Source: Lingula anatina (Eukaryota > Animalia > Brachiopoda). Taken from it: 64,000 bases of DNA. The notes below the pieces were generated by a model. That model saw only the letters and a program-made list of their open reading frames with translations. It was not told the origin of the DNA and did not search any database. Each line of letters opens with the position of its first letter. Positions within the stretch are counted from its first letter, which is position 1. The stretch lies in the NCBI GenBank assembly GCA_051362555.1, contig CM120648.1, forward strand, positions 16,302,587 to 16,366,586. The letters are read 5' to 3'. This document shows positions 1 to 64,000 of this stretch, piece after piece. The translations under genes and the position numbers were made by a program.

Positions 1-2
1 TC

Positions 3-536
3 GGCGCCCCATTACCGGTTTCAGAATACCACAAAGTGTATACTGTTTTTTCTTACATTTTTGTGCACTTTCTGGCTCCTTTCATCATCGTCTTGGTTCT
101 GAATGCCAAGATGGCTCACTACATGAGGGTTCTCGCCAAGAACCCGACCATGATTGCCATGCACAAGTTTGGCGTTCATCGTACTTTGATAAAAATGACT
201 GTGATCATCGCTATTACCACTTTGGCCGCCTCCTTAACTGTGGCTCTCTCTAGTCTCTTTGGACTCTTTGGAAATCAGGGCCCTGGTGAACTTCGAGGCA
301 TGGTTTTCGTATACCCAGTAATAATAATGGTCTGTACACTAAGCTCATGCGTTAATTTCTTCATTTACGGTCTTTTTGGGAAACAATTCAGACGCACTTT
401 GAAGTCGTTATGTTGCCACCGAAAGCCGAAAAAAGAAGGACAAGCTGCTCACGCTGAGGCAGAACGCAACAGAAATGCAGAGCCAGAAGGGTCAAAGCCA
501 GGAGTGTCAGCTATCTCCACCATAGGTTCTGCTTGA
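3..536 (+). CDS. Class A 7TM GPCR, copy 1 (FMRFamide-receptor-like/Srw-like); 3' part only, 5' end lies outside the window
   Basis: Frame is open from base 3 (GAPLPVSEYHKVYTVF...) to TGA at 534-536. TM5 FLAPFIIVLVLNAKM, TM7 SSCVNFFIYGLFGKQFR; closely matches the C-terminal half of the intact copy at 39150-40277. Confidence 0.85.
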   Translation, partial: GAPLPVSEYHKVYTVFSYIFVHFLAPFIIVLVLNAKMAHYMRVLAKNPTMIAMHKFGVHRTLIKMTVIIAITTLAASLTVALSSLFGLFGNQGPGELRGMVFVYPVIIMVCTLSSCVNFFIYGLFGKQFRRTLKSLCCHRKPKKEGQAAHAEAERNRNAEPEGSKPGVSAISTIGSA

Positions 537-594
537 GCAGGAGAGACGAGTCCTTCATTACAAGGTAAATGACCAATATTTGTTTGCGTTTGAC

Positions 595-698
595 TATTAT
601 TATAATTATTATTATTATTATTATTGCTGTTGTTGTTGTTATTGTTATTGTTATTATTAAATAGGCTGCACAACGCAAAGTAGCAAATACTGTAACTG

Positions 699-762
<64 letters not shown>
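595..762. repeat. (TTA)n/(TTG)n and (TA)n microsatellites downstream of GPCR copy 1
   Basis: Directly visible. A homologous TTA/TTG tract follows copies 2, 3 and 5. Confidence 0.9.
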
Positions 763-763
<1 letters not shown>

Positions 764-765
<2 letters not shown>

Positions 766-2199
766 AAAGGCCCAGACCAAATCTAGTCCAATGCATAAGA
801 AGCCCAGATCCCCTGTTAATTACGCCCTGGCTGGGCCCAGTCTTTATGGTGTATTTACATTATTAACAGCACAATGGGCAAGTTAATTGACCTATTAAAT
901 TGGCCAAGCTGCCAGTTTGTTTGTATGGCATGTGCAGGGGATGTCTTAGATCAAGGCATATATTATGATACTTACAGGTGTGGAAAATGAGATATAGTTG
1001 CATTTCGTTACCTGTGATTTGTATCCATTTTTGATTGATTCTTTAAAATAAGAATACAAATCTGAGATATAAGTTACTCACAGAAGGTAACACTCAAAAT
1101 ACTGTGAAATGGTCCATCATAAAGACTTTGTTCCAGAAATTTGAACAATTTGTAGTTTAAAATAATGATTGAGTGTTACTTAAAATAGTTACAAAAAAGA
1201 GCCTGCTATTGATAAGCAGGAACTGTAGTGCCAGCCTCAACCCTAATTAGACATTTAGTGAAGTGATCAATGATGTAAAATCACATTCCAAATTGTATTC
1301 TAATGAATCGACTTTATCAGTGTTCCAAACTGGCATAGGTTATTATGTAAATAAAAATTTATTATAACTTTAGGGATTTTTTTTATATAGCTGTGCCTGC
1401 AAATAGAGTAAAGTTTTGCTATTAATCCACACTTTTCTTTGTAATTTATCCTTAAGAAAGTGCAAATATTTTCCCAAAAGGTCAACAAAACATTAAAGGG
1501 CAGACTTTTTCCTATAATCAGTATAAAATCTTGATAATTAAAATAACACACTAACAAATGGAGCCCACCTTTAATTTAACATTTCTATAATAAATGTTAC
1601 TAAATCAGTCTAAGCGCCTTTTCTTTACAAATTAAACATCTTTACAAGTATCATCCTCAGATGTATTTTACAAATCAAAGATAATGAAATACAACTATAT
1701 CTCATTTGCCAGACCTGTAAGTATCATAACATGTGCCTTTATCTAAGACATCCCCTGCACATGCCATACAAACAAACTGGCAGCAATTAACTTGTCCATC
1801 ATGCTGTTAACAATGCAAAGACACCATAAAGACCGAGCCAAGCCAGAGCGTAATTAACCTGGGGTCTCCAGGGTTTCTTATGCATACCCGCAAGAAAACG
1901 CAGTAGATACTTCAGCGCAGTAGACTACTGCAATCATACTGCAAACATGCTTCAAATCTGCTTCGATTGGGGAGCTAATTAGCATATTTGAAACATGCTT
2001 CTATCATGCTGCTAATCTACTGCATTAATGCTCCTCTCTGTACAAACCTATGTACTTTTTGGAGTAGAATTGCAGTAGGCTATGCTGCATTTCTACTGCA
2101 AATATGCTCCACACCACTACTACTGCGTTAATGCTTTTTTGCTACTTCGATACTACTGCATTTTCGTGCGGGTAGGACCAGATTTGGTCTGGGCCTTTG

Positions 2200-2200
<1 letters not shown>
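764..2200. mobile_element. Non-autonomous DNA transposon with long (~260 bp) imperfect TIRs, between (TA)n and (CA)n tracts
   Basis: TCAAAGGCCCAGACCAAATCTAGTCC (764-789) is the reverse complement of 2175-2200 (1 mismatch). The inverted similarity continues from ~792-1024 against ~1668-1884. No transposase ORF. Confidence 0.8.
1887..2172. mobile_element. 286-bp MITE nested in the right TIR of the 764-2200 element
   Basis: TIRs CCCGCAAGAAAACGCAGTAG / CTACTGCATTTTCGTGCGGG (2 mismatches); TA on both sides (1885-86, 2173-74). Removing it restores the host TIR. Confidence 0.8.
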
Positions 2201-2243
<43 letters not shown>

Positions 2244-3756
2244 TGTACACAGAATTCAATTATAAAGCCCATTGAGTTCAAGCCTGATTTACCATTTTGA
2301 CTTCATAAAAAAGGCGTCAGCGGCAAGATCTAGATTGTTTCACCGTTGGTAAAATGTACCTGCTCTCTCGGCAGTTAGTGTTTTTGTTTCAAAGATGTAA
2401 AATATTTACGTATTTCTTCTTTACAAAAAGTCCCAATTTTCTTTCATTTATTTATTTATTTATTTTTCCTTTCGAAAACCAGCAAGGTCAAACTTATTAT
2501 ATTACAAGAAGTCTATTTGTATAATTTAGCGTCGTTCACCTCTCAAGTGCCAACTCGCCATTTGACCTCAGATTTGCAGGGGTTAATAAGAGGACAGAAA
2601 ACTTTTGAAAAGCAGCATGATTGTATTGTATTTAGTTATTAAAATCACTCGTTTCTTGCATGTACATTGTCAACGATCACCCCTTTTAACATAAAATTGT
2701 AATTATTATTTTTATTTCAATATGCGGGGATGTGAGCTTCTCTCACATCTTGGGACCTTTATTTTTTATTTGTGCCAACTTTTTGTTCCAATAGCTGTTG
2801 TTGTTTCACATGTTTTTCTTAATTAATATTGGTTGCACTCATTTACCTACTTTATTAATCCTGATATTAATAATATTATGGCAGTTATATAGTATGGGGG
2901 ATTTACGATTATCCCCCCGTTTTTGTAACTTTGTATCTAATTATTTTTCGTCATTAATAAATGACAATTTTCAGTCATATGCACTAACTCTTATTTTTCT
3001 TTGAGCAAAAACAGAGGTTCGTTGTGCTTGTGAACTTTTGGCCACATATATATACTTTTCCTTCTCATAGGTAACTTCCAGTAAGTTATTTCTTGCAATA
3101 ATGTGGCGTGCCACTATATATTGGTGATTCTAATTATCCATGTACATCTCAATTACGAGGCCTGTTTGCCATGCTATGACTTTAACGAAAGATAAGCTTT
3201 TCCTTACTTATTATGCGCATGTTCTTATAACAATAGAAGTGCGTGTTCAGTGTAATATACTCCTGTGGTAACAGCTTTGATAGATGGAAGTCGTGCAGAC
3301 ACACATCTGTAATAATAGCTGGTCAGATTTAAAAATAAAAATAAAAAATAAAAAAATAGTAATAATAATTATGAAGCGTAAAACTGTCGAAGCTAAGTTG
3401 AGATATTCTGAGATATTCTAAATCGCTACCCTCTTCAAGGGCCGCAGATGAATAATGTGCACTTTTCTCTTACAGTGGAGAAATTTGCCATGAATTAGTC
3501 ATAGTCTTATCTGTGGACATCTAGTCTTATCTTTGGATGTCTAGTTTTAAAAAATCAATTTGTGGCCTAGGTAGAGATACTAATTAACCGTCAAGCCCTT
3601 TTATCTGTAAGAAGGAACAGTGTACAGTGCAGATAAGTAGCTTTCTAAACGTTAAATTGATACGTTAAACGTTGGATTAGATTATAGATAAATGCATTGG
3701 GAGGATCTGTCTCAATTTTTGTCACACGTTTTATCATCCCCTAACATATCAATAAA

Positions 3757-3997
3757 ACTAGAAAAGCACTCCGAGAGCGGAGACCTCCGCCAAGGTAGCA
3801 ATTTGTGATTATTGATTGATTAACGATTGATTATTGATCCAGATCACCACCAAAAACTGATCATCTGTTTCTTGGCCCACTTCTGACAGTTCCTGAAAAT
3901 TCCATCAAATTCGGTCCATAAATGTTTGAGTTATGTTGATGACAGACAAACAAATAAACAAACAGGGGTGAAAACATAAGCTCCTTGGCGGAGGTAA
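3757..3997 (-). mobile_element. Non-autonomous Helitron/Helentron-type (DINE-1/HINE-like) element
   Basis: 13-bp subterminal inverted repeats ACCTCCGCCAAGG (3783-95) / CCTTGGCGGAGGT (3983-95) and an internal GACA/AAAC simple repeat. The minus-strand 3' end has a short GC-rich hairpin followed by CTAG. Empty site in the paralogous flank at ~35051-35100. Confidence 0.7.
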
Positions 3998-5775
3998 CAA
4001 TGTTATAATCGCAAATTCCCTGTTTTTGTGATTAAAATTGGTGAAATCATTTATTTTCTTTAATAATCATCATATTATTTGCCTAGATATAATTTATTCT
4101 GTTTCACTGATTTTTATTTCTTTTAAGATAAAATTAAAATAAAAATATCGGCATTTGTGTCATTTTCGATGTATAATTTTCATCTGCATTGGATAAATTT
4201 TTTTTTTTTTTTTTTTTTGTTATATAGAGGTAGAGCTGATTGTGTACCTTTGACGCGTGAAGAGTTGCCTCTTTTTTCTTTTTTAGATTACGGTTTAATG
4301 TACGGACATTTAAACCATGGAGCGTCATGCTATTTAATATTAAAGAGACTTTATTGTATATTTGACTGTGGGTGAAGTAATCCGAAGACGTACACGGAAT
4401 GGAAGACTTTGGCATTTCCAGTTCAGGCAGGGTTTTTATTTTTTCCTGCATCGAATGATTCGAGAGTACCCCTAGAAAGCAGACGTCCGCATAGACAATA
4501 TCCGCGTATATATTGTGGACTTGTATCCACTTATTTCTCTCAAGAAATAATGGTTCACGAACATATTAATGCCGAAAAAACAGTATGACCTCCGTTGGCT
4601 GATCTAGAGCTGACACTGGTGGCATAAGCGGAACGCACATAACTGGTATTGGTGGAGTGGACAACGGACAAAAATATCCATATACACAGTGAGCAATCTT
4701 GGAAGGTAGACTTCCTCAAATAAACTATAAATAATTATTTTAAAATATGAGGAGGAACGGATTCAGTTGAACGTGTATTCACTTATTTCCCTCCAGATGA
4801 ATTGATTATTCTGAAAATATCGCCTTTATGGTGAAAGCCACAGAAATACTGGTATTTCGCCGCATATAGAAACGCCGATGAAAACACGATAACCTCCACT
4901 GGCAGAGCTGAGAGTTTACTGGCATTGGTGAAATGCACAACTGACATGGCTATTTATACTCTTGATAAATAGTAAAAATCTTACTGACCTGAAAGTATAT
5001 TAGAACGTCAAGAATTAAACAATAAGAAGGTCACCTTCGTTTGATGAAAAAACAAGGTGATACCTCTCGCTAAACTTCAGAGACATTGTCAGATTTGAAA
5101 CTATATACCTTTGTGTTGTTACACCAGAGATGAATGTTGTATATCATATGCCGGTTACTTTGCTTAGTTTAATTCATCAATGACTGAATACAAGGCTTAC
5201 CATAATAATGGATTCCTTCGCAAACCACGTAAGAAATAATATGCTCATGCACATTATTCATTTTTACATGGTTTGGAATCTTTAAATCAAGATATGAAAT
5301 CACATTTTAGGAGCATCTAATATAATGGAAAATGTGAATATGTCTTTTAAGGCATCATTTATGTAGCTGTATTGCTATTTCTATTATGTTGCTCTCACCA
5401 AATGTAGATAGGTTCTTCTCGTAACAAACACTTATGTTTATTTGTTACCGTATTGTATTTGTTCACCTGGTTATAATAAATTATATGTTATGTCTACCTG
5501 ATTATAATTGTATTTTTTCACTTTTGTTTTGGCACAAATAAATGAACTGGGCTAAATTGAAACGAACTAAAAGACTTACTCTGATCAAAGCGGAGCGTTT
5601 GATGCAGTTCCCCATAAATAAGTTATCATAATGATTTATCTATCAAGTTCTACTAAAACGCTGTAACATCCTATCCAAGCTCTCGGCCCCTACAGATATG
5701 CTGAGATATTATACTCCCTCTCGACCGAAACTTTTGGATCACTTTAATTAAAGATAAATCATTGATAGACTACAA

Positions 5776-5806
<31 letters not shown>

Positions 5807-6734
5807 ATAGAATTGCTCATACAACAATATGATACAACTGATCTGACGAATATTAACTTGACTACCAAACAAATGTTAACTGAATGGACAGCTTTTAATA
5901 ATCAGGCTGTCTTATTTAATGGTTGCTAATGGACATTGAAACAGTCTGACATCCGCATAGCTATACCGAATGGAAGCACTCATTCATTGTCTAAAATTAC
6001 ATTGGAATATAAGGATTAAAATTTTAACCCCCGCCTGTACTATTATTCCTAAAAGGAATCCTAATTTGTACATTTGCTAGCCACGGTTGAAATTCCTAGC
6101 ATAGTATATGAAATGATGAGTGATTGTTGAATTTGACTGGTCGATTTTCAACCCCCCACATTATTACTAATTAATAGTATCGGCCCTTACCTGAAGAAAC
6201 TTGAGATTGCGACCGGTTGTGATTGGGTTATGTCATGATGGAAGTCTCGCGTGAGTGTCAAAATGGTTGCATTGCATGCGTACGAACAGGTCTGGAAAAT
6301 AGTGGATTTTTTTTAATAAGCACAGAACTGTTTGTCCAAACAAATAACCGTGCACGCACGGCGATTTGGAACTTGCGTATACCATCTGACATGGCAATTT
6401 ATGTAAATTACAAGTCACAAGATATTACAATCACTTTATCTACACTTAAATTGCATACATCTTGCAAACTGTTATTAATGTTGACACAAGTATTCAATTA
6501 ACGCATTTAAAGAAAATATTATAACCTGGACCTTAACGGTGTTTTTCTGTCAAAAATTCATGAAATTCACAAATTGCGAGCCGAACTGCGTGATAGACAT
6601 ATTACATGTAGTTTCGCAAGAATAAAGATAACTGCGTTTAGAATTAAAAACCTAAATGAGGTGGACTTAACATGCAATTAATTGGAAAATCAACACTATT
6701 TTGATGGAGTATAACCATAAACATTATATAAATA

Positions 6735-6790
<56 letters not shown>

Positions 6791-7571
6791 TTCAATCTCT
6801 GAAATAATTTCCCACGTAATTAAATAAGTGAACACAGAAGCAATGGGAAACTATTTGTGAGATCACCTAAAGCAATCACAAATAATACTATGATGGCCTG
6901 TCTGCTTTGCTTGTCGTAATTTGATCTGATTTTCAGCGAAATTAACCCAAATACATTCTAACTTCCAACACATGCATATTTCACTAGACGAGAGCCTTTC
7001 CATCGGACAGAAAACTTGAAAATAGCAACACTTCCGCAACAAAAGTGACACTTGTCGGGCGATTGGGCGGGCAGCCATTTACTACACTGGAATTTATAAT
7101 CATTGTATTGAACAAAGACCATTGAGCAAATTTTGATTGTGTTGTTTCACAAGAAGTCTCAAGGGTTTTGTTTTTCCTGTCTTTACAAAAGGTTCCTTGA
7201 GCAAATCATGCTTGCCTTGCTGCATAGGTATCTCATCTCCTTGAACTGGACGACAATAATTACGGGCAGAATATACTTATGGTTCGCCTTAACTATGGCT
7301 AAGACTGAACATCAATGGTATATTAAGTACTGCAATTCTAGGTAATTTTCATATTTTGTCTGCTCCTTGGTTGATGTCGAGAGGTACGGTTACACAGTCA
7401 TTAAAACCTACATTAAAAACTGCCGGAAACTGTTTAATTTTTATTTTTATTCTTAATTATATTTTCAAAATAATATCTGTCACAATTTATGCATCTCAAA
7501 TTTCTCCATGTCTTTTTGCTGTTAGGATCACTTTTGAACCCTTTCTTTATTTGTTTATGATTTTATTTTAC

Positions 7572-7615
<44 letters not shown>

Positions 7616-8133
7616 CTCTAATACTCTTTTGATCTTATACTGTTCTCCATCCCAAATATATCTATATAACAAAGCAATTGGAGGGTTATGAATATTGCCA
7701 TTTTCCTTTCCCTACGATATCATTTCTCCTTGATTTACACCATATGTAATAAAACCTCAAATTTTCTTTTGTCATAGACTTACATATCTCGTATCATTAC
7801 CAAGCTGAAAAAAAAAATACTTGATAACAACTAAAATTACATGTAATGATATTAATGACAAAAGGATACAATTAAGCTACGTACAGATTATAATCTGAAT
7901 CTGGTGCTACATGCGTATAAAATGGTGGACAGCGTTTTATCGGCTAAAGCGTATGAATGGTGAATAAAAGCAAGCTTTTTTAGAGTAAAAGGCATATGGC
8001 TTTGTGGAGGCGTACCTTTAAAAATAATAATATTAATAGCAGGAAAGGGAAATATTGGCAATTACGTGTGGGACAAGAGTTTCATTTGAATCAGAAGACT
8101 GCTGATAAAATACGCTTGATAACCCTCTACTTA

Positions 8134-8653
8134 GGCTTCGTTCACATGGAAAGTCTATTTTCTAAAAATCTATTTTTTATTCGTGGTATATCTTGTGATC
8201 ACGGTCTGTGCCCTGAATATACCGCGGCGTAATTACTGGCAGCGCGAGCCAGTTACTTCAAAAGCTGTAATTAATTCTCGGCTGTGCTCGGAGGAGATTC
8301 TGATACCTTGACGCATGCGCAGTAGGAAGTTAGAAAGTGAATGGCGGTCGTGGTTGCTTTGAAAAATGTGTTTGTCGATTTTGTGCAACAACAAGACGAA
8401 GAAGATGAAGAAGCTATACACACGACAGATACGAGTGCAACCGTCATTATCCGATGGCAAGCAATGCGGCAACGGAGGATGAGATTTTATAGAATGCGAG
8501 CACAGCCGAGAATTAATTACAGCTTTGTATAAGTAACTGGCTCGCGCTGCCAGTAATTACGCCGCGGGATATTCAGGGCACAGACCGTGATCATAAGATA
8601 CCGCGAATAGAAAGTAGATTTTTAGAAAATAGACTTTCCATGTGAACGAAGCC
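8134..8653. mobile_element. 520-bp palindromic MITE, PIF/Harbinger (Tourist)-like
   Basis: ~157-bp TIRs starting GGCTTCGTTCACATGGAAAG; 3-bp TTA TSD (8131-33, 8654-56). Empty site ACCCTCTACTTACTG in the paralogous flank near 32797. Confidence 0.85.
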
Positions 8654-8977
8654 TTACTGTCAGGGAAATATTGGCAATTTTGTCTACCCCAGGAGGATTC
8701 TTTTACATGAGAGATGTGGTGAGAAAAGCGTTTAAAGCCCTCTCTACTTACTGACTATCAAAATACTGTCTTCCTCTTATTAACAACGTTATAATTAGAC
8801 AAGATTATTTTCTTCCATCAACAGCTAATATTGATAGCTTATAATACCTTCGCGTCAGTGTCATCTACCGGGTATAAAAGCATATACCATTAAGACATGC
8901 TTTCAGACATCTCCGGCTTGTGAACGACTTTGAGGTGCTTTTCTTTGCACTGTACTTTTCCTTAAGTTTTAACAGCC

Positions 8978-10095
8978 ATGAATGCGACTGAGATGTCGGT
9001 CAACGAGAGCTTCTCATTTTCTGAGAAAGACGAAAAGGAGGAGGATATTCCTGACTTGGCTTTCATGAATCTGTTTTATTTTGCTTTTGGTGGCATTGGG
9101 ATTTCTCTCGTTTGTGTGGTTGGCCTTATTCTCAATTTTCTTTCAGTGGCTGTATTTTTACGTTTCGAGAAACGGAGCCCGACTGTTTTCCTGTTGATAT
9201 GCTTGGCAGTGGCCGATAACATCCATCTTTTAACAGCGTTCTTTAACTTCAGCGTCCCGGCCATGTACCCTTATACTGGGTGGTTCAAAAATTTCTTCTT
9301 TTTCCGGATGAAACACTTCCGGCTTCTGTATGGGTTGAAAATTTCCCTCTTCTTGATCCCACCCTGGTTAGTAGTGCTCGTAACGTTCGACCGTTATTTG
9401 CACCTTTGCTCCGAGAACGCCCTTCGAAGTGGTGCAACGGCAAGCATTAAAGTTTGGGCGTTAAGAGTTGGTGGCGTCGTGATTTTTGCCTTTCTCACCG
9501 ATGTTCCACGGTATTTCTTTGGGTCACTGCCTGAGCATCCTTGTCCCTTGAACACATCTTTGATTTTCTGTCTTGGTGCCCCTACTCCGGTTTCGGAATT
9601 CCACAAAATGTAAATCTTTTTTTCTTACGTTTTTGTGCAATTCTTGTTTCCTTTCATAATTGTCTTGACCCTGAATGTGAAGATGGCCCACCACATGAGG
9701 GTTCTTGCCAAGAATCCGGCCATGATTGCCATGAACAAGTTGGGCGTTCATCGTACTTTGATAAAAATGACCTTGGTCATCGCCCTTACCACTTTGGCCG
9801 CCTCTTTAACTGTGGCTCTGTCTAGTAGCTTTGGACTGTTTAGAAACCAACCCTTTGGTGAACTGCAAGGCATGGTGTTTGTATACCCTGTTATGGTTTT
9901 ATTCAATGTTCTAAGCTCATGCATTAATTTCTTCATTTACGGTCTCTATGGAAAACAGTTCAGGAGCACTTTGAAGTTGTTATGTTGCCACTGAAAGCCG
10001 AAAATAGGACAAGCTGCTCGCGCTGTGGCCAAACACAAAAGATATGCAGAGCCAGAAGGGCCAAAGCCTGGAGTGCCAGCTGTCTCCACCATTAG
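8978..10095 (+). pseudogene. GPCR copy 2, pseudogene
   Basis: Colinear with the intact copy. In-frame TAA at 9611-13 (Tyr in paralogs) before TM5, TGA at 9992-94 (CGA in paralogs), and a 3'-end deletion removing the normal stop. Confidence 0.85.
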
Positions 10096-10260
10096 TTAGG
10101 TAAATGACAAATATTTGTTTGCGTTTGACATTTCCCTCTTATTATTATTATTATTATTATTATTATTAGAGCTGCTGTTGCTGCTGTTGTTGTTGTTATT
10201 AAAAAATAAGCTGCATAACCCAACGTAGCAAATACTGTAATTGTAAAACTTTTGCCCAGT

Positions 10261-10293
<33 letters not shown>

Positions 10294-10297
<4 letters not shown>

Positions 10298-11951
10298 CTT
10301 GACATTTAATATGGAATATTTTTTTCGAAATAATTTTTTATCAGTTTTTTCCTATTTTGCTGACTGATAAATGAAAATAAGGATTAAAATCGTGTTTTAA
10401 TAACTTCAAATTATCTCTTTGATGTCATTGTGACATCAGTTCATTAATGGAATTCGCCAGAGAAGCAAACAAAAACACATTGCCTATTCTATGTCATACG
10501 ACTCCCATTAAAAGAGATATTTTGGATCTCCACATTTTCCAAATTATCGTCTGTAAAAAGGTAATACGCTCCACAAAAGACCCTCATGTCAGTTGCTAGT
10601 CACAGTAATGGTCTTGTTACGCCTGGCCTCTTCGTGGCTGTTGCCAGCGCTCTCAAGCGGCAAGGCATTTCTTGGGGGTAGGTTTTTAGAGTTCAATCTG
10701 GAATAGCATTCCAGGCATCGGTCTAAAATTGTCCAATCTGGTCCAGTTTTGTTGTAGGACATGTAGGCAGTTGTTTGGTGAGTAATGGTCTACCGAAATA
10801 TTGTCTATGTGGTTCAAATGTGGCGATTTTGATGAGCAGGGTAACTGCTCATTCCCTTGGTTCTGTAAGTTATCTGCCATTAAAAGTGCTCTGTGTGAAC
10901 CTGCAACCTCATCGTGCAACCTAGAATTGTTCCTAAGGTGCCCCCTATCAAATGATAGTCAAGTGGTTCCGAGATTATTCCTTTATTTGATCTGGTTCAG
11001 GTTTTCGTCGATGACTACCATTGGTGTTTTGGCACCAATGTGGAATCTACTCCAAATACTGACGCTGTCAACCACCCTTGTCACTTTAGACCCGGCATAT
11101 GCTTCGTCGTAGGCCTCTTCTGGATATCTGTAAACTCTGTTTTGACTAATTGGGCGGTACAGGTGAAATCTGACCTCAATAAAGAAAGCCACGCAGTTTC
11201 AGTGTTCTACCCAGAATCGTTCATGGCCCCCAATTCATTAGAGAAACAGACGACGATGTTTTGCTGTATACAGTGGGTACTTCGGAGGTCCTTTGGTGTT
11301 CTTACCTGCTAAAACCAGTTTGGTGTTCGCTAAGGGCTTTGAAAAACGCATTTTAGTGGTAATTTACCCCTCGTCCTGAACGGACTAAGTGTTTTTTGTT
11401 TAGTTGCAGCAGCGTATCCCGAAAGACAGTGGGTCCTGTATCCTGTAGGTAAAATTTTGATACATTGGGGGTGACCTCTGTGTAGGTACATCAGTCTGGG
11501 CATTACTCTATAAAACTGTGGGGACCGTTCCGTTTGGCGGCATGATCTGTCTGGTTATGTCTGTCTTTTTCGCGCCATTCTGCCTTAGATTAACAGATTT
11601 GTAATGCACTACTTGACTCATCTTATGCACTGCAAAACTGACCGCTTGCATGCAAAATTTCAAATTCTTCTATGCAGTAGTTGCCGAAATATGGATACTT
11701 TTTTGACAGAACCAAGCTTTGCCTAAGCCAAGCTTTGATCAGCCCAAAGGAACACTACCCAATTAAATCACTGCAAATTACATAATGTAGCAGCGCAACA
11801 GGCATTAAAGTCATGTTAATTGGTAGTGACACACCTGACTGCACACTTTTACATTCACAAATCGTATATGAGATCGGAGTTTTATGAAAAAATAACTTAT
11901 TTTTACCTAGGTATACCTTCGAAACTGAAATATTCCATATTAAATGTCAAG

Positions 11952-11955
<4 letters not shown>
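10294..11955 (-). mobile_element. Degenerate Tc1-like DNA transposon inserted in a (TA)n tract
   Basis: Perfect 28-bp TIRs CAGACTTGACATTTAATATGGAATATTT (10294-10321 / 11928-11955). Minus-strand relics of Tc1 motifs: VAFFIEVRF (cf. VxFSDExRF), SVSIWSRFHIGAKTPMVVIDENLNQIK, LMADN, SKSPHLNHIDNI (cf. SPDLNPIEN). Confidence 0.8.
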
Positions 11956-12007
<52 letters not shown>

Positions 12008-12279
12008 AAATAGAATTCAAGTATAAAGCCCATTGACATACAGGTTCAAGCCTGTTTTACCATTTTGACTTCATAAATTTTAAAAGCGTCAGCGGCAAGA
12101 TCTACATTTTTTTCACTGTGGGTAAAAAGTACACACACTGGACAAAAGAAGTGTCACCCCCTAACTCAGAGTAATAAAAGTAGGCAGACCTTGGGTACTT
12201 ATAATGCCTGGTCTACTTATAATGTGACTAATGAGTATAAAACCGCTACACCATGGAATTGTATTGTTGGTCTTGTACA

Positions 12280-12762
12280 AGTAGTAAGAGACGAGGTTTT
12301 CAACCTGCATTTTCGGAGGAGGTATATACTTTTAATGTAATTTTTTTAGTGAACCTTGAACCTTTTGAGGAGGAGTGTACTTTCAATGTAATTTCTTAGT
12401 GACCCCTGAAGCAGAAAGAAGGCTTTGCAAGCGAATTTAAATGACAATCATTTTAGTGTAAACGAGGGACGAGCAAATTCTAATGATGATTCAATAAAAC
12501 CTAGAAGGTTTTTTGTTAAATAATTGTATACCGAGCAAAGAAACGTAAAGGAGGGGTTTGTATGGTTATTTTAGCTATATTTAATTTCAGGAGTTATTGG
12601 AAAAAGTTTTTTATTATTTATTTTATTGAAAGGGCAATTTGAAACCCTTTTTTCTAGAAATGCGCAGAAGAATGCGTTTGGTGCGCCCGCACCCGTCTCG
12701 TGTTTGTGAATATACAGCTGAATGCGCTAAGGCTTGCATGAGCTAGAAACCTCTTGAAAATA
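12280..12762. repeat. Polinton left TIR (483 bp)
   Basis: Reverse complement of 26829-27311 with about 4 mismatches found by eye. Contains two ~50-bp tandem units (~12311-12410), each with GAGGAG. Confidence 0.95.
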
Positions 12763-12902
12763 TTTTTTGAGAAGTTTTATACATCCACAGAAGAACGCGT
12801 TTGGTGCCCGTGCGTCTGACCTTGTATGTAAAGCGCATTAGGTCATTGAAAAGAAAAAATAAATACCGCTGATCCTTGTATACATATTTTATTTAAAAGA
12901 CA

Positions 12903-15900
12903 CTAGATATCTAAGGGTTCAGTAGATACTCCATCTTCTAGCACTTTTCGTTTAGAATAGAAATAACTAAAGGCGTCTCTGTGTTGAAGATACGAATACA
13001 TAGTATTGTTAAATAAACGTATCCCCCTATTGACGCCACTACCGCTTTGTTTATTTAAAAGTACATCTAAATACTTACTTTTATCTATGTTATTACTATT
13101 TCTATTGACCCCTTTGCAGCTAAATTTCGGGTCGGTGTTTTCCCCGAAACAGTAGTACGTCTTACTACAGAGACCAACGATACCGTCACCGACCCACTCG
13201 GCTTTAAACAACCCGGGCGTGCGTTTGTCGTAGGCTTCGTGTTCTGGGGTATCAGTACGCGGAAACCACAGATGTTTCTCGGCTTCGTACTGCACTCTCA
13301 TGTGAGGTTTAACTACTTCTTCTAAGCTTTCCGCCGAGAAGGCGATGTACGCGGAATCCGTGTCCATTTCGCAATATTGGAAATCGGACGGATCCACGAA
13401 TTTCAGCATGAAGTCGTAGTAAAACTCTAACATGCGTAGCTTGGCGTACTGATACACCATCACGCCTATCTGAAGAGGAAGGTCGAATTTGATGATTTTT
13501 TTGTTAAGCTCGACCTCGTACGCGTTTTCGCAAATTTTATCTAAACGCCGAAAACGGTGACTGTTAACTTTTTGTGAGGCTTTTGCCTCGCCGCAATATT
13601 GCACATCTCGGTGCTTTTCTTTGTTGGTCACCGTTTTCCCGTAGCCCGAGTTGCCGATCAGCTTCATGGTGTCGGCAACGATAGCTTTGGTCTTGTCCCT
13701 GTCTCCCTCCCTGCGAGCGTCACTCACGGAGTTTCCGAAATGCTCGAAACAGGCTTTCGGGGTGTACTCGACTACCTGGTGGATGCGCGTCACGCGAAGA
13801 CCGTGGTTTAGGTACCATTTCAAAAGCGGGGTCGCCAAAACAATTTATTCGCCGAAAAAACTCCCGATCAACGAACGTCTCGGGACACTCATGATGCGGT
13901 TTTCTTCAGCGAAACGTTTCATGAAAGGACCGATGTCGTCGCGGGAAACGGTTGTGTTTTTAAAAATGGGCGGCATTTCGGAAAATTTTGGTCTAAGTTC
14001 GGGCGGGACTTCTACGTCGCACTCGACGAATCCAAACAGATTATCATTGCGAATTGCGTCTAGGATCTCGCCGAACGTGAGCCGATACTTGTGCTCTGTG
14101 GGAAGCGTGTATTGTGTCACGAAATGCTTCACTTCCCCGCTTTCGCGTTGAAGTTTTTTCCACTCACACTCCCACATTTCGACGAGATCGTAGCCGCATT
14201 CCCGAATGTACTGGCTATTAATTTCAGTTCCGATGCGTAAAGATTCCATAGTGACCTTTTTTGTGTCATTTATTTCTTTGTAGGTGCCATCTTTGTTTCG
14301 GTTTAAATGGCACCGATGACCGTGAAAATAACACCCGTGGTACTGATACACGGTCTGCGTCTCTCGACAAAACCCATCCACCGGTAGCTGACGGTACCCG
14401 ACGCGCTTTTCCGTACCGTTGAACTGATGTCGAATGCGAATATTGCTCGAATGAGCGACCCAGTCTAACCACAACGTGGCCTCACGGCCTCGCGGGTGAG
14501 AATATTCACGCGTATACTCGGACTCTTCGCGTCTGCGTATAAACGTACCCGTGGGCATGGGTTGCATCAAACACCACAGGTACAGGGCATTAGCGTCGTA
14601 CCCTACGATCTTTTTGCACAGCTTGGGAGCTTCGGATGTCGCCTTTCGAAGAAAGGTCTTATTCCTCTCGTGGTAGCGATGAAAGATGATGCTGGGACCG
14701 CCTACGATAGCGTTTTTTAGAAGGTAGTAAAGATCGCTGTGCTTATCGTCGAAGAGAGTGAAAAATGCGTCTCCTACGTTTTGAAACAGGTATTTCAATG
14801 TCAAACCTGGTACACTAATACCATCTTTAAACATATCAATACCCCTCTCAAGGTAGAAGGCGAACATTTTATCCACTGCTTCTAACATTGGCTCAACGTC
14901 TTTGTTGTTATACCACTCGAGGAAGTCGCGCATTGTTTGCATCTGGTTTTCATGCCAAACGCGTTGACACAATGCGTAATCCTCCTCAGTGATATTACTT
15001 TGTTTTAACTTCGAGTAAAACGCTTCGCGTGGAGGGAGACTTGCACACTCGAGTTTGTCCAAAGAGTCCATCCACTCGTAAGGGAAGAACCCCTTGGACT
15101 CGGCACACTCGAAAGCTTTTAAAAACTGACTATAGCTGCATCCGGGAGCCAAATAGTTGCAGATGTCTAAGATTTTTAGGCGTTCCGATTTTAACACCAT
15201 GAAATTGTTGTTGCGTTTTACGACAAATTTCAAGGTGTCCAACAACAACGGAAAAAAACAGCGTTTTCATGGCGTTAAGGTCGTAATGCCCACTGTTGAA
15301 ACCTAATACGGGTAATTCCATTAAATATTGACTAAATCTACGGCTAAGTTTTGATAAGTAATGTTTGTTTGTTAAGGTTTCTTCATCTTCTTCCATGACT
15401 TCACTTTCCTGTATCGTTTTTTGAATGTTTTGATCTATTTTTTCGTTAAGTTTTTCGAAGATCCAGGCAAACTTGTTGGTAAGAAGTTTTTCAGCCGCGC
15501 GGCTTATATTCTGCAATATTTCTAGGAACTGCTGCACGGCTAGCGCGGGATTGTCATCGGATACGATGCATTCCGGCTTCGTGTGACCAGGCACGTTGCT
15601 GCACACGCTGACGCTGAGGAAACGATGTTCGTGTTCTAAGCTCAGCTTTTCGCTGTGCTGCGGCTCCTCCGTACGGGGTAGCAGACACTCGATGTCGAAA
15701 GTCGCCCGATATCGATAGTATCTGTCTTCCTTGGGGACGAAAATGCCCTCATCTTCGAGGAGGTCGAATACGGTGGGCTGGGGAGCGTACGCCTTGCCGG
15801 GAAAACGGTGCTCTACGAGGACGTCGCAGGTCCGTTCGTGGCGCTGAAGGGACCATTTGCTCTTGAACATTTTGCTGCACCTCGAACAGCAAAACGAGCG

Positions 15901-17040
15901 GCAGTATTTGTCCACGTCGCTGATGTACGAAAAATGATTTTCGTGCACGTTCAGCGACATGGTGTCCTTGTGCTTGCCCGTTGAGCGACGAACGAGTTCT
16001 GCAAACACGTCCCCGTCTTCGTTTTGCTGCAGTTCGTACACGACGATGTTTACCTCGAAGAGGTCTTCCACCTTGTGCAGTCGATGGAGCGCCACGCCTT
16101 GGAAACCTTTGTGTTTGCATTTTCTTTTGCTTTCCCTGTACTTATCAAACAGTTTCTTCGTTGTTGTTTCCAGTCCTCTGACGGATGAACCTTTGTGCAA
16201 GGCGAGGCATCGAAAGAGGCAGAGATTGTCGCGGTACGTTTTTCCTCGGTTGTTTTTTTGCAGGGCAACGAGACCCTTGTTTTTAAGCACGAAGGAAGGC
16301 AGGTCGATCCCGCACCCGATGGGGTGACCCTTTAACTTCGTCACGTAAAACGTGGCGTTGGTGACCGTGTCTACCACCCACTTCGAATTTGGCCTCTCCT
16401 GTCGAGCACATTCTAAGACATCTTTGGCGGTAATGTTGTGGAAGAAACCGTCGAGATCCTGGCGGTGGCGGATCACAGCGGGCGCTTCTAAGAAGCAGTG
16501 GTTGTTGCTGCTGGGGTGGTAGTACCTCAACTGCCCGGTCTCGTTGTTTCTTAAGAAAAAACCGTACGACACGTTGATCTTGAACGCCGTGCGTTGATCT
16601 TCCAAGATCCGCTCCAGGTCGTCTCGAAGGGCATCGGGTTGAAGGGTGGTCAATCTAATATTGTACCAGTCTTGGAGTTTGTTACCCCTCGAGGATCTGG
16701 TCCGTATGCTGTTCCAATGGCTTCCGTACGCTTCGGCAACCGACGGATCGACGTCCGGGGGTAGAAGATTGTCGGGCATGACGACGCGGTCGGCGGCTCC
16801 CGACCCCCTTTGAATCCTGGGTCTTTTAACTGCCGAAGAGGCCTCTGGTTCTTCGCTCAAACTCGTCGAGGTCCCCGGGTGGAGGCGTAGATGCCTATTC
16901 ATGTTATCTCGACGAGCAAAAGTCTTCCCGCTTTCGGGGCATGCTACATGTTTTTCCTTCGTGTGGGTGAGCCGGTGTCGTTTAAGGTTATCGACGCGGT
17001 CGAAGGATGCGCCGCACACTTCGCATTTGTACTGTGCCAT
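12903..17040 (-). pseudogene. Protein-primed family B DNA polymerase (pPolB) with N-terminal C2H2 fingers and an inserted VSR-like nuclease; one frameshift and one in-frame stop
   Basis: Exo motifs FDIE, FNSGHYDL, YNNKDV; polymerase motifs YDANALY, KLIGNSGYGK, MDTDS, KxY. Three ORFs join via a +1 shift in the A7 run (15252-58; LFF-P-LLLDTLK if one base is removed) and an in-frame TAA at 13845-47 (GSFFGE*IVLATPLL). Confidence 0.93.
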
Positions 17041-17209
17041 GGTCGCTGTCGATCTGAAATGAAAATTAAATGCAGACTATAATAACGTGTTTTATATATG
17101 GTTGGTTGAAATAAGACGATTTGATTGGTTAATTCAAAGAGCACTATTTTGATTGGCTAACGAAAAGAGTATTAAAATAAAAGTTACAATTTTATCAGCC
17201 AGTTAAAGA
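17041..17209. promoter_or_regulatory. Putative bidirectional promoter between pPolB and the BIR-INT-capsid unit
   Basis: 169-bp divergent gap with two ATTGG (CCAAT) boxes at 17124 and 17152 in a 28-bp imperfect repeat, and TATATAAA on the minus strand near 17091-98. Confidence 0.5.
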
Positions 17210-17695
17210 ATGGATGACAGTAAAGTATTCACCGACTGTGTACCAGAAGACAAGCCCTTGTTTTTTCGAACACCCTATTGTAAAGAAGAAGATAGGATTC
17301 TCAGTTTTCTCAATTGGCCTGGTAAACTTCTCATCAACCCTATACCTTTAGCCATCAGCGGGTTTTACAGGGACCAAGACGCATCAAATACAGACGACGC
17401 GGTGCTTTGTTTTAACTGCCGCGTCAGTCTTAGAGACTGGGACCCGTTGAGAGATGCAGTGGACGTTGAACACGAACGCCACAGTCCGCACTGTACTATG
17501 AACACGGTCGAGAAGAGACTTGCGAATCCACTAAATGTTCCGCTGACGCCCGAAAAGCGACGCGAATTAGTGCAGCTATTTGTCGCCGACGAAAGAAAAC
17601 CTAAGTACACGCCCAGTACAGTGAAAACACTGTTAAACATAGGCTTTGACGAAGTGGACAAAAACCCCATGCAAAGGACATACAGACTCTTTTAA
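17210..17695 (+). CDS. Single-BIR-domain (IAP/survivin-like) protein carried by the Polinton
   Basis: EEDRILSFLNWP...LAISGFY...DDAVLCFNC...LRDWD...EHERHSPHC gives the BIR signature with all four Zn ligands (C-x2-C...H-x6-C). No RING domain. Confidence 0.85.
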   Translation: MDDSKVFTDCVPEDKPLFFRTPYCKEEDRILSFLNWPGKLLINPIPLAISGFYRDQDASNTDDAVLCFNCRVSLRDWDPLRDAVDVEHERHSPHCTMNTVEKRLANPLNVPLTPEKRRELVQLFVADERKPKYTPSTVKTLLNIGFDEVDKNPMQRTYRLF

Positions 17696-17706
17696 AGTTG
17701 AAAAAG

Positions 17707-18813
17707 ATGAAGAGACGACAAGCGGGTAAAAGTAAGGGACAGACAGACGATTACTTGAAGAAAATATATTACGATCCTTCCAATCCCGCTAGCTTTGGAA
17801 GCGCGTTGAAATTATATGAAGCGACGCGAAGAGATAAAAAGAAAATCGGACTAAAGCAGATTAAGGAGTTTTTGGCCAAGCAAGATACGTATACGCTACA
17901 CGCCAACGTCAGAAAAAGATTTCGCACCAATCGCGTCCTTGTTGGTCGTACAGATCAGCAATGGCAGGCGGATTTAGCCGACCTCGGTAAAATATCTAAG
18001 TACAACAAGGGTTATAAGTACCTTTTAACCGTGATTGATATATTTTCAAAATTTGCATGGGCTGTTGCTATCAAAACAAAAACTGCTGACAGTGTTTTAG
18101 AAGCGTTTAAAAAAATTTTATCCGAAGGTCGAAAACCGGCTATCCTTCAGTCAGATGCCGGAACAGAATTTACTAATAGGAAATTTCAAGCATACCTCAA
18201 GGAACAGGGAATATCGTTTTTTACAACAAAGTCGGAACGAAAAAGCTCTGTCGTGGAACGGCTGAACAGGACTTTAAAATCTAAATTTTTTAAATATTTC
18301 ACCGCCAACAGTACGCTGACGTACATACACGCACTCGACCAACTGCTGACGGGGTACAACGCGGCTAAACACCGGAGTATAGGCATGTCACCGACGGAGG
18401 CCTCAAAAGAAAAAAATTCGGACGCGGTATGGAATAAACTTTACGGGGGGAAAAAACTAGAAAAACCAAAGTTCAAATTTAACGTCGGAGACACCGTTCG
18501 ATTGAGCAAACATAGGTCCCCCTTTGCGAAAGGCTACGAGCAGGGTTGGACGCAGGAGTTGTTTACGATAACGCAACGTTTAAACAGGTCACCGCCGGTC
18601 TACAAGGTGGCAGACTACGACGGAGAGGAGATTGAGGGTGTCATGTATGGACCAGAAATGATTCGCGTCGTAAAAAAAGATGACGTGTATAGGGTTGAAA
18701 AAATTTTGAAATCGAGAGGGAAGGGTAAATCGAAAGAACATTTCGTGAAATGGCAGGGTTGGCCTTCCAAATTCAACAGTTGGGTCCCCGCATCCCGCGT
18801 CAAAACAGTATAA
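17707..18813 (+). CDS. Retroviral-like (rve) integrase with C-terminal chromodomain
   Basis: DDE core WQADLAD...IDIFSKFAW...QSDAGTEF...VERLNRTLK; C-terminal YRVEKILKSR...FVKWQGWPSKFNSWVP. First ATG at 17707. Confidence 0.95.
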   Translation: MKRRQAGKSKGQTDDYLKKIYYDPSNPASFGSALKLYEATRRDKKKIGLKQIKEFLAKQDTYTLHANVRKRFRTNRVLVGRTDQQWQADLADLGKISKYNKGYKYLLTVIDIFSKFAWAVAIKTKTADSVLEAFKKILSEGRKPAILQSDAGTEFTNRKFQAYLKEQGISFFTTKSERKSSVVERLNRTLKSKFFKYFTANSTLTYIHALDQLLTGYNAAKHRSIGMSPTEASKEKNSDAVWNKLYGGKKLEKPKFKFNVGDTVRLSKHRSPFAKGYEQGWTQELFTITQRLNRSPPVYKVADYDGEEIEGVMYGPEMIRVVKKDDVYRVEKILKSRGKGKSKEHFVKWQGWPSKFNSWVPASRVKTV

Positions 18814-18852
18814 AAAAGGATTTGCTGTGGCCTCCGAAGATTAGTCGGAACG

Positions 18853-19581
18853 ATGGCCTCGTCCTTTCACATCACACTCCCTTCCAACAGCAGTTTCAAC
18901 TTTTTTCCAGGCAACAGACCCGAAGCGTTTAGAACTAAGCTGTCCTCGTCGTTATATTTGCACGGACAATATGAAGTAGCTTTGACGGAAATACTTTATT
19001 GTAAAACGTGGAATAATGTGGAAAATAGTTCTCTGAATTATTTCGACGGTCAAAAACCTCAAACGCTTCGGTTGTCTAATGGGTATTACCCCCACGTGAA
19101 TGACCTATTGACAGCCATTCATAACGGGATGTCTGCTCAAGGCCAAATCAACATTCGGTTTGCATTCAACATTATTACGAAAAAGGTAACGGTTCATTTG
19201 AAAGCGGGAGCAAGCGTTCACTTTAGCGGGAGCATTGGAAATATGTTGGGTTTCGATAACGTTAATATATCCGCGGATACTACAGCTATTAAACCGGCGA
19301 ATACGACGGACGACTTCGATTCTCTCTATGTTTACACAGACATTATAAAACCACAACTAGTAGGTGACACATCGGCAAATTTGCTGCGCATAGTTCCGAT
19401 CAAGGGGGAATTCGGTGAAACAATCACGCATAGTTTTGATTCGCCTATTTACGTACCTCTAATCTCTAACGAACTGTCGACAATAAAAATCCATATAACC
19501 GACGACACGGGGAAATTTGTTCAGTTCCAAGGAAGAAAGACCGTCGTAACACTTCATTTTAGACGCAAAAATTTACTGTAA
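18853..19581 (+). CDS. Polinton minor capsid protein (penton, PX-like)
   Basis: N-terminal FHITLPSNSS..FPGN...YEVALTEI and C-terminal LYVYTDII..QLVGD...LLRIVP...LHFR motifs typical of this family; lies between integrase and MCP. Confidence 0.8.
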   Translation: MASSFHITLPSNSSFNFFPGNRPEAFRTKLSSSLYLHGQYEVALTEILYCKTWNNVENSSLNYFDGQKPQTLRLSNGYYPHVNDLLTAIHNGMSAQGQINIRFAFNIITKKVTVHLKAGASVHFSGSIGNMLGFDNVNISADTTAIKPANTTDDFDSLYVYTDIIKPQLVGDTSANLLRIVPIKGEFGETITHSFDSPIYVPLISNELSTIKIHITDDTGKFVQFQGRKTVVTLHFRRKNLL

Positions 19582-19583
19582 CG

Positions 19584-19886
19584 ATGGATCCAGTCTATAC
19601 AGCGCTCTTAAAGTACTATCAGAACCAAGCAGGCGAAGGAATAATTAATAAATTCCACGGAAGACAAAAAGGGGGCGGTGCTAGACACGCAGTAGTACTT
19701 CGCATAGGTGAAAAGCCTGCACGTCACGCGAAAGAAAAAACTCGAAAAAGAAAACTTTATGTAAGCAGTGATGTTATTACAAAAACAATGAACGGCATGA
19801 GTATAAAAAAGGACGTAAAAGCAAAAAAGGCCAGACGCGTTAAAAAACGCACAACCAAACACATCTCCGCGAAAACTAATTTTTAG
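19584..19886 (+). CDS. Small Lys/Arg-rich putative virion core protein
   Basis: 100 aa, very basic; YYQNQAGEG and RQKGGG resemble adenain-type cleavage sites. Packed between the capsid genes with 2-bp and 5-bp gaps. Confidence 0.65.
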   Translation: MDPVYTALLKYYQNQAGEGIINKFHGRQKGGGARHAVVLRIGEKPARHAKEKTRKRKLYVSSDVITKTMNGMSIKKDVKAKKARRVKKRTTKHISAKTNF

Positions 19887-19891
19887 TAACA

Positions 19892-21199
19892 ATGGAAAGC
19901 GTTGTTCGAACGGAACTGGATTTGTTCAGCAACATTCGCGATGCTTTTCAAGTTCAAATAGAACATTCATCGGTGGAAGAATTGAGACCGGTGAACAGCG
20001 TTACAGACACTTCCCCCGTAATAGAATTTCTTATCGTAGGAAACGCGGATGAATATATCGACCCAAATAATATCGTTCTTTATTTGGAAACGCAAGTAGT
20101 AAAAAATGATTTTAGTGACATAGATATCGGACAGGATACAGCTCCTGTCAACAATACGTTACATTCGCTATTTTCGAATGTGGAGGTTGAATTGAATGGG
20201 ACGGTCATAACGGAATCTAACAACACCTACGCTTACCGTGCGTACTTGGAAAACTTATTATTTCACGGGAGTTCTGCGAAAAAGTCATGGTTGACCAACG
20301 AAGCTTGGTATACGGATACACCCGGATTGTTCGATTTGACAGATGTCAGTGGAGATCCCGCTAATGAAGGCTTAAAACGAAGATATTCGCTGTTTCAACG
20401 TTCCCGAAAGTGTGAAATGATGGGGAAGATAAAATGTGATTTTTTTCAACAGCCGAAACTTTTATTAAACAATGTAGACATCAGGATAAAACTACGAAGA
20501 AGCGAACATAGTTTTTGTTTAATGTCCGGAACTACTTCCAAAGACGAAAAAATGCTGATAAAGAACATTTCTCTTTTTGCGAGGAGGGTTAAAGTTTCGT
20601 CCCGCCTCAAGGCTGCCCACGAAACTATGTTGATGAATAACGTGGCTTGTTACCCCATCATGAGAAGAGAAGTCAAAATAATCAATATACCCAATAATGT
20701 TCGAAGTGCTTTTCTGGATAACATATACATGTCTAAAATACCGCGTAGAATTTTTATGGGTATGGTGACGGACGCTAGCCTTTCGGGACAGTACGATTTA
20801 AATCCCTTCAACTTTAAACATCAGAATCTTCGGTCTTTGCGTTTAACCGTGGCCGGAGAACAAATTCCGCTCAAACCCTACAATTTAGATTTTGATACGA
20901 ATGAGGGATTAAATTATATAAGACCTTTTAACGACCTCGTTTCGACAATTGAACCCGAAGAAGCCGATAGAGATGTATCGTTATCGAGGGAAGCCTTTAA
21001 CGCGGGAAACACGATTTTCGGGTTCGATTTAAGCCCCGATCAGTCGCATCAGCCTTACTCGTCTCCTATGCGTCAGGGGTCGCTAGGGGTATCTCTGGAG
21101 TTTACAAAACCTATCAATAACAGCGTACTCGTTGTGTTTGCCGAGTTTGACTCTGTGATCAAAATTGACAATAGACGTTCCGTTTATATGGAGCCGTGA
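19892..21199 (+). CDS. Polinton major capsid protein (double jelly-roll, PY-like)
   Basis: Intact 435 aa; ELDLFS, IEFLI...EYID, PVNNTLHSLFS, YAYRAYLE, NPFNF and FDLSPD motifs characteristic of Maverick MCPs. Confidence 0.9.
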   Translation: MESVVRTELDLFSNIRDAFQVQIEHSSVEELRPVNSVTDTSPVIEFLIVGNADEYIDPNNIVLYLETQVVKNDFSDIDIGQDTAPVNNTLHSLFSNVEVELNGTVITESNNTYAYRAYLENLLFHGSSAKKSWLTNEAWYTDTPGLFDLTDVSGDPANEGLKRRYSLFQRSRKCEMMGKIKCDFFQQPKLLLNNVDIRIKLRRSEHSFCLMSGTTSKDEKMLIKNISLFARRVKVSSRLKAAHETMLMNNVACYPIMRREVKIINIPNNVRSAFLDNIYMSKIPRRIFMGMVTDASLSGQYDLNPFNFKHQNLRSLRLTVAGEQIPLKPYNLDFDTNEGLNYIRPFNDLVSTIEPEEADRDVSLSREAFNAGNTIFGFDLSPDQSHQPYSSPMRQGSLGVSLEFTKPINNSVLVVFAEFDSVIKIDNRRSVYMEP

Positions 21200-21201
21200 A
21201 C

Positions 21202-21696
21202 ATGAATAACCGTCAACTTGACTGTATTATGAAATCGGATCCTATTTCGTGTAAACATTTCATAGGCGTGTTCTCATCGGATACTCTACCACAATATATC
21301 AGTACATATCCCGCAGGACTGATAGTCAACACCGCTAAATATCACGAAATAGGAGAACATTGGGTCAGCATTTATGTTTCAAATGACGGATCAGCAGAAT
21401 TTTTTTATTCCTATGGACGTCACCCCAGCTACTACGACAATAATTTTACTCGATTCCTGAAGAACAATTCGACAAGAGGGTGGTCTTATAATAGTAAAGT
21501 GTTACAAGATCGTTTGAGTGTTGTTTGTGGTTACTACACAATTTACTTTCTGTCGCAACGCTTTCGAGGGAAGACCATGCGAAAGATAAGTGCGAACTTT
21601 TCAAACGATACCAATTTTAACGATTATGTAGTATACGATTTTGTAAATAGAAATTTTATTGTGTCACCTAGATATTGTAAATCACAACTCAAATAA
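21202..21696 (+). CDS. Adenain-like cysteine protease (maturation protease)
   Basis: GVFSSD, IVNT, GEHWV (His), LQ...VCGYY (Gln, Cys). The usual FFDSYG acidic residue reads FFYSYG here. Confidence 0.88.
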   Translation: MNNRQLDCIMKSDPISCKHFIGVFSSDTLPQYISTYPAGLIVNTAKYHEIGEHWVSIYVSNDGSAEFFYSYGRHPSYYDNNFTRFLKNNSTRGWSYNSKVLQDRLSVVCGYYTIYFLSQRFRGKTMRKISANFSNDTNFNDYVVYDFVNRNFIVSPRYCKSQLK

Positions 21697-21726
21697 AACA
21701 GTGTAACAACACATTTATTAAATAAA
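21692..21726. terminator. Convergent polyadenylation signals between the two Polinton gene blocks
   Basis: AATAAA overlapping the protease stop (21692-97) and at 21721-26 on +; TTTATT at 21714-19 (AATAAA on the minus strand) just after the PZ-like stop. Confidence 0.5.
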
Positions 21727-21753
21727 TTTTCAAAATACACGGCTGTCTTTGTT

Positions 21754-22419
21754 TCAATATATATTAAACGACGTAAATTTATTCCCCATACCCGTTTGGG
21801 GTTTCTTTTTATTTTTACTGGTGTGTGATGGTAGAGATAAAAACTCCTCTCGCCGCAAAGTATTGGATATAAGAGTCGAAGGAAGATTTATACGTTTTAG
21901 TCCCTTTAAAAAAATCGACCATCCGGCGGGAGTAAACTTTCGTTTTCTCGAAACGTACAATTCACTTATTAAATCAATTATGTTAGTGTTCTGTATAGTC
22001 TCTCCGTCGTATATCAGCGACCCTCGATCATCGTAAGATAAAAGGGTGGGGTGTTTGGCGATGAGTCTCAACATGTTATTCGCCTTGTTACGCATCCGCG
22101 CGGGAATCGATTCTAATATTTGCGTATCGATAAAACGCTTTGATGGTTCCGCGTTCTCATTCGCAGACGTAGGCGTATTTTCTATAGTTACAGAGATAGG
22201 TTGTTTTTTTCGGGCAACCTGCATATATTCATTTTGTAGTTCGTTGTATAACTTTATGCGTTTATCAAACGGTAAGTCTTCTCTTTGCATTACAGAACTC
22301 AGTTCATTCTGCTTTCGTAAAACTTCATCCTGTAATGGTGAATAATCCGCGTTTGATTTCCTTCGCAAAGCGTTTAACTCTGTTTCATCTATGATAACCA
22401 TCTTTTTAAACGCTGACAT
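21754..22419 (-). CDS. Conserved Polinton protein (PZ-like), function unknown
   Basis: KKMVII N-terminus; YDDRGSLIYDGETIQNTNIIDLI and PAGWSIFL...NLP..LISN motifs; C-terminal QTGMG. PZ name assigned from memory of the family. Confidence 0.65.
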   Translation of the reverse strand: MSAFKKMVIIDETELNALRRKSNADYSPLQDEVLRKQNELSSVMQREDLPFDKRIKLYNELQNEYMQVARKKQPISVTIENTPTSANENAEPSKRFIDTQILESIPARMRNKANNMLRLIAKHPTLLSYDDRGSLIYDGETIQNTNIIDLISELYVSRKRKFTPAGWSIFLKGLKRINLPSTLISNTLRREEFLSLPSHTSKNKKKPQTGMGNKFTSFNIY

Positions 22420-22726
22420 GTCTCAACACTGGTTGCACAATTGCCTTGACTAATGAAGGGTTTTTCGCTAATATTTTCTTCTTGATTTTCAGCGATCTCT
22501 GTTTCTCCACTAGTTTAAGCACGAGACTTTTGAGATGACTTAACTTATTTCTCTCTTGTGCAGTCAATCTGTACTCAGTGTTGCGCAAAAGATTACTAGC
22601 TAAATTGCACAGGTTTCGAATGAGGGTATTTGGCGAATTCTCGATCACGCTTTTTGTCAATCTTCTGTCGGCTATGGATAGAAAATTAAGATGTGGCATG
22701 AACGTGTTTGTGGATTCGGACTTCAT
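22406..22726 (-). CDS. Conserved small basic Polinton protein (PW-like)
   Basis: LIRNLCNLASNLL...LT...KL...SLKIKKKIL pattern; lies between the ATPase and the PZ-like gene and overlaps the latter by 14 bp. Confidence 0.6.
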   Translation of the reverse strand: MKSESTNTFMPHLNFLSIADRRLTKSVIENSPNTLIRNLCNLASNLLRNTEYRLTAQERNKLSHLKSLVLKLVEKQRSLKIKKKILAKNPSLVKAIVQPVLRHVSV

Positions 22727-22762
22727 TGTAAAGTGACGCAGCGACACGAAATCACCTTCTTT

Positions 22763-23410
22763 TTATACGGGCAGGTAGACGTAATGCGTTTCTCCGGGAA
22801 AAATATTTGTTCTTAGTCGCACTTCTTCGGGGGTTGTTTGACGGAAATCTATAAAAAGGTAGCTGTAGGGCTTGGACGTGGCGTCTTTGTAAATATCTAT
22901 GAACTTTTTTGAATTTTGTAAAGAGACCTGATGAGACAACGCCCTGATCTGCGATTGGTCGCGAGGAGATTTCATAAGGACTAAATATTGCATGTTAAGC
23001 GATATTGTCCTGGCATGCTTTTCTTTGGGAAATAACGAATGGGTAATAAGAATTATCGACACGTTGTTATGATGAGAATTTCGTATGAAAATGTGTTTAA
23101 TCTTAGGGTTCTCGAAACTTTCGCTAAATAAGTCGTCTAAAATAAGAAGCGAATACTTTTTCGCGTCATATATTTCTTCTAATTGTTCGTCACTAGGTAT
23201 TCCCTCTATAAAAGTTATATGTTTTGGGACCTCTTTTTCAATTTGATCGTAAGCCTCTTGCCACACAGCGTAAGCGAAAATAATATTATCAAAAGCATGG
23301 TCTGTCATTAAATCTGAGTATCTTAAGAAATTTTGAAGAAAAGTAGTCTTGCCGGCTCCGCTAGGTCCGTTGATGACCAAACTTAATGGAAGTTTCATGC
23401 TCAAATCCAT
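22763..23410 (-). CDS. A32/FtsK-HerA family DNA packaging ATPase
   Basis: Walker A GPSGAGKT, Walker B LLILDD, SHHNNVSIILITH, PYSYLFID. First ATG at 23410. Confidence 0.92.
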   Translation of the reverse strand: MDLSMKLPLSLVINGPSGAGKTTFLQNFLRYSDLMTDHAFDNIIFAYAVWQEAYDQIEKEVPKHITFIEGIPSDEQLEEIYDAKKYSLLILDDLFSESFENPKIKHIFIRNSHHNNVSIILITHSLFPKEKHARTISLNMQYLVLMKSPRDQSQIRALSHQVSLQNSKKFIDIYKDATSKPYSYLFIDFRQTTPEEVRLRTNIFPGETHYVYLPV

Positions 23411-23665
23411 GTTTCTCAACTGAATGTCTCTACAAGAGTGAAACTTAATATACCCCACATTTTTTTTTTATCATTTTTTTAAAACAACTACTTACCTGCT
23501 AGCTCGTTTGTAAGTGGTGGCTCTCGGTTTCGACCTCTTCTAAGTGTGCGACGCTATCGGAAAGACAGCTCTGCCGTAATTCTGAGTGATCCGCGTTGCC
23601 TGCCTGTGTCCTTTGAATCACGGGATATTTATACGCAGCGTAATACAATGAGTCAGCATTTTTTA

Positions 23666-24252
23666 ATGGAATTTTCTATTGAAATTCGGAAGATAATAGG
23701 AATATTCCAGATCTCTTTTCTTAGTATTATGTTCTATTGAAATTCGGAAGATAATAGGAATATTCCAGATCTCTTTTCTTAGTATTATGTTATGGAATTT
23801 CCTATTGAAATTCGGAAGATAATAGGAATATTCCAGATCTCTTTTCTTAGTATTATGTTCTATTGAAATTAGGAAGATAATAGGAATATTCCAGATCTCT
23901 TTTCTTAGTATCATGTTATGGAATTTCCTATTGAAATTCGGAAGATAAAAGGAATATCCCAGATCTCTTTTCTTAGTATTGTGTTACGGAATTTTCTATT
24001 GAAATTCGGAAGATAAAAGGAATATTCCAGATATCTTTTTCTTAGTATTATGTTATGGACTGTTTTTAATTGTGTAATAAAACGTGTCTATCGAAATTCT
24101 GATTAAGGAGCTTTTATACAATAACCAAAAACCAGTTAAACCCGGCTAAAAAGATAATAGAGATGTCTCAGATCTGTGTCTCAACTCTTTTCTGAGTATC
24201 ATGTTATGGAATGTTCTATTGAAATTCGGAAGATAATAGGAATATTCCAGAT
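23666..24252. repeat. Tandem array of 58/68-bp units upstream of the ATPase gene
   Basis: CTATTGAAATTCGGAAGATAATAGGAATATTCCAGATCTCTTTTCTTAGTATTATGTT starts at 23676, 23734, 23802, 23860, 23928 and 23996, plus degenerate/partial copies to ~24252. Confidence 0.9.
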
Positions 24253-24666
24253 TCGTGAATCAACAATATATTTTATAATATGTGTGTTTAAATACGAATG
24301 GCCTTTTTAGACGAGCGTAGACTGCATCCAGTTGCAATGTGATGTTACTGCGTTCGACGCCGTTGAGGCATTAAGTCTCACTGTGTTTGGTTCTCACTAA
24401 GCGCATTGTGACTGCGCTGGTCATCTTGGTTGACTTCACCTGTCAGGCAACAAACTAAACTGCATTATATTCCAAAGTTACACGTCGAGCAGAACCACAT
24501 CTATTCATGTCTACTGTTGCTGACAGTGTTTATAGTCGCTAAAATATAAGGAGACTTTACAACAAACGAGGTCTCGCTGATCCCAAGTCTATCTCGTTCA
24601 GTAAATATTCTGCACACTGACAGCCGTGTTAAAGGATATCATTTCCCCTAGGTAAATACAATTTTT

Positions 24667-25772
24667 GTTTGAATTGTGAACGTTGTCCAGGCATGCCCCG
24701 TTTTACTCGAATAATGCAAAAAGCTGGTCAGCAAACAAATACAACCAGTGCCATTCAAAGTGTCACCATTGTGGTGTATAGAAGCGTGTAATGATCTTCC
24801 ACTTTAGTTGCTATGCGAAGTAGAAAGCACAGTACATTTTCGTTCTTCGTGTCAGTCTACTCTACAAAGGTCTCCGCATTCTTTATTCATATAAATATCA
24901 ATTACCAACATTTTATTTATTATTATATTTTCTGTAATGAATTTTACTTCTACTTTGATTTTATTTTCTATTCTACTACAACTAAATTAAACTTATAGGT
25001 CATAGTAAAATGATTTAGATGACGAATGGCTAAGGTCACGGTAGTGATCAAAAGCTTTGTGAGGTACAGTACTTCGTTTGAAAAATAAATAAGATTCGTA
25101 AGAAATAATAAATTGTCCAATTCAAAATTCGCGTTTTGTAAAAATGCAAAATACCAAAATTCACTTTTTGTATGAATTCGTATTTCGAATTTTATATTCC
25201 TAAACATTTCAATTTTCATGTTTGAATTGTGAACGTTGTCCAGGCATGCCCCGTTTTACTCGAATAATGCAAAAAGCTGGTCAGCAAACAAATACAACCA
25301 GTGCCATTCAAAGTGTCACCATTGTGGTGTATAGAAGCGTGTAATGATCTTCCACTTTAGTTGCTACGCGAAGTAGAAAGCACAGTACATTTTCGTTCTT
25401 CGTGTCAGTCTACTCTACAAAGGTCTCCGCATTCTTTATTCATATAAATATCAATTACCAACATTTTATTTATTATTATATTTTCTGTAATGAATTTTAC
25501 TTCTACTTTGATTTTATTTTCTATTCTACTACAACTAAATTAAACTTATAGGTCATAGTAAAATGATTTAGATGACGAATGGCTAAGGTCACGGTAGTGA
25601 TCAAAAGCTTTGTGAGGTACAGTACTTCGTTTGAAAAATAAATAAGATTCGTAAGAAATAATAAATTGTCCAATTCAAAATTCGCGTTTTGTAAAAATGC
25701 AAAATACCAAAATTCACTTTTTGTATGAATTCGTATTTCGAATTTTATATTCCTAAACATCTCAATTTTCAT
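24667..25772. repeat. Near-perfect 553-bp tandem duplication inside the Polinton
   Basis: 24667-25219 is repeated at 25220-25772 (identical 83-aa ORF calls offset by 553); two substitutions seen by eye. Confidence 0.9.
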
Positions 25773-25924
25773 AATTCATAAGATTTTACAATTCTAAAAT
25801 GCGAAATATATACGATTTTTTATGAGAATTCATAAGAGTGATTGTGCAGAGAAAGACACATGCATAGCGCAGAGCAGAATTTACAGCTCAAATTTTTGAA
25901 CGATATATTCTAAGTCCAGGTATA

Positions 25925-26822
25925 TGAAATCAATTTATTGCATGGCTGGCACAGACCGCTTAGGTCTAATGGACGTGTATAGTATAACAAATACTATTCA
26001 TATGTAGCCAGTACTAGCATATGAAATCAATTAATTGCATGGCTGGCATGGCGCAGACCGCTTGGATGCACTGCGCATACGTACAATAATATTCATATAT
26101 TACCGGTATGTAAAGTGCAGATATCTAGGCGTCTATGATTTTTATATTAAAAAACTTTTCACAGTTCCAGTATATTCTAAAACTCCTTCTGTGTCTTAAT
26201 GCAATGTTTCCCAAAATATTACAGAACTTTTCTTTGCGAACGTATCACAGGTCAGCTCAGAGACATCAGTAATAACAAAATCAATTTACTGCATGGCCGG
26301 CGCAGACCGCTTGGGTGCACTGCGCATACGTACAATGATATTCATATATTACCGGTATGTAAAGTGCAGATATCTAGGCGTCTATGATTTTTATATTAAA
26401 AAAACTTTTCACAGTTCCAGTACATTTAAAACTCTCTCTGTGTGTCTTATTGCAATGTTTCCCAACATATTCTAGAGCTTTTCTTTGTGGGTATAACACG
26501 GGTCAGCTCAGAGACATCAGTGATAGCAAAATCAATTTACCGCATGGCTGGCGCAGACCGCATGGGTTCACTGCGCATACAATAATACTTTTGATATATT
26601 GCCGGTATGTGAGGTGCAGAAACCTAGGTGTCTATGATTTTTATATTAAAAAAAACTTTTCAAAGTTCCAGTATATTCTAAAACTCCCTCTGTGTCTTAA
26701 TTATTGCAATGATTCCCAAAAATATTCTAGAACTTTCCTTTGTAAGCATATCACGGGTCAGCTAGAAGACATCAGAAATGACAAAATCAATTTTCTGCAT
26801 GGTTGGCCCAGACCGCTTAGAT
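25925..26822. repeat. ~250-bp subterminal tandem repeats next to the right TIR
   Basis: AAATCAATTT..GCATGG..GGCGCAGACCGC motif at ~25927, 26024, 26278, 26529 and 26784; three diverged full units. Confidence 0.85.
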
Positions 26823-26828
26823 GCATTG

Positions 26829-27311
26829 TATTTTCAAGAGGTTTCTAGCTCATGCAAGCCTTAACGCATTCAGCTGTATATTCACAAACACGAGATGGGT
26901 GAGGGCGCACCAAACGCATTCTTCTGCGCATTTCTAGAAAAAAGGGTTTCAAATTGCCCTTTCAATAAAATAAATAATAAAAAACTTTTTCCAATAACTC
27001 CTGAAATTAAATATAGCTAAAATAACCATACAAACCCCTCCTTTACGTTTCTTTGCTCGCTATACAATTATTTAACAAAAAACCTTCTAGGTTTTATTGA
27101 ATCATCATTAGAATTTGCTCGTCCCTCGTTTACACTAAAATGATTGTCATTTAAATTCGCTTGCAAAGCCTTCTTTCTGCTTCAGGGGTCACTAAGAAAT
27201 TACATTGAAAGTACACTCCTCCTCAAAAGGTTCAAGGTTCACTAAAAAAATTACATTAAAAGTATATACCTCCTCCGAAAATGCAGGTTGAAAACCTCGT
27301 CTCTTACTACT
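26829..27311. repeat. Polinton right TIR (483 bp)
   Basis: Reverse complement of 12280-12762; ends ...CTCTTACTACT followed by TGTACA. Confidence 0.95.
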
Positions 27312-27351
27312 TGTACATGTACAGCAAATGTTATTACTGTCTTCCTCCAAT

Positions 27352-28381
27352 ATGGCAAGATACAGGCTATTATCTAACGGTTATAGGTGCAAGTTATTAA
27401 CCCGAAGAGGCGGAATATAAACAATGTCAGAATATCGATACAATCGAACTGTTCAGTCAGAACCGTGCAGAGGGTCTGGTCTCGGTATAGAAACACTGGA
27501 TCAAGAGACAAATTGCCTCTGATGGGTCGTCCAAGAAAAAATACTGGCCGTGAAGACCGACGACTGATTTTGATGTCCAGGTTGTCAAAGTTCGACACTG
27601 CTTGTCAGTTGACAAAACACTGGAACAATTTCACACATAAGAATGTGTCTGTGAAAATTGCTAGGCGTCGGTTACATGCTCAGAGAGTGTACAGCAGGGT
27701 AGCAAGACTGAAACCTCTTATATTGTTACAAAACAGGCAACGTAGAGTAAACTAGGGTCAACAGGATCTGGAACTGGACAGTTCATGACAATTGGTCCTA
27801 TATATTTTCTCTGATGAGTGTCGCTTTGGTCCGACCTCTGATGACAGACGGGTACTATGCTGGCAAATTGCTGGTAAAGCATTTGAACCACATGCACTAA
27901 ATTTTCGAACCCGGAGCAGCATATTCATCACGGTGTGGGGCTGCATCAGCATCCATGGCTTGGGCGAATTGATAGTGGTTAATGGAAACATGAATCACTA
28001 GAAATATATCGATGTTTTGGAGTCAGGCTTGCTCCCATCTATTACTAACATGTTTGGTGACAGGAATTATCCATTTGTTCACCAGGATGACAATGCTCCT
28101 TGTCACAGGCCCAGAGCAGCTGATGATTGGTTTGACCAACAGGACATTCGCAGGGTGATGTGGCCTGCCCAGAGTCCAGATGCAAACATAATAGAAAATG
28201 TGTGGAATGATATGTCAAAACTTTTTACAAATGCCCGTCTAACCAGCAGAGAAACTCTGTTATATTCAGTGTTTCATGCTTGGGCCAGCATAAGCCCTGA
28301 ACGCATTAGACAATTATATGAAACCTTCCTTCGTAGACTGGCACCTATTATTAGGTCACGTGGCTATGCCACTAAGTATAA
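27352..28381 (+). pseudogene. Tc1-family DD34E transposase, disrupted
   Basis: HTH region with GRPRK, FSDECRF, VWGCIS, QDDNAPCH and WPAQSPDANIIENVW, with 34 residues between the second D and E. Several stops and frameshifts. Confidence 0.9.
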
Positions 28382-30093
28382 TTTTGGACTTGAAACTGCA
28401 TATTTTGGTAGAATGTATATTTTGCTCTCATTTTGTGATTTTTTTGTGAAATTTGATGTTAATAAAATGATACCAGCAGCATATCATTCCACAGTCATTT
28501 ATCTCCACCATAGTATTGGTTCAGTAGGGGTGACACTTCTTTTGTCCAGTGTGTGTACATGCTCCCTCGGCAGTTAGTGTTTGTTTCAATGATGTAAAGT
28601 ATTTCCATATTTATTCTCTACATAAAGTCAAAAAGTACAAAATGACTTTCATTTATTTGTTTTCTTTTGAAAATCAACAAGGTCGAACATTTTACAAAAA
28701 ATCTATTCAGTATAATTTAGCGACGTTCACCTCTCAGGTGCCAATTAGCTATTTGACCTCAAATTTACAGGGGTACTTTGCTTATTAAGAGGACAGGCAG
28801 CTTTTGAAAAGTAGCATGATTGTATCTTTTTGTAATAATCTCTTAAGAGATTATAACAGAGTATAGCCATCTATGGAGGTCACGTGGTCCGATGACTAGC
28901 TCAGATATCAGAATAATAGCTATAGCTACTGTTTTGTGCTAAAACAGAATATATTACATTTCTATGAGTTGTTTACAATGATTTCAGGTTCCTTATAAAA
29001 TCAGCAAGATCAAATTATCGTTATTTTTCAAATTATCCCTTTCTTGCATGTATTTTGGCAACATTTGTCTCACAATCAAACCACCAAACCTTATTTTTCT
29101 TTTATTTCAATTTTGGGGTATTTAAGTCTCAAAATCAAATCAAAATTATATTTGATCTTTTTATAGGTAACTGGAATTTATTTCTTGTAATAATGTGTAA
29201 TTTCATTATATTATTGTCTCAAATTATCGATATACATCTCACTAACCACACGCATTTGTCATGCTAAGTCTTATAAGGTATATATTCTCTCCTGCAGTTA
29301 CTATACACATATCTTTATGACACTACAAGTGCGTGTTTTTCAAGTATAAGTAATGATGGTTCGTCAGAATTCCATATGAAATTGAAGCTTAGCTCAGATA
29401 TTCTGAGATTTTCTCAATCACCAGGTTATTTCAATCAATAAGAAGGAACAGTGTTAGTGCAGATAAGTAGATTTCTAAACTTTAAACTGTAGATTACATA
29501 TTAGTTAAATTTATTAGGAAGTTCGCTATAAAACAATTTTCCAACGTTTTACCACCCCATAACATATACAATGTTATGACTGCAATTTCATTGTTTTTTG
29601 AGGTGGCAATTGCTGAGATGTTTAAGTAACTTTAAAATATTGACATCTTACTTGTATATGTATCGAAGGATATCAAAGTCAGTATGACAGTGTAAAAAAG
29701 AGGATTGTGCAACGTAGAAACATGCGTGCGTGCATGTATGACGTCTCACGCACTCACATACTGTAGCTGCGTCGATGGACAACTAAAATGACAACAATAC
29801 CAATAACAGTCAACGGACAATTTGGTTCCTTTAAATATATGTTAACAATAATCTTTTATACTCTCTTTTGGTTCCTCTTTTAACTCCTCTTTTTGACTCT
29901 CTTTTTGACTCTCTTTTGGACAGACATTTAACCTAAGCTGACAGTAATCTAATGAGACTCCCCACGGAGATAGATCGATCTAAAATCTGTAGAAAATCAT
30001 GTTCCATACCGTTTCAATTGAACAATTCCAAATTGTGACATTCAATACAATTTACAATTCTGCTATTGATAAGCAGAGATGAATGTTGTATAT

Positions 30094-30147
<54 letters not shown>

Positions 30148-30506
30148 TGGCTGAGTAATTAATTTTGGTTCATTGTTTGACATGTCGACTATATTTTGGT
30201 CATTTTAGTAATTAGAATCATATTCAGGGAATCTACGGTCGCTTCATTCGCAACTTTCATTTAATGTAACAAACATAAATATCTTGTACTTTGTCATATA
30301 TTTTGAAATAGTATAAATCAAAATACACTTTCATATTTTAAGCATAACTAATGAAAAGGAAAAGACATTAATTTTTATTATGACTGGTATTGCAATACAT
30401 TAATAAACAGGCCGGCACTTAATGGTACTGTAAGGGTTTATGAGCCTCTAGATACCAAAAATAAGGTTTTCCTACATCAATTATTCGATAATGCTTATAT
30501 CTTTGT

Positions 30507-31425
30507 GGATTCTAGGACAATTCCCCCCTGGACAATTCCCCCCCGACAATTCCCCCCCGGACAATTCCCCCCCCCCAGGACAATTCCCCCTGGACGATTC
30601 CCTCCCCCCCAAGAAATATATATTTATATACAAATATAAAGTAGAAAGTGTAAAGTTTGAAACATTTCATCTATTTTATTAACATTTTTAGTGTGATAAT
30701 ATAACTTCACCATGAAACAAATTATTTTATAACAAATTCCCTTTTCATTGAGTACAAGTACAGGAAGATTTATTAAGTATCTAATGGGAGTATAACCACC
30801 TATCCTTCAGGTAAAAGTGGGATAAACAGATGAACAGGTAAACAGATATTTTATAAATATTTTAGTGTGGTGGGTGGTGGGTGGTGGTCAAGCAATTAAA
30901 AGTGACAAATAGTCACAGGGATACCTGGATAAGCGAGAAAATCTTTTTACCCCACCCCTCCCTAGAGATGCACCTTGATTCAAGACTTACTGAATCAAAG
31001 GGGGGGGGGGGGGGGGAGAAATAAAGCAATTAAAAGTTACAGTCAATTCATCAAAGGGCTACCTGGATGAGTGAGATCATCTGTTTACCTCTCCTTTACC
31101 TGGAGATACATATTCTTTGATCAGATTTTTAATAAAATGTTCTGTACTTCTATCTCGAAAATTTCATGTACTTGAACTCCAAGAAAATAAATTGTTTAAT
31201 AGAATTAATATTATCTATCCTTGATTTGCATCATCACACTAAGAAATATTCAAAAATGGATGAAAAGAACTTTGAACTTTGTATTCTTTACTTTATATTT
31301 GTATATAAATATATATATTCTTCGGGAGGGAATCTTCCGGGGGGGAATTGTCCTGGTGGGGGGGGGGGGATTGTCCGGGGGGGATTGCCCGGGAGGAATA
31401 GTCCGGGGGGAATTGTCCTGATACC
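30507..31425. mobile_element. Non-autonomous DNA transposon with GGACAATTCCCCC subterminal repeats (Mutator- or hAT-like)
   Basis: 8-bp TSD ATCTTTGT (30499-506, 31426-433); GG...CC termini; five GGACAATTCCCC-type units at left, mirrored by GGGGAATTGTCC units at right. Confidence 0.8.
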
Positions 31426-33511
31426 ATCTTTGTGCTGATCAAAAACAATAAAAATCCACTAGCAAGTATAAAATATTGGCGTTTATATTTCTCGTTGCTA
31501 AGTGTAAGCAGAGGTATCTCAAAGCTTTTTATCGTCAATATAACACCTTTTGCTTTGAGGTGAGATAGCATGGGGCGTAACTCCATCCCTAAACAAGATC
31601 TTAGCACTAAAAATTGGCATAAGTGACGACAATGAATGGGCTTCAACCCCGTGCAGTCAATTCCAGTGCCGTCATTGAGGATTCATTTTGCCTTATTAAC
31701 GATAACATCTGAACAAAGTCTTTTAAGAAAAATCGCTGGTAGTTGAGAAGTACTAAATGGTGCCATGGAATTGGCGTTAAAACAGTGCTTGTATAGGCAC
31801 TCAGGTAAATATAAAATTTTAGAAGCATGTTTTGCATTTTTACCCGCAAATAACAATTATGGCGTCATCAGTAAGTTGAAATGTGTAAAAATGGTATGGA
31901 ATTATGTCACTGAACACCGGATAATTATCTATTAAGATAGAAGACAGAAAATATAAGGATTACTATCGAACTCTGACAGTACCATAAAACAATTGTGTAC
32001 AGCCATCCACAGAGCACCTCTGGTAGAAAGTACAAATATAACACAAACCGTCCACTGTATGCGACGCAAAAAAAGTGTCATTTTTGAGGCGCAATTGACG
32101 TACAGTGTAATTACACTCTTCTTTGTTGCATATAGTGGGAGTCAATTGCTCATGGCTACACGTGCTTTCTATCAGAGGCTAGCTGAGTGATGGCGTCAAT
32201 TAGCCATAGAAATATCTGTAAATATCAAATGAAAATCCATCTGTGTCCCTGATAGAGGGTAGTTTGTACCTGACACTTTGAACAATAGGATAATTACAGC
32301 CCTATTTCGCTTTTAACTAACGTGTTACAATGCAATCCAGCGCACGCCTCTGGTAATAAGTTAGCCAAATACAACCACCCTATAGTATGAAGCTGTGACA
32401 TTATAACACATACATTACGGGTTTTGCTGGGTCCTACTGTGGTAGCTATTGATTAACTGATAACCCTTGTTATTTTATTTCTAAACCGAGTCTTAAGTAG
32501 TATTTTATTTCTAAACAGAGTCTTAAGTAGTACCCTGGTACGTAATCTCTCATGAAATTCCTAGCACAGTGTATAAAATGATATGCATTAGTGTTTTTTT
32601 TTTAATTTAATTTGATTTCGCCCCCCATCCCCCCCCCCCCCCCCCCCCCACACACACACACAATTGGTAATTCATAGTGTCCCATCTAAATAAAACTTGG
32701 CAAGTTGGGAGAAGTCAGAAAGAGAAGTATTGGCAATTTTGTGTGCTCCAGGAGATTATTAATCATAAGAGGCCTGCTGAGCAAATACGCTTAATAACCC
32801 TCTACTTACTGCCTATCTAAGTGCCATCGTGGCTTCCTCTAATTTTCAAAACGTTGTTATTAGACGGATTCAATTCTTTAATTTTCAAAACGTTGTATAA
32901 ACGAAATCAACTACCTCTCTTGAAGTTGAACTTTGGCTGAAGTCGCCTTTCTGGATCAATCAAGACCATAAAGACTTATCCCTGAATGGGTGCCACAGTA
33001 AACGGTAGGCCTACATTACCTGATAACAGAGTGAAGTCGCCGTGAATCAAGTGTAATTTTTTCAAGTCAAAAGTGCATTGTGATAATAAGACGGGTTTGG
33101 AGGATTATAAGATTGATACTTCACATTATTTGAACCCAGTGTGTCATAATGTCAGTTCTTTAAGGATAGTAAATTGCTGCAAAGTCCATTTATAAGACTA
33201 ACATTAAACGATGCTTAGTAATTATACGAAGCGTCACAGTGTCTGTAGGCGTAAGCTTGTATAGTTGGTATAATCTTGCAAAACAGTATGGCGTATTTTA
33301 AACATAATAAATTGTCAATGGAAACAGACAGACTTCTATCGCATCCCCTCTAACCGGGCACAGGTTGAAGCGTAAGACGTCACATGTCACATGTCTACCG
33401 AGAACACAAGCATGATTCACTTAGTAAGACACGCATTGAGACAGGTCCAGCTTGTAAACGACTTTGCAACCTTTTCCTCTACTCTGCAATTTTCTTCAAG
33501 TTTAAAGAGTC

Positions 33512-34621
33512 ATGGATGCGACTGAGATGTCGGTCAACAGTAGCTCATATCTTCAAAAAGAAGAAAATGAGGAGGACTTTCCTGATTTGGATTTCATCAA
33601 TCTGTTTTATTTTGCTGCTGGTGGCATTGCGGTTTCTGTGGTTTGTGTGGTCGGGCTTATTCTCAATTTCCTTTCAGTGGTTGTATTTTCACGTTTCAAG
33701 AAACGGAGCCCGACTGTTTTCCTGTTGATATGCTTGGCAGTGGCCGATAACACCCATCTTTTAATGACGCTCTTTGAATTCAGTTTCCCGGCCATGTACC
33801 CCTATACTTCTTCTTCAGGATGAAACACTACCGGCTTCTGTATGGGTTGAAAATTTCCATCTTCATGATTCCACCCTGGTTAATAGTGCTCGTAACGTTC
33901 GACCGTTATCTACACCTTTGTTCTGAGAACGCCCTTCGAAGTGGAGCAACGGCAAGCATTAAAGTTTGGGCGTTAAGAGTTGGTGGCGTCGTGATTTTTG
34001 CCTTTCTCACCGATGTTCCAAGGTATTTCTTTGGTTCTATGCCTGAGCGATATTGTCCCTTGAACACGACGTCTCCGATTTTCTGTCTTGGCGCCCCGAT
34101 TCCGGTTTCAGAATTCAGTTTCAAACACATTTTTTTCTTACGTTTTTGTGCAGTTCTTGGTTCCTTTCATAATTGTCTTGATCCTGAATGTGAAGATGGC
34201 TCACCACATGAGGGTACTTGCCAAGAATCCGACCATGATTGCTATGCGCAAGTTGGGTGTCCATCGTACTTTGATCAAGATGACCTTGGTTATCGCCCTT
34301 ACCACTTTGGCCGTCTCCTTAACTATGACTCTGTCTAGTCTCTGTGGAATTTTTGGGAACCACCGCTTTGGTGAACTGCGAGACATGGTGTTTGTATTCC
34401 CAGTTATAGTTTTGTTTAGTGTACTAAGCTCATGCATTAATTTCTTCATTTACGGTCTCTTTGGAAAAGAGTTCAGGACAACTTTGAAGTCGTTATGTTG
34501 CCATCAAAAGCTGGAAATAGAAGGACAAGCTGCTCACGCTGTGGCAGAACGCAACAGAAATGCAGAGCCAGAAGGGCCATACCCAGGATTGTCAGCTACC
34601 TCCACCATAGTTTCTGCTTGA
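33512..34621 (+). pseudogene. GPCR copy 3, pseudogene
   Basis: Frameshifting deletion near 33808 removes GWFKN; a second frameshift lies near 34117-34127. Otherwise colinear with the intact copy. Confidence 0.85.
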
Positions 34622-34686
34622 GCAGGAAAGACGAGACCTTCATTACAAGGTAAATGATCAATATTTGTTTGCGTTTGACATTTTTC

Positions 34687-34720
<34 letters not shown>

Positions 34721-35571
34721 GTTGTTGTTGTTGTTGTTAAATAGTTGAAGCTAAGCAGACATATTCTGAGGTATTCTAAACCCCTACACTCATTCAAGAC
34801 CGCAGATGAATAATGTTCAACAGTGGAGAAATGTGCCATGAATTAGTCAGAGTCTTATCTTTGGGTATCGTGTTTTAATATCATTTGTGTCCCAGGTAGA
34901 GAGTCCTTATTAACCGTCAAGCCATTCAATCTGTAAGAAGGAACAGTGCAGATAAGTAGCTTTTTAAACGTTAAATTGATACGTACAGTGTTGGGTAAGA
35001 TTTTAGATAAACACATTAGGAGGTTAACTGTCTCATTTTTTCTCATTTTTTATCATCCCCTAACATATCAATAACACGATCTTATAACCGCAAATTCCCT
35101 GTTTTTGTGGTTAAAATTGGTGAAATCTTTGAGGATTTTTAAAACTTTCACCTTCTTATTTTCCTAGATATGATTTATTCTGTATCACTTGTTGTTTTAT
35201 TTCTAAACAGAATCCTTATTGGGACATGCGGTAAACGCAATCAAAATACATAACACAGCGAATGACAAGTGAGTCTTGAATTTGACTGGTCGATTTTCAA
35301 TCCCCCACCACATTACAAATTAATAGTATCGACTCTGAAGAAACTTGAGATTGTGACCGGTTGTGATTGTGATATGTCATAAACACAGGGTGCCGCCATG
35401 ATGGAAGTCTTGCGTCAGTGTCAAAATGGTAGGATTGCGTACGAACAGGTCTGGAAAATATTGGATTTGTTTAATAAGCACAGAATTGTTTGTCAAGACA
35501 AATAACCGTGCACGCACGGCGATTTGGAGCTTGCGTATACCATCTGACATGGCAATTTATGTAACTGACAG

Positions 35572-35745
35572 GTCACAAGATATAACAATCACTTTATGTA
35601 AATTACAAGTCACAAGATATTACAATCACTTTATGTAAATTACAAGTCACAAGATATTACAATCACTTTATGTAAATTACAAGTCACAAGATATTACAAT
35701 CACTTTATGTAAATTACAAGTCACAAGATATTACAATCAATTTAT
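35572..35745. repeat. 37-bp minisatellite (~4.7 copies)
   Basis: CAAGATATTACAATCACTTTATGTAAATTACAAGTCA starts at 35576, 35613, 35650, 35687 and 35724. Confidence 0.9.
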
Positions 35746-36915
35746 CTACACTCAAATTGCATACACCTGGCAAACTGAAGTAAATGTTGGCACAACTACT
35801 TAATAAACAGAAAGGATTATTACATTGATCTTGACGGCCTTTCTCTGTCAAAGATTCATGAAATTCACAAATTGCGAGTCGAACCGCTTGATTGACATAT
35901 TACAAGTAGAGGAAACCTAGCAATGAAGCAATGAAAACATAAATGAGCTCGAGTTAACATGCAGTGAAATTGAAAATTGCAAAAAACACTACTTTAATAG
36001 AGTATAACCATAAACACGATATAAATATGTAAAAAAGGAACACTTTTATACTCTGAAATAACTCCTCGCGTAATTAAATAATAGATGCACACAGCAGAAG
36101 CAATGGGAAACTAAGTGTAAGATCCCCTTAAGCAATCACAAAAGTACTAAGATGGCCTGCCTGCTTTGCTTGTCGTTACAGCTGCCCTGATTCTGATTTT
36201 CAGTGAAATTAACCCAAATACAATCTTACTTCCAACATATACATATTTCACCAGACAAGAGCCTTTTCAAGGCATTTTGAAAAAGCAACACTTCCGTGAC
36301 AAAAGTTACATGTGTTGGGGGATTGGACGTGCGGCCATTTACGACACTGAATTTATAATCCCTGTATTTGAATAAAGACCCTTGAACAAATTCTGACTGT
36401 TTAGTTTCACAAGAAGTCTCAAGGGTTTTCTTTTCCTTGTCTTAACAAAAAGTGCTTTGAGCAAATCATGCTTGCCTTGCTGCATGGGTATTTCAGCTCC
36501 TTGAATTGGACGAAGATAATTACGCGCAGTATATTTGCCTTAACTACCGGTGTGGATAACACTGAGCTGCGGCGGTATATATGTAGCGTTACAGTGAGGA
36601 ATTTCAATGTTTAGTTGGTTCTTTGTAATTTTGCAATTTTGTCTGCTCTTTATTTGATGTCAAAAAGTTCGGTTTCACAATTATTAATATTTTCATCAAA
36701 AACTGTCCTCAAGTGTTTAATTTCAATTTTTATTCTTAATTATATATTCCGATATTCCCTGCGATAATATGTGCATATCAATTTCGTCATCAATTTATAA
36801 TTGACCTCACTTACCTTCTTTCTTCTCTCCTACATTATACATCCTCGTAAATAAACCATCCATGGATTGCCCTGCACCTATTTTATTATGATTTCCCCAC
36901 AAAAAAATGTAGTAT

Positions 36916-36960
<45 letters not shown>

Positions 36961-39149
36961 ATATGTATCACTGATATTAGGGTTACTTTCGAATCCCCGT
37001 CTTCTTTACTTATTTGCTCGTTTGTTATTTTATTTGATTAATTTTATCATTATTTTTACCTCTAGTATTGTCTTAATTTCATACTTTCATATACAACATA
37101 GCAATTTAGGGGGTATATATACTGTCGATTTCTTTTACCTTCGATACCATTTCTCTTTGATTCACACCGTATGTAATAAAACCACGAATTTTCTTCCATC
37201 ACATTTAGATGTTTCGGATTATTACCAAGCTGAAAAATATTTTATAACAACAAAAATGTCATGCAACGTTACAATTTAAGTGACTTTTTGTTCGGGTTTC
37301 AACCATAAATATTTTGATCTATCAATTTTGGGCTTCAAGCCAGATGCTTTGAAATGCTGATCTGGTATATTAACCGATTACCGCAAATATTAATTTGTAC
37401 CAACGTACACATATATATTATTTCTAAGTCATCTCAAGCATTATCTAATCCCTGTACTTACACTAAGACTTTTGAGCAAATTCTGATTGCGTTGTTACAC
37501 AAGAAGTCTCAAGGGTTTTGTTTTTCCTGTCTTTACAAAAGGTGCCTTGAGAAAATCATGTTTGTCTTGCTGCCCCCATAGTTATTACCTCACCCTGCTC
37601 CTTATACGATATATAACATTTTTGACCTTTAATAATTTAGATAGATAAAACAAATTAATAAATAGATAAATTAATTAATGAATAATGCTACCCAAAGTGA
37701 GAATTAGTTCGAGTTGTTATTAAATGAAAGTTTGAATGCTATCGGGGATTTTTTTTTTTTTATCACAGGTCTTTCTTTCCCACCACCAACCCTCTCCCAA
37801 TATAAAAATGACCGGCCCCTAATATTACCCCCTGTGCTGTTTCAAGATCAATAAAAACATTAAATGTGACTTAATTATTTTTTTTTCTAATAACACCAAT
37901 TTATCTAAACCCTGGCAAATTTGCCCTGGTTGTGAAAGCGGCCTATAACTGATTGTTCCCAAAGGGTGTAACGACCGTTGGGTTTCATTTGAATAAGATG
38001 CCTGGTGAGAAAATACCGATTACCGCAAAGTTTCATTTATACCATTGAACACATATATTGTTTCAAAGGAATCTCAAGCATAATCTTATCCCTGTACTTA
38101 AACAAAGACTTTTGAGCAAAATCAGATTGTGTGCTTTCTCAAGAAGTCTCAAGGGTTTTGTTTTTCTGTCTTTAATAAAGGTGCCTTGAGCAAATCATGC
38201 TTGTCTTGCTGCCCTCATAGTTATTACCTCACCCTGCTCCTTATACGATATATAACATTTTTGACCTTTAATGACTAAGTTAGATACAATAATAAATAAA
38301 AAAAATAAATAAATAATGCTACCCAAATTGAGAATTAGTTCAAATTGTTGTTAAATAAAAGTTTGAATGCTGTCGGGGAGGGGTTTGTATATTGGATCAC
38401 ATGCCTTTTCTTTTCCACCATCAGCCTTCTCCTTACTTTAATAATGACCGACCCCTAATATGTGCTGATTCAAGATACCATGTGCTGTTTCAAGATCAAT
38501 AAACGCATTGAATGTGACTTAATTATTTTTTTCCTAATCACACCAATATATCTAAACCCTGGCACATACATTTGCCTTGGTTGCTAAAGCGGCCTATTAC
38601 TAATTCTTCCCACGTCCGTTGAGTTTCATTTGAATAAAAAGCCTGGTGAGAAAATACGCTTAATAATCCTCTACTGACTACCTATCAAAGTACTGTCTTC
38701 CTCTTATTTTCAAAACCTTATTATTAGGCAATTCAACTGCCTCTCATGAGCTGGGTCAATGAAGGCCAAGAAAGACTTATGTTTGGATGAGTGTCACAGT
38801 AAACGGTAGACCTACAAAAGTCCACTCGATCACAAAACCCAAGTTATAAACAAGAGAAGACATTCTCTGGGGCAAAATCGTATATGAAGGCGTGGGCTTG
38901 TACAGTTTGTATATTCTTGCAAAATGTGTGACGTATTTTAATCAAAATTAGTTGTCAATGGAAACTGTTAGACTTCTCGCACATCCACTCCAACGGGCAC
39001 GGGTTGAATCAAAAGATGTCAAACGTCAGTCATCTAACAGTATAAATACATGTCTCACTTAGTAAGACACGCATTGAGACTGCTTCAGATTGTATACAAC
39101 TTTGCGGCCATTTCCTACACTCTGCAATTTTCTTTAAGTTTAAAAAGGC

Positions 39150-40277
39150 ATGAATGCGACTGACATGTCGGTCAACGGTAGTTCAAATCTTGAAACAGAG
39201 GAAAAGGAAGAGGACTTTCCTGATTTGGATTTCATCAATCTGTTTTATTTCGCTGTTGGTGGCATTGCGGTTTCTGTCGTTTGTGTGGTCGGGCTTATTC
39301 TCAATTTTCTTTCAGTGGTTGTATTTTCACATTTCAAGAAACGGAGCCCGACTGTTTTCTTGTTGATATGCCTGGCAGTGGCCGATAACATTCATATTTC
39401 AACAGCGATCTTTAACTTCAGTATCCCGGCCATGTACCCGTATACTGGGTGGTTCAAAAACGTCTTTTTCTTCCGGATGAAACACTACCGGCTTCTGTAT
39501 GGGTTGAAATATTCCATCTCTTTGATTCCACCCTGGTTAGTAGTGCTCGTAACTTTCGACCGTTATTTGCACCTTTGCTCTGAGAACGCTCTTCGAAGTG
39601 GTGCAACAGCTAGTATTAAAGTTTGGGCGTTAAGAGTAGGTGGCGTCGTGATTTTTGCCTTTCTCAATGATGTTCCACGGTATTTCTTTGGGTCTATGCC
39701 TGAGCGATATTGTCCCTTGAACACGACGTCTCCGATTTTCTGTCTTGGTGCCCCTAGTCCGGTTTCGGAATTCCACAAAATGTATACGTTTTTTTCTTTC
39801 GCTTTTGTGCAGTTCTTGGTTCCTTTCATAATTGTCTTGACCCTGAATGTGAAAATGGCCCACCACATGAGGGTTCTTGCCAAGAATCCGACCATGATTG
39901 CCATGAACAAGTTGAGCGTTCATCGTACTTTGATAAAAATGACCTTGGTCATCGCCCTTACCACTTTGGCCGCCTCTTTAACTGTGGCTCTGTCTAGTCT
40001 CTTTGGACTTTTTGGGAACCAGCGCAGTGGTCAACTGCGAGACATGGTGTTTGTATTCCCAGTTATAATTCTGTTCAGCACACTTAGCTCATGCATAAAT
40101 TTCTTCATTTACGGTCTCTTTGGAAAACAGTTCAGGAGCACTTTGAAGTCGTTATGTTGCCACCGAAAGCCGAAAAAAGGACAAGCTGCTCATGCTGTGG
40201 CAGAACGCGACAGAAATGCAGAGCCAGAAGGGTCAAAGCCAGGTGTGCCAGCTATCTCCACCATAGGTTCTGCTTGA
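39150..40277 (+). CDS. Intact intronless class A GPCR, copy 4 (FMRFamide-receptor-like/Srw-like orphan, 375 aa)
   Basis: Seven hydrophobic segments; N-glycosylation sequons NAT/NGS; GLILN (TM1), LAVAD (TM2), FDRY (TM3), NDVPRYF (TM4), FLVPFIIVLTLN (TM5), SSCINFFIY (TM7), helix 8 KQFR...LCC. Confidence 0.92.
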   Translation: MNATDMSVNGSSNLETEEKEEDFPDLDFINLFYFAVGGIAVSVVCVVGLILNFLSVVVFSHFKKRSPTVFLLICLAVADNIHISTAIFNFSIPAMYPYTGWFKNVFFFRMKHYRLLYGLKYSISLIPPWLVVLVTFDRYLHLCSENALRSGATASIKVWALRVGGVVIFAFLNDVPRYFFGSMPERYCPLNTTSPIFCLGAPSPVSEFHKMYTFFSFAFVQFLVPFIIVLTLNVKMAHHMRVLAKNPTMIAMNKLSVHRTLIKMTLVIALTTLAASLTVALSSLFGLFGNQRSGQLRDMVFVFPVIILFSTLSSCINFFIYGLFGKQFRSTLKSLCCHRKPKKGQAAHAVAERDRNAEPEGSKPGVPAISTIGSA

Positions 40278-41649
40278 GCATGAGAGACGGGTCTCCAGTA
40301 GCAAGGTAGATTATCATTAGTTAATATGTGTGTTTGCCTTTTAAAAATGATCCTCTCATTGTTATTACAATTTTATTGCACAATTTGCAGAGCCCAGCCT
40401 AGCAAACAATGATTGTAATATTGTGTTCAGTATTGAACACATTTTGGGAATAGAACGTAGTGGTTAGGGTCACAGCATAGTGTCTGCTCTGCCGTCTTAA
40501 CTACATAAAGTAAGCGTCAAGGGCATGAACTATTTTTTTTTATTTTGGTAAAATGTACATGCTCCTTTGGTAGTGTTTGTTTTGAAACTTTTAAGCTTAT
40601 TCGTATTTCGACTTAACTTCATTTCGTGTATTTTGGCGACGTTGCCAAATTGTTTTAAAAAGAATTCACGGGATGGCTTTGCTTATTAATAAGGCAGATT
40701 CCTTTAAGATTCAGTATGATCGTATTATCTTTTTTTTTTTTCCAAATTATCCGTTTCTTGGCGGCATTCGTCTCACAAGCAAACCACCAAACCTTATTTT
40801 TGTTTTATTCTAATTTTGGGATTTTTATGTCTCAAAATCAAATCAAAATTATATTTGACCTTTTTATACGTTACTGGAAGTTGTTTCTTGTAATAATGTG
40901 ACGTTTCATTATGTTAGTCTCTCAAATTATCGATGTACATCTCACTAACCAGACGCATTTGTCTTGCTAAGTCTTATAAGAAAGATATTTTCTCCTGCAG
41001 TTACTATACACATATCTTTAGGACACTACAAGTGCGTGCTTTTCAAGTATAAGTAATGATGGTTGGTCAGAGTTCCACATGAAATTATAGAGCGTTCAAC
41101 CGATGGAACTTAACTGAGATATTCTGAGATGTTCTAAATCACTAGGTCATTTTAATCAATAAGAAGTAACCGTGTTAGTGCAGATAAGTAGGTTTCTAAA
41201 CTTTAAACCAAGGATTAGGTTTTAGTTAAATCAATTAGGGAGTTGGCTGTAACACAGCTTTTCCAACGTTTTTCCACCCCATAAGATATCAAGGATGAAA
41301 TGCTATAACGGCATGTCCTTGTTTTTTGAGGTGACTATTGTTGAAATGTTAAAAAAATTAAACAATATTGACATCTTACTTGTGTTGATATTGAATAATC
41401 TGTTTTATTAAATTTTTTAATTTAATATCGAAATGTGGGCCAGCTCAACGACATTGGATATGATGTGTATGTTGTTAAGTTAATGTCTTACACCTTCACT
41501 CATTGCAGGTAATAAGTAAAGAGGAATTACATGAGTAAAAGAATAGGGAGTTTTTTATTGTAAATTTCATTTCTTTAAGAGTCAACAAGTGTAGGAATTG
41601 CTTTCATGGTAGGAAAAGACATGTCTAAGTTCCATGTAGTTCGATATGA

Positions 41650-42430
41650 TTGGTTAATTTCTCAATAGATTTGGAAGGTTCTGAAGCATGTTTGAACAAA
41701 TCACATATATCAGACGACATCTCAGGACAAGTATTTGACGGTAACTCTAAAAAGACTGGCAACAGATCAGATACGTGTGGAATGCTTCTGGCAATTATAG
41801 GAAAGAGGAAGAAAACAGGTCGTTTGTCAAAATGTCAAGATTACCAGTCATTAGTTTCAAAAGAGGAAATGTTCAAACTCCAACGTGAATATAAGTACCT
41901 TGCGTTAATTATCTCGTACTTAACAACAGATGAACTTCCACTTAGTAACAAAGAAGCCCAGAGCTGGTTGTAAAAGATAGGAGATAAAGTGATAATTAAT
42001 TTTTTTATATTATGTTCTCAAAGGAAGAAAATCACCCCACCTAGAAGGATATTTGCAATATGTTATTCCAGACTAGTTGAAGTTTTGCCTAGTTTGCGAG
42101 CCGATATTACAGTCATACAGGGTTAGTCAAAATACATAGTTAGCATTACGTGTACGATGTACTTTTGGAAAGGTCAATTGGAAGCTATTATTATGTGCGT
42201 TCATGTACTGAATTTTCAACAAGAAAAGTTTCTACAAAATGAGACTGAAGAAGAGGTGACTTTGTCTCAGGCCATAGGTGAATTATTTCAAGTAGGAAAG
42301 GTATAATGAGGTCGAGACAGATTAAAAGACAAGCACAATATCTTATTTAATGGAAATGGATTCCCTTATAGTTGGAATAATTGGGATCCAATTGAAAACC
42401 TGAACGAGGCGACATTGAAGCGAATTATAT
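41650..42430 (+). pseudogene. Decayed Gypsy-like pol fragment ending in a chromodomain
   Basis: LQREYKYLALIISYLTTDELP (RH-IN linker-like) and a YRV...VHV GPY/F-like relic. Across two frameshifts: FQVGK-IMRSRQIKRQAQYLI*WK-GFPYSWNNWDPIENL (~42286-42402). Confidence 0.6.
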
Positions 42431-45248
42431 AAGAGTGTCAGGAAAGAAAAAATATTAAGAGGTGTGTCAGTAAAAGACTACACCTGATTAAGTATTGATG
42501 TACAGACGCAACTGAAATTGATACGTCATAAGACGGAGCAAAACTCGGCTAGTACAAGTGACGAAGTCAAATTGTCATTTGGATGGAGTTATGATTTGTA
42601 TGTCGACTCCATCCTAGTAATGACGTCGATACACTGTCATTGGGATTTTAAAAGATGCTAAAAATTTCACTGTCATTCACATTTGTTTTTAAACATATGC
42701 GTAAAGGCTTTTCCAGAATGATACAATGTGGGTTCAGCAGTCATATGACTTAACCTAACCGAACATGACAGATCAGAAACCGCATATCGTTCAAATAAGT
42801 AACGGTGAGTATTGATTTTAAGAAATAATGTAAATTGGTTGTACACAGCGTTATCAAACGTACCACCTATACAAAAAACAGCATGTAAAATTTGTTTGGT
42901 GAATATATCTTGTCTGTCTTGATATTTTCTTATATCTGATACTTTAAATAAATGTAAACATTCATCTTTCGATATGTCATTAATTCATTTAGTAAATGAA
43001 CTAATGTTAACATTTTATGCACCTATTGACCTTTAAAATCTTACAGGTTGCGGAATATTTGAAGAGATGCCTACAACTGAGATATCTCACTTCGCTGTAG
43101 AAGATTCGTGATAGGACGGAAGTGTGAGCAATTAGAATTATTTTGTTGATTGATTTGAACAAGTTGCTACACTCATTAATATTAATGAAATCGTTTATTC
43201 TCCTAGGTTAGCCAAGCAGTTAATGAACATTTTCTTGTTTTTCTACTCTTTTAATTTCATAAACCATTATAATGATTTTTTCTCTTTTATTTCTTTTACA
43301 GGATACGACACTTAAATAATATTCACTTTAATTTCAGGATACGCTACTTTTGCACTTTGTTTCAGTTTAGGGCTCTTCAACTTACAATCTAAATCATTTC
43401 ATATGATGCATCATAATTCTGTTCATAAGAATGCCTGTTCTATTTCGCCCACTACCCCCTTGCAATGTCAAATGCCGTGGACAGTGCACATATGCATGCA
43501 CCATGATGTTGACAAGCAAACATTAATAATATTATGACTCATCTACTAAATTAAAAGTACTTTCAATTATATTACATTTTTCGAGTTGCAAAGAATAGAA
43601 TAATGAATTTTGTGAATTTATTCTCGATAAATTACTTAAATGAAAGTCCTAATCTCTGGTATTCAACGATCGTCTTAAAAATGATTTGTCAGTTGATAAT
43701 GTGGTTATATTGGTAATTAAAGGTTGAGTAGTACTAATGGCATTATGATAAATGGTCTTAAGTGGATAGTATTTGGTAAGCTTTGAGTGATAATATGGTT
43801 TAAATTTGACGGCCATAGTTACGGATATAAATATATATGTTGTTCAGGTGGAAAATGATGCGCATGACGTCATATATATATACTATTATCTGGGACGCCA
43901 GATTGAGTTATTATTATTTTCATTATAATTTTAAATACTGTTATTGGAAATATGATCATATCATTAGCATGATTACATATATGTATTGCTGTTATTATGA
44001 TATTCTGCACATTAAATATCATGGCAAATCAAAACGTTACCTGATATACATAACTGTATTGATTTATGAAGATAACTGCCAAGATAGTTTAAGTTTTTCT
44101 TCTACATGCATTTCTGCATCATTTGCATTGCATATATGCATAAACGCTGAACATTGGACATTCATGGATATACAGGAAACTGTGAACAATTATCTATGTG
44201 TGCGCCAAAGTACGTGAATAAGACATGTATCCATTCACAATGAATGGCAGATGACAACTCACTGCCTGGAAGGACTAATTTAACATTAACTGAGCTCTCG
44301 TGCTACAATTCCAAATGGAGATTGCAATGGACCGTACCAAATGGAAATTATTCATTTGTGGGAAAATGAACTTTAAATTGGATTAACTTTGCGTTAAATG
44401 TTATTGAATGTGGTTACAATGACACATTGAGTATTGTGTATTGAATATTAAATGCGTGAAGTATTTATTAATATATCTATATTCAGTTTATCGATCTTAT
44501 AACTATTGGTTATCAATATTTAGCCAGATGGTTATTGGTATATACTAACAGTGTATGTTATTTTTTGTAACGATGATGACATGAAACTGATGATATAGAC
44601 ATCAAAGGAGATTCCGACATTTTTTAACTGAATTATTTCTCAGTATAATTTTATAGATTTGTGGATTAAACTTGTTATAAACAATTGTTTCTCTATTAGT
44701 CATCACAGAGGAGCGCTACAGTGTGGATAAATATGAAGATGGACAAGTACTTCATCATGAACGATGCGCTGGTCGCAACGTTGTGGTGAATACCATTCAT
44801 TGGACAGGGCATGATCGACCCTATTGCCTCACGTAGTGCATTCCCACTACATCTAAAATGACAACCTAAAGAGAGAAACCGTATAAGAAAATGTGTCAGA
44901 GCCATAATAAGAGAGTAACAGATTCAATATCTGCGCGGTGGAAAAGAAACAAAAAGTATCTGTACTCTTGGGCCACACATGGAAAAGTATAAACGAAAAT
45001 CCACGAACAATCGTATTTTTCCTAAAAAGTTATCAGTCTATCTTCCTTTGAGTTATATTTCTGGTTTCATGTCATATGTGTTTCTGTTTTATTTTCTGTT
45101 AGTTTTTATATATAATTAATTTACTTAGCTATATTCTTGCATGACTTTCTGAAAAAAAAAATGAAGTGTTTAAGAAAGATTATTTAAATATATATTTTAC
45201 TTTTCTTTTAATATGCCTAGGGACAGGCATATCGTTCCAGGGAGATAA

Positions 45249-45643
45249 TGTAATGTAATTAATTGACAACCACGACTGAAGTGTTTTGTAAGTAACTGAG
45301 TTGTTTTACATGACCTCGTCTTACTCAAGCGGAGAATGTAATGTAAACGGTGGAGAGCAATTTAAGAGGTTGAAGGGAGAGGAAGATATTTTAGAGGTAA
45401 TTGGGAAGTGGCAATAAAGAATTTGAAGGAACATGATAGTTGTTGAGTTTTTACCTCGCGTAATCAGAAAGATAAAGTCAATACCATCGAGTCACATGTA
45501 ATCACGCAAAATACAATGGAGAGAAAACAAGTAAATGCATGATCAGTAAGGATAAATAAAGTATAAATACTTGTGAATTTGTATGTAAAAGACTGTGAAT
45601 AAACGCTCAAAAGCTCCAGACCGTCGTTATCGTCACTATAACA
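45249..45643 (+). mobile_element. Possible 3' LTR of the decayed Gypsy-like element
   Basis: TGT...ACA ends, purine-rich AGGGAGATAA just 5', AATAAA near 45598. No matching second LTR found. Confidence 0.3.
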
Positions 45644-45937
45644 AGCCTATGCAATTTAGGAAAAATTTCCTACTAAATTCAGATTGCAGTTTACTTTACG
45701 AATTTCAAAGCCATGAAGCGCCGTGTAATTTGAAAGAGAAGTTTATTGTGTAGTTGACCTTGAGAGAAGTATGCAAGGGACGCTCACGGAGTGGAAGTCT
45801 TTCATGGTGCCAATTCAGGCAACGTTTTTTTTTTCTGCATTGATAACCTAGAAAGCCCTCCAAGTGGGTAGACCCCCGCTAAGACGAAATGCACATATAT
45901 ACAACATTGGTCAAAAAGGTTGTCCCACCTTCAGTAT

Positions 45938-46120
45938 CAGGCCCCTTACCGGGGGGGGGGGGGGGGGGGGTTCGGGGGTTCGAAGAACCGCCCCTTTTGT
46001 CAGGAAAAGGTTCATTTTGGGTATATTTTATCTAGGTAGACATAAGTTTCATTGTAAAAGGTCCACTTTTTCTGAAAATGAACCCCCCCCCCCCTTTTGA
46101 ATTTGCTTGCTACGGGCCTG
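45938..46120. mobile_element. Short G/C-run MITE
   Basis: CAGGCCC.../...GGGCCTG termini, poly-G and poly-C arms, AGTAT direct repeat on both sides (45933-37, 46121-25). Confidence 0.6.
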
Positions 46121-49100
46121 AGTATCATGTGCATTTATCTATAAATGATCACATCGCAGGTGAAGATTGTTATAAATAGTGATTTTCATTCCAGATACCA
46201 TAACTAACAAGATTAGTGATACAAAAAATACAAACTAGCGGTGAAGATATCAATATTTAATACCGTTTATTCACATTTATTACATGTACCCCTCAAATCC
46301 GACGTTTCACTGTGATTCTCACGGAGGTAAAGAAATGTTCATTAAATTGAAATGGCATATGAAATGAAATATTAGGAGGAAGTGATTCAGATGAACTTGT
46401 ATTCATTTACTTCCTTTCTGAATGAATGCTTATCCTGAATGTGCCCCCTTAATTGTCTAGGAGCTATTGGAATACGTGTCCATAAAAATACAAACGTTGA
46501 TGAAAACATGATAACCTCCATTGGCAGAGCTGAGTGTTTACTGGCATTGGTGGACTGCACAACTGACACAATGCATGTACTACTAAGAAATGCACATGTA
46601 GTAAAAAGATATTCACACACATGATAAGAAACAAGATGATACCATACGCTAAACTTCAGGAAATCAAATACATTGTCAGATTTGAAACTATATACCTTTG
46701 TGTTGTTACACAAGAGATGCATGTTGTATATTTTATGCCGGTTACTTTACTTAGCTTAATTCATCAATGACTGAATAAAAGGCTCACTATAATAATGTAA
46801 TCCTTTGCGAAACATATAATAAAAATTATCTGTGTAGGGCACAACTTTCAATAAGCTTCAAGCACTGTAGTGCACTCAATACGTCACTCACGGCAAGAGG
46901 GTGCGAGGTTCTCGTCTTGGACATCGTCGAGCTACGAGATAATCATTTCTGAGAACGTAATGCTACGGGATCCTCGTCTGACAGAACAGCGAGCTAAGAG
47001 ATTCTCATTTCTGAGTAGGTCAAAATGCGATATTTTCGATTCAAAGAAAACAAAGCCCAGTCTAAACGTAAAAGTTTCAAAATATCCTCCTCCTAGCCAA
47101 GGGTGGCCCTAAGGTTGTTTTCTGAATAATTTTGAAAACTTCAACTTAAATTTATCTTTTGGCATGCCAACTTTTTTAGACGTGTAAGAAACTATAGTAT
47201 TAGTTACAGGAAATCTTTTCTCGCTTCACCTCTAACTTGGATATAATTAATCAAGATCATTTTTTCATACGATTTGAAATCCTTAAATCAAGATATTCAA
47301 TCACATTTTAGCCCAAGTAATGTAAAGGAAAAGATAAATGTGTCTTTTCAGGCATCGTTTATTTTGTCATGACTTGAAATGTAGAGCTGAATGCACGCCG
47401 GAAGATTCAACACGAACTGTCCACTGCATGCTACACACAAGAGTGTCATTTTCGAGGCGCAGTCGAGATAATTACCCTCTCGTTTGTGGCATATGATGGC
47501 CGGGAGTCAATTGCTTATAACGACCTGTGCTTTTTGCCGAAGAGAAGGTGACTGATGGTGTCAATTAGCCAAAGAAATATCTGTGAATATAAAAATCGAT
47601 CTGTGTCCCTGGTAAAGAGTAGTTTGTAACTGACTTATCCCAGATCTGGCACTCCGAACAAAAGCATAATTACAGGCCTATTTCGCGTTGCACTAACATA
47701 TAAAAATACACCCCAGTGCACGCTTACTGGTAATGAGTAGGCCAAATACAACCATCGTATAGTATGAAGCTGTGATATTATAACACATACATTACGGGTC
47801 TTTGGTGGGTCCTACTTTGGTAGATATTAATTAACTGATAAATTGAGGGTACTACATGGTGCGTATATAAATATTGCCATTTCTATTATGTTAATCTCAC
47901 CAAATACAGATAGCTACTTCTCATAGCAAACACTTGTGTTTACTAGTTACCGTATTATATTAGTTCACCTGGTTAAAGTAAATTATATGTTATGTCTAAC
48001 TGATTTCCCCACCTTTGATTTGGCACAAACAAATTAACTGGGCTAAATTAAAATGAAATAAAAATCTTAATCTGAAGCAGAGCGTTTGATCCAGTTCCCC
48101 ACAAATTAGCTATCATAATGACGCAATCTACTAAAAAGCCATATCATTCTATCCAAGCTTTCGCCCCCTCTTTCCAAACAAAATCCTAATTGGTACAAGT
48201 GGTAATCACGGTTGAGATTCAAATCACAGAGTATGCAATTATTAGTGAGTCTTGCCTTTGACTGGTCGATTTTCAATCCCCCACAACATTACTAATTAAT
48301 AGTACCGGCTTAGAAGAAACTTGAGATTGCAACCGGTTGTGATTGTGATATTTCATAAACACAGGGTGCCTCCATGATGGAAGTCTCGCGTAAGTTTCAA
48401 AATGGTTCGAATGCCTACGAACAGGCCTGAAACTAGCACTACTTAAATAAAGTAAAACCATTAACAATATATCAACATGTAAAATGACTTTCATACTCTG
48501 AACTAATTTCACCCGTAATTGGATAACAGATACACACATTCAAAGCAATGTAAAACTTAGGGTGAGATCATCTAACGCAATCACACACACACACACACAC
48601 CCACACACACACACACAAAAAAAAAAAAAAAATGCTTTGCTTGTTGTAACAGCTGTCTTGGTGTTCATTTTCGATGAAATTAACCCAAATACAATCTTAC
48701 TTCTAACAAATTCATATTTTGCCAGACAAGAACCTGTCCATCGAACAGGCAACTTGAAAAAACAACACGTCCGCCACAAAAAGTTTTTCGTGTTGGGCAG
48801 TTGGGTTGGCGGCCTAATAGTCAACTGCAATGATATTATGTAATCCCTGTACTTGAAAAAAGGGGTTTGTTTTTCTTGTCTTTACAAATAGTGACTTGAC
48901 CATCTCTCCATCTCTTAGATATGTTGCTATTAGGGTAACTTTTGAATCGCCGTCTTTATTTATTTGTTCGTTTATTATTTTATTTTATTTATTTTATCAT
49001 TAGTTTTACCTCTAATATTATCTTAATCTTATGCTGTTCTTCATCCCATAGATTTCCATATAACAGAGTAATTTGGGAGAGGGGTTATATATGCTGTCAA

Positions 49101-51347
49101 TTTCCTTAACCTTCGATACCATTTCTCTTTGATTCACTTCATATGTAATAATACTCAAGTGTTCTTTTGTGACATACATATCTCGTATTATTGCCAAGCT
49201 GAAGAAATATTATAGAACAATTCAAAGTTTATGTTATGCTTTAAATGATAAAGGGTAACACTTCAATAAAATCAATTTTTCTGGTCAAATCTACTTTGGA
49301 GACTTTTCTATGGTTTCAATCTAGATGCTTAGAAACACTGATCAGGCATACTTATGGATAGTCTACAGATTTTTTTGTACCACCTAAGACCTATGTTCCG
49401 CAGTATTTTTTCCCAGAAATCTCATGCATTATGTTATCTCAGTATTTGAACAAATACCTCTGAGCAAATTCTGATTGTGTCGTTTTACAAAAAGTGCCTT
49501 GAGCAAATCCTGCTTGCCTTGCTGCCATTCCCTCCATCGATTTTTTTCTTCACATTGCTCCTTATGTGGCAAACCTACTTCAACATTGGTCCTCAATTGT
49601 TATTTTTTGTTATTTTTATTCTTAATGATATATTCGAAATAACCTCTGTCATAATACAAGCATGTAAAGTTTCTCCGTCAGTTTTCATTTCACTAACCTT
49701 CACTCTTCTCCCAAACCAGTTATCCTCTCATACAGTAGACATCCTCGTAAATACAACATTCTTAGGCTGTTCTACAACTATTTTTATGATCCTTTTTATC
49801 CTCGAAAATATCATATTGCTGTCTTTATTTATTTATTTATTTATTTATTTGTTTGATTTTTTATACATTATATAGCATTATTTTTTTCACCACTAATATT
49901 CACATAATTTTAACTGTTCTCCATCCAAGAGAAATCTATATGATAGTGTAATTCTTTTGCCACCCAAAACCAAAAACAAGAAACTGTTCGGGATGCAAAG
50001 AGGTGACCTCTTACCTCAAAGGTCCATCACGATTTTTAACTTAGTTTTCGGTGTTACATTTACCTGTCTTAACTTCTTTACTTCGAATAAAGGTTACTAA
50101 TTTTCATTAAAGTAAAAGACCGCTCACTATTACAGTATGTCAGAGGAGAAAATGAGGGACCCTCTGGAAATAATTAAGTAATATTAAGGGGTCTTGAAAT
50201 ATGTAAATGAGAGAATTCGGGCCGGGGGGTGGGGGGGTGGAGAAAAGTTATTTTGGATATATGAATAGGCATTTTCTTTTCTACCCCACCCTCCCGACTT
50301 AAATAATGACCAGTCCCAAATGATGTAACCTGTGCTGTTCCAAGATCAATACACACATTAAATGTGATGGATTTTTTTTCTAATAACACCAATTTAAAAT
50401 ATCGCATGTAATTTTGCATGGTTGTGAATGGGGCCCCTAACAGACCGTTCCCAAAGGGTGTCACGACCGCTGAGGGGCTAGTTAACGAGGGTAAATGTGA
50501 GCAAGCAGATGTGCAAAATGGCTAAAACATGCAACAGAATTGACGATTTGTCATGAATTATCTCATGGCAGAACATCTGTGTGATACCCCTCAACAGATA
50601 ACAAGACTATTTAATAGAAAGAGGATCTCATACTAAATGTGTATAAAATGGCGGTCAGAGATGTTTCTGCTAGCGCGTATGTACGGTCGGAGTTGAAGGC
50701 ACAAAGTGTTATGACCGTGTGATACATAATAACTTTGTTAGCAGAAAAGGAAAATATTGGTAATTATGTGTGCGTCAAGATGTTCAATTAGAACAAGACT
50801 GCTGAGAAAATAAGCTAAATAACTCTATACTTACTGCCTATGAAAGCACTGTCTTCCTCTTATTTTCAAAACGTCATTATTAGACAATACAACTGCCTCT
50901 CATGAGCTTTGGCTGTGGTTGTTTCTCTGGGTCAATAAAGGCCAGGGATGACTTATGTCTGGATGAGTGTCACAGTAAACGGTAGATCTACATATAAGTA
51001 GCCAATAACAGAGTGATGTTTCCGTTGCATTAGTGTAATTTTTCAAGTCAAAAGTTTATTGCAACATACGAAGCGGTACGCAGAATCATAAACCAAATAA
51101 CTCACATTATTTGAAAACTATTTTCATTATTTATAATGCCAATTCTATGAGAATAGAAAATTGCTACAAAAACAAATCAAAACATTTGAGGTATGACGTA
51201 TTTTAATCAGAATAAGTAGTCAGTGGAAACCAATAGTTTTCATCTCCCCAAACTCCAATGGTCACCTTGAAGCGTAAGACGTCACACGTCAATCATCTAC
51301 TTCCTGGATTTCCTCTACTCTGCAGTTTTATTAAAGTTTTAAAAGCC

Positions 51348-52501
51348 ATGAATGCGACTGAGATGTCGGTCAACGGGAACCCATTTCTTGAAAATGACGA
51401 AAAAGAAGAGGACATTCCTGATTTGGCTTTCATCAATCTGTATTATTTCGCTGTTGGTGGCATTACGGTTTCTGTTGTTTGTGTGGTTGGTCTTATTCTC
51501 AATTTTCTTTCAGTGGTTGTATTTTCACGTTTTGAGAAACGGTGCCCTACTGTTCTCCTGTTGATATGCTTGGCAGTGGCCGATAACATCCATCTTTTAA
51601 CAGTGTTCTTTAACTTCAGCGTCCCGGCCATTGACCCTTATACTGGGTGGTTCAAGAACTTCTTCTGCTTCCGGATGAAACACTTAAGGCTTCTGTATGG
51701 GTTGAAGTATTCCCTCTTCGTGATTACTGGTGGTTACGATCTACTGGTTAGTAGTGCTCGTAACGTCCAACCGTTATCTGCACCTTTGCTCTGAGAACGA
51801 TCTTCGAAGTGGAGCAACGGCAAGCATTAAAGTTTAGGCGTTAAGAGTTGGTGGCGTCGTGATTTTTGCCTTTCTCACCGATGTTCCACGATATTTTTTG
51901 GGGTCACTGCCTGAGCGTCCTTGTCCCTTTAACACAACGTCTCCGTCTCGGCGCCCCAATCCCGGTTACGCAATACCACAGAATGTTTTTTTTTTTACGT
52001 TTTTTGTGCAATTCTTGGTTCCTTTCATTATTGTTTTGATCTTAATGTGAAGATGGCCCACCACATAAGGGTTCTTGCGAAGAATCCGACCGTGATTGCC
52101 ATGAACAAGCTGGGCGTTCATCGTACTTTGATCAAAATGACCTTGGTTATCGCCCTTACCACTTTGGCCGCCTCCTTAACGGTGGCTCTATCTGGCCTCT
52201 TTGCATTCGTGTTATACCAGCGCAATGGTGAAGGGCGGGGCATGTTTTTGTATATCCAGTAATGATTTTGATCTGTACACTAAGTTCATGCAATAATTTC
52301 TTCATTTATGGTCTTTTCGGTAAACAATTCAGACGCACTTTGATTTCGTTATGTTGCCACCGAAAGCCGAAAAAAGAGGGACAAGCTGCTCGCGCTGTGG
52401 CAGAACGCAACAGAAATGCAGAGCCAGAAGAGTTAAAGCCAGGAGTGCAAACCATCTCTACCATAGGCTCTGCTTGCGCAGGAGAGACGATGTCTTCATA
52501 A
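51348..52501 (+). pseudogene. GPCR copy 5, heavily disrupted pseudogene
   Basis: Starts MNATEMSVNG; several indels/frameshifts (~51725, 51950, 52045, 52255), TAG for Trp at ~51835, DRY lost, native TGA changed to TGC. Confidence 0.88.
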
Positions 52502-52544
52502 CAAGATAAATGACCGATATTTGTTTCCGTTTGACATTTTCCTC

Positions 52545-52597
<53 letters not shown>

Positions 52598-52727
52598 GTT
52601 GTTGTTGTTGTTGTTGTTTTTATTGTTATTATTAAATAGGCTGCAGAACGCAACGTACAAAATACTGTAAATTTTAAAAATATTTTATTTAATATTAATA
52701 TTTAATATTTTATTTATTTATTTATAT

Positions 52728-52766
<39 letters not shown>

Positions 52767-52849
52767 TTTGTTATTAAGCCCATTGACATACAGGTTCAAA
52801 CCTACTTTACCATTTTGACTACATCAAAAAGCGTAATCGGCATGATCTA

Positions 52850-54436
52850 CACTGATGCTCATAAGTTAAGCAACACCCCGATTTTTTCAAAATTTCTTCT
52901 ATCATGATAATTATTTCATTTGTTGGTGGGATTATGCATATTTCTTTCATATTTTATAAATTATTTTTTCAAGTTGAATATTTCGGTTAAAGAAATACAC
53001 CACATAGCTTATTGTAATAATCAAAATAACTTTATTAACCAAACGGTACTAAAATATGCCAAATCATGTGTCAAAAAAGTATGCTCACACAGCAAAAAGT
53101 ACGTGCTGATTAAAACAGCTTATTATGAAAAAAATAAAGTTCAATCATCTAAGAATTAGTTTTAATAAAAGAAGACTGTAGATAATAGATGATTAATCGT
53201 CTATTATGCAATAAATATCGGGTGTGCCTTCCCTGGTTTTAAACAACAGCTTCACATTGTCACCTGCAACTTGCCACCAAATTCTGCCAATCTTGCTTTG
53301 GGAGCCGGTTCCATTCTTCATTTACTGCCAAATGTTTCTAACTGGAGGTTGTCTCTCATTTACTGCCCTGTCAATCATAAACTAAGCGTGATCGGTTACA
53401 TTGAGAATTGGTAAATATGCAGGCCAATCCCTATGTGGGATACCGAGCTGTTGCAGCGCGTCTTGCACAGACCGTGCTTTCTGGATGGGCGCATAGTCCT
53501 GCACCAAAATGATTTTTCTTCTTGGATTTGCTTGAATGTGTGATTGTATGCACCCCAGTGGTATTTCGTCTCTGTAATGTTGACCAGGGTACCTCCCTTG
53601 AATGACGTACAGTGGCAATTTTTCATCATATGAGAAACCGCACCATACTATGATGGAAACTCCACCATCCTGAACATGCAGAAGAACACAATCATTCTTG
53701 TTTGGACGTCTCCAGACGTCTAGCCGACCATTTGCATACATCAAAGTGAATCTGGTCTCCTCAGTCCACAGGACCTTTTGCCCAGTCCTGAGATTCCATC
53801 TTTCTCGGTATCTGGCTCATGTCAATCTTATTTTCTTGTGTCTGTTAGTCAACTGTGGCTTTTGACGAGGTCTTTTAGATGGAAGTTCAGCTTCTAAAAG
53901 ATGCCTGTTGACTGTTTGCCTTCTGATTCGAGCCCTTCCTAATCCAGGCCAGAGGTTCCTCAGCTGTTTGGCCGATATGAACTGGTCCTGGTGGCATAAT
54001 CGAACCAGATATCTTCATCTCTTGCGTCGGTTAATATTGGTCTACCAGAAAGAGTCTTGTCCAATACATGATGGGTTGGCGCCATTTTGCTACTTTGGCA
54101 CCCCAGCACGATGGCTTCCCATTATTTGCCATCTGATTACCTCGTTGAGTCCTCTTCTAACCATTGGTTGGTCCAAAATAACAAATTGTGCCCAAGAAAC
54201 TAGCCAAACTGGAAGCTCCCCATGGCATGGCCAAACTGTGTTTTTCGCAAGTGGCACCCCCACTGCATATTCTACCGTGTCCAACAGTAAACGGTATTCT
54301 AATGTAACGGTCCAGTAAGTCAAAGTAAAAACAAGAGAAATATCTAGCTTCTGTACAAATTTTGCCTCAATAAAAATTTTGGTTGCTGAGAAATTTGAGA
54401 AATAAGAAAGTGTTGCTTAACTTATGAGCATCAGTG
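52850..54436 (-). mobile_element. Degenerate Tc1-like transposon
   Basis: 27-bp TIRs CACTGATGCTCATAAGTTAAGCAACAC (52850-76 / 54410-36); TA TSD. Minus-strand relics KVLWTEETRF, GGVSIIVWCGFS, LVQDYAP, WPAYLPILN. Empty site GATCTAGATT in the paralog at ~2327. Confidence 0.85.
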
Positions 54437-55816
54437 TAGATTTTTTCACCGTCGGTAAAACACACCGCTTAGAGTTAGACTGTGTTTATAATTTTATTTC
54501 ACACATCTTGCGGTCTTTATTTTTATTTGTGCCAATTCTTTGCTTCAAAAGCTGCTGTTGTTTCACATATTTTTCCTAATTAATATTGGCTGCACTCATT
54601 AACATACTTTATTAATCCTGATGTTATTAACATTATGGCAGTTATATAGTATGGGGGATGTATGATTGTCCCCCCGTTTTTGTAATTTGGTATTTTTTTT
54701 TTATTTTTGGCCATTTTAATATAATATTAAAACATATGATAATTTTTAGTCATATGGACTTTAATTTTATTTACTTATGAGCAAAAAACGAGCTTCGTTG
54801 TGCTTGTAATTTGTGAACATTTGGTTTTATAAATATATTTGACCTTCTCATAGGTAACTTCTAATAAGTTATTTTCTTGCAATAACGTGGCGTGCCACTA
54901 TATATATAATCATAGTTGGTCAGAATTCAAAAAGAAATTATGAAGTGTAAAACTGTTGAAGCTAAGTTGAGATATTCTTAAATATTCTAAACCACTACCC
55001 TCTTCAAGGGCCGAAGATGAATAGCGTGCACTTTTCTCTAACAGTGGAGAAATTTGCCATGAATCAGCCATAGTGGATATCTAGTTTAAAATATCAATTT
55101 GTGACCTAGGTAATCAGCATTAATAAACCACCCAGCCATTTAATCTATAAGAAGGAACAGTGTTAGTGCAGATAAGTAGATTTCTTAACGTTAAATCATA
55201 GAGTAGATTTTAGATAAATTTATTGGGAGGTTTGCTTTCATAATGTTTTCCACACGTTTTATCACCCCAAAACATTCAACTATTCAATGCTATCACTGCA
55301 ATTTCCCTGTTTTTGGGCGTTAAGATTACTGAAATCTTTGAGAATTTTTAAAACTTCCACCTTCTTATTTGCCTAGGTATAATTTATTTCAATTCCCAGA
55401 TTTTTATTTCTTAACATCGGCACTTGTGTCATTTTCGATATATAGTTTTCATCTGCATTGATTAGTGTATATCTTTTCAATTAAAAGAAAAGCGCTGTAT
55501 TTTTATTTTTTATTTTTATTTTTTTTTGCTACATACATGTAGAGCTGATTGTGTATCATTGAAGCGTGCAGCATTGTCTTTTTTTCTGAGATGGCAATGT
55601 ATTTGTCATTTCTGTAAATTACAAAATTGAGATATTACAATCACTTTATCTACGCTTTAAGCGCATACTTCTTGCAAACTGTTTTAAATGTTGGCACAAG
55701 TACTTAATACATGTTACACATTAAAAGAAACGATTATTACCTTGACCTTAACGGTGTTTCTCTTTCAAAAATTCATGAAATTCACAAATTGCAAGCTGAA
55801 CCGCGTGATTGACATA

Positions 55817-58800
55817 CAGTGGTCGGAATAATTTTGTTTTCGTTGTACACCGGTGTAACAACGTTCGAAATGTTTTAATCCCTATCTTGTGAATAGAAGG
55901 GGGCGGACAAACAATGGAGGGCCGTATAAATCCCTTCAAAATTCGAACGCACAAACACAATAGCTTAGGTGGAATAACACAATACTTAATACGAGTGAAC
56001 CCCATGACGCCGGTTTCTGGGGCCCAGCGCGAGCGTGACAATCCGCTGTAACTAGGTGTAATTAACAGCAGGATACATCAGCCAGAAGGTCCCTATTGTT
56101 TGTTGCGGCGATAGGATTATAGCTTGAAGAGGCTAAACCCATGCTAAGGCGTGCCACGCGAAGCGAACTGTCCTTTCGTTCCCTAGTTTGGCACGCGCAG
56201 CTGGTTTTCAGTGTTGCTAACAAACTGCTAGTTAAATTTGTTATCAGTTATTTCATCCTATATGAAATTTCCGCAGTCAAAAATTGAACTAATTATTGTT
56301 TGTTTGGTTGAAATGCATGAGCGTCAGCATCAATCTGTCTCAAAAAATTCCTATTGCATTAATTTATAAATGTATAATGTATTTATGTACTTACGTTTTA
56401 ATTTGAAATATCTGCATTCAAGCGTTCAAGTATTTATAAAACATGAATGATAATGAAAGAGGAATAAGGAAATAACATATTACTTATATTATGCTTATAT
56501 TATAATATTGAAATTAAATGAGGTGCATTGACATAGGCGCAATGACAATCCAACTACAACGTGCAACAGGGGGAAGTCTGGCTCTTTGATCATACAATAT
56601 ACGAAAGTACGGTCAATTAAAAGTGTAAATCATCAGTTAAAGAGGAGGGGGTCTTACTATAGCTCGCTATCTATTGTTAAACCCGACTGTTTTTATCTCT
56701 CGAACAAGCTTAAAGCATGCCTATATAATTACTGTGTCTCCGGCTGCCGTTCAGAAACACCATGTCGAACATATTTTGCTACAGTGAGAAACATGGTACA
56801 GTACTAGCGACTTGTTTTAGATCACTCAAGAAAGGATGCATACGTGCGACACCAGAGGAAAACAATCAAGTATGCATCTGATCCATTAATAGTAGCCGGC
56901 ATTTAATCCATCGAACATATTTATATTTGTTCTTTTAAAACCAGTCTAAGGTTAACGCCAAATCAAAGCAAGCCTTGCAGACTGGTTTTGTTTAAACTGT
57001 CGTGCATCAAGTAAAGCTAAGTAAAGCCTGTTTCTACTTCACAGTGTTCATCCCAGCCATAAAACTGCATGAAGGATAACAAGACTCCGTAGACATGTGC
57101 TTCAGGTTTCCAGGAGTCCCGTGTAACACAATAATATCGAAGGCCTGAGAGTAATACATATATGAGGCCGTGTATGAAAGATTTAACAAATTAGAAATTC
57201 AAGAATTTAAACATGCTAGGTTCATGCACATCACTTAATAAGTCATTTCACAAAAATTGCATCTAAGGCCACACTTTTTTAATTTTATGGATGACATCCT
57301 GCGCGCGCACGGATTTTCGCCCGTTCTCCAAAAAAAAAAAAAAAAAAAACCCTCCCAGCCCCCAACGAAGTCGGTTGTCGCAAACGTCGTTATTGAATTT
57401 GCAAGGAAATGAGCTTTCTGCGCATGCGTATTTTCGCCACGTGGAAATGCGGCCACTTTGCTATCAAATTCATCTCTAGGATTACTTTCAAATTACACAA
57501 CAATAAAAGTCATAAAGAGAACGGGCGCCATCGTTTTGGATTGGTGTGCCATTGATATTGGGCATGGAGATATCACCTTTTTACAATTGTGCGAAAGGCT
57601 GGCGGCGGCTGAAACATTTCTGTGACATTCTGTACAAAGCAGCACATTAATACCAGGTTTTCTGTAGCGAAAAAAGGGTCGACAAGGGCGTCGAGGTATT
57701 TGGTAGGCTGAAGGTCGGACAGGCCACCTGACAGTAAGGCTGCTTTGTTCAGTTGAAGTAGACAAAATGGCATCGTCCGAAATGACCTTTAATAGATTTG
57801 GTAGTATTAAGCATATCTTTGCATCATTTTTTAAACATTTCTGTGAAATGTTCAAAATGCTTTAATATTCTGAGAATACAAATAAAGACACTGTTTGATT
57901 GATATTTGTTTTATTGAGTGCTATACCAACTGAATGCATGAAATAACCTTAAATAGATTTGGTAATATGAAGTATATCTATTCATGACTTTTTTACATTT
58001 CTACGAAGTATTCACAATGCTTTAATATTTTGAGAGCATGGATAAAGACATATTGTTAGTTTGATACGTGTTTCTGTGGTTAAATTTGCGTTTCCAGCTG
58101 TGTACTGACAGCATTCCTTTACTTAAGCAGTATTTTTTTTTTGGACTGTTTTTATTTTTTTCGCCCTCTCGCACCGATTTTGGGGTACCCAGAGGATGTC
58201 ATCCATAAAAATAAAAAAGTGTGGCCTAATTGTTTAGATTAACCTTTACTTTTATCGATCTCATCCCATTGTCTTAACCACCTAAAAGAAATATAGAGTA
58301 CATGAGGAAAAGTAACACGTTTACATGCAGGCGAAGGAGTTATACTTCAATATTAATCGCGAACAATATCAACAGCGACTAAAGACCGTTGCCTGTCTTT
58401 CACACTTTTACACAAACACACGAAGGTTTAATAAAGGGAGTCGCGGCGCGATATCTATCTCTTTCATTCGAACAAGCAAAGGGCTGACCCGAAGTAAGCT
58501 TTCTATACTAATGTCCTTTTTATTGTATATTGTAATTACTCTACTTGCTCGCCTCCATTGTCTTGTAAAAGTGACAAAGAATGTGTTGTATTCACACACG
58601 AGTTGAAAGAACTTTGCATAACTCCTTTGCCTTAAGTTGCATAATGTCTTTCTCAGGGTTATAATCAGTGTGAAGAGGGTGTCTTGCCTCATTTAAAAAG
58701 GGTGCTGTTCTTCATAGTGGTTGTTGCTTAACTTATGCTAATCTTTATCTTTTATGTACCAATATGGTTTTAATAAATCGCCAAAATTATGAATTTCATG

Positions 58801-60667
58801 AACATTGTGTATCAAACGTTTTGATACGATTTAAATAAATGGACGAGGAGGATTACGGTATTAGGTTCTATTTACCTCTGGCTTTAACTTCGCCCTGCTA
58901 TATAAATGAACAAATGTTGCAGATCGTAACAAAAAACTTTCTTATAGAGTTTTATGACATATATGATTTACACATTTGATAGTGAAACACTCCTCGACTT
59001 TAACGAATCACCTGACGTAAACTGTCTTCCCGCGCTCCCCGTTTCTTTTAATTTTGAAATGAATTGCTTTTAAGGCAAAGAAGTCCATTAAACCCTTTAG
59101 TCTCAATATCATTGTACAGCATGTTGTTATCGATATTTAAAAAAGTTAATTTTTGTACTCCGCTTTCATCGAGGATACCTCAAGTTAAGGTTACAATTAC
59201 GTCGCTCGCCTATGCTACTGGAATATATATTTAAGGACAAATTAAGCTTTGTAAAGTCCCTATTGTCACACACCATAGATACTTTATTTTGTCTTGAATG
59301 AAAAAATAGCCTCAAATTTCATTACTTGAACCAAGATCTGTACTATAGCTACCAAGACGTACCGGTACATGCATCAAGTTGGGTCTGCTGGGGGAGGGGG
59401 CATTTAAATGATAAACGAGGAAGTCTACCTGCAAAAGCAGCAGCAGTGGTTTAAATAATCGCTATCTAGACTCCTTTTTCGTTGACAGCAACATAAAAAG
59501 TGTTTAGGGAGAAAGTCACACAAAGACCCGACGTTGTTTTGTCTTCAGCATTTCCTCTTCCTTGTTATCTGCAATTACTATCGTCAATTAATGAAATCGA
59601 GAAAACAATTAAGTGACGGCACATTGAATATAGTCACTAGGTGCATTTCGCTGAGTGTTTACAAGATCTAGCGACACATTTTATCGCCACGCGTTCTAGT
59701 TTGATTAGTTTAGAAAATTAAACAGTTACTCTGGCGGCTCTCCGTCATTGCTATGAATCTGACATCGAATTTAGTCCAAAATATTAGTAAATTCAGAATT
59801 ATTAGCTAAAACGTAAATTGCCCTAATTTGTCATATAATCAAAAATGCCGGTGATCCACGCGGAGGGTACGCTTTCCTGAAGGTAGCGGCGACGAATAGT
59901 GAACCTTTATTAGTTACGAAAAGCCCCCTTTCAACAGGCGCGTTTTATTAATTACTTCATGTCACAAAGTTAATTTATACAGGCAAAACTTTATTCAAGG
60001 AAATTGTTTCACGAAATGAACGAGAGTTAAATATAAGTCGGCACAAATATAATAAGGCATACAACAATGAGTCATGTCATGGATCATGTTATGGGCCATG
60101 TCGGATTGTAATGGCATATCTTGATGCAAAACAGTCTATCGTTTCTTCCACCACGAGTCCCTTTATTTAATGTAATGTATTACTCATTACCCGTTTCATT
60201 TGACACTCTCTCTTTTTATCTCCCTTCCCCTTTCTCTTGTTAGAAGGAGGGCAAATAATTAAGCACTCAAAATCTGCACCACCAATCTTCAGAAAAACAT
60301 AAGTCAACGAACCAGTGGGCTGATCCACAACATCCGACACAGCAGAATGAATCAAATAACAGCTAGCACAAATTTATATGCAGTTACGGTAGCTATAGTG
60401 TCACTACATACATAATCAGCTGCACGCGCGAAGCTGTTGAACAAAAGGATAGTTCGCTACGGGAGACCGTTTGTTTACATAAGTACTCTAAGGGGGCGTG
60501 GCTACCCAGGCGACCAGGGGATTAGGCTAGTTACTATATGCCGTCAACAATCGTTTAGCGACCCTATCATTATACACTCTCTCTATTGTATTTTCCACCG
60601 CATTAATCGCAGTGTAATCTTCAAATGGTCCACGGGGTAAATGTACACATTCTAAATCCTAGTACGG
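55817..60667. mobile_element. 4.85-kb insertion flanked by TA, unclassified
   Basis: The paralogous flank (~6591-6630, GACATATTACATGTAGTTTCGCAAGAATAAAG) is split here into GACATA| and |TATTACTAGTAGTTCCGCAAGAATAAAG. No clear TIR pair. Confidence 0.55.
57267..58226. mobile_element. 960-bp non-autonomous DNA transposon (Zator- or Harbinger-like)
   Basis: 34-bp TIRs GGCCACACTTTTTTAATTTTATGGATGACATCCT (1 mismatch); 3-bp TAA TSD (57264-66, 58227-29). Confidence 0.8.
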
Positions 60668-62285
60668 TATTACTAGTAGTTCCGCAAGAATAAAGATAAC
60701 TGCTTTTAGCAATGAAAAACCTAAATGAGGTGGACTTAACAGGCAATTAAATGGAAAATTGAAACTAGCACTACTTCAGTGAAGTGTAAGCGTAAACACT
60801 ATATAAATCTCTGAAATAATTCCCCACATATTTTAATAATAGGTGCACACAGCGGAAGCAATGCAAAACAAACTTTGAGATCACCTAAAGCAATCACAAA
60901 AAAGATACTATGATGACCTGTCTGCTTTGCTTGTAGTAACAGCTGCCCTGATTCTGATTTTCGATGAAATCAACCCAAATACAATCTTATTTCCAACATA
61001 TGCATATTTTGCCAGACAAGAGCCTGTCCAGGACAGGAAACTTGAAAAAGCAACACGTTCGTGACGAAAGGTGCACGTGTTGGGCGATGGGGCTGGTGGC
61101 CATTTTGTCTACTGCAATGTAATCCCTGTATAACAAAGACCTCTGAGCAAATTTTGATTGCGTTGTTTCTCAAGAAGTCTCAAGAGTTTTGTTTTTCCTG
61201 TCTTTACAAAAAGTGCCTTGAGCAAATCATCCCATTTTTTTTCCAATATGTCTTATTGCTGTAAGAATCATTTTCGAATCCCCGTCTCTGTTTATTTGTT
61301 CGTTTAATATTTTATTTTATTTATTTCATCCTAAGTTTTCACCAGTAATATTGTTTTAAACTTTTATTGTTCTTAGTCCGAGATATATCTATATAACAGT
61401 GTTGTTTTGGGTGTACAGAGTAATTGGGGGGGGGGTATGTATGCTGTCAATTTCCTTTACCTTCGGTACCATTTCTCTTTAATTTATGTCAAATGTAATA
61501 ACATTTCAAATGTAATTTTGTCATTCACTTACATATCTAGTATCATTATCAAGCTGAAAAATATTTTATAACAACTCAAATTCCATGTAATACATTAAAT
61601 AACAAAGGGTTATCAGTACAATTGAAGCAACTTTTCTGGGCAAATCTAATTTGGAGACTTTGATCTGTCAATTTTTGGCTTCAATCTAGATGCTTAGAAA
61701 CACTGATCAGGTATATTTACGGTTAATCTAGAAATTGTTTTGTACCACCTAACATCTATCTTACGCATTATTTTTTCCAAGTATTCTCATGCACTATGTA
61801 ATCCCAGTTTTTGAATTAAGACCCTTGAGCAAATTCTGATTGTGTTGCTTCTCAAGAAGTACCAAGGGTTTTGTTTTTCCTGTCTTTACAAATAGTGCCT
61901 TGAGCAAATCATGGTTGTCTTGCTGCAACACCCTCCATCGTTACTTCCTCACATTGCTCCTCATGTGACTTATAATAATATTGGCCTTTAATTCTTAAGA
62001 TAGTTACAACAGTTTCTTACAAAAGCGCTGTCCATTAAGGAACAAAGATGAGAACTTATTTGAATAACCATCCAAAACCTGACGTGAGAGAGTAAGAATG
62101 CGGTGGCATATCTTTGCAAGTAATATCAAAATTTTGCCAGCTAAAAGCAAGAACCTATTCGGGGAGAGATGACCCTTACCTCTTAGGTACCTCATCTCCT
62201 TGAGCTGAACAACGATAATTACAGTCATTATGTACCTATGGTACGCCTGAACTATGAATTACGCTGAACTGCAATGGTATACTTA

Positions 62286-62447
62286 GACCCCAATCAGAAT
62301 AGGGGAATAACTAGTCCAAGGGTCAAATATGTCCGCCCACTTGGGATATCTATGCATTGTATATTAGAGGATTAGATATCAAGCTTTGTAGTGGGTCGCC
62401 ATACTTGACCCTCGGACAAGTAAGTCCTCTTTTCTGAATGGGTCCCT
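62286..62447. mobile_element. Small degenerate palindromic MITE
   Basis: ~55-bp imperfect inverted arms (GACCCCAATCAGAA...GGGTCAAATATG / CATACTTGACCC...TTCTGAATGGGTCC); absent from paralogous flanks near 7320 and 36575. Confidence 0.5.
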
Positions 62448-63491
62448 AGTGCTGCAGTGAGAGAATGCTAAGTGCTGGGTAATTTTGCAATTTTGTCTGA
62501 TCCCCACTTGATGTCGGATGGTTCGGTTTCACAGTTATTAAAACAGTAAAAACAATATCAAATATTGTGAAGTGTTTAAAATGTATTTTAATTCTTAACC
62601 ATGTATTCAAAAAGTATTCTGTCTTAATATATGCTGGTCAACCTTCTCCATCAATTTTCAGTTGACCGCACTAACCTTCACTCTTCTTTCATACATTAAA
62701 CGTCCTCGTAAATACACCATCGATGGGTTTTTCTGCACCAATCATTTTTTCTCTCTCTCTCTTTAGTATATCTTATTGCTGTTTTTTTATTTTTTTATCG
62801 ATATTTAGCATTATTATTTCACCACTAATATTTTCCTAAGATTGTATTGTTCTTCATCCCAGATATATCTATATAAAAGTGTAGTTTTGGGGGTACAGGG
62901 TGTATGAATGCTGTCAATTTCCTTCACTTTGCTACCATTTCTCTTTAATTCACACCATTCTTTTGTCACGCACTTACGTATCTCGTGTCCTTACCGAGCT
63001 GAAAAATATTTCATAACAAATAAAATTTCATGTAATAGGGCCTACATTGAATGACAAAGGGTAACACTACAATTTAACTGACTTTTCTGAACAAATCCAA
63101 TTCGGACAGTCTTTACTTGCATTGGGTTTCAACCATAAATATTTTGATCTGTCAATTTTTGGCTTCCAGACAGATGATTTAAAACAATAATCAGGTATAT
63201 TAACTGCAAAGTTTGATTTGTACCACCTAACACATATATTGTTTCCAAGGAATCTCGAGCATTATATAATCCCAGTGTTTGAACAAAGACCTTTGAGCAA
63301 ACTCTGATTGTGTTGTTTCACAAGAAGTCTCAAGGGTTTTGTTATTCCTACTTTACAAAAGGTGCCTTGAGCAAATCCTGCTTGTCTTGCTGCTCAGCCA
63401 TCCCCCCCCAATAGTTATTCTCTCACCCTGCTCCTTATAAAGCATATATATTTTTTACCTTTAATCATTAAGATAGATACAAAAAAAAAAA

Positions 63492-63538
<47 letters not shown>

Positions 63539-64000
63539 ATATATTCAAAGTGAGAATTAGTTCGAATTGTTATTGAATAAAAGTCTGAATGTTATTGGGG
63601 TGGAGCGGTTTTATTTTTTTATTTATTTATTTATTTTATTTATTTATTTATTTTTTTTTTTTTGATCACAGGCCTTTTCTTTTCCACCCCCATCCCCTTC
63701 CAACAAAAAAAATAATGAATGGTCCTCAATATTATAAACTGTGCTATTTCAAGATAGATAAACACATTATTTGTGATGGAAATGCTCTTTTCTAATCACA
63801 CCAATTTAACTAAAACATGGCACTTAATTTTGCCTTGGTTGTGAGTGCGGCCTTTAACTGACCGTTTCTTAAGGGTGTCACGACGAGTTTCATTTGAATA
63901 AAAACCCTGCTCAGAAAATACGATTAATATCCCCCTACTGACTACCTTTCAAAGTACTGTCTTCCTCTTATTTTCAAATCATTATTATTAGGCAATTCAA

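Follow-up and report, generated by a model that had tools for sequence, protein, structure and literature searches.

Positions 12280-27311 of the window (the whole 64-kb stretch of DNA analysed here) hold a Polinton/Maverick element of 15.0 kb. Polintons are defined by TIRs with (AGT)2 ends and by a 6-bp target duplication (PMC8097293), and both are present: the left TIR (12280-12762, forward strand) starts with AGTAGT, the right TIR (26829-27311, reverse strand) differs from it by 4 mismatches over 483 bp, and TGTACA flanks the element at 12274-12279 and 27312-27317 (both forward strand). Pfam finds characteristic genes as well. The forward strand carries a BIR-domain (IAP-like) accessory gene at 17210-17695 (E 5e-12), an rve integrase at 17707-18813 (PF00665) with a chromodomain at its C-terminus, three ORFs at 18853-21199, and an adenain-like maturation protease at 21202-21696, whose match to Peptidase_C5 (PF00770) is weak (E 0.004, under the curated cut-off). 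Judging from position, we take two of the three ORFs to be the probable minor capsid gene (18853-19581) and the major capsid gene (19892-21199), the third being a small ORF; none of the three has a match in Pfam, and the two putative capsid ORFs have the size and place expected for a Polinton. On the reverse strand lie an A32-like packaging ATPase (22763-23410; PF04665, E 4e-9) with two unnamed ORFs, together spanning 21754-23410, and the gene encoding pPolB, which is broken in the window copy and matches PF03175 weakly and in part.

The pPolB gene is split in three, all on the reverse strand: a first ORF (15130-17040) that starts MAQYKC; a second piece (13845-15200; DNA_pol_B_2, E 6e-9) beyond a frameshift near 15,250; and the C-terminal polymerase part (12903-13667), recognized by homology to relatives, beyond an in-frame stop near 13,845. 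Since the gene is broken, no full-length polymerase can come from this copy. The encoded order is two C2H2 fingers, a terminal-protein (TP)-like domain, an OTU domain, and the polymerase, and the structure model supports the succession finger-linker-TP-OTU. The preliminary description had placed two tandem C2H2 fingers at the start of pPolB, and this proved right. Finger 1 (16963-17031, reverse strand; helix -1 to +6 RVDNLKR) is matched by Pfam zf-C2H2 over residues 4-26 (E 2.8e-12) and is joined through H-TKEKH-VAC to finger 2 (16879-16947, reverse strand; helix RRDNMNR). The array has the finger fold, a TGEKP-like spacing, and base-contacting residues at -1, 2, 3, and 6. The defect reported for finger 2 is real: CPES stands in place of the expected CxxC, so that the second cysteine ligand is missing in the window copy.

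A linker of about 43 residues (16747-16875, reverse strand), which includes KRPR and has pLDDT below 50 at residues 58-79, leads to the TP-like domain (residues 99-240; 16321-16746, reverse strand). The candidate priming residue is Ser219, part of RPNSKW in the stretch that joins the final helix of that domain to its final strand; Ser occupies this position in 117 of 118 motif matches. In the model, topology and Ser219 are compatible with a PRD1-like TP fold, with weak structural matches: Z is only about 5 against the little-finger domains of Y-family polymerases, level with unrelated entries. Foldseek gave no match in the PDB at E<=0.001. The vOTU-like protease domain (residues 245-378; 15907-16308, reverse strand) resembles OTUD1 (Z 9.1, rmsd 3.4 over 117 residues), and its catalytic Cys and His motifs, DNLCLF and NHFSYI, are intact; the DxLC motif is found in 115 of 120 relatives. 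Behind the OTU domain lies an internal C2HC-type finger (15826-15891, reverse strand; helix SKWSLQR), which has a counterpart in the corresponding position in 7 of 12 scanned relatives and no match in the TIR.

GAGGAG, the word predicted for the two N-terminal fingers, occurs at both ends of the element, 37 and 88 bp inward, as the preliminary description had noted. From the left end at 12280, site 1 (GAGGAGG, 12316-12322) lies at +37 and sites 2/3 (GAGGAGGAGT, 12367-12376) at +88/+91, all on the forward strand; the right TIR mirrors them at 27269-27275 and 27215-27224. The supposition that both derive from one duplication also held, site 1 and sites 2/3 sitting in repeats with a period of 51 bp that are 84% identical over 31 nt, with sites 2/3 in the second unit. 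Within TIR positions 11-200, the count is 3 (z 5.7 relative to dinucleotide shuffles), and 6 of the 19 matches to GAGGAG(G/T) in the 64-kb window lie in the outermost 100 bp of one or the other TIR. Because GAGGAG(G/T) is enriched across the whole window (19 matches versus 6.2 in shuffles), this single locus would be weak evidence by itself. A second finger protein of the element as reader of the sites was ruled out: C2H2-like matches in six frames across 12280-27311 are confined to pPolB, and neither the packaging ATPase nor the two unnamed ORFs beside it contain a C2H2 finger.

Whether TIR motifs co-vary with the specificity of the fingers, proposed in the preliminary description as the means of checking its claim, was assessed in relatives. 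The main set (n=13) comprises the window and 12 loci that have a finger pair and an end judged credible, out of 92 loci (80 plus 12). Three loci with doubtful ends (L009, L076, and L043) enter only a version with n=15; two with candidate ends and no fingers (L062 and L064) were left out; and the other excluded loci lack an end, fingers, or both. The ends of metagenome loci were set by AGTAGT and position, some by homology boundaries, and none of the 11 longest examined had both TIRs on one locus. The 12 loci in genome contigs included none with both fingers and an end, and three scans of viral contigs found no relatives. TIR positions 11-200 were scored under two recognition codes, one a general C2H2 code and one taken solely from the published module table in PMC5260015, and matched pairings were compared with permuted ones. 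The codes were fixed after ends and helices had been inspected, and so the test was not blind.

An element's own end fits the site predicted from its fingers better than do shuffled pairings (n=13, p=3e-5 with the general code), so the proposed check came out positive. Exact matches under the PMC5260015 code give p=3e-5, and 0.002 without the window, L014, and L003. The result persists when each element in turn is left out (12 elements, p<=7e-4), when the three doubtful ends are added (n=15, p=1.2e-4), and when z is capped at 3 (p=6e-4). Host flanks (p=0.38) and positions 201-390 (p=0.14) served as controls and gave no signal. The true code ranked first of 24 relabellings, at 37.4 versus 20.9 for the next. 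For asymmetric finger pairs, the right finger order gives p=0.008 and the wrong order a null 0.35; over all pairs, the wrong order still gives p=0.009, because GAG-GAG pairs are symmetric in order. By element, six of the 13 match exactly, one has one mismatch (L004, GAGTAG predicted and GATTAG observed), one is marginal (L049, z 1.8-2.3), and five (L008, L010, L028, L032, and L048) have no match to the predicted site at their own end. At finger position 6, L002 is unspecified or one-off, and the sites of L034 lie on the opposite strand, contrary to a fixed geometry.

The most repeated word of each end, read without any code, is GAGGAG in the window, GCTGTG in L001 and L003, GCGCAGG in L002, GATTAGG in L004, GGATCG in L034, and a GAGGAGGTG-type array in L014, whose three fingers predict GAG GAG GTN. 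The preliminary description had held that relatives with the same helices and no GAGGAG would tell against recognition. None turned up: L014, which alone among the other elements combines an end with two GAG-type fingers, has eight GAGGAGG sites at positions 33-125. It is 54% identical to the window element over the polymerase segment, and in a quick tree the window falls in no starred clade; the two may have GAGGAG in common through descent or through convergence. L001 and L002 offer the closest comparison, being 98.3% identical over 4429 bp of the TP-polymerase body while differing in their finger helices; their end motif is replaced in register, GCTGTG versus GCGCAG. The first site lies at +33 to +37 in 6 of the 13 elements (window +37; L001, L002, and L003 +36; L014 and L034 +33), a nearly fixed distance despite differing gene layout. 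In L001, L003, and L014, arrays of 5-8 sites extend to +120 to +190.

The fingers themselves vary rapidly. In a close family represented by 26 variants, the columns of greatest variability include helix positions 2 and 3 (entropy 1.3-2.3 bits, as against a TP mean of 0.35), and R-1 is invariant. Within the host of the window element, sister subfamilies differ at helix positions 1-3 of finger 1. The finger arrays of L001, L002, L004, and L014 are naturally intact. In all, 143 fingers yield 102 distinct -1/3/6 triples. Of 84 representatives whose leader is long, 23 show no finger, so Polinton replication does not in general depend on fingers.

The observed order of domains, the sites and how far they lie from the end, and the co-variation of helix and site across relatives are best explained, we think probably correctly, by a finger leader that binds a family-specific word of 6-9 bp about 35 bp inside the ends and so loads the polyprotein on its own origins. 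Since fingers and word change together in several relatives, the polymerase likely carries a swappable address label. The fingers would bind the end word directly, in the antiparallel orientation usual for C2H2 arrays; as the 5'-terminal strand is the G-rich one, the C-terminal (TP) side of the array would point to the end. The flexible linker would then act as a tether, raising the occupancy of TP-polymerase at the AGTAGT terminus, where protein-primed initiation would take place. By calculation, a site at 37 bp would be about 125 Å from that terminus, nearly as far as the 43-residue linker could stretch, which tells against tethering. Host NFI and Oct-1 stimulate initiation by the adenovirus pTP-polymerase, and tethering may fill the same role here. 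Cleavage by the OTU domain would leave finger-TP on the 5' end. If fingers and end motif change or swap together, then co-resident families could each use their own replicase.

The same co-variation would be expected if the fingers bind the end word and act after priming, with finger-TP pairing or protecting the ends or presenting them either to the integrase or to the packaging ATPase. Krupovic et al. (bioRxiv 10.1101/2024.03.18.585575) propose that TP is cut off by OTU and stays on the DNA; the fingers would then be left at the ends. Arrays of 5-8 sites also exceed the need of one priming event. We nonetheless find such a role unlikely, as the fusion partner of the fingers is the priming domain and neither the integrase nor the ATPase, and the first site keeps its near-fixed distance from the end in six elements. 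Less probable again is a self-encoded transcription factor, possibly a finger-only splice product, that works through a TIR promoter or enhancer, for autoregulation or as a lytic/latent switch. In L001-L004 and L014, a promoter role would fit, because the end is physically linked to the fingers and precedes the pPolB gene by 0.9-2.4 kb. The finger exon of L001 and L002 ends at a donor-like CAG/GTAGG, with in-frame stops beyond, and ends carry TGACGTCA and CGGAAGT, which resemble host-factor sites. Some adintoviruses also have 'Ziftr' zinc-finger regulator genes (Buck et al.). Against this, fingers and TP form one ORF in the window, and site position tracks the end rather than the start codon. 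The preliminary description had offered origin recognition or autoregulation; the first, a predicted function, is favoured over the second, because the window element's promoter gap (17040-17210) contains no GAGGAG and its left TIR faces the 3' end of the pPolB gene. Autoregulation at this element's own pPolB promoter is thus ruled out.

Finally, the match might be incidental, the fingers binding DNA non-specifically or binding protein, the end repeats being host-factor sites, and linkage mimicking co-variation. Five of 13 elements are unmatched, Arg-rich fingers often predict G-rich words, GAGGAG(G/T) is enriched throughout the window, and the sample is small and was not scored blind. We judge this very unlikely all the same. 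Linkage accounts for co-inheritance but not for the agreement of five different words with the code. The true code ranks first among 24, the flank, inner-TIR, and asymmetric-pair wrong-order controls are null, and the motif is replaced in register between L001 and L002.

Returning to recognition of the element's own origins, its nearest parallels are partial ones. Polinton and adintovirus pPolB (10.1101/2024.03.18.585575; PMC8502044) share with the window element the order TP (D1)-vOTU (D2)-polymerase, the candidate Ser beside Pro in the loop that precedes the final TP strand, intact Cys/His motifs, AGTAGT ends, the 6-bp duplication, integrase, protease, and ATPase; they differ in that the C2H2 array ahead of TP is a feature of the window element. 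'Zinc' and 'C2H2' have no matches in the main text of Krupovic et al. (10.1101/2024.03.18.585575), nor does 'finger' in the main texts of Starrett et al. (PMC8502044) and Barreat & Katzourakis, and the pertinent passages of Krupovic et al. and Starrett et al. do not describe recognition of Polinton ends. In the adenovirus HAdV-37 origin, the core occupies 8-17 and Oct-1 40-48 (PMC2397415), and reference titles in PMC5717082 name the stimulatory role of NFI/Oct-1. Both systems have a sequence-specific auxiliary site that lies about 35-50 bp in from an end replicated by protein priming, but host factors read it in adenovirus, whereas the putative reader here is element-encoded, TP-fused, and family-specific. 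TRF1 from the pGKL-type cytoplasmic linear elements of yeast is likewise a self-encoded means of terminal-region recognition in a TP-pPolB complex, but it is a separate small protein and not a C2H2 array; its family-by-family recoding is not described in the relevant part of PMC8472843.

C2H2 arrays that co-vary with DNA words are familiar from PRDM9, from KRAB-ZFPs directed against transposons, and from R2 retrotransposon fingers. There too, fast-changing specificity is set by helix positions -1, 2, 3, and 6, but those arrays read host or target DNA, whereas here reader and word are in one replicon. No report of finger-TIR matching in Polintons was found in searches of openly available articles. 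The priming and protease domains of Polintons have been described from structure models in papers silent on how the replicase finds the ends, and the named finger/site pairs, including the near-isogenic L001/L002, provide a concrete answer that is cheap to test. If correct, it would account for the coexistence of many Polinton families in a single genome without cross-replication, constitute a self-encoded counterpart of the host factors borrowed by adenovirus, and supply natural C2H2-site pairs (from the 102 triples) for testing the recognition code. The chances seem about even for something broader: a broad clade among animal Polintons with a recodable origin-recognition module, in which a TP-fused C2H2 array is matched to a word at about +35 and fingers and word move as one cassette on a near-unchanged polymerase, giving orthogonal replicon 'incompatibility groups' in one host and a natural finger-site library that could be read directly from genomes.

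Both breaks in pPolB and the finger-2 defect are wholly or almost wholly restricted to this copy; in 4 of 4 DNA runs (10, 5, 6, and 6 contigs), all of the depth covering the finger-2 position differs from the window. Two RNA runs, each sampled to about 6%, yielded no reads from the finger region, a sample uninformative on expression. A low-depth TIR variant without both sites was found in all 4 DNA runs and may represent a dead copy or a family with different fingers.

The zinc fingers that lead pPolB, the protein-primed DNA polymerase polyprotein of the Polinton/Maverick at 12280-27311, and the word repeated in the element's ends together make up a real feature, probably a variant form of protein-primed origin recognition. 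Rereading the sequence bears out the fingers of the preliminary description: two in tandem (helices at positions -1 to +6 RVDNLKR and RRDNMNR), joined by TKEKH, with CPES in place of CxxC in finger 2. The GAGGAG sites also stand as described, at 12316-12322 and 12367-12376 (37 and 88 bp from the end), related by a duplication with a 51-bp period. Aspartate at helix position 2 favors G or T as the next base. RSDNLVR and RRDNLNR are GAG modules in a published table (PMC5260015), and so published modules agree with reading the window helices as GAG. Taken alone, this locus is weak evidence for a finger-site match, because GAGGAG(G/T) occurs 19 times in the 64-kb window vs 6.2 expected.

The element has AGTAGT ends, a flanking TGTACA duplication and TIRs of 483 bp each, differing at 4 positions. 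pPolB lies on the minus strand, oriented toward the left TIR, and is followed by a BIR gene, an rve integrase with chromodomain, probable capsid genes, an adenain-like protease, two unnamed ORFs and an A32-like ATPase. Two breaks split pPolB in three: the reading frame shifts near 15,250, and a stop in frame lies near 13,845. Sister copies are numerous in contigs of four DNA runs compared with 12200-17300; they lack the stop and the finger-2 defect, and most lack the frameshift, which marks the window copy, as judged from sequence, as a damaged, recently inserted member of a multi-copy family. In 40 of 58 rows of host finger differences, with codon effects worked out by hand, only synonymous changes are listed for finger 1 at positions -1 and 6 and for finger 2 at positions 2 and 3, and among the differences listed some sister copies change the residue at finger-1 positions 1-3. 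A TIR variant skipping both GAGGAG sites (12309-12396) is present at low depth in 4/4 DNA runs; it may be a dead copy or belong to a family with other fingers.

In an AlphaFold model of pPolB residues 1-400 (60-row alignment, mean pLDDT 86, pTM 0.53), residues 3-56 form two fingers; a linker modeled with low confidence leads to an alpha/beta domain at 99-240, and a further domain occupies 245-378. In structure searches the 245-378 domain matches OTU proteases with Z 9.1 (rmsd 3.4 over 117 residues), and the 99-240 domain gives weak matches (Z about 5) to Y-family polymerase little-finger domains, among unrelated rows. As modeled, the leader has the TP-vOTU arrangement that Krupovic et al. describe, TP being the terminal-protein-like domain. 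In that paper the linking Ser/Tyr precedes the final strand of TP, and OTU is proposed to be separated from TP by cleavage; Ser219 occupies the expected position and is kept in 117/118 motif matches. At least one finger precedes TP in 91/120 close homologs, and at least two in 78/120 (a redundant set). After 50% clustering, 84/150 representatives have at least 60 residues before TP, 61 of these with at least one finger and 40 with at least two. By these sequence counts the finger leader is evidently a clade trait, with named relatives from lancelets and sea anemones; some relatives have no fingers. In one close family, R-1 is invariant across 26 distinct two-finger variants, and helix positions 2 and 3 rank with the columns that vary most.

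Scans for relatives yielded 80 metagenome and 12 genome loci; the 12 that combine fingers at the N terminus with a credible AGTAGT end lying outside genes were kept. The ends of L001/L002/L003 and L032/L034 are backed by homology boundaries, the remainder by motif and position only; none of the 11 longest metagenome loci examined had both TIRs. No code was used in looking for each end's most frequent word within its first 250 bp. In L014 (SKRALIR, RYDNLQR, RDDNLRR) there are eight copies of GAGGAGG, most of them as GAGGAGGTG; L001 and L003 (RKDSLNR, LLQDVKR) carry GCTGTG five and six times. The top words are GCGCAGG (twice) in L002 (RVDNLKQ, RRSDLKR), GATTAGG (five times) in L004 (RLDNLKT, RKTNLNR) and GGATCG (three times, other strand) in L034 (TKSNLNR, RRHHLNL). 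L048 (RKFNFQR; end L048:14762, minus) has CTAGAG/CTCTAG seven times; the code reads only its finger 1 (GAG), the second being irregular. L008, L010, L028, L032 and L049 had no clear repeated word in this span. Five GAAGCGGAA repeats lie in the end of L010, whose fingers do not match it. CGGAAGT, which resembles an ETS host-factor site, and TGACGTCA, which resembles an ATF/CREB one, appear in the ends of L010 (7-300), L014 (~+141), L004 (~+103) and fingerless L064 (~+45 and ~+158), the last with two TGACGTCA.

The preliminary description had proposed setting finger specificity and end motifs against shuffled pairings. Each finger pair was scored against each end (positions 11-200, both strands, z vs dinucleotide shuffles) and pairings were permuted; own ends match better. 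The canonical C2H2 code, at up to one mismatch, gives p=3e-5 (13 elements), or 2.5e-4 without GAGGAG families and L003. A code drawn only from the PMC5260015 module table, with exact matches, also gives p=3e-5, rising to 1.5e-4 when the window and L003 are dropped and to 0.002 when L014 is dropped too. Under that table, own-end z is 5.7 for the window, 13.3 for L014, 8.4 for L001, 6.7 for L003, 3.7 for L002, 3.6 for L034 and 1.8 for L049. The remaining six have z near 0, and L004 scores only when one mismatch is allowed. Host flanks (p=0.38, 9 elements) and inner positions 201-390 (p=0.14) served as controls, and the true code ranks first of 24 relabellings. Reversed finger order gives p=0.009 over all pairs; with order-symmetric pairs dropped, the wrong order gives 0.35 vs 0.008 for the right one. 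The signal survives when any one element is left out, when z is capped at 3 and when three doubtful ends are included. The test is small and was not blind, since the data had been seen before either code was fixed.

L001 and L002 provide a natural experiment. Between the TP exon and a point beyond the end of the polymerase (4429 bp) they share 98.3% identity; upstream they diverge. The backbone of the two ends is common to both, but at the first sites GCTGTG gives way in register to GCGCAG, and an old GCTGTGG remains further in. Going by sequence, the replacement is the one predicted from the helices. The shared body is possibly an assembly collapse, but a family-specific stretch of 0.9-1.7 kb holds both end and fingers. 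The pairing in L001 recurs in L003, from another assembly. A donor-like CAG|GTAGG closes the finger exon in both L001 (L001:2765) and L002 (L002:5000), and an AT-rich stretch with stops parts it from the TP exon, so fusion there would need splicing, whereas in the window fingers and TP share one ORF.

A coincidental match of finger and word seems highly improbable. Specific predicted binding to the end word is very likely, and it is common to three readings: loading at the origin, end functions after priming, and transcription. Six elements have their first site at +33 to +37, irrespective of where pPolB lies: the gene is directed at the end in the window, runs away from the end in L001-L003 and L014, and sits at the far side in L034. 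In 5/6 of these elements the G-rich strand is the 5'-terminal one. C2H2 arrays bind DNA antiparallel, and so the TP side of the array would face the element end. Adenovirus has an auxiliary Oct-1 site at 40-48, outside the core bound by pTP-polymerase (passages of PMC2397415), and yeast linear elements encode their own terminal recognition factor, part of the initiation complex (passages of PMC8472843); the Polinton leader would be such a self-encoded factor, but fused. Site position, strand and these analogies together suggest that the leader is probably a fused, family-specific origin-loading module. Against origin loading count five non-matching elements, the opposite strand of the L034 sites, the site-less TIR variant in this host and the relatives without fingers. 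Functions at the end after priming, which would use the same binding, appear unlikely, and a role in transcription, equally served by such binding, quite unlikely.

A match between pPolB fingers and TIRs was not found described in the literature searched, which included main-text passages of Krupovic 2024, Jeong 2023, PMC3671162, Starrett 2021, Buck 2024 and Barreat 2021. Database names of relatives indicate that annotation had already caught the fingers, and Buck et al. mention separate zinc-finger regulator genes.

Some minor observations remain. The BIR-domain gene (17210-17695) stands head to head with pPolB across 170 bp. A stretch in pPolB piece 2 (HGCxFHGHxC...WECEW, 14150-14350), with no Pfam match, resembles in motif a VSR-type nuclease insertion. 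Jeong et al. report such an insertion in the Polinton polymerases of molluscs. L081-L088, Polinton polymerase contigs within bacterial MAG records, are probably host contamination. The right part of the element is gene-free, and three tandem-repeat arrays (23645-24252, 24666-25518 and 25920-26830; 58/68-bp units, a 553-bp duplication and units of about 250 bp) adjoin the right TIR. In host DNA outside the element, a different dispersed repeat family, which has ORFs, occurs five times (46-600, 9000-10200, 33550-34750, 39190-40320 and 51390-52600).
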